A DNA stretch of 64,000 bases. It comes from Lama guanicoe. Its lineage: Eukaryota. The notes under the pieces were generated by a model. That model worked only from the letters and a program-made list of their open reading frames with translations. It ran no database searches and was not told where the DNA came from. A program made the position numbers and the translations under genes. Positions 1-64,000 of this stretch are shown piece by piece. The stretch lies in the NCBI GenBank assembly GCA_013239625.1, contig MU057073.1, positions 1,101,426 through 1,165,425 of the forward strand. Direction: 5' to 3'. Numbering within the stretch: the first letter of the stretch is position 1; every line of letters starts with the position of its first letter.

Positions 1-3000
1 GTGGCCTCTCCAAGCTCTTGGCTAATCCCTTCCCCAAGTCCACCCCCACCCCACCCCCGACACTGCAGGCCTAACCCACAGGAAGCCCAGCTTCTTGGCC
101 AGCCCAGGGAATTTCTTCCCGGCCCCCTCCCAGCCTCCTGGGTTTCCTGTGTGGAAACGGGGCCTGGATTCCGCCTTGGTAAACACAATATCGGGGGGAG
201 AAATCACCCTTCCAGCTTCCTGTTTGCTGGGAGCAGGCTCCAGGGCCAAGCCCCAGCCCCTGGGGTCTCCCAGTCTTACTGTCGGGGCACATGGCCGGGC
301 CTCTGCCCTTGAGACAAACATTGCCCCCCCAGGGCTGAGGGAGAGCCCCTGAGGGCCTCGAGCTCCCCAGGACCTGTGGCCAGAGGCCCCAGGGGAGTGC
401 CGTGGACCCCAAGACAGGTCGTGCACCAAGAGGCGGGCCAGCGACGGGACCAACGCCCCACCACAAACTGGCGTGGACAGAGGGAAGCCAAGGCGCCCCT
501 GCCCTCTGCTGCCCCCACCCCCAACCTCAGGAGATCGCCAGGGGCCCTGAGGGGCAGCTGGGCAAGCCAGTCGCTGAGAGGTGGCCCTTTGCTGCTTATA
601 CAGGGCCCATCACCTTAGGCTCCCCTGACTGCAGGGCTCGGGCCTCAGGGGGGCCCCACGGAGGCTGCTGCTGTGACCTCACTCCTGTTCCCAGGGGGAC
701 ATAGGTCAGGAGGGGACAGGGCCCCACGGCTGGCTTCACAGGGGCCAGAGCCCAGGAAACAGATGGCCCCGTGGGCAGAGAGGGCCTGAGGTAAGCAAAA
801 AGCTCCAGAAGGCCTCAGGCTGGTGGCCAGCTCACACATCTCCACGGCCACCATCCCCAGAACCACTGCTGCCACCATTGTGACCCCACCCTGTCAACCT
901 GCATTGCTGGGGAGGCTCAGAGGCGGCTCAGAGCGGGCTCAGAGGGCTGACCGCTCATTCTCAAAGCTCCAGGCTGTTTCTCTGGTGCCTGCAGCCCTGG
1001 GTGGGGGTCCTCATGCCCTTTGTCCAGATACAGCCCAGGAAGGCAGAGGCCGGGCTCTCCTGGGGGCTGCAGGCCCCGCCAAGCGCTCACAGTGAGGTGG
1101 GCTCAGTTCTTGCACCGCCCACCTGCCCACCTACCCTGGCTCCCACCGTTCCCAGCCACTCACTGGGCCCGCTAAGCCCCTTGCCCCTGGCCACCCAGCC
1201 CAGCCTGACCCCCACCAGGCCCCACCTCCCCATGTGGCCTCCAGGTGCCCAGGGCTGGGGCGGGCAGGGCTGGAGGAGCAGGCCTGGACTCGCAGGGTGA
1301 GTCAGGCGGGCACCTCGCCCCGGGGAGCTGGCTGGCCAGACGCCAGGCCAGCCTCAGAGGCCGTGAGAGACACCGCTTGGGTGGACTGACGCCCTTGTCC
1401 CCGCATGGCCCAAGCAGGCACCCTGCCCCGCCTGCTGGCTCCTGGGTGAGGGGGACGTCACTCCCATCCCATCTTGACTAATCCTGGCCCTCCACCAGCA
1501 GCACCCCTCTCCCTGCCCCTCCTCCAAAGAGAAGGGACACCAGAGCAGGGGCCTGAGCAGCCCCCGCCCATTCTGGGTCTCAGCTTCCCCAGATGTTCAA
1601 GGAGAAGGATGCCCAGACCCCTGGCCGGCAGTGTTACAGGGGCTACCGGGGCTGTGCTCCAGGAGCTGGGGCCAGGTGGCAGCTGCTTTCCCATCCATAA
1701 AATGGGCGTCCTTGTCCTCACCGCTGCTCCCCGCCTGGGTTCCCAGCCTGTAATGACAGGGCTGAGGGCTTTGATGGCCCAGATGAAAGGCCACCCAGGC
1801 TCCCGGGCTGGCCCCAGGACAAGCGGATCCCATCGCTAAGAGCAGGAGCCGCCCTCCCGAGCCTCCTCTGGGCTGTGGGAAGCGGGTTCCACTGGCCCCA
1901 AAGGCCAGCAGCCCGGCCTGGGCCTGTTGCACAGAGGCCCCCAGCCCAGACGAGCGCTGAGGTGTCGGGGGCAGCAAGGAGCGAGGGCGGGAGGGGGCTC
2001 CCTGGGCGAGGAACAGGCTCTGGGCCCCTCAGCGGTCAAGGGCTGGGGAGGGAGCAGGGGATTCTATGCGAAAGGAAGGAGCCCACCCAGCGTGCCCCAT
2101 GCACTGCCCATCCCCCACACAGCCCAGGTGCGGAGGTGCCGGGCATGCTGGGAGCAAGAGCACAGCCCTCACCATGGACCCCAGGCTCAGAGGCCAGCCC
2201 TGGACCCTGAGGATGGAGCCCTGACCCAACCAGACCCCAGCACTGCCCTGGTCCTCAGGACAGAGGGTCCCCTGGGCCGGGCCAGTGCCTACACAGCACG
2301 GTCAGACCCCAGATCACGGGAGCTTACAGCCAGGAGAGCTTCTCGTCCCCTTCCCTCGGATCTCAGGTCCTGAAAGGGTCCATCTCCCCACCCCCACCGA
2401 GCCCCACCACACTTGCCCTTGCCGCCTAGGATTTCCCAAATTCAAGGACAGAGAGTCAGGCTGGGTGGCATCTGGCGGGGTTCCTGCTGAGATCCAGATC
2501 TGGCCTCAGAACAGAAAGGGAGAGCCCCAGGGCAGGGTGGGGGTCCCAGGCTCCAGCTGACATGTGCCCGTAATCCCAGGGGGCCCAAAGGCCGTCCATC
2601 GACAGCAAAGGGCACGGAGGCAGCCTGGGGCAGAGGCCTCAGTGAGGGCCACCCTGTGGCCGGACCACAGAGGGCCACAACAGGCGCACAAAGGACCAGG
2701 CCTGTTCTAGTTCAAGGAGGCCCAGGGAAGCATTCTGCAAGCTGTTAAATGCTCAGTCTTGGACCTGCTCAGCCCGGCTGGGACCCTCCTGAAGGAGCAG
2801 CCTCTTCCATCCCCTCCTTCCAGCCTGTAGCAAGCACCCCCAAGCTCCCCCTGGGGCCCGGCCCTGCACCTGATGAAGGGTGCAGCGGTGACTCAGCCCC
2901 CACCCCGCCCCTGAGGGGCCCTTCGAGGCTGGGAGACCGGCAGAGACCACACAGGGTGTGCCAAGCCAGATGGAGGCAGCCCAAGGCAGCAAGGCCACCA

Positions 3001-3709
3001 ACGAGGGGCCCCCACAATCACCACCTGGAGGGTGAGTCCCAGGCATAGGGGCCACGAGAGGTGGCTGGGAGGGGCCTTGCAGCGCCGGAGCCTGGGGTGA
3101 GGGGCACCCAGACAGGGTGGAGGGAGCAGCCAGGCAACACCCAGGGCCGTCAGGTCAGGTGCCCTGAGCCAGCAGAAAGGTGCAGAGTAGGGAGGGTGGC
3201 TGTGCTGGGTGGGGATTCCTGCGGGCTCAGGGGTCCTGAACCTTGATGTGTCCTGGAGTGTCTGCTCCTCTGTCTCCGGGAAAGGCAGGTAGGGACAGAG
3301 GAAGGAGGCTGGGGGTACCCCAAGGGATCACCATCACCGCTGCCCTGATCTCCCAGCTAACACAACCCCCGGGAAGGAGGCCAGGAGCTCACCAGAAAAC
3401 ACTTTCCCACCAGCCCCACCCCCGCCCCTGGCTCCCTGCCTCAGCCCCCAGCCCCAGAGAGCTGGGTGACTCAAGACAGTGGCTCGAGACGGGAGACAGA
3501 AGATGGGGTTTTGAGTCCCAGTTCTCGAAGTCAGTCTTCTCTCGTCTGCAGGACCGGTCCCTGTAGGGGCTGCTGTAGGGTTTGTGGGCAGAAGGGTCCC
3601 CTGTTCTCCCCGAAGCCCTCGGACCCCGTGAACACGTCCCTCCCACGTTTTGCATCCCTCTGGCCCCAGGACCCTCGGAGGACAGCATGTCCAGTGAATC
3701 CAAGAGCCG

Positions 3710-4742
3710 TGTGAACAACAGGTGCATCTTTTATTCACAAATAAAAGCTGTGGCAAGAGATTATCTACACATTTGTACAAAGGCTTGGACGACCCTAGAA
3801 AATGCACAACAGTCAGAAAACAGAGCTCGCCCCTGGTCTTCATTTGGCAAGAAGTGCCTTCCGGGGACCCCCACCCTGCCCAGGCGCACCCTAGAAAGAG
3901 CCCGGCCTGAGCGACACCTTCCATAGAAAACCATAAAAACATAGATCATTTGTCTTCAAATTCCCACTGCAAATACCGCATTTATAGGCAAAATGATATA
4001 AAAATATGAACCTAACAGAATGTTTACAAAACCCTCATTCCCTCATCTTCTATTTGTTTTGTTTTTTGCTTGTGGTTTTGGTAAGAATTCCTGCCGTGGA
4101 AGAAGGCGCCACGTGCCTTCGACTCAGCCCTTGGGCACTGCCCTCCCGGTCTTGGGTGAGGGAGGGTCGGCCACCTCTGCCGGAAGACCCCACTGGCTCG
4201 ATCTGTGGAGAGAACTACACGCGGCCCCAGGGCCCAGAGACCCCTAAGACAGGCCCTGCCGAGAGGAAACACTGTAAAGGAAAAGTGATCCTGAGCCCTA
4301 AGACAGGCCCGGTGAGCCCAGGGCTGTTCTGCTACACGAAACTGCTTGGCTGCTAAAAGAAAGGCAAGATCAGCTCAAACAGCTGACTCCACCACCCCCA
4401 GAGCCACGGCCCCACCCAGGCCGCAGCCCCGCACACACCGTCTGCTGGTGTCTCGAGTCCTCAGCACCAAATGCAATAAGGAAAGAAGTCCAGTCCAAGG
4501 TTAAAGGCACTTGCGTTGCTGTCTGGGAGGCGACAGTCCTCCCGTCTCCTGCACGCTCGCTCTTCCGTCTGGGCCGCTTGGCCGGCCCCTCGCCGCCCCA
4601 CGCTCCATCGCGCCCAAGACCCCCAGTCCTGCACCAGACCCTCTGCATCCTCGTCCCTCCAACCCCCGCCACATTCTCACTCCATCCCACGTCCTGTCCT
4701 CGAGCCCCTGACGTCCCCTCCCCCGTGTCTCGGTGCCCAGCC
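3710..4742 (-). other. KIF26A: KIF26A 3' UTR (end approximate)
   Basis: Lies between the stop codon and AATAAA; the distal part is U-rich with UGUA motifs. Confidence 0.8.
3730..3735 (-). terminator. KIF26A polyadenylation signal AATAAA
   Basis: + strand tttatt; upstream UGUA elements (about 3762-3780) and a downstream TGTTGTTC GU-rich tract on the minus strand. Confidence 0.85.
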
Positions 4743-4924
4743 TCAGACGTCCACCTCCTGTAGCCCTGGGGCGGCAGCCGAGGGGGTGACACTAATGTCA
4801 AAGCAGGTGACCATCATGACGTGGGCCTTGCACAGGTTCACACACTGCTCCAGGGCGGCCGTGGTGCGCTCCAGGGCCTCCAGGTATTCAGCCGACTCAG
4901 GCTCCAGCTCAGGGTCCACCTCGA
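4743..4924 (-). CDS. KIF26A: KIF26A exon 15 coding part (FEVDPELE...GLQEVDV*)
   Basis: Acceptor CAG|TC, TGA at 4745-4743. Confidence 0.96.
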
Positions 4925-7900
4925 CTGAGGAAGGACCGCAAACAGCTGGTCAGGGCGGGGCCCCCCAGGGCCAAGAAAATGCTTCTCCCCCTCCCAGCTT
5001 CTGGGCCCTTGCCAGGGTAGAGGCAAAGTGGCTGGATTGGGGGCGCAGGGTGGGCAAGGGAGCCAGGGCAGGGCGTGGAGTCTGGGGTCCCACAAGCCTG
5101 CACCTTCCCCGGGTGGGTGGGGGACTCACACTGCTCCAGCCAGCGTCCAGGCTCCACCATCAGCCGGCCCTGGGTCTCTGCCAGCTCCTCGCACAGCAGC
5201 TCGTGCCTCGCGCGCACCTCCCGCAGCCGCTGCTGCCTGCGCTCGGCCAGCCGCAGCTGCGCACTGATGCCCACCGGGCCCTGGGCGGCAGGGGACAGGC
5301 AGGGGTGGGCTTGGGCACGGAGGACAGCTTGCCACCAGGGGCTCCCAGCACCCTTGCCCCCAGCCTCCACCATGAGCCTCCCTCCATCCTCCGGGCCTGG
5401 ACAGGCACGCCCGGGAGCCTCAAAGGTGGGCCAGGATAGGACCTGGGCCCCCACGGGTGAGAGGGCACCATGGTGGGAACGTCCCCACCAGGCACAACTC
5501 AGGGGACAACAGCGGTGGCCTCAGGACCCAAGAGCCATCCACTCTCTGCCCAAGGCACCATCGGGAGACACCATAGGCTCAGGGCCAAGAAGGGCCAATT
5601 CCTACCTTCTCGGGGTCCTGGGAGGGCTGTGGACAAGAGGGGAAGGTGCAGTCAGCAGGCTGCCCGGCCACAGCCCTGGATCCACCCTGCCCTTCAGGGC
5701 CTCCCATCACCAGACAGCTCCAGTCCCCCAGCCGGCTGCCGGCCCTGACCTCGGCCGGGTCCTCCCTGGGGGGAGGACGGTGCCGCTGCAGGCGCTCCAC
5801 GTCATCGATCTCGTACACCTTGATCTCGAAGGGTTCCTTCAGCGAGCCGGGCGGGGGCAGGTCCACCCACTGCCCAGGGAGGCTGGGCTTGCGGCCCAGG
5901 GCCGCGGCATCGGGCAGCGGGGCCGGGATCAGCCGTCGCCGCTGCAGACCTGGAACAGAGAGCCGGGCGCCGAGTGAGCAGAAGCTGCACCCCAACCCCA
6001 GGTCCTACTCCCCGGCCAGGAGCCGCAATCGGAGCCAGGCCAGGGAGACAGCACAGGGGCCCAACTCAGAAGTGCTCAGCCTGGCGCTGGCTGGGAGCCC
6101 TGGCCACCTGTGCCCCGTGGAGCAGACAGCAGACTCGTCCCCTAGTCCCTGAGCCAGCCACCTCTTGCCTGCAGAGCCACACCAGCCTCCCCGAACACTA
6201 GCAGCCTCACAGTCAGCCCTCCAACACCCTAGCTCGTCACACTGTGTCCTAACTCACCACCGTCCCCTGTTCCCACTGCACCCAAGACAGACCCCTGAGC
6301 CAGGCCCACACTGGCACCCCCGCCCACACCTCCCGAGGTCCCCCTCCCTGCTCCTCAGGTGGGCCTCCAGCTTTCCCACCCCAGCCTTGATCCCAGGGTG
6401 CACCTGCCCCTCCTACACATCAGCCCGTGACCTAATCCCCCCAACCACACAGCATGAGAAACAGGCCCACCCTACCCAGGTCCCCAGAGACAAGGGTCCC
6501 GGGCATGGCGGCGGGAGCAGCCCTGCAGGGGGCTTCCAGGCAGCTGGGCACTAGGCCGGGAGGGCAGCGGGTTTGGTGCCCCCACACCAAGTCCCCTCCT
6601 GTGCGGACTCGTCCCTGCCAGCCTTCTCTAACGGGGATGGAGACCAGCCTCTGGGGCAGTGTGTTTATAAACTGTAGAGGGCTGCGCACACCTGCACACT
6701 GAAAAGCCCAGGCCCGTTTGTGAACCTGTCAAGGGCTGCGTGCATCTGGGGTCCGTGAAGGTCATGCCCAGCTGTGCAGGGTCCCCAGTTCTGGGAGCAG
6801 CAGGGGTGCGCCCCACCCACCTGTGGCCCTCTTCTTGGGGGACTTGAGGCTGCGGGCGCGGGCGCCCGGGGAGGCAGCCCCACTATCACTCATGGAGTCA
6901 GGGGCGGAGGAGGCGCTGCCGGTGGCCTCGCTGTCGCGCATCATGCTCTCGTAGCCGCTGCTGCCGCCGCTGTGGCAGAAGAGGGCAGTGCGGCCCATGG
7001 CGGGAGGGAGCTCCCCACTCAGCACGCTGCTGTTGTCACTGCCGTGGCCGCTGCTGTAGCGCTGGGGCCGCCGCGGGGCAGTCACCTTGCTGTAAGGAGA
7101 GGGCAGAGCCGGGCCCGCGGGCGGCCGCTCCTCGGCCACGTTCACGCCACTGTCGTTGCCGCTGTCCGAATGCCGCCGCTGTGGCAGAAGAGCGCAGTGC
7201 GGCCCATGGCGGGAGGGAGCTCCCCACTCAGCACGCTGCTGTTGTCACTGCCGTGGCCGCTGCTGTAGCGCTGGGGCCGCCGCGGGGCAGTCACCTTGCT
7301 GTAAGGAGAGGGCAGAGCCGGGCCCGCGGGCGGCCGCTCCTCGGCCACGTTCACGCCACTGTCGTTGCCGCTGTCCGAGTCGGCCGAGCCCCACGAGGGG
7401 CCGCCTCGGCCTCGGGCTCCGCTGGCCGCCAGCTCGTTGACGCGGCTGTGGGCAGCCCGGAGCGCCTGCTTTGTGCCCATGACAGTGCCCCGGCTGGCTC
7501 TGGCCCCAGCGCCCGGCACCGCCCGGGGGGTGACCCTGGGACCCATCACAGGGCCACCAGAGCTCCTGCCGGCTACAGGGCCCAGCAGCTTCACCGAAGT
7601 ACCAGGAGCCCTGGACCCGCCAGCCACTAGGCTGCGGCCCTTGCTTCCACTGGCGGGGGGCTTGGGGACCCCCACGGCCTTGACCGGGCTGCTCCTACAG
7701 GCAGAAGCAGGCAAGGGTGTGGGGCTGGTGGGAGGCACACCCAACCTAGGCACAGCCCGGGCTGGCCTCCCGGGGCCTTCCCTGGCCTTGCTGCTGTGCA
7801 CCAGGCCCTCACACCGCTCCAGAGATCCGTGGGTGGCAGGACGGCTCACCGCCTCTGGCTTGCCAGCCCGGGATTTCAGGCTGGACGTGGCCCTGGGGAC

Positions 7901-10900
7901 GGAGTGGTCAGTCCGGCCGCTGGGCCTGGCCTCCCCCTCCCCTCGGAGGAGGGCGGAAGCCCCAGCCCAAACCAGGCCCCCGGCCTGGGGAAGGGCCACG
8001 GCCGGGCCACTCTTGTGCTCCAGGCTGGACTTGCGCACAGGCGGGGCAGGGGGGGCCACCCCGCTAGGCTTCAGACAGAGGCCCCCTTTGGGAGCCACAT
8101 TCTTCCTGCTGCAGGAGGCAGCCTTCAGGCTGGCCAAGCAGGCCACTGCCTCGACTGGGGCATCCCCAAAGGATGCGGAGGGCGTGGTCACACCCAGCGT
8201 AGTGGCCCCCCTCCGCAGCGGTGGGATCTGAGCCACGGCCTCAGGTCTGTGGACTGCTCTGGATAGCTCACAGCCATCCACCACCCTCCGGGCACAAGCT
8301 AGCACTGGGGCCGGGCTGGGGGCCCTGCTAGCAGAGGCCAGGTGGAGCGAACCACCTTCGTCTGCCCGGAGCATCCAAGGGTCCTCGAAGAGGCCTCCAG
8401 GGCCAGGTGGGCCTGGGGCCAGGCGAGGACAGCCCACACGATCGGCCACTGAGGTAGTTCTCGGTTTCCGGGGAAGGCTGGAGTGGATAGTTTGTGCTAG
8501 GGCTGCCCCCCGGGGAGACACAGGCTGGGGCTCCTGGCCAGGTCGGGTGGGAGCTGCTGCCGCCTGCTCCCCGGGAGGAGGACTCAGGGCAGGGGCCGGG
8601 CTGCCCGGGCAGCGGTGCTCTGCAAGCTGGAAGCTGCTGTCCTCCAGGGAGTCCTCCAGGAGCAGGGGGCCAAGAGCCTCAGGCCCTGCTGACGAGTCAG
8701 GGCTGCAGAGGTCTGGGCTGGCCCGCAAGGGAGGGTGTGGCGCCAGGCCCAGGCTGTCGGCCGTGCAGACGTCGGCCGTGCTGTCCGGGGACCCGCCGGG
8801 GGCCTGGGAGGTTTGGGCGTCGAACTCGTCATTCATGCTGCTGATGATGCTGACCGGCCGTGAGCCCGAGGCCAGGGCCCGCAGGGAGCAGTCACTGCCA
8901 AAGCTGGCCAGGCTGGCAGGACGCCCGGGGCCAGCAAGGCCCCCCAGGCTCAGCTCCTCCACCAGTGTGAACACCAGCTCGTCCTCGCCGTTGAGCTCCA
9001 CGGGCTGCTGCAGGGTCACCGTGGTGGTCAGCAGGCCCCGCTCCAGGCGGTGGCCGCGTGCTGGTGAGCAGGGGCAGCCCACCTGCCCACTCATGCCCAC
9101 GGGGGGCGTCCGTACCACAGCCTCGGCTCCCCCGGGGTCCTCCAGGGCTCTGCCAGCTTCTGGCTGCCGAGGTGGGGGTGGGGCCGGGCTGGGGAGCGGC
9201 CTCCACCCCCCAGCCCCTGTGGCCTTGTCCGACGCAGGCAGCTCAGGCCTGGTGCTGTCCTCCCTCTGGTCCCCACCAGCCCTGGAGGGTTCTGGGCCAC
9301 CCCGGCGGGCGTCTGAGCCAGGGCTGCTGCGGGGTGTGCTGGCAGCCAGCAGAGAGCCCACCGCCTTCCTGGGGGCCACAGCCTCAGGCGGCGAGGGCTT
9401 CCTGCTGCCGTGGGCCAGGCTGGCCTGGGCCCCGTCGACTCTGCCCGGGGCTCCCGATGGGCCCTCACTGCCGTCGATGCGGCCCAGCAGCCCCTGCAGC
9501 TCTGCGAAGGTGCTGCAGCGGAAGTGGTCGGCGTCTGGCGGGCCTTCGGAGGGCCGGTGGTGGCTCAGGGCCGGGATGATGGGCACAAAGTCAGGCGGGC
9601 CCTCGTTGTCAGTGAGCTCGCGGTCCGACAGCGCGGTCCCACCAGGCCCCACGTAGATGACTGTGTCGCAGGACTGGTCGCTGCTGGATGAATAGTCGGG
9701 GTCGCCGGGCGAGCTAGGGGCCAGGCGGTCAGGGTCTGGGGCCACTGAGCGGGGGTGGAAAGGTCGCAGGTGCGGCGGCCGGCGGGCTCGGCCTTCCTCA
9801 CAGGAGCTGTCCCCACCCGAGGAGCTGGATGTGCACTGGGGACAGAGGAGGCCCACCTGAGCAGCCGGCTCTGCCCGGCCCGTCTTCCCCTGCGCCACCA
9901 GCCACAGACACCACATCCCAGTGAAGGAAATGACAGCGGCCACCCCCAGCACGCCCCACCACACACGGGAACAGCATGAAAGGTCTAAGGCGCTGAACAC
10001 AGCCTGCTCTCAGCAACCAAGGAAGCAGCAAGCTGCCTCGCAGGGAGGGGAAAACGCTCACCCGCGGCATATGGCGCATATAAGCACAAATCCAGGATTC
10101 AGACCCAGGGCTGCTGGACCCCTTAAGTCCACTCTCCAGCCCCACTGAGGGCTGCCCCAGGCGTGCCTTGCTGGACCAGGCCTGGGAGGTGTACAGGCCA
10201 CGGGGGTCCCACCAGGCGGCCCTGACCACGTGCCCACCCCAGGCCAGGCAGACAGAGACCAGGCATTCACAACCCCCAGTATGAGCAGGTCCAGCTCTGC
10301 TCAGGGCATCCAGGCGACCTTGGTCACAGCCCCTCCACCTCCTCCAGGCAGGGCCACAACGGTGCAGCCCTGACACCCCAGGGCACTCAGGAAGTCTGAC
10401 CAGGGCTGGGTACCTGGCATCCCCACCTTTGAGCAGGGCCTGAGGAAGCCGCCTGGAGGGCCCTCCAGGCAGGGAAGAGGCAGGAACTAACCTTGGGAGA
10501 GGAAGGTGGAACTAACCTTGACCTTCTTCCTGCGCAGGCGGTGGATGCGGGCTGCCAGCTGCACGGTGCTGAGTGTCTCCGCATGGCTGGCCGGCGCATC
10601 AGAGACATGGGCGATCATGGTAGTGCGGCAGCTGGGGGTGGCCAGGGACTCCCGCAGCAGCGTGGTGAGCCTGTGCTCCCTGGGGGCCAGCGGGGCAGGG
10701 GGTCAGGGTGGGAGGCTGGGCGAGGGGCTGCTGCAAGGCTGGAGGGAGGCAGGCAGGCCCCTTGCTGGACCAAGGCTGTGCTGGAGCCCTGGGGTCAGGT
10801 CTGGTACCCACATCTTTCCCCAGCCCCCTGGACGCTGGAACCACCCCACCTCCACCAGCAAGGACGGCAAGCCCCTTCGGGTGATGGAGGAACAAAGATT

Positions 10901-13900
10901 CAAGGGCTCGGGGGGCCACAGACACATTGGGCCCCCCTGACCTGCCCTGAGCTGGTTCCCCGGGCTCTGGTCAGGGCCCACCCATGGGCCCACCACTCAC
11001 CTGTAGGGCACATGCTTGGCTCCACTGACCAGCGCCAAGATGACACTGCCCAAGGCTGACAAGGACAGACACAGGGGTCCCCCAGGGGCCTCTCCAGCCC
11101 TACCAGGCACCCCCTCACAGCTGCCCAGGTCGATAAGGTGCAGGCGACTGCGGCCTCCAGACACTGAAACCACAGGGCAGGAGGGTGAAGGCTGGGCCCT
11201 GGGCCCCGGGCCCCGGACTCAGGACCCTGCCGCAGCCCAGCCCAGCCCTGGCTGTACGCACGCCCGACACCTACTTCCCCCCTTGCCGCACTTCTCCACG
11301 CGGTACTGGTAGACGTGCAGTGTGAAGAGCATGTGGGAGCCACACCCGGCGTCCTCGCTGCCACCTGCCCGGCTGGGGCTGCGGGCGGCCAGTGCGGCAT
11401 CCAGGTAGAAGGCCGCCTTCTCAGCTGTGGGTGCTCTCAGCTCGCTCTGGTTCTGGAGCTGCAGGCGGACAGAGGGGACGATGCCTGAGTGGCTCAGGGC
11501 CGAGCCACAGGCCCCTGCCCTCCCCCCCAAGGCCACCCCTGCAGCCCCCAGCTCGCCAGCCCTGCCCGCCGTGTGGTGGCCGTGGTGACAGCGTACCTGC
11601 GCCCCGCAGACAGGGTCCTCCCGCAGGTACACACCCGGAGACTGGGCATCCTGGAGGCTGCCGGAGGCCACCTCGGCCAGCAGGTCCCGCAGGCTCTGGT
11701 CTCGGCCGCACACCTCCACGGCCGAGACGCGGACCGAGAAGCGGGTGCCCGTCCTCTCTTTGCGCTCGTCGATGAGCCGGAAGAGCCAGGAGATGGCACA
11801 GGGCATGACGCCCAGGCTCTGGGGTGAGCTGTCCTTCCCAATCATGGTGTAGGACTTGCCTGGGGGCCACGTGGGGTGACGGGCTCAGCATGACCTGCCC
11901 AGCCAGACCTGGCAGCTGCTTCCCTGGCCCTGCCCAGCCCTCAGGGCCAACCTGGAACCACTGAGACCCCAGGACCCTTCTCTGGTCCGCTCTGCCACCC
12001 ACTGTGTTCTAGGTCCACAGGGTCTCGGCTTCCTCTCCACGAGCCCCCCGCCTCAGGTGCCCACCCACCACCCATATGGGACGTGCCTACACCCCCTGCC
12101 CCACCTGGAAATGGCACCTGGTGACTGCAGAGAGGAAGCACTTACCAAGGCTTGTGTGGCCAAAGGAGAAAACGCAGCCATCTGCTCCCCCGACCACAGA
12201 TTGGAGCACGTCGGCCACTGTCCCCGAGCAGACCTCGGCCTAGGGGGGCCCAGAGTCAGGCAGGCGCCAGGGCCAAGAGGCCACCGCCGGGCCACCCACC
12301 ACGGCTGTCTCATCACACGCAGAGTCAGAGAGTATGTCCACAAGGCAGCCCGGAGGGCACGCAGGACCAAAACTACAGAGATCTCCACGTGTAACAAACG
12401 CACGGACAGGACACACACACAGCATGAGCCGGCCGCACAGGGCTGACAGGCACACGCAGCGCCCGGGCGCACACAGACATGCACACACACAGGTCACACT
12501 GCCACCCCAGGCACAGACCCTGCCGCACATGGGGTCACTGTACACACAGGATGCCGGGGGGAGCATCCTGGGTGAAACCGCCACCCCTCAGAAAGCTTCT
12601 GCAGAGGGTAGGCTCTGAAAACCGGGCGCTTCCCTGGAAAGTCGGCCTGAGAACCAGGCCAGGGACTGAGTGGAGACACCCCAAGGGCAAAGGAGGCTAG
12701 CGAGGAGGGAAACACAGCAGGCCTGCCGGCCTCTGCTCCCAAGCCTCCTGTACCCGGGCCTCCTCTCAGAATCTCCGTCCCCCAGCCTGGCCCAAGAAGG
12801 GATGCAGGTCTGCCCCTCATCCCAGCCCCCGGCCCAAGGACACCACCGCCCTCACCTGCTCCGAGTCCTGGGGGAAGACGGCGTCAAAGGCAAACATCTT
12901 GGGAACGGAAGCCGAGCAGGCGCGTCGGAGCAAAGGAGGTAGCGAGGAGGGAAACACAGCAGGCCTGCCGGCCTCTGCTCCCAAGCCTCCTGTACCCGGG
13001 CCTCCTCTCAGAATCTCCGTCCCCCAGCCTGGCCCAAGAAGGGATGCAGGTCTGCCCCTCATCCCACCGTCCGGAGCCGGGAGCCCAGCCCCCGGCCCAA
13101 GGACACCACCGCCCTCACCTGCTCCGAGTCCTGGGGGAAGACGGCGTCAAAGGCAAACATCTTGGGAACGGAAGCCGAGCAGGCGCGTCGGGGGCCCGAG
13201 CTGCCCGGGGCCCCCACGGCAGGGTCATAGAGGGTCACCTGCTTCTTCCGAGGGTCCACCTTCAGGAAGGATGTGGACTCTGCCGAGCGCTGGGCCCCCT
13301 GTGCCGGCCAGATCCGCAGCATGACCTTCACCTGGGGAGGCAGGCAGAGCGCACATCTGAGCAGCCGCTAATCACAGGGCAGGAGGAGCCCGCGCGAGCT
13401 GGGACAGCGGGCCAGGCCTCAACACGGGATCGCCACCGCAGGAATGCGGGCACCCGCGCCCCAGCTCCAGGCCAGTGCTCATCCCACATGAGGCCAGTGG
13501 GAGGAGAGACCGGCCAGGCGCTGAGCACGTCAGCACAGAACGGGGGGCATGGGAAGGGGGCAAAACAGGGGAGCAGACCCCAGATGCCCCAGTGGGCAGA
13601 GGGACCCCATCGGCCCTCTCGCTGACTCATGAAGAGCCAGCACCGAGGGAGCTGAACCCAAAGACTCAGAGCCTTTGAGAGCAGAGTCACCCCACACAGA
13701 CATACCCCAGTTCCCGGGTGGAGCAGCCATCACTGTGACCCCCCACCCCTGGCTCGAGGAGGGAGGATGTGTGCCCAAGAGAGGTCACCTGTCTTGCCCA
13801 CGTCACAAAGCCTGCACGCGGGTCTCCTGGAATCCCAAACCCCAAATGTGGGGTTGGAGGAGGGAGAAAAGGAGAGACGGGGCATCAGGGCCCCACCCAC

Positions 13901-16900
13901 CCAGAAAGGAAGGCTTGCGCTCTGTCCCTCCCAGCAGGTCCGCCTCTCAGGGCCCCACACCTGCTCCTCTGAGGGTGCCTCCTCCACCCCCGATGAAGGA
14001 AAGGGGCTGCCTCAGAGCCAGGGCCTCCCTGCAACCCCCCAGCTCCCGACCACGGACAGCCAGGCTCAGCACATGATAAGGTGGGCAGGCAGAGGGATGC
14101 GTTCCCTCTCCCCCCAGCCCCACCATATCTCTATCCACCCTCATCTCCTCCAGGAAGCCCCTCCCTCCCAGCTCCCAGCCCTAAGCCAGAGGGCTTCAGG
14201 GCCCTGAGAGCACCTGGGGAGATGGTGGGGAGACCGAGGCCAGGATGTGGGGTCAAGGCAGAGGAGGGAGGGGGCAGGGCCAAATGGGGCTCATCCGAGC
14301 TCAGGGGCCAGCAGGTGACCATGCAGCCTCAGCTCCTATGTGTCCTCAAAACACAAGGACAGACAGAAGACCTGCCCGGACCCCCACTCACATTCTTGCC
14401 CAGCTCCCTGGGGCTAGACCACCAACCCTGATGCCCTCAAGGGAACAGAAGGCTCAGTGGGGAGGGGAGCGAGGAACCGAGACACAAGAGCCCCGTGCAA
14501 GCTGCACTACCAGCACCCCAAAACCTGCATGGAGAACGAACACCCTGTGCATCCTGTGGACGGCCAAGGGGCCGAGTTCTGCCTCGGGTGAGCCACCGTG
14601 AGTGAGCACCCCTCCTGGGAGAAGGCGCCAGACTCCAGTTTCTGCAGGAAGACACCACGCTCCACTCTCCGGCGACATCTCCGATTTCTCCACCACAGTG
14701 CAAATCAAGTTACCAGGCTCATCTCAGAGCCAATATTTTTCACGGATTTAATTGTAAGTGACAGATACATAGCGCCGGCAAAATTGGTTTACCATGGGTA
14801 GTTCGCACGAGGCGCCATACTCCCCTTCAGCATGTGGCAAACTGACGCGCAAAATCGCTCCTAGTAAGGAGCGCACGGTCCTCCGGGGAGACTCGCAAAG
14901 AAACACTTTTCTGTTGAGCTCCCCCGAACCTGGGCTCCATTAGGCAAGAATCGATTCTTTCATTCCCCGACAACATGAACAAAACTATTTCACTTCCAAA
15001 CGCGGCTGCCAAGCAGACAAAAACGTGCACTTCTCAGTAATTTTTAGCCTTTTTTTTTCCAGCGTGAACTCCTGGCCACTTCAGGAGCCAAATGGGTTCT
15101 GCAGATTGGAGAGCGTTCCTCGCAGGGAGAAGCCTCGAGAAGCCACTCTTGCCACCCGCTCTGCTGATGGCTGCGGGACTGGGGACCCACCGCCCAAGGG
15201 AGGGGACCTGCGCCGGCCCCACGCTGCGCTGCCCGCCCTAGCTAAACGCCCGAGTCATTGTCTGTGAGAATCCTTCCATTACCGCGGGGAAATGACGGGG
15301 TTTTGCGCTACTCGAGCACGTCTCAATGTTCTGATACTGCAAAGCCCCACTGCATAGCTTTCCAGGGAGGGGAAAAAAGAAAAAACACATTTTGCATAAA
15401 AGGGGGGCTTCCACTCCTAGGAGGTGGCCCCGGCTGGAGAGGGGGGAGGGGCTGCGAGGGGGCAGCCTTCTTCAATACCACAGGATGATGAATTACCTTA
15501 AGTGGCACATTAATGTCAGGAATTGAGGGTAATCTAACTTCTTTTCTCTGACAATATTAAATGCCTTTCAGGAGGCATTTCTGACTGTGTTATTCGTGCA
15601 GATAACACACAGGGAGCTGGGGAGGGGGCCCTGGGGTGGGCAGTGAGAGGATGGGTGGCCACATGCTCCTTGCCTGGGAAGGGTGGGGGCGTGGGGGCGG
15701 TGGGGGACCAGGGCAGAGGGGGTGGTCTGCCACTGAGAGCGGGAGGAGCCCCCACCCTGGAATGCTTGGGCCTGGTCCCAGGGGGAGGTGGTGGAGGCCT
15801 ACTGGGGCCCCAAGTCACGTAGCAGCTGCAAGAAAGCAGGGGCCTGTGCTGGAAGGGTCCTTAACCCTCAGCCTCCCACCCCCGACCCAACCCAGACGCT
15901 TAGAGCCCCTCTCCCACAGCCAGTTCGCTGGCCCCAGTTTGCAGGTTCCTCCCTCCGGCCCCTGCACTCCCACACCCACATCCCAGGCAGGGCCCAGATT
16001 CCCCATTGCAGCAAGTTCCCAGGGGACCCTGATGCCATTCAGTTTGTCTGGGGCCACAAGGGTCTCTGTCTCAGGGCCTGGGAGCCCAGGAGGCCCCTTG
16101 TAGGGGTAACAGGGGTAGGGAAGGCTTCTTGGAACAGGGAAGCCTGGCCGAGTCACAAAAGTCCAGCAGGCCCCACTGTGAGGAGAGAGAAGTCCCAGAC
16201 AGAGGGGCTGCCCTTCGGGGGCTGTGCATAGAGGACAGAGCTCAAGCCCAGGCAGGGTACCCTCTGCAAATGCATCAGCCCCTCTCCAGACTAGGAGCAG
16301 AAGCCCCCTGGAGGGTATCCTAGGTGGCAGGACAGACTGAACCCAGGGGAACATGGAACCCACCCCACCACTCTGCGGGGGGTGAGCCTCTGGGCGCTGG
16401 AGAGGCCGGGCCCAACGCACGGGTGGGCAGCCAGGTCAGGGACCACTCTAAACCCTGCCACTCTCTGGGAGGCACCTGGGAGGGGCCAGTGGCTGGCAGA
16501 GTGGACAGAAGATCAGGGAAAAGCACTCAGGTGCACACTTAGGTTCGGGGCCCAATCCTCACCCCAGAGCCATGCGGACCTGGCGACAGGCCAGCCCCTT
16601 GGTGCCTCAGTCTCCTCGCCCTCAATGGGCACAGAGCCCCCTCACCAATGTGCTCACACAGATCCGCACACACAGGACCCTAACCCAGGTTTGGGGCGCA
16701 GTTACAAGCAACTCAGACGGGGCCAGCACGGAAATCTCGTCTCAGCACAAGGCCACAGGAGTCAGGGGCCGGCCAGCCTGTTCCCTGACTGGGCCTCAGT
16801 TTCCCCACCTGAACCCTGTGGCAGTCTAATTCACTGATCACACGCCCCCCTCTGACTGTGTCAGGCCGTGGCTGGGGTCTGCCCAGAACTGAAGGGCCCA

Positions 16901-19900
16901 GGGGTCCCACCCATGCCCTCAGCCCCACCCTCCAACAGAGACCAGGCAAAGGGGCTCCTGCAGTCAGATCCCGACCCTTAGTCCCCAGGAGTCCTGGCTG
17001 ACCTGATCCACACTGAGACCAGCACATGTGCCTGGGACCCCCACCCATGTCTCCACCACAGTCTCCCAGGCTCCCTGCCACCCGTGGAGCCGTTAGGTAG
17101 GCCTGGGCTTCAGTCACCCCACCCGGACCTGGGGGAAGGAAGCAGGGCCCCTCCATCTCTCGATCGCCCTCCCTGCACCCGCTCAGACACCCTCAGCCTC
17201 ATCCCAGGGTCGCCCCAAGTCAGGGTAGGGCCTACCTTTCCGGTGCTGCTGGAGTTGTCCTTGGTCTTCGAGGCGGCCCTGAGCAGGCAGGGGGGCACGG
17301 GGGGCGGCCACAGCTGCAGGACCCCGCTGAAGTCCGTGGGGTAGATGGAGGCTCCGCGGGTGGTAGGGGGTGGTGGGGGGTGGGGCTTCCTGGGCTTGGA
17401 GGCCAGGCTGAGCTTCTGGGCCGCCCTGGGGAGGGGAGGAGCAGGGGGGCGCACTCAGAGAGGTCCTGCCACCTGCCCTCCCCCAAATGCAGCTGTGCAG
17501 TCTGCACTTCACTTCCCGCAGCCAAGTAGGGGCACCCAGGCTGGGGCTGCCACATGCAGGCCAGGCGACAAGGGGCCCAGGCAGACACCAGACCCCAGGG
17601 CTATGCCCTTCCCTGCACCCTGCACTGAGGACATCCTCCTCCCACCAATGTCTACCTGCCCCATGTCCCCCACCCAGCAGCCAGGGCAGGACAGCACATT
17701 CTGAGGTCTGTCTCTCACAGGCTGTGTGACCCAGGCATGGTGACTTAGTCTCTCTGTGCCTCGGTTTCCTCATCTCTAACATAGGATGACCTGGCCACCA
17801 GAGGCCCTCGTGTGCGGCCCTGATGAGCTAATACATTCAAGACACCCAGTGCAGGCCTCCAGCACAGGTGACACTAATAGTTAAGAACACACAGCGGGCC
17901 TGGGTCCACACCTGGGCTCTAGCCACTGTGCGCAGACTTCAGCCCCTGCCCGACTTCCCAGTGAAAGGGGCTGGAGTCCAGGACAGGTGTCAGCTCAGAG
18001 CTGGAAGCACCTGCCCACCAGCCAGGGTGGCCCCTCCCACCAGTCGTGCGGCGCCCACTCCCCCTTCTCCCAAGCCCCTCAGGCCTATTTTCTCCTCCTC
18101 AACAGGACCTCAAGAGAAGGGCCTGCACCCGCCAGGGCCGCGCAGCCCCCTCAGCCCACCTCCCACTTGGCAAGAGCTACCGCCGGCGTTTTGCTTAACT
18201 CCTCTCATCTTTAATAGGAGTTGTCTTTTAAGAGACCCCAGGGACGGCTTCCCTCCTAGCGAGGTGTCATCATGGAAAATAAAAGTAATCTATGGTGTGG
18301 GGCGGACCCTTAAGGGAGCAGTGGCGGCGGCTGGTGCGTGGCCAGCGGGGCGGGGGGCACAGAGAGGGCACAAGGGTCCCATGAGTGGAACCCACAAGCT
18401 GCCCAGACCCCTGGAGCCGGGGACCCTAAGCCAGGATCATGGGTCCCCCGGCCACTAGCAGATGCTACCCTGGTTCCTGCCTGAGCCCACCTGCCTGAGT
18501 GGACTTTGTAAACCTGAAACCTCCTTGCTCCCTGGCCCCAGGATCACACAGCAGGCAGGATGGGGCTGACAGCGTCACCCAGCCACAGGGTGAAAGGTTT
18601 GGCCCAGGGAGCTCTGCCGCACCAAGTCGCAGCAAGGCCATCTTAGGGGCCTGGGGAGACTCAGGCTGGGGGCCGGGGGAGCTGGGGCCGTTTTATCAGA
18701 GCCTCAGCTCCTGGGGCTCCCCCCACCCACCCCACCCCTAGCCTCGGCCTGCTGCCCTGGGTTACATCACAGCTTCCTGCCAACCACCCCCATGGGAAGC
18801 AACTACAAGCAGACTTAGAGGACGTCAGAGTCCAGCAGGCAGCCGCAACCCCACTGCCCTGCACTGCCCAGGGCTGGAGCCGCCAGGGAGGGCAGAGCGC
18901 CTCGGGGATAACCTGGCGGGGCGGGCTGTGGCGGGCACAACCAGGACAGCTGTGCCTGTGAAAGTGGAGGAGGTCCTGTGGACGCTCCCATTTCTACGTG
19001 GTGCAGTGGTGCTGCTCCCAGGACTCGGAGAAGGACAGCACACTGGGCTGCCTCACACCAGCCTGCTCTGCAGAGTGCAGGCCAGGCCCTCAGGGTGACC
19101 GGATAGTCAGCAGACAGTCATGGCCGAGGCGTGCCCCACCCCGGAGGGCTCCCTGCTCCTCCCTAGGCTGGGCGGGGCCACCCCGGGAGGTGGAGGCTGG
19201 GGGTGAGGGGACCTGAACCACAACCCCCAAGGCTCAAGAGGACTCAGAGGCCAAGAGGACCTGTGGCCAATGGAGAAGGAGTTGGGGGAGGCCAGGGGGA
19301 CACCAGGCTGCAGAAGCCACAATCAGAGGGTCACACATGCAGCCGCAGACCCTCCCAGGAGCCAGTTTCCAGCACAGTCCTCACCCCATCCTCCCGTCAC
19401 CCTCAGGGCCCCAGCAGCGGAGTATGGGGAGGTGTCCTTCCCCCCAGACACGCCCAGGTCTAGCCTGGACAGGAGCTAGGACCAGAGCCTCTGAGGTCCC
19501 GCCAACCCAGGAGGCTGGAATGTTACTGGCCATGGTCTGACCTAACCCAGGGTGACCCCGCCTCCCTTCCTGGCCCAGGCTCAGCCCCTGTGGGACCCGG
19601 AGCTGAGAAGCTGCGCCCGGCCTGCCCAGCCCTCCAGGTCTCTGTGCTCACAGGCCTGCCTCACGGCATGACTCAAAGGCCCCAGGACAGTGCTCTGTCC
19701 TTTGATGAAATCCAGGCCCTCCAACACCAGGACCAGCCCATCAGCCACCCACCACTGCAGCTCAGCCCACACCGCCTGCAGGGGCGCTCCGGGCCGGCCC
19801 GCCCTGAAGGGCCCAGCCTTCTGGGAGCACAGACCTGGTTTCTGAGCAGTGGGGATGGGGAGGAAGTGACACCGGGCTTCACAGAGGCTCAGAGAACACA

Positions 19901-22900
19901 CAGGCACCACCCTCAGGACCAGACACCCACTGCATTGTTGGGGAGCTGGCGGGGGGGGGGTCAAGGCGGGACCTGCAGGGGGAGTGTGGGAGAATCTGAG
20001 TGCTCCGGCTCTGAAGGGAAGACTTGAAGAAGCAGGCACTTCACCTGCACACACAGCTCTCCTCACGCTCTGTGAACATCTCCCCTGGGAAGCCCGCCCG
20101 ATGCCCCCACGCGGGGCTTCCCCAGACCCTGTGCCTCCCGCTACCACAGGAAGCACTCCCTGTCCTGAGACACAGGTTTACAAGGCTGTGCCCCCACCGG
20201 GCGGGGGCTCCAGAGGGCAGACGTTTGCCGAGCCCAGGCCCAGGACACAGGGGCACTCAGGAGGAGGCCGTGGGCGAATGAGTGACCGGCTCCCCCACCG
20301 GCCGCTCCCTGTCCTCCCAGGGGCCTCTCCCCGGCTCACTGGCCCTGGTCACTGATTCACAGAAACAGAAGGGGAAATATTTGCCATTTTACAAAGAAAG
20401 ACGGCCTTTTCCAAACAAGATGGTCATTTCACAGGCAGTTGGCCTTGATGGTAAGGCCCTTAATTACCCCGAGGAGACACACAGGCCCGTTTGGATGTGT
20501 TGGGGGGTCAGTTACACCAACCCAGGGTTTCCTAACTGGGCGGCGATGAGGCTGGTGGACTGGGCCACAAGCCACGCCCCTATCCCCACCCTGAGGAGCT
20601 GTAACCCCCAGGCCCTGAGATCCCCCAGGATCTGCCCATCAGGGTCCAGAAGGCAGGGCTGCTAAGGAGGCCTAGACCCCCAAGGCCAAGGCCCAAGGTC
20701 CCAGCAGCCCTGACCCTTGCCCCTTGCCCCTTGCCCCCTGCCATGGCCAGCATTTTCCACATCACCAGGGAACAGGCTATGCGGCTTCCTCGGCCCCACC
20801 CTGCCAGGGAGGGCCCCCTCTCCACAGAGCCCCCCTACCCATGTGCCTCTGGGCAGCACCCACTGTGGTTCTGGGCCTCTGCTGGGTGCCTGGCATCAGG
20901 GCAGATGGGGGGCAGGGGATCCACAGAGGCTGCAATGCAGCGGGCAGGTGGGGGGTGCCCACGAGTGCAGGGGGTATCCTGGCACCCAAAGGAAACCCCA
21001 GCGCTCCCCCGACCCTGTGCCTGCCGAGCAGACCCTCAACATTGCTCCGAGACCATGCAGATTCAGGGGTCCAGGAGGTGACCCCTCCGCAAAGAAAGGC
21101 CCAGAAGGGCAGGCAGGAGAGCGAGCTAATGGAGGCATCTGGGGGAGGGGAGAGGGGAGACTGCAGAAACAGGAAGGATGGGGGAGTGGGAGGACGCGGG
21201 AAGGGGGAGTCAAGGTCGCCAGAGCCTCCTGAGAAAACGTAATTACAGCAGCGGCCCGGCCTTTCCAGGACTCTGGTAGGGGCTGGCACACTGCTGCCGC
21301 TGCCACGCCCTAGCTGCCCACCCAGACCCAGCAAAAGGGCGCGGGGCGCTGGGCCTTACTCCCCTGCTCCACACCCCATGAGCGTTAGCAAGACCTTGGC
21401 CACCAAACCACACATGGAATCACTCCCTGCCCGGGCTGCCCCACACAGGGTGAGGAGCCGGGGGGTGCAGAAGGCTCAGGAAGGCCCAGGAAGGCCCGAG
21501 GCCGGTGCCAGACCACAGGGAATGCTCGGGGACCAGTGGAGAACCCAGCTTCTAACCTCGTCCTATTCTGCCTCCATCTGGCAAACACCAGACTCCTCCT
21601 CAACTCTCAAAGCGCAACTCCGTGTCCCACGGCCCTGAGGACAACACTGTTCTCTGCCCCTTCACAGATTCCACCCCCTTACACCCAGCTAACCAGAAAC
21701 TTCTGAGGGGCAGGCATGGGCGAGGGACAGCTTTACCCCCGGGTCCCTGGCAAGGGGTGGATCTGGGGACACAGAACATACACTCAGCTCACGCCTGAGA
21801 CCCTCCCTGCCCCGCACAGGATCCAGCAGCTCCACGTCTCTTGGGGACTCTGGACAAGCCCCTTCCCTCTCTGAGCCATAGCCTCTCCCCACAAAACACA
21901 GGAGTGGATGCACAGCTGAGAGCACCCAGATCCCACCCTGGTGGTTAAGGGTGCAACCGCCCCGAAGAGCAGAGGGTCTCGGGCCTAAATCAGGCACGTG
22001 CTCGGGACGGTGTTTCCGGCTGGAACACCCATCCCTCGAACGGCCTTTGACCCTTCAGGGAGCCGCTGTGATTCGGGGCGTCCAACAGGCTGGAAATAAT
22101 GGCAGCTGGCAGTGCAGCCCCCGTAAAACCTGCCTCCGCCGTCCCGGCCCCCGGCCCCGGCCGAAGCGCCTGTTCCTATGGTAACTTCCCAAGGGCAGCC
22201 GGGGCGGCCTTGCTCAGCTGGAACAAAAGGCAGCCCGGCTCCGGGGCCGCGGGGTCGCTAATGAGCCAGCGTGGCCCCCACGCGGGACCACAGGAGCTGG
22301 TCTTCCTCCTTCTCAGACGGTCTCAGGCTTGAAATCCTCCTGCAAGCACCACCTGATGGAGGGTGGCCAAGGCCGAAAGCCCCGAGGGAGAGACTAGCTG
22401 GGGCAGGACACTCCCAGATGCCAGGTGTGCCTGCCCTGGTCTCTTACACAGGGGCCCCTAGGCCCACAAGGTAGGCTCCCACCCACCCCACAGCCAGAGA
22501 ATCCCAGCCGGGCTCTCTGCGCCTAACTGGGGCAGTGAGCCCCCAGACAAGCTGACAAGGCACCCTGTCCCCACAGGGGCCGCTAATGGGACAGCGACCC
22601 GCGCCAGGCCCACCATCACCGCTCATTAACCCCCGTCACACCCTGTGATCCTCACACCATGGTGGGGGGAGCCCCGCCTCAGGTCCCCAGTACCCAAGGG
22701 CACTACAGGGAGGGGCTTGAGCCGGGGAAGAGACCCCCCCCCACTTCCCACCTCTGCACCTTGCTCACAGAGTTCCCTGCCTGACAGGCCTCACCAGCCA
22801 ACAGGTGCCTGCAGGGCCGTGGCTAGGCATCCCGGAGGCGTGGAGGGAGCAAACCCCAGGCTGCAGTCAGCCCCAGCCCCGGAGCTCCGGACTGAGACCA

Positions 22901-25900
22901 GGACCCACTCGGCCCCTGGCCGCCGGAGGAGCCAGATCTAACAGCCGTAAGGGTGGCCGTTAACAGGGAGTGTGCCCGCAGCACCCCCAGGGAGTGCAGC
23001 AGGTGGGCTCTGGGTGCAGCCTGCCCCCAGGACACCTTCCCTAGCTCACCCCCACCTCCTCAGGTGCCTAGGGATGCTCCCTCAGGCCAGTTCCACCCCG
23101 TGCTCCCCAACTGCAGGGGCATCTGCCCCAAGGCCTGCCGGCATCAACCCACCACCCCCACCAACGCTGGGCCAGCTTGCTCTCAGGACTCGGTGCACCG
23201 CACAGCATCTCGGAGGAAAGCGTCATCAGGAAACTGAGGCACAGAGAGGTTGCACGACCTGTCCGAGGCTGCACAGCTCCGAGGGGCAGATTCTGAGTTT
23301 GAACCCTATCCTCGACTGCACCTCCCTCTCAGGGCGAGCGGCCTTCCCTGGACAGTGCTGTGACGTGGTGCCCAGGGGAGGCCCGCCGCCACTGGGGCCA
23401 GGAGCTGAGGCCCGCAGGCCCCTCCTACTGTTCTTGTCCAAGCTGCCCCCGAGCCAGGCCCCACCCCGAGCCACCCTGCGCCGGAGGACGTACCTGAGGA
23501 AGAAGGAGGCTGCCGCCGACGGGCCCGAGGCGCCCCCCGCCGGGGCGCCGGGGACTGGAGTGACCAGGGCTGCAGTGCAGGCCCCACCGCGGCCCCACGT
23601 CTTTGGCACACCATCAGGTCCCACGGAAGGGGGGCCATCCCGCACTGTGTCTGCCACCGCCACCGCGGCCACCGCTGCTTCAGCCTGGAGGGAAGGAGGG
23701 GGCCTGCCTGAGCATCAGGCCTCAGCCGGGAGCTGGGGAGCAGACCTGCGCACCCCAGAGCCCAGTGAGCTCCCAGGGGCCCCTACTCATGGGACCCAGC
23801 CAGCTCGGGGAGGGAGGGCAGTCTGCCCCACGGGGCCCCGTGGGGGAGAGGTAGACACAGATGTCCGCCCAGGGACCTCACTTTCCAGCCCCTCCTCCTT
23901 CAACCTCCAGAAATGCAGTGACCCCAGTGACCCCAGTGGTTGGGACAGATGGACAGGGACCCCCACGCCCCTCACCGCTGGGCCACCCGCCTGCGAGCAC
24001 CCAGAGGCATGGTGACAGAAGGAACCAAAGCAAGTGTTTGCCACGAGCACTGACTGCCCCGTGCACGGTGATGTGTGATCCTCCCGCCAGCTGAAGTGCC
24101 CCACTGGCATCTCCAGCTAGTCAGCTAAAGTAAGTTCCAGAGGGAGACAGCCTCGTAATGAAGCACAAACGTAATTAAAGGCTCGCCCGGACGGCGCTGG
24201 CAAACTTGAGATCCGGCCACTGTGTATTTTATTTATGTGCACTTGTCAGGCCCTGGACCCCAAGGCCAGCCACAGCCCCAGGGGGGTGGGCATGGCCCCT
24301 GGCAGAGGAGGGAAGCAGCCTGCCTTAGCCCGGCCACCCCCAGCCCCATCCTCTTCCCCAAGCCGCCCAACCCCGGCCCCAGGCTTCAGGGCTCCCCAGG
24401 CACCTTGGCCCAGTCCCTGGGACTCCCAGCCCCACTCCACCCCGAGCACTGCTGACAACCACTGTCCAAGGTGTCCTCTGTGTCAGGCTGGATAAGGCCT
24501 GCGGTCCTCACGCTGACAGGACACGGGCCTCCAGTGACCCTGCAGGAGAGGAGCCCAGGAAGCAGCCACTCTGGAGGGCCCACCATCCTCAGGCTCTCCC
24601 AGGTGACACAGCCAGATGCCAGGGTGGCACTTCCACAGGCCCCAGGAGGAGCGTCTGGCAGGAGGCCTGCCAGCTCAGGGCAGCATCCCTCCCCACCGGG
24701 ATGGAGTCCCATCCCGCCCAGACTGTGGTCAGCACCAGCTCCCAGGCTCCCCGAGGGTCACAGCAATACCACGTCTGCAAAGGAAGCTCAAAGAGAGTCC
24801 CAAATCTTAGGCTGGATGGTAGCCAAGGACCCCCTACCTGGCCCTCTCTGCACCAGCATCTCCCCCAGGGCTGTGAGGAGGACAGGTCAGTGGCAGAGAA
24901 GGGCAAACCTGGAACAATCCAGGCCCTCACCAGGCACTGTGCCAGCACACCACGCCCTGCCACCTGCCTTACATTTGCCTATAGGGTAGGAACTCCTGTG
25001 CATCCCCCAGCACCCAGCCCAGCCAGGCCTCCCCTTCTCCAAGCCACTCCCTGGGCCTGCCCCAGGTGCCCTGCCCTGGCCTCCTCCAGCCCTGAGATCT
25101 CTCCCCGGCTTCACCTAGGCTACAACGTAGTGCTGCCCACCCCCAGAGTAACAGGGCCGTGCTTGACTTCTCAGCACCATATTCTCCTATCCCACCAGCT
25201 TGTGTGAGCACCTGGTGTGTGCCAGGAATCAGGAGGCCCCTGGCGGGTGCCTACCACACCTGCCTGGTCTCCCCATGCCTGGCACCTTGCCTTGGCAATG
25301 GTAGGTGTTCAGTATATCTGTCCTCCAGGGGCACAGTCTGAGACACAGGCATGAGACACACAGAGCCCACAGCCAGGAGGCAGGCTCTGCACCCAAGAGA
25401 AAGGGAGCTGCAGGATCAGAGGGGGCACCTGGTCACAGGGGCACTCCAGAGGGGGGTCAGGCAGGCCTAGGCCCGCGTGACGGGAACCGGATGCTGCTTC
25501 TCCTCCAGGCAAATGTGAGGATGTGGAGCAGCCAAGGACCCTGACGTCAGCCTCCCGACGTGGCCTGCCGTGCACAGGACCTGCGATGTTCCCTCACCTC
25601 AAACATCAACCCCTCTAACGCACATGCTCCCCAGGAGAGGTCTGACCTCCTTCGTTGAGCAGGGCAGTATAGGACATTTTAAAGTTGCGTCATCTGCAGG
25701 GCCTGAACTCCTCGGAGCAGAGCTGGGTTTGGCAGAGCACCCACCAGGCGAGGAGCACGGGCAGGGGCTCCCTAGGACCGAAGCGGGCTCACACCGCAGT
25801 GCTGGCACCCGCGCTGCCCCACCCAGCCCGTGACGGCTCTGCCGTGGGGCCCACCGCCAGCCCAGGCCAGCCCGTGAGCCCGCCCAGTGAGGCACCTGGA

Positions 25901-28900
25901 CAGCAGGGGACAGAGCTGGGGGCTCGCCCCACAGCCCCTCCGCCCACTCCCATGGGGCCTGAGCCATCCCACCGTCTCAGGCGGGCATCACTACCTCCAG
26001 CCAGAATGCTCCGGCACCACCAGCAACGGTGCAGGCCCCTCAGCACGCCTGCGGCCGGCCGCCCCCCGGGCACTGACCTGTCTCGGGGGTCCCGCACGCA
26101 CCTCGGCTCCGCCGTCCCACGAGCTGCCGAGACACGGCTCCGGCCATCGGGACGGCCGCTGCCGATTCCTGCCAGAAGCAGAGCCCAGGCATGCCAAAAG
26201 AAGCCAGGGGGGCGGGGGGGACGGCGAGAGGGAAGACCACAACACGGGGACAGAAGAGAGGGGGCGAGGGGAGGGCAGGCGGGCGGCCAAACAGAAAACG
26301 TGATGGAGGTGCCAGAGCAGCAACGAAAGAAAAGCATGAAGAGAGGAGAGCGTGAGGTGGGCCGCGCCACCGTCCCCGGGGAAGCCCCTGCCAGAGGCTC
26401 CTGACCTCAGCCGGTGCCCGGGGGGCCCAGAGTGGGCGCCAGGGTTCCACAGAGCATGGTTTGGGAAACACCAGACTAACCCATTTCTTAGGAACCCTCC
26501 GGGCCTGAATTCCACGTCTGAAAGATCCCGGCAGGTGAAGAACAGTGTCCACCTGCTCCTCGGGAGAAACACCTCACTGCGGGCTATTTCATGCCGAGAG
26601 GTGGGGGGGCCAGAAGGGGCAGGAGGCTGAGGGGTCTCACAGACACGGTCTCAGCCCTGCAGAGGGCATGGGGGGCATCGCTCAGGGGGCATGTGCCAGA
26701 CACCAGGGTCTCCTCGAAGCTCCGCCTAGTCCCCCAGAGGCCCCCAGGCCAGGAATGTCCTTCCCCTGCAGGCGCCAGTCACAGGAACAGCACCCCAGCA
26801 GCTCCCCTGAAGTGTGGCCATCCTCTCCTGAGGCCCAGAGGGGGCACCAACAGCGGGTCGGGTCAGAGAGACAGGCCAGAATACAAAGCTCCCTCCACCC
26901 CTGCCACGTCCCTGAGGACGGGTGGACACCCACCAGGGCCCCCGCCAGTGCTCACAGGAAGTGGGGGGGGCAGCAGGAGCAACATCCCCAAGCTGGTGTC
27001 ACCCAAACTCCATGGACAGACAGAAACCGTGGCTCCACCAAAATGACCTCACCTCCCACTCAAAGCAGCATGCAGCACCTCCTCCAGGAAGCCCTCCATC
27101 CTCCCTGTCCAGGCCGAGCCTCTGCTGCCGCAGACCCCATGGCAGGCTGGGAACCCTCTGCTCCAGGTCCTCCTCCCTGGACTGTGAGCCCTGAGACCCT
27201 GGGCAGGGCCTGGCCTGTGTCTGCACGACTAGGGAAGGTTTGCACAAGTCTCCACTCACCCAGACCTGGGGCAGCTCCTTTCACTGTTTCCCGCAGTCCC
27301 ATCCTCAGCTGCCCCAGGCTGTGCTACCTCTAGCCTACTGCGGGGTCAGGAGGACAAAGCCTTAATGTCATCTGTAAAGTGAGTGCAGGTGTCCTACGGA
27401 CATCTGACAGGCACCCTGTCGACCTGGGGGAGACACCACGGTTCACAGCTGTGTCCCCGTGAAGCAGGCGGAGGCAGAGCACCTGGGGTGGCCCCACGCT
27501 CTCAGGGCAGCCAGGGAGGGTGACAGGCCACAGTCCCACTCCCGTGGGCACCCACGTCCTCCATGGTGGCAGAGCCGCCTCTACCGGACAGTCTGGAAGG
27601 CAACCGCTCGACGGTCCCAGCTGGGACGCTTCCCCAGATACTCGGGAGGTGAATGACCCGGAAAGGGCCGAGCTCTGTGCTCCCGGACGGGGAAGTGGAC
27701 TGCGGCCTGAATTAGGCCAGGGCAGGCCGAGGGCTGCTCCACCCAGACACCAGGCTCTCTAGCTGGCCACGCCCACAGAAGGACCCACGGGGCCAGCTCC
27801 CAGCCAGAGCACCCGGAATGTTCCAGGCCCACGCCTCCCACCCCAGCAGCCCAGATCCATGCTCGCCTGGAAACAGTCACATGCCAGGCCCGCCAGGGGG
27901 CTGTGGTGGCGACTCGCAGCACGCCTCTCCAGAAGCGTGTCGTTCTAGGGCCTAACACGCAGTGTTCCCACATTCCAGGCCCGCCTCTAATGATCAACGG
28001 CCTGGTTCAGGGGAAACCACCTCATGTGGGTCCAAAAGTTCTATTTATGGTTTAAGTAATGTCTCCATCAATCGCCAGGACTGTTGTCTCATCATAGTCC
28101 ATCACCACCCGCCCGAACGCGATCAGTGCACATAAAACCAGGAGGGAGCCTTGAATGCTCACGTGTTATGGTGAGCTGGCAGCCAGTAGGGCTGCCCAGC
28201 AAAAGGCCCGTGACCCCACCAGGCACACAGAGGCAGACAGGCCACCAGCCTGTCCTCTCCAGCTCACACCCCTCTTCTGCCTCCCGGGACCCTCAGGGCC
28301 AAGACCAACCCCTCTCTCTACCTGGTGTCTAAGGCCCCCTGGCTATTCCCAGTGGCCTCCTGTGCCCCCATCACATCTCCCGCTGGGCCCACTGTCTCTG
28401 CCACTTCCCTCCAGGCCCGGCTCAATGCCACCTCCTCCAGGAAGCCGCCCAGCTCTCTAGAGCTGCCTCCTCACCTCTGCTTTCCCCCTTCCACCGACCC
28501 CGCAGGCGCATTCTTCCCAGGCAGCCCAGCTCTCAGGCCAGGAGGCACCACAGGACTGGCACAGCAGAGGCTGGCCTCCCCCTTCTTGGCCTCGCCCTAG
28601 GACTTAGCAAACAGAGGAGCTGGAAGCAGAAAAGCCACCCATAGGGTGCATTGTCACACCAGGTGGAGGCCAGGTCAGATCCAGAAGTTCTTCCCAGGGG
28701 TGCCCTGGGCACCCCAAGCTACTGAGGGTCGGGGAGGCTCCAAAGACAGGGCACCCTCAGAGGGGCCAGCCCCAGCAAGGCCACACTTGAGATGGCAACA
28801 TTCAGCCTGCAAACCACAGCCCCTTCAGAGGGGCCGGCAAGTCCAGAGGCGGGGGCGGGCCAGGGGACTCATGGGACTTTGCCGCAGCAGCTGGGGGCCC

Positions 28901-31900
28901 TCGCCGTGCCTCCACCCCCACAGCCCTCGGGCACAGAGACCACAGGAGAGGACTGCTGAGGCTCTATTTCCGAGACACTCACCGGGCAAGTTTGTGCAGC
29001 TGACTCTGCAGTGACTAGAAAGGCTTCCACGGCCATCTACCTATCTCTCTGCCCCGGGGCCCCACGGGGGACAGACGGCGCAGCAGGAGCTTCTCCAAGC
29101 AGCCACAAACGCCTGTGCAGCTCCACCGCTGGGTCCCACCTGGCCCAGTACCCTACCGCAGCTCTACCACCAGGGTCACACCTCCAGGGAGACCTACAGG
29201 GTTCATACCTCCAGGCCTCCACACAGACCCTTCCCTCCGCTTGGAGGGTCCTTTCTATTTCATTTGCCTGGAGAACCCTATGCTGGGCACTGCTAGGCCC
29301 TCAGCAAGCAGATGGGGGCAGCCGGGGGCACGAAACCCCAGGAGAAGGCATCCCTCAATCGTGCAAGAGCTTCTGGGGAAAGGTCCTACTGGGACCACCC
29401 CAGCACAGCTACCCCCACGCACCACCAAGCCAGAACCAACGCCCTCCAGTGTCCCAGGAAACCCCGCTCCAAAAACCCGTCCTCTCCTGACCCCCGACCC
29501 TGGTGCCCCTTCTCCTGGATGGAAAACTGGGGGACACAGGGGACACCTGGGAGAGACCCCCACCAGCAGAACTCTGTAAGCAGCAGGCACCGGGCGCCTG
29601 GCACCGGGCCCCAGCCCCACCCCCCAGAGCTCGTCTCAGACCGCCGGGCCCTGCCTGGGCACACCCAGCCCGGGTCCATGGCACCTCAGGACCCACCGGT
29701 GGCCAGAGCTGGCTCCACGGAGGCCATGCCACTGCTGTGGGTGACACTCTGGTAGGCCTGAGGAGGGGAGCCCTGGAGAGTGGGGAAGGCAGTCCGCAGT
29801 CACCTGGAAAGAGGTGGCTTCTGAGGGGCCAAGCCTGTGCAGGAGCGAGCACACAGTTCGCACCACCTGCGGGCCTCCCACTACATGCCAGGCTGTGTCA
29901 CTTGTCCACAGGGCAGGGCCATGTCACCCAGGTCTGCCTGTGCTCCGGGCAAGAGAGCCTGGCCAGGGAGGGACCAGGAGGAGATGTTCCCTCTACTCCA
30001 ACCCTGAGGATGAGGGTCTGATCTCATCCTGGGAGCCCACGGGGCCCTTGTGTCAGCCCACAGCACTTTCCGTGGTCTCCGAGTGGCCACAACCATCCTC
30101 ACCCACGTGCCTGTGCTGCGTGGCAGCAACGCTCCCAGGGACACGAGAGGACCCTGCCCACCAGCGACCTGGCAGGTGGACTTGACCTGGGCCTTAGGAG
30201 TGTCTGCAGCCCCCTTGCTTTAAGGGGAGCCATGCTGCAGGGCACCCATTGAGCTCAGTGGGTGCAGACGTGGACTCAGCATGTCCAGGGCACTCACCAG
30301 GCATGACGGCGGCAGGAAGCTGTTGACCCGCGAGACGCTCCACATGCCGTCCAGGCACTGCTGAGCTTGGATGGTGACCGTGCTCAGGGCCCCGCCCAAG
30401 CCAGCAGGCGCCACCGACACCTGGACACTGGGCCCGGACGGCCAGGCCAGCCCCTTTCTCCGGTCTGGTCCCACTCGGCCCGGCTGCCTCCCCACCAGGC
30501 CCGCCGGCGCTGGTACCTCCCTCAGGCTGGTGGCAGCGCCAGGGCTGGGGGGCGCGAGGCCGGAGCCTCCATGAGGGGCGTCCAGCTCTTCGCGGCTGGC
30601 AGGGGCCTGCAGCAGCCGCAGGGCCTCCCGCGTGAGCTGGTTCAGGTGTGTGGCACAGACGTCACAGCGGCGCTCAGCCTCCGGGTGACACGCAGGCAGA
30701 GCCCCAGGTGCCGGCAACTTGTCGAGAAGCAGAGCAGAGAGACATGGATCCTGGGAGGACAAGGGACAGAGGTGGTCAGTGCCCGGGCACCAGGACCCAC
30801 CCCCCTCCCTGACGCTGGGCCGGCCCACACAGCGGCCACTACGTAATCCAGAACTGGTTAATATGCCCCAAACGGTGTCATCTGCAGGCACCCAGCAGGA
30901 AAAGAGCCACTGGGGCTTAACAGGGAGGCCCGCAGTGCCCTGGACAACTGCCCCCCTCCTCCAGCCACCATTCCCGTGCTTGCCTGCGGCCAATAAGGCA
31001 TCCATCTGCACGGCCCCCAGCAACTGGGCCACAGCAGCCAGGCCACATGGCCAAGCAGCAGCCCAGGAGCTGGCGGAAGGGGCCCATCTATGGTGGGCTG
31101 AGGGCCCCAGTTGAAAGCAACGTCGCTTCCAAAGCCCGTAATGGGGGGCTGGCGGGCTGGAGACCCTCTCCCTGCCTTTGCGGCGTCTCCAGCCCTGGTC
31201 GGGATTGGGAGGAAATGTAAACGGACCCCCAGGAGCCAGGCTGTGTGATAGGACTGCAGGGGTGAGCAGGTGGCCCAGGTCCACAGGAAGACGGAGGCCC
31301 GAGCACAGCTGGCGGGAGGCAGGAGGCAAGTCTCAATGGCCCCCACACTCCGCTGCAGACATGGAGTTGGCTGCTGGGGCCTATGCTGCCTGGTGGAGGC
31401 CCCTGCAGCCCACCCCCCTGCCCTGTACTGAGGGGGACACGGGGTCTCCGTAACCATGAGCCTGCTGTCTTAAGAGGGCTAAGAACAGAAGCCAAGAGGT
31501 CCAGGAGGGATTCCTGGAAGAGGGGACACCTCTAGAAAAAAAGGGGAGGCAGAGGGAACCAATCCTCAGAAGGAACCTCACTGGAGGGAAGCTATCAAAA
31601 GTCACATTCCCAGGGCCCATCCCCTACCCTCAACCCCAACAACAGGCTCTGCCTCAGCCCCTCCCCTGGCAGCCCCTCAGCATACTTGCCCTTTCCCGAG
31701 GGCAAGCCCAAACTACAGATGCTTGGCCAGGACACCCCCTTGACGGAGCAGCGGCCCATCCTGGACTTGCCACAAATCCTCCCTCCCCAGCCACAAAGCA
31801 TCCCCTGCTCAATGGCTGGCCACACTGGCCCCAAAGGACACTGGGCACATCCAGATGCCCTGCTGGCCACAAAAGGGACTGCAACCTCCCCAAACGCATC

Positions 31901-34900
31901 CCTCCTTCAGACTCGGAAGCCAAAGGCACCACTAAAAAGGGGCAGCCCATTCATCCCGCCCGGGCTCCCCGAGCCTGGCCTGTGGCCAGCCTGACCGGTG
32001 TCCACAGACGCCAAGGGAGAGCTCCAGTGGGTGCCGGCTGTGACAGGGAGGCCTGGCTGTGAGGGGACACTGCTCAGCTCTTGTGTCCCCGGGACAGGCA
32101 GACCCCGCAGATACTTCGGATTCAGTCCAGATCACCATGACAAAGCGAGTGTTGAAATAAAGTGAATCACGTGAATTCTTTGGCGTCACAACTATAAAAG
32201 TTATGCTCACACAATACTGTAGTCTAGTAAGTGTGCAAGAACATCGCGTCTTAAAAAATTTTAACACTAAAAAACAGCATCGGTTGAAACATAACGCTGC
32301 TGGGAAAATGGCACCGACAGACCGGCTCAAAGCAGGGCTGCCCCAAATCCTCGGGCTGTGAGAAGCGCACAGTAAAGCAAAGCACGGCGAAACCAGGGGC
32401 CCGGGCCGCCCCACGCGCCCCAGGCAGACCAGGTCGGATGAAAGCGTGGCCCGGCCAGGCCGCGCCTTGCCGCTGCCTGATGTACGGGCTTTCCTCCGGT
32501 GGGGGCTGGGGGCCTCTGAAGTGCCCGGCGTGTCTGGTCCCAATTAGCGGACACCCCCACACCCTCCTGCTCCCCTGTGGGAAATTCACTGCGGACCCCA
32601 GGGAGCCCTGCGGAGGTGGGGGGCAGGCACGGGACACGCTGCGGGAACCCCACCCGGGTCGCCCACGGGCCACAGGTGGAATGCAGACGCCCTGCCCCCG
32701 CCACGCAGGGCTCAGACAGGCCTGCTGCCACTCCATCATCCCTGCCTGTTTTCCAGGCCCAGCTCTGATTATCCTGGTTTTTCCACTCAGCGGGAGGCAG
32801 CTAATGGTGGGCTGGTGTGAGGGGAAGGAAGTGCTGCCTGCTACAGCCATTAACCCGACTTGAAAGGCGGCCCAGACCCCGCCCGGCCCCCAGGCCCCAC
32901 AGCCCATTGTTCTGGGGCCTCTGCCTGTCTTGGGGACCTTGGGCCTCTGGGGAGCCACTCCCTCCAGGAAGCCGGGAGTGCAAGGGATGGGGGGGCTCCT
33001 GACTGACCTGGGCCCACACCAGAACCAGACCCCCACCACACCCCCAGAGCTGCCCCTGCCCACCCCCCTCCCCCAGCTCGTCAGGCAGAGTTCAGGTGGC
33101 GGCTGTCAGGGAGGCCTCAGCCACCCGCCCGCCCACCACCCAGGCCTAGGGCTCTGAGCATCCAAGCCCCATGTGGGAACAGCAGGGGTCTGCTCTGAGG
33201 AGGGGGAGCCCTCCAAGCTCAAGCACTCCTCTCACAGGGAGACAAGCCCAGGACCGCCTGATCACCAGCTCAGCAAGCCAGGTGCAGGGGCTTACAAGCC
33301 CGTGGGCCTCCAGGCCATGGTCTCCCCTGAGTCCCACTTCACAAGCTCCCAGAAGGTTCGGGGCCCCAACACACCCGGGCCCCACCCCACGGCCAAAGCC
33401 TACTTTGGGAGCCAAGCACCCCTCCCAGCACTGGCAGCCAAGCTCACCTCTTGGGGGACCCTCACCACCTTCACTGCGGAGGTGACGATGCTGCAGGCCC
33501 AGCAGATCCCCCAGGCCTAGGGGTCTCCGGGTGTGGCGGGGGCCACCTCTCCAATTTCTGCCTGGTATCACACACCTGAGATGGCAGAGGCCGGCCAGGA
33601 GGAGAGACCCACCTGGGGTGACCACACAGAGACTGCAGTGGGCCCTGAGCCCCTCAGGCAGGCCAGGCAGCAGAGGCTGGGCCAGCTCGGGGGCCAGGAA
33701 CAGGGCAGCGGCAAGGAACGCTCACTGTGGTCGTCCAGTCAGAACCCCGCCCCACAGCCTGCAGACCAGCAAGCCCTGGGCAAGACAGACCTAGAGTCAG
33801 GGTCCAGCACCCTGGCCCAGCATTCAGGGCTCCAGGGAGGGGGGCTTCTCCCAGGATGGGCACCCTGGGCCCCAGAAGGTAAGGGACGAGAGCATCTTCC
33901 ACACCACCTGCTGCCCCTCCCCAAGCGCAAGCCAACAACCCTCAGACCCCAGCACAGAGGGCAGCTGGGGAAGGCCCAGGAGGAACAAGTCGCCCTTCCC
34001 TAAGGCCAGTGCCCTCTCCCAGCCGTGGGACAGCTCCTGGCAGCTGCAGGGAGGGCTCAAGCCCCCAAGAGGTCACGGCCCCAGTTTCCAGAATTTTAAT
34101 CCCCGAAAGCCCCAGCCACCATGAGGCCTAGAGCCCACCCCTCCCGTCCAGAGCCCAGCGCCTTTAGACAGGAATCACCCTGCTGCAAAATAGTACTTTT
34201 AATTTCCTCTTTATGGTCTAATTAAACAGATATTTTACTTGCATTTGGAAAACGTTTTTCTTAATTTGATTCAATTTAGCACTGCATACCCAGCACACCA
34301 CCTGGGTTTTCGGGGGCCTTCCCCCACTTAAGAATGATGGCTTTTTATCTTCCGTCGTGTTTCTGGGATCTCTGAGTTACTTTAAGTAATCCTTCTATTT
34401 TCTCCTAAGAGGGAGCCCTAGAGGGGCTTCACCGGGGGAGCTGCCCCACCGTCACCACCAGGGGAGGCTTCCCCAGGGTCCAGGAAGGCCAGGCTCACCC
34501 CTGGGGCAGGGCGGGAGCTGACCAGACCCCCCGCAGAGGCTTCCATGGGAGAAAGTGAGAAGGGGGTCTACTCCCCAATTCAGAAAAGCCCCCAGACCTC
34601 AGGGCTGTGAGAAGACCCTCTCTGAGCCCCCATCATCCTGTCTTTCAAAAGGGGGCCCCAGCACCCACTGGCAGGGTGGCTGGGAGAGCGCCCAGGACCA
34701 GAGCCCAGCCTGGAGGAGCGCGTGAGGCCAGCCACACTGTCAGGAGTGGCCTGCAGGCAGCTGAGCGCGTCCAGTCCTGCCTTCTCTCCACAAACAAAGC
34801 GCACTGGGCCCTGACCCCGGGCAGCCACGTTTCCGGAGTTGACAACAGGTCCAGGAAGGGACCCCGGCTGCCGGGCTGGGCGCTGCCCTCTCAGGCTGAC

Positions 34901-37900
34901 ATTCCGAGGTCGTGTGCAGCCTGGCAGGATGGAGCTGGGGGGCTCAGTTTTCCAGCCCCACCTTGGCTGCCCCAGGCCCTCCCACCTGCCAGGCTCCTCT
35001 CTGGGGGCGGAACCCCTAGCCCGAGGCCCCTCCCACCCACATCTGCTGGGTCCAGTGGGAAGACCTGGAGACCCTCTTCCCCAGCCCAATCCTCCCTAGC
35101 CTGCCGGCCAGGGCACTGCAGACATCCCATCCTGCAGGCCTGCAGTTCTGAGGCCCCATAGCTGACCCAGGGGGAGGGGCAAGGGGATGGGGGCCACAGC
35201 CTGGCCACCCAGCACTGCCCGGCACCCGTCCCCAAGGCCCTGCGCCAGGCGCCAGCCAGCTGGGCAGCTTGGGGCACACACAAGTTCATTGAGACCTCTT
35301 CCCCTCAATGGCCTCCCTGTCCTCTGCCAATGCCACACAGAATGGGGGAGGGGGCCAGGGGGCTAAAGGCCAGCCAGACAGGATGGCCTCAGTGGAAGGG
35401 GCCAATAGACAAGCAGCTTCATCGGGACCTGAAGCTCACCCAGACACGGCGTTCAGTCCACTGTCCCATTCTGGGTCAGGGCACAGAATCTGTGGACCTC
35501 GGCTTCCTCATCTGAGCAACAGGGCAACAGCAGATTCTCACCACCAGGGCGGGGCACACCACACCCTGCAGGCCCAGCACCACTCCGGGGGCTGAGCCCA
35601 GCAAAGGGGCAGGTGCAGAAGCAGAATGGAGCCCCTGTCCCTCAGCTGGCCCCAGGCGTCCCAAGTTCTCCTGCTGGGAACCTCTGTACGCAGGTGGCCC
35701 CAGACCTGTCCCCGACTACCAACCCCTTCCAATGAGTCTTCCAGGAGAATCAAGACTACAGCTTTATATTAAAGGACTCTCCAGAACACCGCAGGCCCCA
35801 ACCTCTGCTCCTGGGCTGGAGCACAACTGCTCTCTACCACACCTCCCCACCTATGACCGCATCCTAGCTTCCCCCTAGCCTGGCACCCCAAGACACAGTC
35901 TACACAAGTGCTCAAAGCACCCCCATCCTGGAGCTCTCGATGCTCCCACCATCTCTGTGGGTCTAATTCTAGCCCGGATCAAATGCCATCTCCTCCAGGA
36001 GGCCCTCCTCGATTCCCCTTCCCAGAGCCTTCCCTCCCAGGATCCATAGCACTTTGGTTAAGAGCACAAACTTTGGAGTGGGAGAAACCAGGGTGAGAGG
36101 CCTTGAGCAAGTCCCCCACACCCTTGTGTCTACTATTTCTGCCCTGCCACGCAGGGCGGTGGAGCTGAGGACGTAATTGCCCAGAGGCCTGCTGACTGGC
36201 TGATGGCACTGTCTCTCCTGGGGAAGGCCGGCTCTGCCCACTTCCTGCAGCACAATCCCGCCAGCCAGGTAGGCCGGAGGAATGCAGGGATAAACATCGG
36301 GCCCAGCCTGGCCACCCTGGATGCCCACCCTGAAGCTCCTGTCCAGGCCTCAGAAGCATCCAGGGAGGGGAGAGGTTCCACTCCCCACAGCACAAACCCT
36401 GCTGATAATCCAGCAGAGGGGACAGATGGCAGGTGGGTTGGGCCCCTGGCATACCTCGAGATCCAACACCCAGGCACACCATGGCCCGGCAGCCCCAGGC
36501 CGCCTGCTGGCCGGCTGTACTGGCCCAAGTGCCCTTGGAGCGCCAGGCACCCAGCCCCTGGGAACTACCTCACTCGTTGGCTGCCGTGAGTGTGCTCCCT
36601 TTACAGACCAAGGCTCAGAGACACTAAGACACTTGGCTCAGGCCACACAGCTTGGGTGCAGAGCTGGGGCTTAAAGTGTAGGGGCATGGACCAAAGAAAG
36701 GGGCCTCAGGGGTGAGACCGGGGGTCTGCGCTAAGCTACAGGCAGCCGCTGGGCGGGGCCAAGCCTAAAGGGCTCCCGACAACCCCTCAGGTTTCAGAGA
36801 GGCCACAGGTGTGGGGCTGGCAAGGGCTCCAGGAGGCAGAGCTGGGCTGTGGCCGTGCACCGAGGCTGTGGAGGACGGGGACGGGGAGCGTAGGCTCAGG
36901 CAGCTCAGAGGGAGCCGGCCCTGCAGACCACGACCCCGCGCAGGGCACGGGGCAGGGCCCGCACCGGGCATGCTCCACCCGGAAACAGGCAGTGGCCCAG
37001 GCCAGCATTCATCATGCAGGGTCAGACGTGAGTGCACACGGAGGTGTAATAACATCCACCCGAGGCTGGATGCAGCAGGCGCAGAGCAGCCTAGCGCGGG
37101 GCCGTGCAGGACTATAAACCTGCCAGCCCTAGGCACCCAGCTGAGCCCACTCACCCCTGCCCCAGCCCAGCCCCCACCGCCTGAAATGCCACCAAGGGAC
37201 AGGGACGGGACCAGATGAGGCCAGGGAACCCTCCCACAGAGCACCAGGAACCCTGACATCCACGTGGTCCCTCAACCACAAAACACAACACCAGCAGTGA
37301 AAGTGCCCTTTATCCGGAGGGAGCAATGACCCTGTTCCCAGATGGGGAAGCTGAGGGCCTACCAAGGAGTGACCACACCACAGGAGGTGGTGCCCCCTAC
37401 TCCCATCCTAACCAGGAGAGTCTCATCAGCCACGGTGTTCATCCAGCGGGAAGGGGGAAGCCACAGCTTGGGGATCAGGGGACCACCAGGGTGTGGCTCC
37501 CAGAGACACGGCCACCCAGGCTGGCTGCTACCAGCAACTTGACAGGGGACAGTCCAGCCTCAAATGCCACTCCCCACTGCACAGGCTCCCTGTTCTGATG
37601 AAGCAGATGAGCAGACGGAGGCCAGACACGCTGACGGGACATTCAGTCCATTTTCACTCTATTTAGTTATTCATACCTCACACCTCCTCACATAAAAACT
37701 GTGCGATGGCTTCCAGGAACGACACGGCATAAACTGAAAACAAAACCACATGGCTAGAGAAACCCACATTAGAACAAATAGAAGTGATCAGTTCCCAGAG
37801 ACATGCTAGAAAGAGCTCTTCTGGTCAGCAGAAGCTGAAAAGTACATGTGCCATGAGTTTCCTGGCAGGCAAAGGAAAAAGGAAACTAGACTTTCCTTGC

Positions 37901-40900
37901 TATTTAAGACAAGAACCAGTTCTTCTGACTCCCAAGTATAAGATTCCTTCAGGACACTCAAGCGAAACTTGAGAAGGCCCCAGACTCACTCCTTTAATCC
38001 ATCCTAAACCGAGACAAGCCCCCAGCAAGGCTCTGACCAGCCCAAGGTGCAGGGGTAACTGGAGCCTCCCTCCCTCCCTGAACCTCCACCTCTCAGCAGA
38101 GGGGCAACAAGACCAGTCACCACAACTCACACCCCTGCTCGGCCCCACCTCTGACCGCAGCTGGACTCCCCACAGGCAAACTCTGTCCTGCAAAGAGGCA
38201 GAGCTCCATACCCTAGACCCACAGCACCTGCATCCCAGCCAGCCCCCGGTGCCCCGCCCTCGCCCCCTGAAACCCCAGACCTGCAAGGACATAGAACAGG
38301 CACCAGGAGTCTGTGATTCCATCACAGGACCGAAGGAAATCCCCAGGGACAGCAGGGAACACCAGCTAGACCACCATCTATCTAGGGAGGGGGGAGCCAG
38401 GGGAGGGTGGAGAGGGGTCAGCCAAGGTCTCGCAGAGGCCAGGTGGTGAGGCTAGGCTGGGGGGGATTGCCTCCTCCCTCCCTCCCTCTGCCTGGGCTCC
38501 ATCCCACAGAGTAGCCTGGGAGCCTCAAGCCCCACAGATGGATCCCTTCCCAGCTGAGTCATCCAGTTCCCCGCCAGCTGGGAGAGTGCCCGGCAGACAG
38601 CCCCAGGGAGCACCCGCCCCACTCACACCTCCCTGGCTGCCTCTGGAGCCTGCCAACACCTGGCTCAGCTGAGGAACACTGCTGACGCCAGGTGCCCCGC
38701 CCTGTGGAGCCCTGAGGCAGACAGATATTGTGGCCCTGACCACCCCCCAGAAGCTGGTGGAGTTCAGGTCAGGCTCCAAACAGCATGGGGGGAGCAGGGG
38801 TCCAGGGAGTCTGACCCCAAGTGGCAAATGGGCTCAGCCCCTGCCCCAGCCAGGCCCACAGCCTGGTGGAGATGACAGATCCAGGACCCCACCATTGTAC
38901 ACCAGTGCAGTCAGAGCTGGGGGCTCTGGGGACAAAGGACCCCCACATCATGCAGGCTTCCTGGAGGCGAGACAGAGGAATGGACCACCACTGATAGGAT
39001 CCACACCCCCGAGTCAGGCCCCAGAGAGAGGCCAGAGGGTTCTCTAGAAGCCTGGTGACATCACCCCAAGCTGTGCACGGGAGGAGAGCCCTTGGCCTCC
39101 CCAGTAGCCTTCAGACTTGTTGCCCAGCTTGGTGAAAAATGTGAACCGATGCTGGGGTTGCATGGGTGGGCAGGGGCCATGAGCAGTGGTTCTGGAATTT
39201 GCAGGGTTGGGGAGGACAAAACCCCCTGCCTGAGTGAGCCCGAGATTCACAAGAGAGAAATAGATCTGAAACTTTGCCCCATCAGAGTGCTAATCAGTTC
39301 AATGCCAGGATCGACACGTCAAAGTCACAGTCCCGGAGAAGTCACCACCTATTCATGATACATCTGGGCAGCAGCTGGGGCGAACCCCCAAGCAGCATCC
39401 CCACCCCACTGCTGCTAGGAGCCTGGGGATTGCCATCCTCCCGAGGGGCGTCCCGAGGAGGTTGAGGTGGGGAGGAGAGAGCCAGAATCCAGCCCAGCAG
39501 CCCCCAGGGTGAACACAGCAGGCTGTGGGAGGAAAAGCCTAGTCATTCAGTCATTCAACAAACATTTCAGGGGCACCCAGACCTCGTGGTGCCCTGACAG
39601 AGCTCCTAGCCTGGGGGTGGCACACTGAACACAGAGACCACCCAATGACCAAGGGGTGTGGGAAGAGCTGAGAAAAGGTGGGGTCAGGTGGCAGCAGAGG
39701 TGGCCTCCCTGAGAAGGTGGAGATGTGGGGGAGGGGAAGCTCTCTGCACACAGAGGGGCCCCAGAGCTCTGCGCCCTGAAGTCAAAGTGGGGTCGGTCAC
39801 CATGATCCAGACACCACAGCTGGAGCCTCGGGCAGCTCAGGCTGTGTGGTTCTGCCAATGAGCCTGGGAGGGATGAGGGCTGGGGGTCTGCAAAAAGGGT
39901 GCTGCAGTGAACAACCATGGGATGAAGAGGACCCTTGTGCCCAGGGGCTGCACCTTTCAGGGGGCCTCGGTTTGGCAGGGCCAAGCTGGGACAGCAGGAC
40001 CCAGAACCATCCAGAGACCCTCCTGATGGAGCCAAGGTCCGATGAGTCCCCTCTGGCTGCCCGAAGAGTGGGCAGCGGTGGGTGGGCAAGCACTGGGAGC
40101 GGGGCAGGGTTGTGGACAATGAAAGGGGTCTGCAGGGACCCAGTGACCAGCATGCCTGAGGGGTCTGGGGCCTCAGGTTCTGAGTCAGGGGACAAGAGGG
40201 GCAGAGTGGTCAGTGGTGGCAGAAGAGGAAGGCCTGGCTTTGGCCTCAGGTGGGAGGCGCTGGGAGCCCCAGGCAGAGACTTCTCAGAGGCAGGGGCACA
40301 GGGAGAGCAGAGAAAGGATTTGGCAGGATTGCAGGGGTGGGAGTGAGGGGGTGGGGCGGAGCAAGGCATCTGCAGCAGGCCCGAGGGGAGTGACCCAAGG
40401 AGGCCGCAGGAGGACATCTGGGGAGGGTAGCTCCAGGCCACGCAGGGGTCCAGAAGGGGTTCCCAGAAGATGAGGCCAGGGCCCCTGGTGAGAACAGAGA
40501 GTGGCTCAGCGGGGGACCAGAGGCCCAGCCTGGTAGCCCCTCCACACCCAGGCCCAGCACCCTTCGCGGTTCAGGCAGGACAGTCTCCTGGCAACAACCC
40601 AGCGGCAGAGCACGGCCCCTCCCCCACACCCCCGGGCACTGGAAATCAAAGATGGGGGAGGGCACAGTCCTAATCCCTGGGTGGGAACCACGCTCACCCC
40701 CACTGCCCAGACAGGGACACCGAGGCAGCTGCAGCGAGAAGGTACCAAAGGCAGCCGGGAAGAGGCGGGCCTCCCGCCCAGGCCACCAGATGGCTGAGCA
40801 GGCCTCCGACCGCCTGGGCACAGCATGACCCCCGAGACCACGCCCCAGCAAAAGCAACACGGCCTGAGGTGTACAGGCCGGCCTGCGCCACTGCCAGCCC

Positions 40901-43900
40901 CACACACCTGTGGAAGGGGTACAAAGTGGTCCCCAGTACAGAAAGGGAAACTGAGGCCACAAGTTTTCATAAGCCAGCACGGAGTCCCGCAGCCGGAGCT
41001 GTCTGCCCCGGGGGGACGGCAGGCATCAGGCGCCGGCAGAGTGCCTGGGGCTGGCTGAAGACCGCTGTCCTCCACCCTCTCAAGCCTCCCTCTACACCTG
41101 AGACCAGGAAGAGACCCGGGAGGCAGAGGCCCCTAGGCCATCCTCACCTTGAGCCGTGGAGCCCAGCGGGCCACCTCCCTTCCCAGCCTCCCCAGATGCC
41201 ACAAGCAGGAGACCAAGTGAGGTGACAGCAGCAAAGTTCTCTGTAAACTGTGGGGTGCTGACCCCACGAAGCTCATCTCCTCATGGTAAGAAACAAGCAA
41301 GGGCCCCCGGGGAAAACTCTAGAACACAGACTCTACACTCCAGTGGCCTGTCAGCCTCAGAGCAGAGCCCAGTGCCCCTGGACCATGGGCCAGACTGCCG
41401 GGAGCACCCACTGGGGCTCACCCAGAGCCGGTCACACACGGGGGCCTCCTGGCTGCCTCAGCGAGCTCTCCCTCCCAAAGCAGAAGCAGCTGTGTGTGCA
41501 CATCCTGGGTACCACCTCCCCAGCCTTCCTTGATAGGATCTATGGGGCAGGCCGGCAGGTGAGGCTGTAGGCTGTGTGCCAATCAGCCAGGATGCTGGCG
41601 AAAGCCTGGGTATCATAGAACAATGAGGCCCATCAAGGTCCCAGGATTGCAGGCCCAACCACTGATGATGTCCCATGGCCCAGATGGCTCAGCCCAAGGG
41701 CCTGAAGCCCCCTGGGCCCATTTCCATTCTCTGGAGAAACAGTGGATGAAGGGGCCTTCCCTCCCTCCCTCAGGCACAGCACCCTACAGGTTGGACAGCG
41801 CCCCCTAGAGGCTACCCCCAACTGACAAAGGAGGAAACAGAGCCGGGGAGAGGGCCAAAGCAAGGAACAAGGCATGAGACCCTCGTCTGCTGGGTGAGCA
41901 GGCCACTGCGTGACAGGGATGGCTGGGCAGGGGGTGAGCCTTCACCTGGCACTGAGGGGTACCCAGTGTCAAACGTCAAATTCCGGGGAGGCCAGGAGAG
42001 GTGGGTGGTGAGCACCGCAGGTGGTCCCGGGGCTTCCCTGATGAGCTGTCTGCAGGCAGAGACCATTGAGGCCTCCCAGATGAGGGCCCCCGAATCCACC
42101 AGCGACTGGTGTGACCTGCAGCTCTCTCCACCCAGCTCCCCTGTCCACCTGGTGGCCAGCCGGCCACATGTCCAGCACCACCAGGCAAAGCCCAGCTCAG
42201 TCACTAAAGCCCTCCTCTCTGGCCTCACTTTCCCCCAGTGGGGTAGCAAAAGCTCTGAACCAAAACACCCTTTTCTGGGGCCCTCCTGGTGCCTTTTCAA
42301 CCAGATTCAAGCCATCTGCGGCACAGAGCTAGGCAAAGCTGCCCCCTGCTCAGAGAGCAGATGTGGGAGGGTCCAGCCCCACCCCAGGACAGGCCACAGG
42401 TCCTCTCCCCTGAACGCAGAGAGGAGGTGCCCAGAACACAAACTGGACTCACATGACCTCCCCACACCCCGCCCTGCCAGACACAGGGAACACCGTGGGA
42501 CCCCAGGAGGCCAGGGTCTGGCCCAGACCGCATGGCCTCCTTGGAGAACTATATTTAGATTCAATGGGGATTATTCGGACTTCCCAGGAATGCTTTCAGA
42601 AAGACTGAAGGTCAGGCGGGAAGGGCTTCCTCTGGAGACCCCCACCTTCCCAGGCTTTGCAAACTTCCAGGGAGCATTGTTCCCGGAACAATGGTCCCAG
42701 CTCCTCCCAAGCCCAGGGCAAGCCCACTGGCTGGAGAGTTCAGCAGAGCCCCCTCCCCAGGCAAACACCTTGCTGCTGGTGCTTAGAGCCTGGGGAACCC
42801 AGAGGCCCAGTCACTCAGTTCCCAGATGGGCAGCCACTGCCAGAATGGCAAAGCTCCAAGCTGTATCCCACACACAACTCTCATCTGTGAAGCAGGAGGT
42901 GGAGGGAAGGGGCTCCCCTCACAGTAGCTGGCCCACCCGCTGGCCTTTCCAGCCCTCCTGCCCCAGGTGTGCAGTCTCCAGACACTTGGCTGGGGACCCA
43001 GGTGCCCCAAGGGCGACATCGCACCAGGTAACCTCTTGCTGCTGGCAAAGCAGGAGCGGTCCCTCCCAGGGCGGGGTCCCTGCCCCCTCCCTCTCCCTTC
43101 CCTCCCAAAGCAGACAGTGGTTCCAGCTGTAGGACATCTGCAGCAGAAACACCCGCCCAACCCTGCTCCAATCAGACCTTGGGACCCTCTTAGGGTAAAA
43201 TGCCCCGATTCACACAAGGTGTCGCAAATGGGGAAACCGAGGCCCAGAGAAGGGAAGGGATTGGCCAGAAATCCTTGGAACCTCGCCTCCTTCCAGATCC
43301 CAAGGTCTCCTAAGTTCCAGCATGGGCCTCTGTCCCACGGCTGCCTGAGGAAGGGTCACTTACCCGGAGGGATGTCCCGGGCCCGCTGACCAGCTTCCAC
43401 GCTTGTCGCTTGAGCTCGGCGAGCTTCGTGTGGCAGTGGCGGCACCAGCCGCCTCCACCGGCCGAATGGCCCTGCTCTGCGCCTGCCCCGGCGCCCTCGG
43501 GCGCAGGGCGGCTGCCGCAGGGGTCCTGTTCTGGCCCGGCGGTCAGCCTCTTGCGGGGTGACCCCTCCAGCAGCCGCAGCGGCTCGCGGGCCGGGCCGCC
43601 CTCGGCTACCTGCGGGGGGTGGGGCGGAAAGGGACCGTGAGCCTGAGCCACTGGGCGGCGCCACCCAGGGACCCAGCACCGGTGCCTCCAGACCTCAGAG
43701 CGACCCAGCACCAGAGTGACGCAATCGACAAAGTTAAGAGCGCTGGGCGCGAACCAGCCGCCCACCTTCTTCTTCCATCCCAGGTCTCGATTAGGTCCCC
43801 TACCCCAGCAGGAGGCTCGGCGCCACCCGCGCTCCGCTACAGGACGGGCCCCCAGGGCTCTGTGCATCCTCTGTGTCCCGGGCTCTGTCCCGGGCGGCCC

Positions 43901-43989
43901 GGCGGCTCCCAGCCGCCCGCCTCCCTCTCGGGCCCGGCCGCGCGTACCGCGGGTTGCGCCGCGCACAGGGTAGCGCCACGGCTGCCCAT
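4743..43989 (-). CDS. KIF26A: Kinesin-like protein KIF26A (kinesin-11 family), full multi-exon CDS span
   Basis: Exon translations match recalled KIF26A ([91 protein letters not shown]). All introns are GT-AG with consistent phases. Total is 5541 nt (1846 aa) after removing the 209-nt duplication in exon 12, or 1853 aa with the microexon. Confidence 0.98.
5130..5280 (-). CDS. KIF26A: KIF26A exon 14 ([16 protein letters not shown]...GRWLEQ), coiled coil
   Basis: Acceptor CAG|GGC, donor T|GTGAGT, 151 nt. Confidence 0.95.
5606..5626 (-). CDS. KIF26A: KIF26A candidate 21-nt cassette microexon (PSQDPEK)
   Basis: Branch-like CTGAC, pyrimidine tract, CACAG acceptor, donor AAG|GTAGGA; phase 0/0 and frame-preserving. 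Confidence 0.72.
5750..5949 (-). CDS. KIF26A: KIF26A exon 13 (GLQRRRLIP...REDPAE)
   Basis: Acceptor CAG|GT, donor GAG|GTCAGG, 200 nt; contains [18 protein letters not shown]. Confidence 0.94.
6821..9835 (-). CDS. KIF26A: KIF26A exon 12 (large low-complexity exon); contains a 209-nt frameshifting tandem duplication as assembled
   Basis: Acceptor CAG|TGC, donor G|GTGGGT. The ORF 7142..10000 matches KIF26A, and the frame continues in ORF 6762..7145. 3015-209=2806 nt restores the phase-1 end that exon 13 needs. Confidence 0.93.
6962..7378. repeat. Tandem duplication of 208 bp (6962-7169 / 7171-7378) inside exon 12
   Basis: The only difference I found is 6984 g versus 7193 c; a single extra A sits at 7170. 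Confidence 0.95.
10517..10679 (-). CDS. KIF26A: KIF26A exon 11 ([12 protein letters not shown]...RLRRKKVK), end of motor domain
   Basis: Acceptor CAG|G, donor AAG|GTTAGT, 163 nt. Confidence 0.95.
11001..11163 (-). CDS. KIF26A: KIF26A exon 10 ([17 protein letters not shown]...KHVPYR)
   Basis: Acceptor CAG|TG, donor CAG|GTGAGT, 163 nt; switch II DLGSCE and HVPYR. Confidence 0.96.
11275..11458 (-). CDS. KIF26A: KIF26A exon 9 (LQNQSELR...EKCGKGG)
   Basis: Acceptor CAG|CTC, donor A|GTAGGT, 184 nt; switch I region. Confidence 0.95.
11597..11859 (-). CDS. KIF26A: KIF26A exon 8 ([10 protein letters not shown]...DPVCGAQ)
   Basis: Acceptor CAG|GC, donor CAG|GTACGC, 263 nt. Confidence 0.96.
12146..12239 (-). 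CDS. KIF26A: KIF26A exon 7 ([31 protein letters not shown])
   Basis: Acceptor TAG|GCC, donor G|GTAAGT, 94 nt; first half of the P-loop. Not in the ORF track, translated by hand. Confidence 0.95.
12687..13191. repeat. Tandem duplication (12687-12928 / 12930-13191) covering the 3' part of exon 6 and the start of intron 6
   Basis: Near-identical copies that differ by a 21-nt and a 1-nt indel; a single extra A sits at 12929. Confidence 0.93.
13119..13331 (-). CDS. KIF26A: KIF26A exon 6, start of motor domain (VKVMLRIW...FPQDSEQ)
   Basis: Acceptor CAG|GTG, donor CAG|GTGAGG, 213 nt. Confidence 0.96.
14714..14770 (-). CDS. KIF26A: Candidate internal alternative first coding exon of KIF26A ([19 protein letters not shown])
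   Basis: ATG at 14770 (GGCGCTATG), 19 codons, donor CTG|GTAACT in phase 0 matching exon 6; lies in a compositionally distinct CpG-containing block in intron 5. Confidence 0.5.
17236..17425 (-). CDS. KIF26A: KIF26A exon 5 (AAQKLSLAS...SSSTGK)
   Basis: Acceptor CAG|G, donor AAG|GTAGGC, 190 nt; contains [15 protein letters not shown]. Confidence 0.95.
17720..17880 (+). mobile_element. MIR SINE fragment
   Basis: gctgtgtgacc...gtgacttagtctctctgtgcctcggtttcctcatctctaa, the MIR core. Confidence 0.7.
23494..23684 (-). CDS. KIF26A: KIF26A exon 4 ([10 protein letters not shown]...ASFFLR)
   Basis: Acceptor CAG|GCT, donor CAG|GTACGT, 191 nt, ends in phase 2. Confidence 0.95.
30298..30750 (-). CDS. KIF26A: KIF26A exon 3 (DPCLSALL...FLPPSCL)
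   Basis: Acceptor CAG|GAT, donor CTG|GTGAGT, 453 nt; contains RCDVCATHL. Confidence 0.96.
39543..39800 (-). mobile_element. L2 LINE 3' fragment
   Basis: cattcagtcattcaacaaacattt is the typical reverse complement of an L2 3' tail. Confidence 0.5.
41796..41814 (-). promoter_or_regulatory. CTCF motif
   Basis: Minus strand TAGCCTCTAGGGGGCGCTG. Confidence 0.6.
43364..43609 (-). CDS. KIF26A: KIF26A exon 2 (VAEGGPARE...SGPGTSLR)
   Basis: Acceptor CAG|GTA, donor CGG|GTAAGT, 246 nt; contains the WCRHC motif. Confidence 0.96.
43948..43989 (-). CDS. KIF26A: KIF26A coding exon 1 ([14 protein letters not shown])
   Basis: ATG at 43989, 42 nt, donor GCG|GTACGC, phase 0, inside a CpG island; resembles the recalled human N-terminus MVGRGVPLCAAQPA. 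Confidence 0.92.
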
Positions 43990-44215
43990 GGCCAGGACGT
44001 GGGAAGGACTTGGCGGTCGCTTCGGGGCCACTCGGGCTCTCCGGGGCGCCGTGGCTACGTGATCCTGTCCGGGGACGCCCCCATGACCCGGCCGGCCACT
44101 CCGAAGTTCGCGGCCCGGACGAGCGGCAGAGACCGCGCGGCGGTGGCGGCGGCGGCGGCGGCGGTCGGTCGGTCGCGCTGGGAGGCGAGGGCGGGGCCGG
44201 GGCGGGGCCGGGGAC

Positions 44216-44228
44216 NNNNNNNNNNNNN
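44216..44228. other. Assembly gap (13 N) in the KIF26A GC-box promoter
   Basis: N run. Confidence 1.
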
Positions 44229-45072
44229 ACTCCGGGGGCGGGGCGGGGGCGGGGCTCCGGAGGGCTGTCGGGACCCGCCCAAGCCCTCGCTCAGCAGTGC
44301 TTGGGGGAGGGTGTCCTGCTTTTCCCCGTGGCTCCACCCACTCCGAGGCCCCCAACCTGTTAGGCGAGTCCCAGCGCAAGAGAGGAGCGCTGGGGGCCAC
44401 GGTGAGAGAACCGGTACACGCGCGCGCATGCGCTTTCCTGCTCCGCTCCTGGGACTCTGGGACCTCCCGGGACATACCAACCCACTCCTCACTTTACAGG
44501 AGAGAAAACTAAGACCGCAGAGTGGAAGGTCTTTCCCAAGGTCACACAACAAAGTGGAAGGAAGAAGGGGCTGAACCCCAGCCCCTAGACTCCCAGTCGC
44601 TTTTTCCTGCAAATCCAGCGCACTCTGCGTGTCGCTGGCCACCTTTTGGGTCTGTCCCGCGCGGGTGAGTGTCGCCATGGTCTGCGCCTCGGAACGTGCG
44701 GTGCCTGCTCCAGTGTTTCTGTGTCTAAGCGTGTCTGCAAACGGCACGCGTGTCTCTGTAGCCGCGCGTGTGCATGATGTTGGGTGTGCGCGCTGTGCGC
44801 GGGGGAAGCGGAAGGAGGTGGCCCTGAGGGTGTGCGGGGGACCTGTTGTCAGCCAACCTGGCAGATGGGAACTTAGCTTCGGAATTAATTGCCTGTTTGT
44901 CTCAGGCTGGGAGGTCGCCTCCCTTCTCCGGCGACCAGTTGCTCCCGCTCCAGTCCAACTCTTAAGAGTTGCCGTTATCCAAGGCGGCAGGCGGCTCCCG
45001 GTCCCAGCTCTGGGTCAGCCTGAAACCCGAGGTTGGGCTCAGCGGGCGCGGCCGCCCGGCTTCTCGTGACGC

Positions 45073-45091
45073 GAGCGCCCCCTTCTGGCTG
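45073..45091 (-). promoter_or_regulatory. CTCF-like motif
   Basis: Minus strand CAGCCAGAAGGGGGCGCTC. Confidence 0.45.
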
Positions 45092-46186
45092 TCGCTCACC
45101 CGCGGCCGCGAGGCTCTGGAGAGACCCGGCACCGCCGTCCGGGGCGAACAGGCGCGCCCGAGAGACTTAGGAGGAGCGAAGCCAGAGCAGAGGCGGCTGG
45201 CGGGCGCAGTCCAGGCGGAGACCCGGGCCAGCGGATCCTCGGCCGCAGTGAGACCCTCACCCAGATTCGAGCAGCTCCCCGCCGCTCCTGAGCCCCTCAA
45301 AGCGATCCCTTCTTTATGTTTTGCCCACCCTCCCTTTCACTAGGAAGGTCCTCTCCACACACGCAGCACCTCTCCAAAAAGAGAGGACTGGGGGTGATCC
45401 TCCCGTCTTGGCTTTCCGAGTCGTTTATGGCATGCAGCGTGCGTCGGGGTAGCAAAAAGTGGGCAGAGGCTCCCCCCACTCTCACTCCACGATCCCACAT
45501 CTTCCAGACCCTTTCCACCCGGCCCGGGGGCCGGAAGCTCTTCGCCTTTCCTACCTCACCTCAGCTTCCTAAAGGAAAACGGGCGTCAGCCCCCATCTGG
45601 ATCTCAGTACCGCGGGACACCACAGCCCCCGCCTTTCAACTGCTCTGGGACTCACCCACACAATTTCCCACTTGCACCCCTAGAAACACATTGGCGCCAG
45701 GAGCCGGGGTCCTATGCCCCGGGCCGGCCACACCCGCAACTTCGTTGGTCCGCACCGCTGAGACACTATAGGAAGCACACGCTCACACCCGACACCCCAA
45801 TTCCTGGAGGCGGCCGGGACACAGCCCTGCAGAACCTAGAGGTGCAGGCGGGACTCGAACACCTCAGGACTCAGGATCAGCCAGGAGGCCCCAGACCCCC
45901 TGCCTCGCCCACCCCGGGAAGACGCGCGGTGGGACTCAGAGTCCCGGCGCTGCACTGTCCGCCCTAGCTGACGGTCCCCCGCTCAGGATGCAGCATTGAG
46001 GGGATAGCGAGATGGGGCAGCACTAACGGGGAAGTGCGGCAGCGAGTCCCCGACCCGGCCTGCGGGACGCGGCTCCGGACCTGCTGCCTCTTTTCCCGGC
46101 GCCGCACCCAGAGACGCAGGAGCCGCGCGGCAAAGTCGTGGGACAGCGCCTCTGTCGCCAGCCGGGTCTCGCCGCCCGGCCCTCAC

Positions 46187-46324
46187 CTTGGCTCGCCGCC
46201 GCAGGAGGTGGCTAGTGAAGCCCAGGATGATCTCCGAGTCCAAGCAGAGCGCCCCCATCTCCAGCAGGCTGGGCGCCTTGCGGGGCGCGCCGCGGGGCGG
46301 CTCGGGCGGCCCGGGCAGAGCCAT
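46187..46324 (-). CDS. KIF26A: Candidate upstream alternative first coding exon of KIF26A (MALPGPPEPPRGAPRKAPSLLEMGALCLDSEIILGFTSHLLRRRAK)
   Basis: ATG at 46324, 46 codons, strong donor AAG|GTGAGG in phase 0 matching exon 2; non-low-complexity peptide inside a CpG island. Confidence 0.65.
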
Positions 46325-49169
46325 CGAGGAGCGGAGCGCGGGGAGCGGCGCCGAGCTCCTCCCGCCGCCGTCGCCGCCACCTCCCCCCCCCCGCGCTCAC
46401 TGGCCGCGCGCCCGACGCCGCCGCGCCCCGCACGACGCGCTCCGGCCCCGCCCGCCCGCGCAGACAGCGCCCCCTCTGCCCGCGTGGCGAGCCAGACTCC
46501 CGGACACGCGGACCTGAGGAGGAGGGGCGGGGGGCGAGGACCCCACCCGCCGTGGGGCGGAGGATGGGGGCCAGGACCTGACCTAGGTCCTCACCCGTCT
46601 GCCTCGCGCGCCTCCTACCGGGTGCTCCCTCCCGGAAGCACAGAGAGGGGGCTGCGACGCTGAGCGAGGTTCCGGGAAACCCCTGCAGATAGGGGACCTA
46701 TCGCAGCATCTCCCCATCCAATCCGTCCTGGGGACTCTTGCGCCTTGGGGTCCCAGTCCCTGGAGAAGTATAGGCAGCCCAGTGACCTTGCGCTGCCCGC
46801 TCTGCTCATGCTCAGAGAGCCCCTGTCTGTAGCGCCTCCTTGGAAGCACCCCATCCCACACCCAGGCCTCGGCCTATCAACTCCCAGGGCCCACCCACCG
46901 GGACCCCAGAGCGCCTCCACTCAGGACCCGGATTCCACCGCCACCTGCAACCTTCTCTGCCTCTGACCCAGACCCCTCTAGCCGCTCCTGGAACTCCCTG
47001 CGGGCAGGAGGATCCCTGCTGTTCTCCAGACACGACCAAATTTCAGTGTCTGTGGCGCGGCGTTTGAGGAGGAGGGAGTGGGCTCTATCTGTATACAAAC
47101 TCAGGCCTGGGCACCGCGCTCCTACTCGGCGCAGCCCCAGTCTTGCAGCCTAGCGGGCACCCTTTGGAGGCGCAGGCCCCGAGGTTGCACGACTGCCTGG
47201 GAAGGGTGGAGCCCAGAGACAGGATAGCCTAAATAGCCTAGGCCCAGGGGGAGGTCTTTGGTAATTAGGGGGGTGTATTAGGGACCACTGTGGGGGTGAG
47301 GGAGGACCTTGAACAGCACCTGGAAAGTAAGCAAGCAAAGAAGGAAGACTGAAGCAGCGAGGACCTGGAGGTCACAGCGCTGGGCCCCTTCAGAGGTGCA
47401 GGCGCGCAGTTGCTATAACATCACAGCTGGGCTGGAGTCTAGGGCAGGACCAGCTCAGCAGGCCCCTCTGCCCCCTGGGAAGGACCATGGAATCTCCCTA
47501 CGCCCCACTCTTACGTGGGGTGGGTGACCCTCCTGCTCCCCAGGGTTCCTCCCCGGCACTCCAAGTGGCAGCTGGAAGACATTGTCTCCTCCTGCTTGCA
47601 CCCAACGGGCTCATCATAAACACCTTACCTGCAGGCCACAGGGCTGCCCATTCCCACCACTCTGCCCCACCCAGAACTTCCGATCAAGAGGGACACCCTG
47701 GGAGGAGCTTCCTGCTTCCCTGTCCCCACATTCACCGCTGGCCTGGGTCAGCGATAAGGGCAAGCCATAAGGCGGGGTCAGAGTGCCCCCGCTGCACCCC
47801 CCAGACCCCTTCTCTGGGCTCCAGGAAGCCACATTGGGAACGCCCGGCTCTCCTCCCTCCCCCATGGGCAGGCACTGGGGTGACTGTCCTGTCCCCCACC
47901 TCCTCCAAGACTCTGAGCCTGGGCAGGGGGGGCTCCCTCCAGTGGAGGAGGTCGCCGCCATCTCAGTGGATTGATTAAAGTCATCGTGCTTTTTTTTAAC
48001 ATTTAATTTACCAAGCATGCCACGGCCAGTCAGAGCTGTCCCTGGGGAAATCTAGGCCAAGGGAGCAAAACAGAAAAACCCCGGCAATTGAGCAGGGCTG
48101 CGACAGGATTAATTGCTGGACTCAGCTTCCAATCAGACCCCATGTGGCCATATTTCAGGAAGGTAGGAGGACCCCCGGTGGAGTGGTCAGATTCCTGCAT
48201 GAGGCATGGGGAGCCCTGAGCCCCCATAACACCTCTCACCCTGACCCACTGGGGACATGGGAACATCCCCCCCCAGCTCCATATGCAGCCCACCTACAGC
48301 CAGGAAGGGGCCAAATCCTGTCAGCCAGCAATTTGAGACCTGAGAAGGCACCCTGACGTGCTCCCATGGTGCACTTTGGGGGAAATGAATACCTTGCAGC
48401 AGTCTCTGTGGTGATGGGAAACTGGAGCAGCAGGGAAATGAACAGCAAACCCTAACACCCGATCCTTGGCAACCGTGGACACAGGTGAAAAGCCAGGGCT
48501 CCTGGGAAGATACCCAGACACAGTGTGCAGCACGGTCAGGTTTGCATTTCTAAAGAACATTTATGCCCGTAAAGCCTGGATCTTTCCTGGGAGAGATGCA
48601 ACAGACAGGTAAGAGTTGTTATTTCTGGGGAGAGGAGAGAGTGGGTCCACTCTCTACCCCTCCATGTGGTTTTCACTTTTGCAGGGTTTTTAACCCCGAG
48701 TTTTCACATTTCATAAAGACATCAGGAAGGGTTGGAATGCCTAAGTTGCCAGGGGTGAAATGTTCAAACTAGGACCACACTCAGCATGGAGCAGACCCTC
48801 CCTCCCCATCATGGGTGGAATGGGGGAGAGAAAGAAACATTACCCCTTCACCTTAAGGGGACTTGGGACCCTCCCAACTTCCCCAAGTGAGGTCAGCTCA
48901 CCAAGCTTCTCGCTCAGCACCCCTCCAGGAGTCAGGGCTCATGTCTGGGGTGGAAGAAGGACGCTTTAGGAGGGAAGCCAGTGATGCCAGCCCAGCCATG
49001 TCCACGAGGAAAGCCCACCTCGGCTGAGGGCAGGGTCTCCTGGCCAGGCCACACCCCTCCTCCTCCTTACTTCTGAGAGCAGGTTTCAAGTGGAGAAAAT
49101 ATCGTAGTTAAGACAGTTCTCCCTCCTAGAGGGGCTGAGTGCTGGGGGAGGGCAGGTCCTATCTGTTGG

Positions 49170-49370
49170 GTTAGCAAACACTGGCATTTACCAGGGACAG
49201 GCTCTGCTTCTCCCACGCAAATATTTACTCCCTTAATTCTCACAACAACTCTAGGAGGCGGTGTGATTGTGATCCCCATCATACAGGTGAGGAAATGGTC
49301 CAGAATGGTGAAGTAACTTGCCAGAATTCTTCCCAGGCAGTCTGGATCAAGAGTCTGGCTAGTAACCCCT
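49170..49370 (-). mobile_element. MIR SINE
   Basis: MIR core-like ctcacaacaactctaggagg...atccccatcatacaggtgaggaaa...gaagtaacttgcc. Confidence 0.75.
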
Positions 49371-49682
49371 TCGCCCGCAGAGCCTGGCCTCAGTAGTGCA
49401 GCGGAGCTGGCGGGATGGGGCCTTGACCTGGGGTGCTCCCGGCCTGGGGTCAGAAGCAGGAGCAGAGGGTGATCAGCTCCTCCCACCCCCACAGTGGGCA
49501 GCAGGGTAAGAGTTTGTCAAGTAGAGAGAGGGAGAGAGGCCATCAGGGCCAGGGTAGAACAGAGACCCTCACTTGTCACTTGGCTAGCCCCTCCTGCCCT
49601 CTGCCCGGCACCCTCGCCCAGCACCCCACACTGGGAGGAGCCCCAAGGCCGGGAGCAAAGGGACCACCTCTGGCACCGTGGC

Positions 49683-49703
49683 TTCAGCACCTCGGCCAGC
49701 GCC
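49683..49703 (+). promoter_or_regulatory. RE1/NRSE (REST binding) motif
   Basis: TTCAGCACCTCGGCCAGCGCC versus consensus TTCAGCACCACGGACAGCGCC, 19/21 identical. Confidence 0.75.
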
Positions 49704-50940
49704 AGTGCCGGTAGAGGGGCTTCTGAAGGGCAAGGGCCTGCCTTTCTGCCCTTTCTTCAAGTCAGGTAAGGATGGGACAGTGGATGAGGGGGGATCCTGG
49801 GTGTTGGGTCATCGCTCACTTGCTCATTCATTCACTCAATTCAATCACCCTGGAGTCATCCTGGACTCCTGCTTGCTCTCACCGCCCTTGCGTCCTATCC
49901 ATCAAGATTCCCTGTTCCCGTTCCCTTAACGGTATGTCCAGCCAGGCCACTGTTCATAGCCTGTGCTGCCCACACCCATCTCGCCCATCATGTTTATGGA
50001 AGTAACCCCCAACTGGAGGCTCTGTGACCATTGCCACCCCTAGCGTCTGGTCTCAACAGGCAGCCAAATGCTCTTTGTTGACAATTCCTGTGTGAATTCC
50101 CATTGCAGAAGGGCTCCTACCCTCCATCTCCTGCCTGGACACAGCCATCCTGGCCCCAGCCCGGATGTCTGCTCTGGTCTCCTCACTGGCTCCTAACTGT
50201 CTCCTCCCTCCCACCCTATCCAGAGCATGGCTGACTTGACCAGACCCACCCAGCCCAGCCCTGTGTCAGCTGGGTGGACCAGCCTGAGGATGCTTCCTGG
50301 CCCAGATAGAAGAATTCCTGATCCATCTATGCCTTTCCAGCTCCTGAGAGGAAATGCACGTGGCACTGAGTGGCCTCCCCCAAACCCCATAACCAGTGCC
50401 CTCCCTGTGATGGGAGCACTCTGGCCCTCCAGCCCAACCTGCCTGAGTTCCCAGCCCTGGTAGAAATTCCAAGCCCTTCCGTGATGCCCCACTGAAAGTG
50501 GCAGTCCCTCAACCACTCTGCAAGGCCCCCACCTGAGTCTCCTCCTCTTTGGGCTCAGCTCCCGCTCCCACCCAAGGGGCCACCTGCCTTAACTTCATTT
50601 TCATCTTTGCCTTGACCTCTCCCTCATAGGCAGCCAACTCCAACTTCAGGTCACACTCGGATGCCACCTCTTCCAGGAAGGCAGGGTTAGTCCCCCAGTC
50701 CTGGTACTCCGCCACACCTGACACATTCCTGTACCTCCGAGCACAGGCATCATTGACTACCGGGTATCAGTGAATGTTTAAGGAAGACAGGCAGCCAGTC
50801 AGGAAGGTTGACACGTAGCAGGAACAGAGCCCTCCTCCCTGACTCCCTGGGTTGACAAGGTCAGACAGGAGGAACAAGGGCTATGGCTAGCCAATCCCCT
50901 GCGTCCACAGAGCCACATCTTGAATGGGGACACTCATTTG

Positions 50941-50959
50941 TGGCCACCAGATGGCGCAG
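50941..50959 (+). promoter_or_regulatory. CTCF motif
   Basis: TGGCCACCAGATGGCGCAG closely matches the CTCF core consensus. Confidence 0.65.
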
Positions 50960-52495
50960 CTTGGCCATAGTTTCTGCTAAAAGGAACACATGTAAGAGAT
51001 GAGCTGTCTGGTTTCCATCTCATGCAGATGGGGAAACTGAGGCCCCGACAGGGCAGGGACTTGCCCTAGGCCCCTGAGAGTAAGAGGTGCACAAAGAGGT
51101 CTTGCTAGCCCCGAGGGCTCCCCAGCATCCCCATCACGTGTATCCCCATGTTGCCCCATCCCACCCCTGACTTCTTGCTCCCTCTCCCCATCCCTCGAAG
51201 GCCTTGGCTCAGCCTCCAGCTTCAGGGCAGGCAATGACCGGGGTGACGGGACACATGGTGGGCAAGGCCAGAAATGGGGCCCTGAGGGGCCCGTCTGGGT
51301 GAATCTCCCACATGAAACGGCCCCCTGCACCTCTCCAAGGCAGTGGCAGATTCCAGCTCAGCCCTGGATCACAGGGACCAGGGCTGGACATGAAGATGGC
51401 CTTATGAACACAGGCTCCGTGTGTGTGGCAGGGCGGATACAGCTCACACACGTGTGTATAGCATGATGTGTCACACAGAGTGAAGACAGCACGAGTGAAT
51501 AAAGGTGGGGTGGTGGAGGGAGCCCGGGGTCCAGGCACAGCGCTGGCCACCTTGAGAGCAGCCGCACGCCTCCGGAGCGCCTCCCCTCAGCCCCACACTC
51601 CGCCTGGGCCTTGCTCTGGGCATTCCTCAGAGAGACAGGAGGCATGGAGCTCTATGAACTTAAGCAGAGCAGCAATTCAGATAACAGTATGTGAAGCACT
51701 GGGGAAATAAAACAATGATAACAGAAATAAAATTCAAAAGAAGGACTGAAAGATAAAGTCAAGGAAATATCCCAGAAAGTGGAGGGAAAAGAAAGAGAAA
51801 AATTAGAGCAGGGAGAAAGCAAAAGTGACAGGATTAGAGCAGGAAGTTCAATGAACAACAGCAGTTCCAGGAAAAAAGAACAGAGAAGGTGCAGCTAAGG
51901 AAGGAATGGGGAGGGGGGTATCCCAGAAGTAAGAGCTGGGGATTTAGTGCCTTCCACAGTGAAAGGAAGGACAGACGGGAGGAAGGAAGGGAGGGAGGGA
52001 GGGAAACACCCATGGCCACAGCAGCATCACTCACGGCAGCTAAAGGTGGAAGCAACTCAAGTGCTCATCGACAGATGGATGGACAAGCAAACTGCGGCCC
52101 ATTCACACAACGGAATATTGTCCAGCCTTAAAAAGGAAGGAAACTCTGACGCCTGCTACCCCACGGATGAACCCTGGAGACGTATAATCCGTGAAATGAG
52201 CAAGTCACAGAAGATGGAAGTACTTACTCCACTGACATGAGCTCGTTGGAGCAGACAAATTCCTAGAGACAGAAAGGACAACGGCGGGTGTTGGGGAGCG
52301 GGGCAGGTGGCGCTGTGTTTAATGCAGACAGAGTTTCAGGACTGCAAGACGGAAAAACGTTCTGGGAAAATGGTGCCGGGCACCACGACAGCAACAGAAC
52401 TCTGCAGTCTTCTGGGGTTTGTTTTCTATCTTTTTTTTAAGGGAGTGTGCCGCTGTCTCTGCAACTTTGTTCAGGCGCCGGCAGAGCCCGGGGGA

Positions 52496-52533
<38 letters not shown>
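52496..52533. repeat. (GCT)12-13 trinucleotide microsatellite
   Basis: Perfect GCT repeat, 38 bp. Confidence 0.95.
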
Positions 52534-52603
52534 ATGACATACTGCCGGCGGTGTCTTTATATAAGTAAAAGAAGTTTATCCATATAGACAGACAGATATA
52601 TGA

Positions 52604-52643
52604 TCTATCTATCTATATTATATATATATATATATACATACAT
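52604..52643. repeat. (TCTA)n/(TA)n microsatellite
   Basis: tctatctatctatattatatatatatatatatacatac. Confidence 0.85.
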
Positions 52644-55600
52644 AATTTAAACCTTTGGAAGCTTTGTGCTGTCAACTTTGGAAAAAATACCCCCGTTGTA
52701 CCATGTTGGGTGAGCAGTGTACAGAAATTAACAGCCATATTGGTCTAGACACATTAAGCAGGATTTTGTCCATTTGTACTGGGGTAATGCACTGTATTAA
52801 ATACGTAAGGTCTTATCTACATGGGTTTGATTACAGAAACTACTTAAGTATTTTCTAAACAATGAAAAAAATGTTCTGGAGATGGATGGTGGTGATGGTT
52901 GCACAACACTGTGAGTATAATTAACACCACAGAACTGTATCCTTTAAAAGGGTTGAAATATTACATCTTATGTATTGTATATTTTCCCATAATTAAAAAA
53001 AAATGTTTTCAACATGCTGGGAGTGGTGTGTGTTCCCAACAACAAAAAAGGAATAAGCCTCATCATTGGCAAGGCAAAGGGTAAAGCACTCACAAGGACT
53101 GCCTCATTTTGGGGGAAATAGAATACAACAGAATAAATGTTGAGCTGGTCCAGCCTAACAAGGCTACAAGCAATCCTCAGAAGGATCATGTGCTCTGTAA
53201 GTAGCTCCACCGTTCCTAGAACAAGGCTTACAACATCGGTAAGATACGAAATTACCCAGCACCCAAGAACGTGAAAGCCACAATGTTTGGCAGCCAATCG
53301 AAAATTACCAGGCACCCAAAGAAACAGAAAACTACATAACGAGGAGAAAAAGCAACCAATAGAAACAGACCCAGAAATGATGCAGATGATAAAATTAGTT
53401 GACAAGCACATGAACGTGATTGTTTCAAGTATATTTCAGCATATTCAAGAAGGTCTAGGAAATTGAATCACTGTGCTGTACACCAGAAACTAACAACATT
53501 GTAAATAAAAATGTCTTTTAAATCTAAAGATGCTCAAATACATTAAGCAGAGATATGGACACTATAAAACAGACCCGATCAAACTTCCATAGATGGAAGA
53601 TCTGCCCAGGATGACAATTACATTGACAGAATTCGTAGCAAATTAGACCCTGCAGAAGAGGCAAGTCTTTAGCTAGAAACAGACACTTTCCAAAATGAAA
53701 CAGAGGAAACAGGTCAGCAAACCACAAACAGAGCTCCAGGGAGCTTGGGGTCAACCTCAGATGGCCTAGTAGACACCACCTTCGGAAGCCGGAGAAGCAG
53801 AACAAACAAAACCTAAAGCAAACAGAAGAGAAACAACAGAGGTAAGAGGAGCAACAATGACACAGGAAAGAGTAGAGCATCAGGGACATTCAGGAGACCA
53901 CAGGCTGGCTCTCGCAGAAGATCGGCAACAACGTCAATCTCTAGTCAGGCTCAGGAAACAGAAACCATCAACATTAAGAATGGGAGGTAGGACAGACTCA
54001 CAGACACAGTCAACAAACTCATGGTTACCAGCAGGGGAAGGGGGTGGGAAGGGACAAACTGGGAGTTCCAGGTTTGAGCATACTGACTACTGTATAGAAA
54101 ATAGGTAAACGACAAGTTTCTACTGTACAGCTCAGGGAACTATATTCAGTACCTTGCGGAAACCTATACTGAAACAGAATATGCAAACCAATACATGTTT
54201 TAAAAAAGTGGGAAGTGGGACACTGCTCTAGTTTCTACAGACACTAAAAGGATAACAATGGAGTGTTACGCATAACTTCATACCAACAAATCTGACAACT
54301 TAGGTTAAATAAACAAATTCCTTGAGAGACACAAACGGATAAAAGTCACCTGGGAAGAAATAGGTAACTTGAACAGTCCTATATCCGTGAAAGAGCATGC
54401 AGCTGAAAACCTCCCAACAAAGAAGACTTTGGGGGTGGGGAGGGCGGGGCTGGGGGAAGGGTGGAAGAAATCACGAAGAGCCAGGTCCGCCCTGTTGGCT
54501 GGTGGATTTACTTGGTACCTTGAGCACGGTGATGGTTTCACAGATGTATGTGTACGTCGAAAGTCATCAGAGTGTACACTGTAGATAAACTTTGAACAAC
54601 TTACAGTATGTTCATTATACCTCTATAAACTGAAACAAATAAAGAAATAAGGAGAAGGGTGGTCCCTAGCAAACAGAGGGCTCAAGGGAAGCCTGCTGGG
54701 ACACACGCCCTCCCGTCAGGGTCCCCACGGCCTCTAAGAGCCACAGCAGGTGTTCAGAGATCCAGTCCCAGCCGGCCCCGGAGCCCTCGGAGCGGACAGA
54801 CCTGTTCTCCTACACGGGTCCCCAAGTCACCGAGAGTGTGAAGAGCATAGGGAACTGTCATCTGTCCCTCCTTTTCTCTGTGATGATTCTCAACTGCAGA
54901 AGCACTTGGAATTAGACTCGCGGTAGCCTGGTGAGAGCCCTCAGCGGGGACTTGGGCAGGGGTGCTGGGGATGGAGGGTCTGTTCTGGGCTCATGCTCCC
55001 CTGCGGATCGGAGGCTCAGGACATCGCCAAAAGCCACAGGTGCAGGGGTCTGTTTTCCCTCTCTTCCTCTAATTCCTTCTTCTTGCTGGGGTCTACTACG
55101 GAAGACACTAACAGCTTTCAGCCTCAGGCCCCAATCAGAGCCACTCAGGAACTCAGCAGAGGGGCAGACTCCCTGCCCATCCTGCGCCACGAAGCCTGGG
55201 CCTCAGTGATCTTCACTGACTCAGAACGCTGCTTTAGTTACTTTAATAGAGACCAAAATAACAGTGGCTTTAAACAGACAGAAGGTTCATTTCTCTTGTG
55301 GAAAAGACAAGCTGGTAAATGGTCCAAGGAGCTAGGGTGGCAGGACCCGCTAGCTGATCCAGGTAAGGTAAAACCAGCTGTCCCAGTCTGCCCAGGACAG
55401 AGAGGGTTCCCAGGACACAAGCCTTCTGGTGTGAAAACTGGGAAGTCCCAGGAAAACCTCAATGAGCTGGTCAGCCTCATCTAGGGATGTTCTGCCATGC
55501 CCGGGTGGCCCTCTATCTGCTTGGGCAGGCTGGGCTCAGCACCATGGTGGCCCGGTTCCACCCAGAAAGGGGACAGAGGACTAGGGGCCAGTGAGAAGTT

Positions 55601-55959
55601 GAAGCCACCTCTTCCATTCACCTCACAATGGCCAGAGCCCCACAGAAGCAGCCGAGGGGGCCACGGCCCAGCTGACACTATGGACCTTCAAGAGAAGGGA
55701 TACTGGGACACTCACTGAGCCAGCAGAGGGGAGAGGTGGGGGAGGTGGGGAGGGGGCAGTGCGTGTCAGGAAAGACACCCAAAAGTAGGAGCTGTCTGTC
55801 CTTCAGGAAGCCCCAGGGACTGGGGGAGCCTGCAGTGAGACCCCACTCCATTGCTACCTGGGGTTTCCCCCCACCAGCCTCCCCACAAGGTATGACAGGG
55901 TCCCTGGACAAGCTCCACCTCTGCTCCACGTCAGCGCTCCGGGAGTTTGGCTGCATCGT

Positions 55960-56110
55960 CTCCATGGCCCCTCCAGTGAACCCCATGAGGTGGGCATCAC
56001 ATCCCTCTTTGTAAGAGGGAGAAATCTGCTCTGAGAGGAAGAGGGACTTGCTAAGATCACTTGCTTTTGGGCAGCAGAGCTGAGAATTGTAGTCATGGCT
56101 GACTCAGTCT
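55960..56110 (-). mobile_element. MIR SINE fragment
   Basis: aaccccatgaggtgggca...ctctgagagg...gggacttgctaagatcac. Confidence 0.5.
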
Positions 56111-56641
56111 GTGCCAGAAATGGGGGTGGGGGTGTGGCCGAGGACGGTCCTCCAACACTTCAGCCCCTAAGCTCTCCAACCTTGCCCCCGACCAATGACT
56201 AGAGCCTGACCAGGCTGGGCATGGTAGCAGCCAACCAGGGGCCCAGTACGGGGGGAGGCTGGAAGCAGGCTGGAGCTGCCTGAAACTGGGGCCCTGGGGA
56301 CCAAGTCCTTTCCCCAGCCTGGCTCCTCGAGGCAGTAGTAGCTCAAAGCAGAAAGGAGGGTGTGTGGCCCAGGGGTCTGGTTCAAGGAGGTGGGAGGTTT
56401 GCTGGATCCTGGAGGCATCCCTTCATCAGCTAAGAGAAGGCTGGTTGCAGGGACCGGGGGCTCGCTGGGAGACCACAGTGCCAAAGGCAAGGCTGAGGCT
56501 GGAAGCCAGGTCCAGGGTGAGGACCTGGTCATCCCTCCCATAACCACCCTCATTTCTGTCCCTCTGGGGTGGGAAGGAAGGGTGAGGTCTGGAAGAGAAA
56601 GGACAGCTCCTCCAGGACACGGTAATGCTTTAGAACATACG

Positions 56642-56647
56642 TTTATT
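56642..56647 (-). terminator. Candidate polyadenylation signal of pri-miR-203
   Basis: First minus-strand AATAAA I found downstream of the hairpin, in an AT-rich patch with upstream TGTA motifs. Confidence 0.45.
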
Positions 56648-57711
56648 TTCATCAATCTGTAGTACATATGTTCGCTTCTTACAAAATGATGCTAAGCTGC
56701 AGACTAGGGAACACCCTGTGATTCCTCACCTGAGCCCCAGCAGGGGAGCCCCTCTCACTGAGCTGTGGGAGGGAGGGTGGGGCAGATATCACAGGGAGGA
56801 CACGCTGCACGATGAAATCACCACCCAGAGGCACTGGGTGCAGGGGCAGCATAGCCAAGACCCTCCGGGGCCCTCGCAGCACCACGGGCCTGGCCTGGCA
56901 CTGTGTCCCACCGAGAGATGGCTGTAGTGGAGTCTGCTGGGACACCCCACCACACACCAGCACATTCACAGGCAGGTGACTGGCCCAAGGCCACTCAGCC
57001 GGTCCATGCACTGATGGACCTCAAACCCAGGTGGGTCTGACCCACCAGCTCCCCCAAACGCTGAGCCAAGGAGGAAGGGACCTTTCCTCCCCAGAGGGTG
57101 TGGCCAAGCCAGCGGGCCAGGCGGGCTCCGGGACAGGTTAGTCTCATCCCGCAGGCAGAAGTGACCTCGCCCCTGGCGGGAGGTGGGAGTGGAATGACAC
57201 TTGGCTGAGCCCCTCCCAGAGCCAGCTCCTCCCAGGGATTACGCCAGGCTCTCGCCGCTCCCACAAGACCTCTGGGGCCGGGGCGCAAGATCCACTTCAG
57301 CAGGGAGCCGTAGGCGGCAGGAGTGACAGCCTGCGGGCCTGTCCCCCTCCCTGGGGCGTGGTCTCCCAGTTTCCTCCCCACCCTCAGTTTCTGTCCCTCG
57401 GGGTCCTCCATTCATTCCGCGCTCGCCCTGCCCGGGCCCTCTGAAGTGAAGGCTCAGACGGCACGACTCCCAGCTCTCTCCCAGCGAGCCCGCGACGGAC
57501 TACGGCTCTGGGGGACGCGGTGGCCGCATCCCCAGCTCCCAGGAAGCCGGGAAACAGGAGCGCTCCTTCACCCCACGGGGCCCACCCCTAGGTCCCGGCT
57601 GGGAATTCGGTGCAGTTTCGAGAAGGGTGGGGACCCTCAAGGCCCAAGAGGGCGGTGGCGGCGTCTCCAGGCCGGCAACGCGCCAGGAGCGTGGGCCTGG
57701 CGCGCCCGAAC

Positions 57712-57780
57712 CCCAGCCGTTCCCAGCCGTCGCCAGCAGTCCCCAGCGGTCCCCAGCCGTTCCCAGCGGTTCCCAGCGCT
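57712..57780. repeat. 10-bp tandem repeat (CCCAGCSGTY), about 7 copies
   Basis: cccagccgtt cccagccgtc gccagcagtc cccagcggtc cccagccgtt cccagcggtt cccagcgct. Confidence 0.9.
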
Positions 57781-57961
57781 CGGCGCCACCACGCCCGGCC
57801 GCTTCCGGCTGTGCCCGGCCCCGAGGTCTGCCGGCGCGGTGCGCAGGTCTCAGGCCGGCCTGGGGCGCGCGGAGCCGGGTCCGCGAGCTCCTTCCCGACG
57901 GCTCCGGTGCACGTCTGCCCCCGCCCCTGCTCCCGGGCCGCGCGGGGGCCGCCCCGTCGTG

Positions 57962-58070
57962 TCGCCGCCGTCGCCGGGCCCGCCGGGTCTAGTGGTCCTA
58001 AACATTTCACAATTGCGCTACAGAACTGTTGAACTGTTAAGAACCACTGCACCCAGCGCGCCAGTCCGGG
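57962..58070 (-). ncRNA. MIR203A: microRNA-203 precursor; mature 3p GUGAAAUGUUUAGGACCACUAG at 57989-58010, 5p arm at 58024-58048
   Basis: Exact match to the recalled mature miR-203-3p; the hairpin pairs; CNNC motif (CGAC) 16-19 nt downstream of the 3p end; syntenic between ASPG and KIF26A. Confidence 0.98.
57976..58061 (+). ncRNA. MIR203B: Antisense hairpin equivalent to MIR203B
   Basis: Reverse-strand hairpin corresponding to the annotated human mir-203b; expression in this species cannot be shown from sequence. Confidence 0.5.
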
Positions 58071-58194
58071 CCCGCCGCGCTGTGGGGAGAAGAGCCCTTC
58101 CGCCCCGCGCCCTGCTGGCCGTCCTCCCCGGCGCCCCCGGCGCCCCGACGCCCCGACGCCGCGACGCCGGGCGCAGGGGCAGCGCGGCCGCCGA

Positions 58195-58286
58195 NNNNNN
58201 NNNNNNNNNNNNNNNNNNNNNNNNNNNNNNNNNNNNNNNNNNNNNNNNNNNNNNNNNNNNNNNNNNNNNNNNNNNNNNNNNNNNNN
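58195..58286. other. Assembly gap (92 N) in the MIR203 CpG island
   Basis: N run. Confidence 1.
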
Positions 58287-59529
58287 CGCGAGCCCAGCCG
58301 TCCAGGCGGCGCGTCCCCTGCGCCCGCGGCCCCGCGCGGCCCGGCGGCTGCGTCCGAACGGCGGCGGCCAGCGCCGCGGCGCCTTTTAAGCGGGGCGGCC
58401 GCCCTCCCCCGCCGCCAGAATGTGCCCGCGCTGCGCCGGCCCGACCGGTTTTTCCAGGCGGGGCGGCTCCCGGGCCGGCAGGTCGCGCGGCGGGTCGTCC
58501 GCGGCCCGGGTACCTGCTCGTCGCGCCCACGCAGGGGTGGCCCTGACTCACCGGCCTCGCGGCCCCGCCCGGCGCCCCCGCCGCCAGCGCCCAGCTTGGG
58601 CGCACCTGGAGTCGCCGGGGTCCTCGCCCCAGGCCCGGGGGCCACACCCACCCCGGCTCGCCCCGGACCCGGGGACGGGGGGACCCAGGCTCCCGGCGGT
58701 GAGGTGCGGGTGACGCCGGCCACGTCGGTGCCCAGGTGATAACCGGAGCCGGCGGGAGCCGGGGCCCGGGTTGGGTCAGCGGTGAGGGTGCGGGCCGGCT
58801 GGACACGCCCATCCCTCTCCCTCTCACTTCAAAGGAACTTCATGGGAGGGGGAAGGAGGGGGACAAAGAGAAAGTGAAACTAGAGGGAGGGCGAGAACGG
58901 GCCGGGCAGGTTTCTGGTCCTCAGACCCTGCCTTTTCCCAGAGGGTAAGGAGGGCGGCTGGGACCCCTGTCAGAGCCCACACGGGGAGTCCCATCCTACC
59001 CCTTACTCCTCGTACGGGGCGGGGGCACAGCTCTGCTCTGCGCCACACGGGGGCAAGAGCCCCCAACACTCCCCACCAACACACACACACATATGCACAC
59101 ACACACAGCACACGGCTCTGGCCTGCCCACTTCAGTCACCTGGAGATGTTGGGGCCCGACCAGCCAGCCTCAGGGCACTCTGCCTTACCGCAGAGCTGCC
59201 TGTGGGGGGCTAATGGGGGGGGGCGCAGCTTTAGGAAGGAGAAAATTTGGAGGGAGGTGGGCCCTAAAATCCTCAGCACACATCTTGAGCCACCAGTGCT
59301 GCTGCATGACGATGGGCGGCCGGCAGTGGTCACCATCATTCAGCTGAGCCCCGGGCAGTTACATGCCCGCACGACCAGCCTGAGACCAGTGTCCTTTGGG
59401 CTCAGGAGCCCCGGGTTAGTCCCAGGCCAGGGATGCAGCCATCAAGTTGTGATGGGCCCTCGAGAGGTTTCCACCTATGTTAGGGGCAGTTTACCTATCA
59501 CCACCAGCCTGGAAAGTGAGTAGCAACGG

Positions 59530-59630
59530 TTTTATTGTTTCCATTTTGCACTCAGGGAAACTGAGGCTCAGAGAGAGGCAGTGACTTCTCAAAGGTTCAA
59601 CAGCTCTCTGTGGTGGAACTGGGACTCCGC
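59530..59630 (-). mobile_element. MIR SINE fragment
   Basis: ccattttgcactcagggaaactgaggctcagagagaggcagtgactt. Confidence 0.65.
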
Positions 59631-61101
59631 AGCCGGCACCTCTGCTGAGTCGGCTGCCTGAGTGTCAGTGAGGGGGTCAGGCACTAGGAGAGGGAGGGAG
59701 CAGTGGGAGGGGACACAGAGGTGTGTTACCGGGAAGAGAGCTTGGGAATTCCTCCCCCAACTGCCACCACCGCCACCACTGCGTGGGTGGAAAGCACCCA
59801 CCTCTCCTGTCCCCAGCCTTAAGCCCTGGTACAGCCCAGCCCAGGGCAGACCCTCCCTGCACACCGTCACTGTCTCCAGCACTAGAGGGGACAGGTAAGA
59901 GCCGGGAGGAAGAGGGAACAGAGCAAACGTCAGTGGTTCCCACTTGCAGCAGGAGGTACTGAGATGTGACCAGAAAGGGAACTTCCCCAGGTGACCTATA
60001 GCTGGGGTGAGACTGGCCCCGACCGAGAAGTCTGATTTTATGGTGGAGTACACGTGGACAGTGGCCTGAGTGAGAGAGAGAAGTTTCCCAGAGGTGATGC
60101 CGGGCTCCCAGGGACCTGAGACGGGCTGCTGGGAGCCAGCGCCTCGCCCAAGTGAAACCACTGGGTGTAAGCAATGCGGCTCTCATCCATCCAGGGAGTC
60201 TGGTCCCTGCGAGACCCTGCGGGGCTCAGGGGGCCTCCCACGTTGCCCCAGCCCTTCCCATGCCAAGCCTTGCTCCACATCTCATGCCAGCCCCTTGCCA
60301 TGTCCCCGGGTGGCTACCTGCAGAGGTGATGCGGCTGGGGCAGGTGCCAGTGTGGACCCTGCGCACAGGACTGGGCCTGAGTTTCTCAGAGCCCTCTCTG
60401 GGCAGGATGGGATGGACGGAAGAGGCTGGCCGGCGGCATGAGCCTCCAATACTGTCCCCCGTGCAGCTGCCCCCTCACACGGTGCTGGGACCACAGAGGA
60501 CAGACCCTTAGTCCCCCTGCTGCTGTTCGGAGACCCTCTGAGGAGCTCCACAGAGAATGGCCCTGGGGAACTTTCCAGACATGTGCATGAGACTTTCCAG
60601 AACTTTCTGAGACACTTGTCCAGTCCAAGAGCTGCTCACTGTGGGGCTCTGCGTCCCACGAGCATGTGGAGGGGCCGAGAACAGGGGCCTGGCCGCCCAT
60701 CCCTGATGGGGAGTTCCCTGCAACTGCTGGGCTGGCAGAAGCTTCTCCCGGCCGTCAGTGACCCTCTTGGGGAAAAGCCAGCTCAGCAAGTGCTCTCTCC
60801 GTGGGCACCCAGGACACGGGGGCACCTCTGCACTGGCGGGTCGGCACCTGCTCTGTGAGGGAGGTGCCCTGTGGGGTAACAGGAGGCACTGGCAGCTGTC
60901 ACAACCCCAGGCTCTGAGGAGGCCTGGGGAAGGGCTGGGAGCAGTGGGCTCTGCCTTGTCCCCCGTCCGTCCCTGGGGGTGGGTGTTTCTGGTGAGCTGC
61001 TGCGTGCCAGGCACCAGAGGGGATGTCCCACCGCCCTCTGGCCTTCTGAAGATCCCAGTCCACCAGCAATAGCAAGGGCTCCTGGCTCTGGACCCCCAGG
61101 G

Positions 61102-61258
61102 CCCCTCCCTCCCCCCATGTCCCCCCAACGCCCCCCATCCCTCGGGCCNNNNNNNNNNNNNNNNNNNNNNNNNNNNNNNNNNNNNNNNNNNNNNNNNNNN
61201 NNNNNNNNNNNNNCCCTCCCTCCCCCCATGTCCCCCCCACGCCCCCATCCCTCGGGCC
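61102..61258. repeat. C-rich minisatellite of about 44 bp, unresolved across an N gap
   Basis: The unit ccctccctccccccatgtcccccc(a/c)acgcccccatccctcgggcc occurs on both sides of the gap 61149-61213. Confidence 0.8.
61149..61213. other. Assembly gap (65 N) inside a minisatellite
   Basis: N run. Confidence 1.
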
Positions 61259-62431
61259 TTCATCAGGGGGTGGGGCAAAGGCTCCCCATCATCCACTGCG
61301 CTTATGTGGTGTTACCTGGTTGTGCAAGGCCAGGCACACCCGTGTCTGGGCGAGATCTGGAAGGCTGCCAGTCACGGTGCCAGCCCGGGCCTGGGAACTG
61401 GGCTGAGAAGCCCGGGGGTGCGGGTGGAGCCGCCCCAGGCCAAGCCCCTCTGGGAGAGGCTGCGTGGGAGGTGCCAAGGGAGAGCTCTTTGGGGTCACAC
61501 TTTGGCCCAGTATCTACGGGGAGCATGCCCTCAGGCTGGGCCCAGCGTCTTCCTGAGACCTCAGTCCAGGGGCCAGATGGCCAGATAGAAGGCAGCCCTC
61601 CTGTGGGCAGTTAGTCACCGAAGTGCAGGCGGTACCCAGAGCGGGGCGGTCTGCACAGCTCCTCACGCCCAGCCTGAGGGTCGGACACTGTGTGCGGGGG
61701 AAGTGGGGAGCCCAGGCCCTGGCCCCACCGGACTGCTTATGGTTCGCCTAGAGAACAGGCCTGGGGTCCAAACGCCTCAGCCCCAACTGGGTCTCTGAGC
61801 AGGAACAGCAGCAACCTCAGAGCGCCACGCCCACCAGGCCTGGGCCTGCCCCGCCCATCCCACAACTGCCCACAGCTGGGCTGCTTCCACCTGCTGTCCA
61901 CCCGGGCTGCTGCAACCAAGGCCAGTGCGGGCCGCCCCTTCTCTGCCTCCCCAAGGCGGGCCCAGCTCATAAAAGGTAGTGGGTCAGGGGCTACAGGCAG
62001 TTCAGGGGCTGGAGTGAACCATGCCAAGGGGCCAGCACACCAGAGACCCTGTGAAAAGCAGCCAGTAGGGACCAGGACAAGAGAGATGGTCTCTGCCAGG
62101 AGTTAAGCAGGAGGAGATATGGGGGGGGGCACTGCCTGGAGGAGGTGACTCCAAGCCCCAAGAATGACTGGGATGAAAGGGGATGGGGCAGAGGCTGTCT
62201 GGAGGAGGGAAAGTCCGCCCACCCCCACTCAGCCAGGCTCACATCCACACTCACTCATGCTGCGCAAGGATTAGCAGAGCATCCCTTGCCCCCAGAGTGC
62301 TGGAGACACCGCCCTCTGACTCAGAGCCTGGGGCCGGACACCCCACACACACCCCCACAGTCCTGGGACACAGACAGACCCACTGGAGCCGGGCTTTGGG
62401 GATCTGGAGAGCAAATGGTCCCCAGAGAGAC

Positions 62432-62437
62432 TTTATT
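62432..62437 (-). terminator. ASPG polyadenylation signal AATAAA
   Basis: + strand tttatt about 185 nt after the ASPG stop codon. Confidence 0.75.
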
Positions 62438-62620
62438 GCCAGTCTACCCAACAGAGACCTTTAGGCTGCAACTTAGAAACAGAATGGGAAGCAGTTCCAC
62501 AGAGGAAGGGGGCGGAGGGGTGGACACATCAGTCAGAGCCCCAGGGGTGGGGTGACTGCGATCCCTCCAGCAGGTCACAACAGGAAGGAATGGCTTGCAC
62601 TGCAGCAGGACAGCTTCAGG

Positions 62621-62641
62621 TTAGACACCAGGCAGAACTTC
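62621..62641 (-). CDS. ASPG: ASPG last coding exon (EVLPGV*)
   Basis: Acceptor TTTCCAG|GAA, TAA at 62623-62621; matches the recalled ASPG C-terminus EVLPGV. Confidence 0.9.
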   Translation of the reverse strand, partial: EVLPGV

Positions 62642-63214
62642 CTGGAAATGGGAGGTCTCCAGAAAACAAGTGGAGGCCCAGGTACTGAAAGGGGGCAGGG
62701 CAGACAAGCCCGGGCACGTGTCAGTGGGGCCCAGCCTTTCACAGAAGAGGGACCAAAGGACCTGAGCAAACCCAACCAGCCTGGAGAGTTCCAGAGAGCC
62801 AGCTGATGGGGCAGGGATGGGGAGTTAGCTCAGGACCTGGCCTACCCAGCCTGGGAGGCAGGAGGGAGCACCCAGCCCAGTGGGTGCTGGTCCCAGTGAG
62901 GAGGAGGTGCAGGGTGGGCAGGTCCCCTGAAGGCTTCATGAGCTTCTTGGCCATGGCTGGGGCCTCTGGTGCTGTGTTGGGTGCGCTATGAAGCAGCCTG
63001 ACATGACAGAACACAGCGGGTCTGAAGTTGGCCCTTCCTCCGGGGAGCCTTCCCTCTGGGCACTTTGCAGCTCTGGACAGTGTACGCCCCGCCCACAGGA
63101 GGGGCAGACCTGACTGGTTTGACCTTCTCAGCCTCCTCCGGCTCTGTCCCCAGGACCTGCCCTTGGACACATTCCCCAAGCCAGGGTCCAGCCATGGAGC
63201 GTGGGGAGACTTAC

Positions 63215-63295
63215 CGGGCCCAGGGCCTCGACACCAGCCCCATGCCGGAGGCTCTGCAGAAAGGTCACCACGTCCAGGTTCCCAACTGCCTCTGC
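63215..63295 (-). CDS. ASPG: ASPG penultimate exon (AEAVGNLDVVTFLQSLRHGAGVEALGP)
   Basis: Acceptor CAG|GCA, donor CCG|GTAAGT, 81 nt. Confidence 0.92.
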
Positions 63296-63619
63296 CTGGG
63301 GCGGGTGGGACGTGGGAGGGGCTGCCTAAGGGACTCTGACCAGCAGTCTGGCCCCTAATCCCCAGCCACCAGGATGCCCTCTCGCCCATGCATGAAGGAC
63401 CCCACATCTCCTCCATTCCCCTTGTCCCCAAAGCTCTGGTCCCTGGGAGGGACCTGGGACAGGAAAAGGGACAGCACCCACCCCCTATCCTCGTGGTTCC
63501 AGCACACCAGGAGAGCAGGAGTCGGGCATTTGGGAAGGGGGAGCCAGTGGAGCTGTCAGGGAGGGCTTCCGGGAGGACGAGGCCTTGGAGAGGGCAGCAG
63601 GGGCACTGGGGGCACTCAC

Positions 63620-63719
63620 GGTGAGCTGGGCGCTGCGCCCATCATACCCCGGCTGCCTCAGGTCGGCCCCCGCCTGCCACCATGCCCGCAGGCCTTCTAG
63701 GTCGGCCCTGGATGCCAGC
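63620..63719 (-). CDS. ASPG: ASPG (asparaginase / 60 kDa lysophospholipase) antepenultimate exon ([34 protein letters not shown]), ankyrin region
   Basis: Acceptor CAG|G, donor ACC|GTGAGT, 100 nt; matches recalled [27 protein letters not shown]. Confidence 0.93.
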
Positions 63720-64000
63720 CTGGGAGGGGGGCGGAGGAGGGGGAGCAGTCAGGGACTGCTGGGAGCCCGTCATCTGCCCAGGGGCACCTTTACAACACCA
63801 GCCCCAAACAGCTGACCCAGCAGCGGTGAGACCGGGGAAGGCATGCAGGAGGCGCTGGAAGCCAGCAGGAGGCCTGGCGCCTGGTTTCACCATGCGGGGG
63901 TGACTGTGACTCAGGTCAAGGGCGCACACAGGAAAGCACACGCACGAGAAAGCACACACACACACACGGGTGTACCGCACACACACGCAAGTGCACACAC

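What the first reader, a model, noticed from the sequence alone, without database searches (positions are those of the whole stretch)
14714..15350. Candidate internal promoter and first exon producing a motor-first short KIF26A
Seen: intron 5 contains a block unlike its flanks (lower GC, CpGs retained). On the minus strand it reads GGCGCT-ATG TAT CTG TCA CTT ACA ATT AAA TCC GTG AAA AAT ATT GGC TCT GAG ATG AGC CTG|GTAACT. This phase-0 donor would join exon 6 to give [27 protein letters not shown], omitting the 374 aa of exons 1-5 including both CxxC motifs. Upstream are several short ATG-initiated uORFs (e.g. [14 protein letters not shown], in frame and stopping just before the ATG) and a 7-bp hairpin CGCTCCT-AGTA-AGGAGCG (14856-14873). 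Inference: a translationally controlled short isoform from a third promoter.
Basis: partly seen in the sequence, partly recalled or inferred. Interest (0 to 1): 0.7.

Follow-up and report, generated by a model that had tools for sequence, protein, structure and literature searches.

The report
CpG island inside KIF26A intron 5
An intron of the brain- and gut-development gene KIF26A in this camel-family genome holds a real 0.9-kb CpG island that likely acts as a regulatory element, while the proposed extra first exon, its short upstream reading frames and its hairpin look no better than chance and match no recorded protein.

Summary
The letters are as described, but only the composition beats chance. 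The block is a CpG island: 14551-15440, GC 0.55, CpG o/e 0.74. Only 2 of 535 intronic windows reach the finding's o/e of 0.85. The exon-like parts are ordinary. An ATG-frame-donor this good arises in 23% of shuffles and 15 times in introns 2-5; the hairpin in 19%; the 8 upstream ATGs match expectation, 6.6 +/- 2.0. The donor is weaker than the five real donors scored, and an out-of-frame uORF overlaps the start codon. None of 334 KIF26A/B proteins carries the 19-residue start, including all 10 in the camelid cluster. The same gene models do record an intron-3 exon (6 mammal species), a ferret cassette 21 nt past the proposed donor, and the family's old short form, which keeps the conserved exon 5. 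No RNA reads or orthologous DNA were examined, so the exon is unsupported, not disproved. Best reading: an intragenic CpG-island regulatory element (0.55). The scan's earlier notes held nothing on KIF26A isoforms.

The parts
14551..15440 (.). Intragenic CpG island in KIF26A intron 5 (890 nt, GC 0.55, CpG o/e 0.74); the real feature
   Evidence: contrast with flanks and rank among 535 intronic windows
14714..14770 (-). 19-codon ATG-initiated frame proposed as coding first exon; present but chance-level and without a protein match
14708..14716 (-). Donor-like site CTG|GTAACT, phase 0, non-consensus +5; score 78.9 versus 83.2-92.5 for five real donors
   Evidence: matrix recalled from the literature
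14789..14833 (-). In-frame 14-codon uORF (second ATG at 14818 in a strong context), ending 18 nt before the proposed start
14748..14795 (-). Out-of-frame 15-codon uORF that overlaps the proposed start codon
14827..14976 (-). 49-codon upstream ORF (second ATG at 14940)
14856..14873 (.). 7-bp inverted repeat with 4-nt loop; chance level
15190..15238 (-). Two GC-box hexamers (starting 15238 and 15195); no TATA box in 14600-15600 on either strand
   Evidence: consensus motifs recalled; matches are not evidence of function
14609..14692 (-). Stretch matching an internal cassette exon in the ferret RefSeq model KIF26A isoform X2 (P0314), starting 21 nt past the proposed donor
   Evidence: score 65; 0 of 1000 shuffles reach it
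13119..13331 (-). KIF26A exon 6; opens with the first strand of the kinesin fold and holds an internal Met at codon 4
17236..17425 (-). KIF26A exon 5; as conserved as exon 6, and lost in the proposed isoform

Best explanation
The block is a 0.9-kb CpG island inside KIF26A intron 5 that likely works as a tissue-restricted regulatory element (enhancer-type, with at most weak transcription of its own), and the 19-codon frame, uORFs and hairpin inside it are likely incidental. Shown: the island composition and the lack of the TpG/CpA excess seen in the flanks. Inferred, step 1: its CpGs were spared because the DNA stays unmethylated in the germ line and/or is under selection. Inferred, step 2: bound transcription factors keep it open and it feeds the main KIF26A promoter island about 28 kb upstream (43261-46800). 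Inferred, step 3: because it is lower in GC than its flanks it holds more ATG, stop and GT words, and so yields exon-like strings and occasional lineage-specific exons, as in the ferret model.
For: Island criteria met. CpG o/e in the top 2 of 535 intronic windows; TpG/CpA o/e 1.05 versus 1.33-1.39. A similar low-GC, CpG-retaining block sits in intron 2 (31801-32788), so the gene has more than one such element. Exon-like parts are at chance level. 0 of 334 proteins resemble the 19-mer before exon 6 (best local score 22, self 89). Of 354 proteins with an exon-6 start, 312 are preceded by exon 5, 20 have under 5 residues upstream, and 22 have other sequence, none like the 19-mer. Internal control: the same gene models do record minor exons at 26185-26076 (11 proteins, 6 mammal species) and 18250-18185 (naked mole-rat), and at 14692-14609 (ferret). 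PMC8873577 (parts 1-2 of 5 read) describes intragenic islands acting as enhancers, alternative promoters or triggers of intronic polyadenylation.
Against: No chromatin, CAGE, read or cross-species DNA evidence was obtained, so 'enhancer-type' is inferred from composition alone. PMC2944787 (abstract) says many orphan islands do initiate transcription. The protein census is partial: best 120 of 410, 407 and 187 hits, and at most 15 members listed per cluster (15 of 136, 69, 56, 36, 33, 32, 31, 26, 26). The tblastn control missed the ferret cassette at E 0.01, so it is weak for short diverged peptides. The donor is canonical and in the right phase, and a non-TATA island with GC boxes fits a promoter too.
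Confidence: 0.55

Rival explanations
1. Internal promoter whose transcript splices to exon 6 through this or a neighbouring donor, but makes little or none of the 19-residue form. uORFs block the 14770 start, so any protein would begin at the Met in codon 17 of the frame or at the exon-6 Met, the latter clipping the first strand of the kinesin fold.
For: Island composition. Five donor-like sites score 72 or more in 14600-15560, one stronger (85.3 at 15497) than the candidate. 33 held proteins start at the exon-6 Met, among them human EAW81860.1, mouse EDL18598.1, a rat model, RefSeq models of Komodo dragon and a ground parrot, and a 1489-aa ORF on a 5848-nt Logan contig.
Against: The same exon-6 Met start occurs in KIF26B models (P0493, P0503, P0506-P0508) and in many short Logan ORFs, which points to truncated models rather than a KIF26A intron-5 promoter. 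No mammalian KIF26A RefSeq (XP_) model among those read starts there. No read evidence.
Confidence: 0.22
2. One reading: a coding alternative first exon spliced at 14714 gives a kinesin-fold-first KIF26A of about 1498 aa (1853 - 374 + 19, from P0341), under uORF control.
For: ATG with G at -3, open frame, canonical phase-0 donor inside a CpG island. The extension would keep the first strand of the fold whole. The family does use an internal short first exon: 20 MDWK-type proteins.
Against: Chance level 0.23 per block; donor score 78.9 is below five real donors; uATGs neither enriched nor depleted. An overlapping out-of-frame uORF and an 18-nt gap after the in-frame uORF argue against efficient initiation (inference from general translation rules). 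0 of 334 proteins and 0 of 10 camelid records. It would drop exon 5, where 29 of 63 columns are 90% or more identical across 68 KIF26A/B sequences against 28 of 71 in exon 6 and 0 of 64 in exon 4; the known short form keeps exon 5.
Confidence: 0.15
3. The island promotes intronic polyadenylation or a terminal exon, giving an exon 1-5 transcript without the kinesin fold.
For: One ATTAAA on the sense strand at 14752. GC as low as the gene's own 3' UTR block (0.54). Active intragenic islands are linked to intronic polyadenylation (PMC8873577).
Against: A single hexamer, with no chance test run for it. The review places such termination upstream of the island. No 3'-end data were examined.
Confidence: 0.04
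4. A neutral compositional outlier with no function.
For: No direct functional datum was obtained; one other such block exists in the gene.
Against: The missing TpG/CpA excess requires long-term protection from methylation decay, or selection. The island's edge is still alignable to ferret at the peptide level.
Confidence: 0.04

Closest known systems
Intragenic (orphan) CpG islands of mammals (PMC8873577, parts 1-2 of 5 read; PMC2944787, abstract and outline)
   Same: Over 200 bp, GC over 50%, CpG o/e over 0.6, inside a host gene and away from its annotated starts.
   Different: Lower GC than its flanks rather than higher, with modest CpG density (5.5 per 100 bp versus 9.6 at the promoter island). 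Methylation state and activity are unknown.
MDWK-type short isoform of KIF26A/KIF26B (teleost KIF26A RefSeq isoforms such as XP_030247472.1; KIF26B records of two colobine monkeys, P0498 and P0505)
   Same: A short N-terminus replaces the N-terminal region and its CxxC/tri-helical part (PF23081 is absent from P0196).
   Different: It joins exon 5, not exon 6, so it keeps the conserved exon-5 segment. It is recorded in 20 held proteins, while the candidate is in none. No ATG-Asp-Trp start was found in the window's intron 4.
SHANK3 intragenic-island promoter giving a shorter transcript (as summarised in PMC8873577; the original paper was not read)
   Different: There methylation and transcripts were measured; here neither was.
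Ferret KIF26A isoform X2 cassette exon (P0314) and naked mole-rat isoform X2 cassette (P0012)
   Same: Predicted exons drawn from CpG-retaining intronic blocks of KIF26A; the ferret one lies at the edge of this island.
   Different: Internal cassettes, each seen in one species among those read; the ferret one begins downstream of the proposed donor and does not include the 19 codons.

Membership tests
CpG island (Gardiner-Garden definition as quoted in PMC8873577) | Length over 200 bp, GC over 50%, CpG o/e over 0.6 | tested here: met
   890 nt, 0.55, 0.74
CpG island (biochemical) | Unmethylated, CXXC-captured, H3K4me3 | not testable with these tools
   Indirect only: TpG/CpA o/e 1.05 versus 1.33-1.39 in flanks
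Alternative coding first exon | Canonical donor in phase with the next exon | tested here: met
   GT donor, phase 0; exon 6 phase 0
Alternative coding first exon | ATG-frame-donor arrangement better than chance | tested here: not met
   P=0.23 in 1000 shuffles; 15 such donors in introns 2-5; score below 5 of 5 real donors
Alternative coding first exon | Encoded N-terminus recorded or conserved in relatives | tested here: not met
   0 of 334 proteins; 0 of 10 camelid records; census partial
Alternative coding first exon | Spliced reads to exon 6 | not tested
Alternative promoter | Transcription start site (CAGE, 5'-RACE) | not testable with these tools
   No TATA box; two GC boxes, not diagnostic
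Alternative coding first exon | ATG, frame and donor conserved in orthologous DNA | tested here: inconclusive
   The metagenome scan gave 8 loci at 40-49% identity and no mammalian ortholog; the own-genome search gave only the site itself
uORF-controlled mRNA leader | uORF number or layout departs from chance | tested here: not met
   8 uATG versus 6.6 +/- 2.0; hairpin P=0.19
uORF-controlled mRNA leader | Ribosome occupancy and conserved uORFs | not testable with these tools
   No Ribo-seq or alignments on hand
Enhancer | H3K4me1/H3K27ac, eRNA, reporter activity, contact with the promoter | not testable with these tools
   Inferred from composition only
MDWK-type short KIF26 isoform | Short first exon joined to exon 5, exon 5 retained | tested here: not met
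   The candidate lies in intron 5 and skips exon 5

The most novel reading that the evidence does not exclude
Mammals have an unannotated CpG-island promoter in KIF26A intron 5 whose first exon adds 19 residues directly onto the kinesin fold. The resulting protein of about 1500 aa would lack the CxxC/tri-helical region and the conserved exon-5 segment, be held down by uORFs, and survive knock-outs aimed at exons 3-4.
Probability: 0.15. Interest if true: 0.6.

Novelty: new member of a known kind. Interest (0 to 1): 0.27.

Why it matters
KIF26A is a non-motor kinesin whose biallelic loss causes brain malformations and gut dysmotility (PMC10585591, PMC13510395; passages read). An intronic regulatory island is a place to look for non-coding variants, but it is an ordinary kind of element. 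If the short isoform were real it would matter more. The human iPSC knock-outs in PMC10585591 were frameshifts in exons 3 and 4, which would spare it, while the three truncating patient alleles seen in the passages read (codons 1148, 1332 and 1363) would hit both forms. It would also be a second, independent way of shortening kinesin-11 proteins besides the MDWK form.

Tried and rejected
Reads: six RNA runs (3 studies) hold 0.06-0.19 of the sampled words of 14690-15350. Orthologous DNA: the metagenome scan with exon 6 gave 8 loci of 40-49% identity and nothing mammalian; the own-genome DNA search found only the site itself, with no paralogous copy at E <= 0.001. The 19-codon frame is too short for the protein searches, so it was tested indirectly, by reading what precedes exon 6 in 543 held proteins. 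Folding: two AlphaFold2 models of relatives (P0255, mean pLDDT 48.9; P0475, 50.6) gave the central exon-5 helix pLDDT 65-70 amid low-confidence sequence and exon 6 mostly 25-48. They are too weak to show that exon 5 packs on the fold, and were not used as support. No solved KIF26 structure was among the best 60 of 94 PDB matches. Proteins starting at the exon-6 Met were considered as evidence of an intron-5 promoter and judged weak, because KIF26B models and short genomic ORFs show the same start. Weak tblastn hits of fish or seal proteins to intronic blocks (P0488, P0480, P0287; E 0.003-0.009) were treated as chance and dropped from the intron-3 count. Literature: listings (titles and abstract openings) showed no paper on an intron-5 KIF26A promoter or isoform; passages of PMC8327856, PMC6166001 and PMC11608842 had nothing on isoforms. 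No supplements were read. Earlier scan notes held nothing on this element.

Full report
Setting. The window holds KIF26A on the minus strand. Exon 6 is 98.6% identical to alpaca RefSeq proteins and 94-96% to Camelus, so the host is a camelid. Exon 5 is 17425-17236 and exon 6 is 13331-13119. Exon 6 opens with the residues that align to the start of the kinesin fold of KIF3B and are predicted as its first strand in a fish relative. KIF26A binds microtubules but does not hydrolyse ATP (PMC10585591, passage), so 'motor-first' means fold-first.

Observation. The 374 residues and two CxxC motifs are right for alpaca isoform X2, and Pfam places the tri-helical PF23081 domain at residues 67-142. The composition is a real outlier. 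14714-15350 has GC 0.54, CpG o/e 0.85 and TpG/CpA o/e 1.05; the flanks have 0.65, 0.21-0.30 and 1.33-1.39. Of 535 overlapping windows in introns 2-5, 2 reach this o/e. A sliding call gives one island of 890 nt, 14551-15440 (GC 0.55, o/e 0.74). One similar block lies in intron 2. Four runs of a study not flagged as the source hold all sampled words of the stretch, so it is real DNA.

Chance tests (1000 dinucleotide shuffles; donor matrix recalled). An ATG followed by 8-80 open codons and a phase-0 donor at least this good occurs in 23% of shuffles of the block. Fifteen distinct donors in introns 2-5 pass the same test (9, 3, 1 and 2). The candidate scores 78.9; five real donors score 83.2-92.5. 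Two further rows (exon 4 and the intron-3 exon) were mis-registered in my script and are left out. A 7-bp hairpin occurs in 19% of shuffles. Eight ATGs lie in 14771-15350 against 6.6 +/- 2.0 expected: neither enriched, nor depleted as a used leader tends to be (general knowledge). One uORF (14795-14748) overlaps the proposed start out of frame, the in-frame one ends 18 nt before it, and the ATG at 14818 has a stronger context than the one at 14770. If the start site lay upstream of these, initiation at 14770 would likely be poor. If it lay just before 14770, there would be no uORFs to control anything.

Protein census. Three searches (best 120 of 410, 407 and 187 hits) and three cluster look-ups gave 543 proteins. 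Of these, 354 show the exon-6 start: 312 are preceded by exon 5, 20 by fewer than 5 residues, and 22 by something else. The 19-mer's best local score against the 40 residues before exon 6 in 334 proteins is 22, against a self score of 89. The camelid cluster was read whole, 10 of 10 (8 RefSeq and 2 GenBank models), and all have exon 5 before exon 6. Large clusters were listed only in part (15 of 136 for primates, 15 of 69, 15 of 56 and so on), so absence is not proven.

Internal controls. The same gene models do record minor exons elsewhere. Eleven proteins of six species (mangabey, gibbon, squirrel monkey, marmoset, cheetah, field mouse) match an exon at 26185-26076 in intron 3; in three of them it is the first coding exon. 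A naked mole-rat model uses 18250-18185 in intron 4. A ferret model has a 36-residue cassette between exons 5 and 6 whose first 28 residues match 14692-14609 (score 65; 0 of 1000 shuffles). That shows the island's edge is alignable across orders and can be exonised, but by an acceptor 21 nt past the proposed donor, without the 19 codons. Against reading too much into this control: tblastn at E 0.01 did not recover the ferret cassette.

What the family does. Twenty held proteins (teleost KIF26A, and KIF26B of two colobine monkeys) begin with a short MDWK-type start joined to exon 5. Exon 5 is as conserved as exon 6: 29 of 63 versus 28 of 71 columns at 90% or more identity over 68 sequences, with 0 of 64 in exon 4. 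The established short form therefore keeps the segment that the proposed isoform would lose. Two folds were too uncertain to show that this segment packs on the kinesin fold. Thirty-three proteins start at the exon-6 Met, including human, mouse and rat GenBank models, two sauropsid RefSeq models and one long Logan ORF. These could reflect a non-coding leader from intron 5, but KIF26B models and short ORFs show the same start, so truncation is the simpler reading.

Mechanism. Shown: an island spared from CpG decay. Inferred: it is kept unmethylated or under selection because transcription factors bind there, and it regulates the host gene in some tissues. Its lower GC makes ATG, stop and GT words commoner than in the flanks, which explains the exon-like look. 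PMC8873577 (parts 1-2 of 5 read) lists enhancer, alternative promoter and intronic polyadenylation as the known roles of such islands. PMC2944787 (abstract) reports that many initiate transcription.

Limits. No paper on such an isoform appeared in the listings. PMC10585591 mentions only 'both' transcript variants listed on NCBI. Supplements were not read and annotation browsers were not available, so an existing CAGE or GENCODE record cannot be excluded.

Verdict. A real but ordinary intragenic CpG island; the coding first exon is unsupported. Interest 0.27.

Noticed in passing
window 26185-26076 (minus), CpG island 25921-26440: Intron-3 exon matched by 11 proteins of 6 mammal species; first coding exon in mangabey, gibbon and squirrel-monkey models, cassette in others. 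A better-supported internal start for KIF26A than the finding. Mouse X2 (P0381) and Artibeus X2 (P0008) also start in exon 4.
   Followed up: partly
window 6985-7169 = 7194-7378: Exact 185-nt tandem duplication at the end of the large coding exon. Alpaca RefSeq proteins align through 9838-7172 without it, so it is likely an assembly artefact.
   Followed up: partly
window 12698-12824 = 12940-13066 and 12821-12928 = 13084-13191: Exact duplications after exon 6 that repeat the exon's 3' half and donor; likely an assembly artefact, otherwise a second donor copy without its acceptor.
   Followed up: partly
window 18250-18185 (minus), intron 4: Low-GC block used as a cassette in the naked mole-rat model P0012, 82% identical over 22 residues: probably another conserved element.
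   Followed up: no
window 31801-32788, intron 2: Second low-GC, CpG-retaining block like the finding; candidate regulatory element.
   Followed up: no
window 46324-46187 and 43989 onward (minus): Two alternative first coding exons inside one 3.5-kb promoter island (43261-46800), both seen in mammalian and, for the upstream one, fish gene models.
   Followed up: partly
proteins P0196, P0198, P0211, P0220, P0498, P0505 and others: An MDWK-type short start shared by teleost KIF26A and primate KIF26B suggests an internal start older than the two paralogs. None was seen among mammalian KIF26A proteins read, and none in this window's intron 4: possibly lost in mammals.
   Followed up: partly
window 21881-22360, intron 4: Further CpG-rich intronic stretch (GC 0.64, o/e 0.63) with no protein match noted.
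   Followed up: no
window 63715-63629 (minus): Exon of the neighbouring 60-kDa lysophospholipase/asparaginase gene, seen through a fused mole-rat gene model (P0125).
   Followed up: no

Follow-up and report, generated by a model that had tools for sequence, protein, structure and literature searches.

The KIF26A gene of the window (the whole stretch of 64,000 nucleotides that was analysed) has an upstream alternative first exon that is almost certainly real and used here: a distal GC-box promoter would drive it, and an intron of 2577 nt would be spliced out between it and exon 2. It is reasonably probable that the whole reading holds, namely that this is a conserved alternative first exon with its own promoter and that it encodes a predicted partner-docking helix. 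The exon is not hidden, as it is already machine-annotated; hence, the novelty implied by an earlier sequence-only reading of this DNA does not stand, the predicted annotation of many species having it already.

The distal exon is an ATG open reading frame of 138 nt (Table 1). It is stop-free up to its donor, its phase matches that of exon 2 and the in-silico joins of either first exon to exon 2 are stop-free, which bears out the in-frame splice proposed from the letters alone. With an approximate donor matrix, the distal donor ranks 1st and that of the proximal exon 1 ranks 23rd among the 194 GT sites of 47500-43620. The short exon 1 has its ATG 2198 nt downstream of the distal donor, in agreement with the 2.2 kb claimed for the distance to the canonical exon 1, from which the intron to exon 2 measures 338 nt. 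An in-frame stop is found at 46399 and there is no ATG between 46709 and Met1, so the distal frame cannot reach far upstream. In RNA runs, 25-39% of the sampled words were present, a listing at the level of words and not of junctions.

Table 1. Features of the KIF26A locus in the window
Feature	Position	Strand	Evidence or remark
GC-rich upstream stretch, presumed 5' UTR and TATA-less promoter	46325..46600	-	GC boxes
Distal first exon of KIF26A, coding part	46187..46324	-	46 codons, phase 0
Near-invariant core, residues 29-43	46196..46240	-	Inside predicted helix 20-45
Distal splice donor AAG|GTGAGG	46181..46189	-	Top matrix rank; V-R/V-S/V-C read-throughs
Proximal reference-type exon 1, coding part	43948..43989	-	14 codons, phase 0
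Common exon 2	43364..43609	-	246 nt, tblastn
Other KIF26A coding exons (rest of the PF23081 domain, kinesin motor-like domain, tail)	4746..30753	-	tblastn of P0017, P0019, P0023; Pfam
CpG island over both first exons and exon 2	43201..46800	.	CpG o/e

A tblastn search placed the exons of KIF26A between 46324 and 4746. In exon 2, 73 of 82 residues are identical to the bat model P0017; its RPxPEGA motif (P0017 residues 80-86) and CxxC pair (residues 102-105) are the same in all of 34 aligned sequences, with counterparts in KIF26B, and from these residues the PF23081 domain may bind zinc. In exon 5, at about 17395-17385 (-), SKPRK is found here where orthologues have the basic cluster SKRKK. A further 25 codons at 12927-12853 (-) match the 3' end of the exon before them (80-84%), which suggests a partial exon duplication within the intron. 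Upstream of KIF26A, a mir-203 precursor is located at 57982-58061 (-) (Rfam RF00696, 98.7 bits).

Many gene models carry the distal exon. The first search retrieved 31 proteins among 78 candidates, including KIF26A isoforms X1 and X2, and residues 1-46 of the predicted isoforms P0016-P0019 are identical to the distal-exon peptide. Identity reaches 100% over the 46 residues for KIF26A models of mustelids, a bat and the raccoon dog: XP_059039271.1 (Mustela lutreola X1), XP_066198292.1 (Saccopteryx leptura X1) and XP_055159941.1 (Nyctereutes X1) all join 46/46 identical residues to the same exon 2. The same first exon opens XP_060244238.1 (Meriones X2), XP_073494736.1 (Phyllobates X3), XP_014041977.1 (Salmo salar X2) and XP_009465489.1 (Nipponia), but the last model skips exon 2. 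These predicted isoforms show no structural difference from the window; they are automated models for which no function is described, and all supporting records are predictions (XP_ records and assembly annotations). Both first-exon forms are modelled in one species for Mustela lutreola, Saccopteryx, Meriones, Octodon and Lycaon. Of the 66 long mammalian records examined, the distal exon opens 23, the short exon 28 and neither of them 15, a split that is uninformative on abundance because the clusters were picked for the distal start. Since both exons are modelled on exon 2 and the distal one has coding-type conservation to shark, an alternative first exon that swaps the N-terminus of KIF26A, as had been proposed, is supported. 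In some models, the distal peptide is found on unrelated read-through sequence (P0010, P0032, P0036 and P0117). P0010, a hyena 'collagen-like' model that starts with the distal exon, and P0117, a ptarmigan asparaginase-domain model fused to it, are likely annotation errors.

Searches across vertebrates found coding-type conservation of the peptide from mammals back to shark. A search of representatives gave 34 matches at E<=0.001, including two that were judged unrelated repeats (P0041 and P0046). A 12-sequence profile gave 78 matches among 7987 scored candidates of 82-2000 aa, most of them at E<1e-15, which on these scores is far past chance expectation. They come from mammals, birds, a turtle, three frogs, a newt, many teleosts and a sawshark (P0145), and many further matches are unnamed read-through ORFs. 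The jawed-vertebrate span is about 450 million years. A single-sequence search of proteins of 1026-3268 aa returned 12 matches among 27 candidates, all of mammalian KIF26A type. Orthologues of the exon are also present in rodents, and no named primate or marsupial is among the matches. The sawshark record is named KIF26B. However, over the exons that follow it shares 68% identity with turtle KIF26A and 65% with bird KIF26A against 45% with the KIF26B of this genome, a level to be read knowing that some amphibian and teleost KIF26A score 43-46%, as low as KIF26B. It also lacks the Ser/Gly insert of KIF26B in exon 2 (spacer of 26 aa against 76). Given the turtle and bird identities and the missing insert, P0145 is likely KIF26A and its name likely an annotation error.

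The conservation stops where the exon stops. Of the 116 collected proteins that have the motif, exon-2-like sequence follows in 62, a later exon in 4 and something else in 50. These 50 are mostly intron read-through, and 44 of them continue V-R, V-S or V-C, which is what read-through of a kept GT donor gives. For 18 read-through ORFs of mammal type, identity to the window falls from 0.96 in the exon to 0.51 in the 30 codons that follow; it is 0.52 over the 20 upstream codons in the 10 of these 18 that are long enough. At the protein level, coding-type conservation is thus limited to the exon and ends at Met1 and at the donor. Amino-acid exchanges across vertebrates are conservative, and 59 of the 63 distinct orthologous peptides are 45 or 46 aa long. 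In metagenome contigs, 83 pattern matches were obtained as candidate orthologous DNA for dN/dS and none was confirmed.

We infer that translation of the distal exon starts at Met1, which is kept in all 63 peptides. The sequence-only reading had drawn attention to an internal Met (Met23) in a strong Kozak context. This context is indeed better than that of Met1 (G at -3 and +4), but the residue is Met in 16/63 peptides only, all of mammalian type, and L, I, F or V elsewhere, and an internal-Met start is rejected. As the Met1 context is weak (T at -3), leaky scanning to Met23 is possible in mammals.

The distal exon does not lie in a CpG island of its own, as had been stated. Taken in 400-nt steps over 43201-46800, CpG o/e never leaves the range of 0.63 to 1.0 and peaks at each of the two first exons; therefore, a separate island is rejected and there is a single long one with two peaks, common to exon 1. 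GC boxes are located at 46560, 46530 and 46457 upstream of the distal exon, and neither TATA nor CCAAT was found in 46700-46325. Furthermore, codons 19-46 have 65% GC, against 83% upstream and 71% downstream. The GC dip noticed earlier is thus real, but its attribution to AT-rich codon usage is rejected: since GC3 is 0.93 and GC2 is 0.43, the dip comes from the amino acids encoded. Located at second codon positions, it is a coding signature and not an unusual codon choice.

It had also been suggested that KIF26A may have three promoters, one of them in intron 5. A third promoter is unsupported in the window. Several teleost models (P0149, P0150, P0155, P0162 and P0180) have, immediately upstream of the exon-5 equivalent, a third start inside the gene, and with it the N-terminal region is lost as a whole; teleosts thus have several starts. 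In the window, a search before exon 5 gave no counterpart (best ungapped score 18, no fitting donor). A candidate in intron 5 is a phase-0 ORF of 19 codons at 14770-14714 (-) with a moderate donor, for which no match was found in the N-terminal 700 residues of the collected proteins over 300 aa, nor any second genomic copy. It lies within a patch at 14400-15600 (-) that is AT-richer and CpG-richer (GC 0.53-0.57, o/e 0.62-0.75) and resembles a regulatory element.

Human KIF26A NM_015656 is taken here to start with the short exon 1. Within the same gene, the two N-terminal tips differ in conservation: identity to the window is 36-71% for the short one across six mammalian model variants and 87-100% for the distal one in the 18 mammal-type ORFs. 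In the sequences compared, the distal exon is thus shown to be better conserved than short exon 1. As in dual-promoter alternative first exons, there are two phase-matched exons, one CpG island and a common exon 2; unlike in that class, the non-reference exon is here much the better conserved one. The pattern of short exon 1 has no match among the collected non-mammalian proteins, a sample that was itself selected by the distal motif and in which amphibians are represented by 'X3' isoforms; short starts of another kind are seen in two teleost models. That the distal exon is the ancestral KIF26A start of jawed vertebrates, with a KIF26A-specific docking motif, and that the 14-aa tip is later or degenerate, is a tentative proposal that we hold to be rather doubtful.

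The paralogue KIF26B has the PF23081 and motor-like domains in common with KIF26A. However, no counterpart of the distal exon was found there. In 140 kb around exons 1-2 of KIF26B (locus G000:C8876, including about 6.5 kb of N), a profile of the 63 peptides has no match (best E about 8), and over this region, the window and other loci its single match is the exon of the window. A search of the same genome with the single peptide gave the window itself and four matches at E 0.7-8.4. A paralogous exon in KIF26B is therefore rejected, by profile at exons 1-2 and by single sequence genome-wide.

The peptide has a variable, Pro/Gly/Ser-rich beginning (residues 1-17), then a kept hydrophobic pattern (18-28) and a near-invariant core (29-43). 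The 63 peptides, from which four matches were excluded (two models that break at the end of the exon and two unrelated), were cut out by a pattern requiring G35, F36, H39 and L40, so invariance at these positions is partly built in; in an independent alignment of 34 sequences, D29, G35, F36, T37, H39, L40 and R43 are fixed. Polar and small residues (D29, G35, T37, S38, H39 and R43) are among those that are invariant or nearly so, and a specific binding surface therefore fits better than a generic targeting signal. AlphaFold2 predicts a helix over residues 20-45, with pLDDT of 83-91 over residues 21-46, short peptides being readily drawn as helices. In a model of the 419-aa turtle N-terminus, this helix has a pLDDT of about 53 amid low-confidence sequence, apart from the PF23081 helices at about 80-93; hence, packing on the PF23081 domain is not indicated. 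The helix is moderately amphipathic (hydrophobic moment of about 0.47 over residues 32-42) and followed by a basic tail. Of the hydrophobic or amphipathic helix with a basic tail described earlier, the predicted helix and the tail are thus retained and the amphipathic character holds moderately, but hydrophobicity of a membrane span does not: the best 19-residue hydropathy is 1.25 (0.74-1.33 over four peptides), against a threshold of about 1.6, and a signal anchor or membrane span is rejected on this ground. An Elongin BC box ([STP]Lxxx[CSA]xxx-hydrophobic) is found in 0/63 peptides and is likewise rejected. For the peptide, no Pfam family, PDB-sequence relative or Atlas match was found, and Foldseek gave no match at E<=0.001 with either model.

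Other functions of the tip have to be weighed. If the exon is real and its tip is a localisation signal, which we find unlikely, residues 20-28 would act as a leucine-rich nuclear export signal, or the helix with its basic tail would bind membranes or microtubules. Export-type hydrophobic spacing from residue 20 is seen in 60/63 peptides, but also in 33% of shuffled cores, and the best-conserved part lies beyond residues 20-28, with polar residues that such signals do not need. Conservation of the basic tail would suit membrane or microtubule binding; Cys, however, is present in about half of the peptides only (31/63) and hydropathy remains below membrane-span level. The available text of PMC13085882 reports KIF26A in cytoplasm and nucleus, with a nuclear shift after chemoradiotherapy, which is in line with a localisation signal.

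Auto-regulation, in which the helix would fold back on its own protein, at the motor-like domain or the tail, or on another KIF26A chain, is improbable: the 419-aa model indicates no packing on the adjacent N-terminal domains, and KIF26B has a related motor yet no such exon in the 140 kb around its exons 1-2. Its merits are that auto-inhibition by terminal segments is common in kinesins and that, among the named matches, the peptide is carried by KIF26A-linked proteins only. A calmodulin-binding segment that gives the long isoform calcium sensitivity is quite improbable. The 1-5-10 and 1-8-14 spacings followed by basic residues occur in register in 59/63 and 63/63 peptides, the 1-8-14 count assuming Val as first exon 2 residue, but about 63% of shuffled cores match each of them, the core has no IQ motif, and the matches listed in a literature search (titles and abstract starts) include no KIF26-calmodulin binding. 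Complex prediction of P0017 residues 12-56 with an intronless calmodulin copy of this genome and calcium gave a score of 0.02, which weighs neither way. An intronless open calmodulin copy of 149 aa, probably a retrocopy, is located at L026:1255-1704 (+). Lastly, the peptide attached to unrelated read-through in P0010, P0032, P0036 and P0117 could mean that the exon is unused here, or that a conserved regulatory element or stand-alone micropeptide was joined to KIF26A by predictors. This is extremely improbable given the stop-free frame to the donor, the phase match, the conservation ending at Met1 and donor, the conservative exchanges, the GC3 of 0.93 and the 62/116 proteins joined to exon-2-like sequence.

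A docking site that folds on binding fits best, because the helix is isolated and constrained, with fixed polar residues, in a flexible region; we lean slightly towards docking on one specific partner protein. Two isoforms would then arise: a long one that carries the docking helix, from the distal GC-box promoter, and a short one with a 14-residue tip and no such helix, from the proximal promoter. The helix would fold on binding, and a flexible linker would connect it to the PF23081 domain. In cells using the distal promoter, the non-motile KIF26A would be tethered or regulated by a partner outside the N-terminal region.

KIF26A, a gene of the brain and of gut nerves, encodes a non-motile kinesin whose loss leads to brain malformations and intestinal pseudo-obstruction, according to the available text of PMC10585591 and PMC11608842. 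In the same partial texts, the expression plasmids and variant calls of PMC10585591 are based on NM_015656.1, two NCBI transcript variants being named there without description, and PMC11608842 also uses the reference-type NM_015656. Likewise, the accessible part of PMC7832431 maps a promoter within -1978/-15 of the annotated start. One reference transcript is the basis of the KIF26A papers, as far as their available text goes. In titles and abstract starts, nothing was found on KIF26A first exons or a long isoform. The word 'isoform' is absent from the available text of PMC5590807, 10.64898/2026.05.20.726728, PMC10585591, PMC7832431, PMC12783630, PMC13085882, PMC11608842 and PMC5924538. KIF26 is absent from the main text of 10.64898/2025.12.16.693263, as available, and KIF26A does not occur in nine of the supplementary files of PMC6886504, a PhyloCSF exon catalogue.

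Alternative first exons are a common class of gene structure and this one is already in automated annotation. Nevertheless, it is an ancient alternative first exon with an uncharacterised motif, and possibly an unscreened coding exon in a disease gene. If the reading is true and humans keep the exon, the cloned reference protein would be devoid of a functional module, and screening of patients with brain malformations or gut pseudo-obstruction due to KIF26A would overlook variants of the exon. Moreover, a stretch of 15 residues that is nearly unchanged across jawed vertebrates and absent from KIF26B and from the short isoform may provide a handle on what makes KIF26A distinct.
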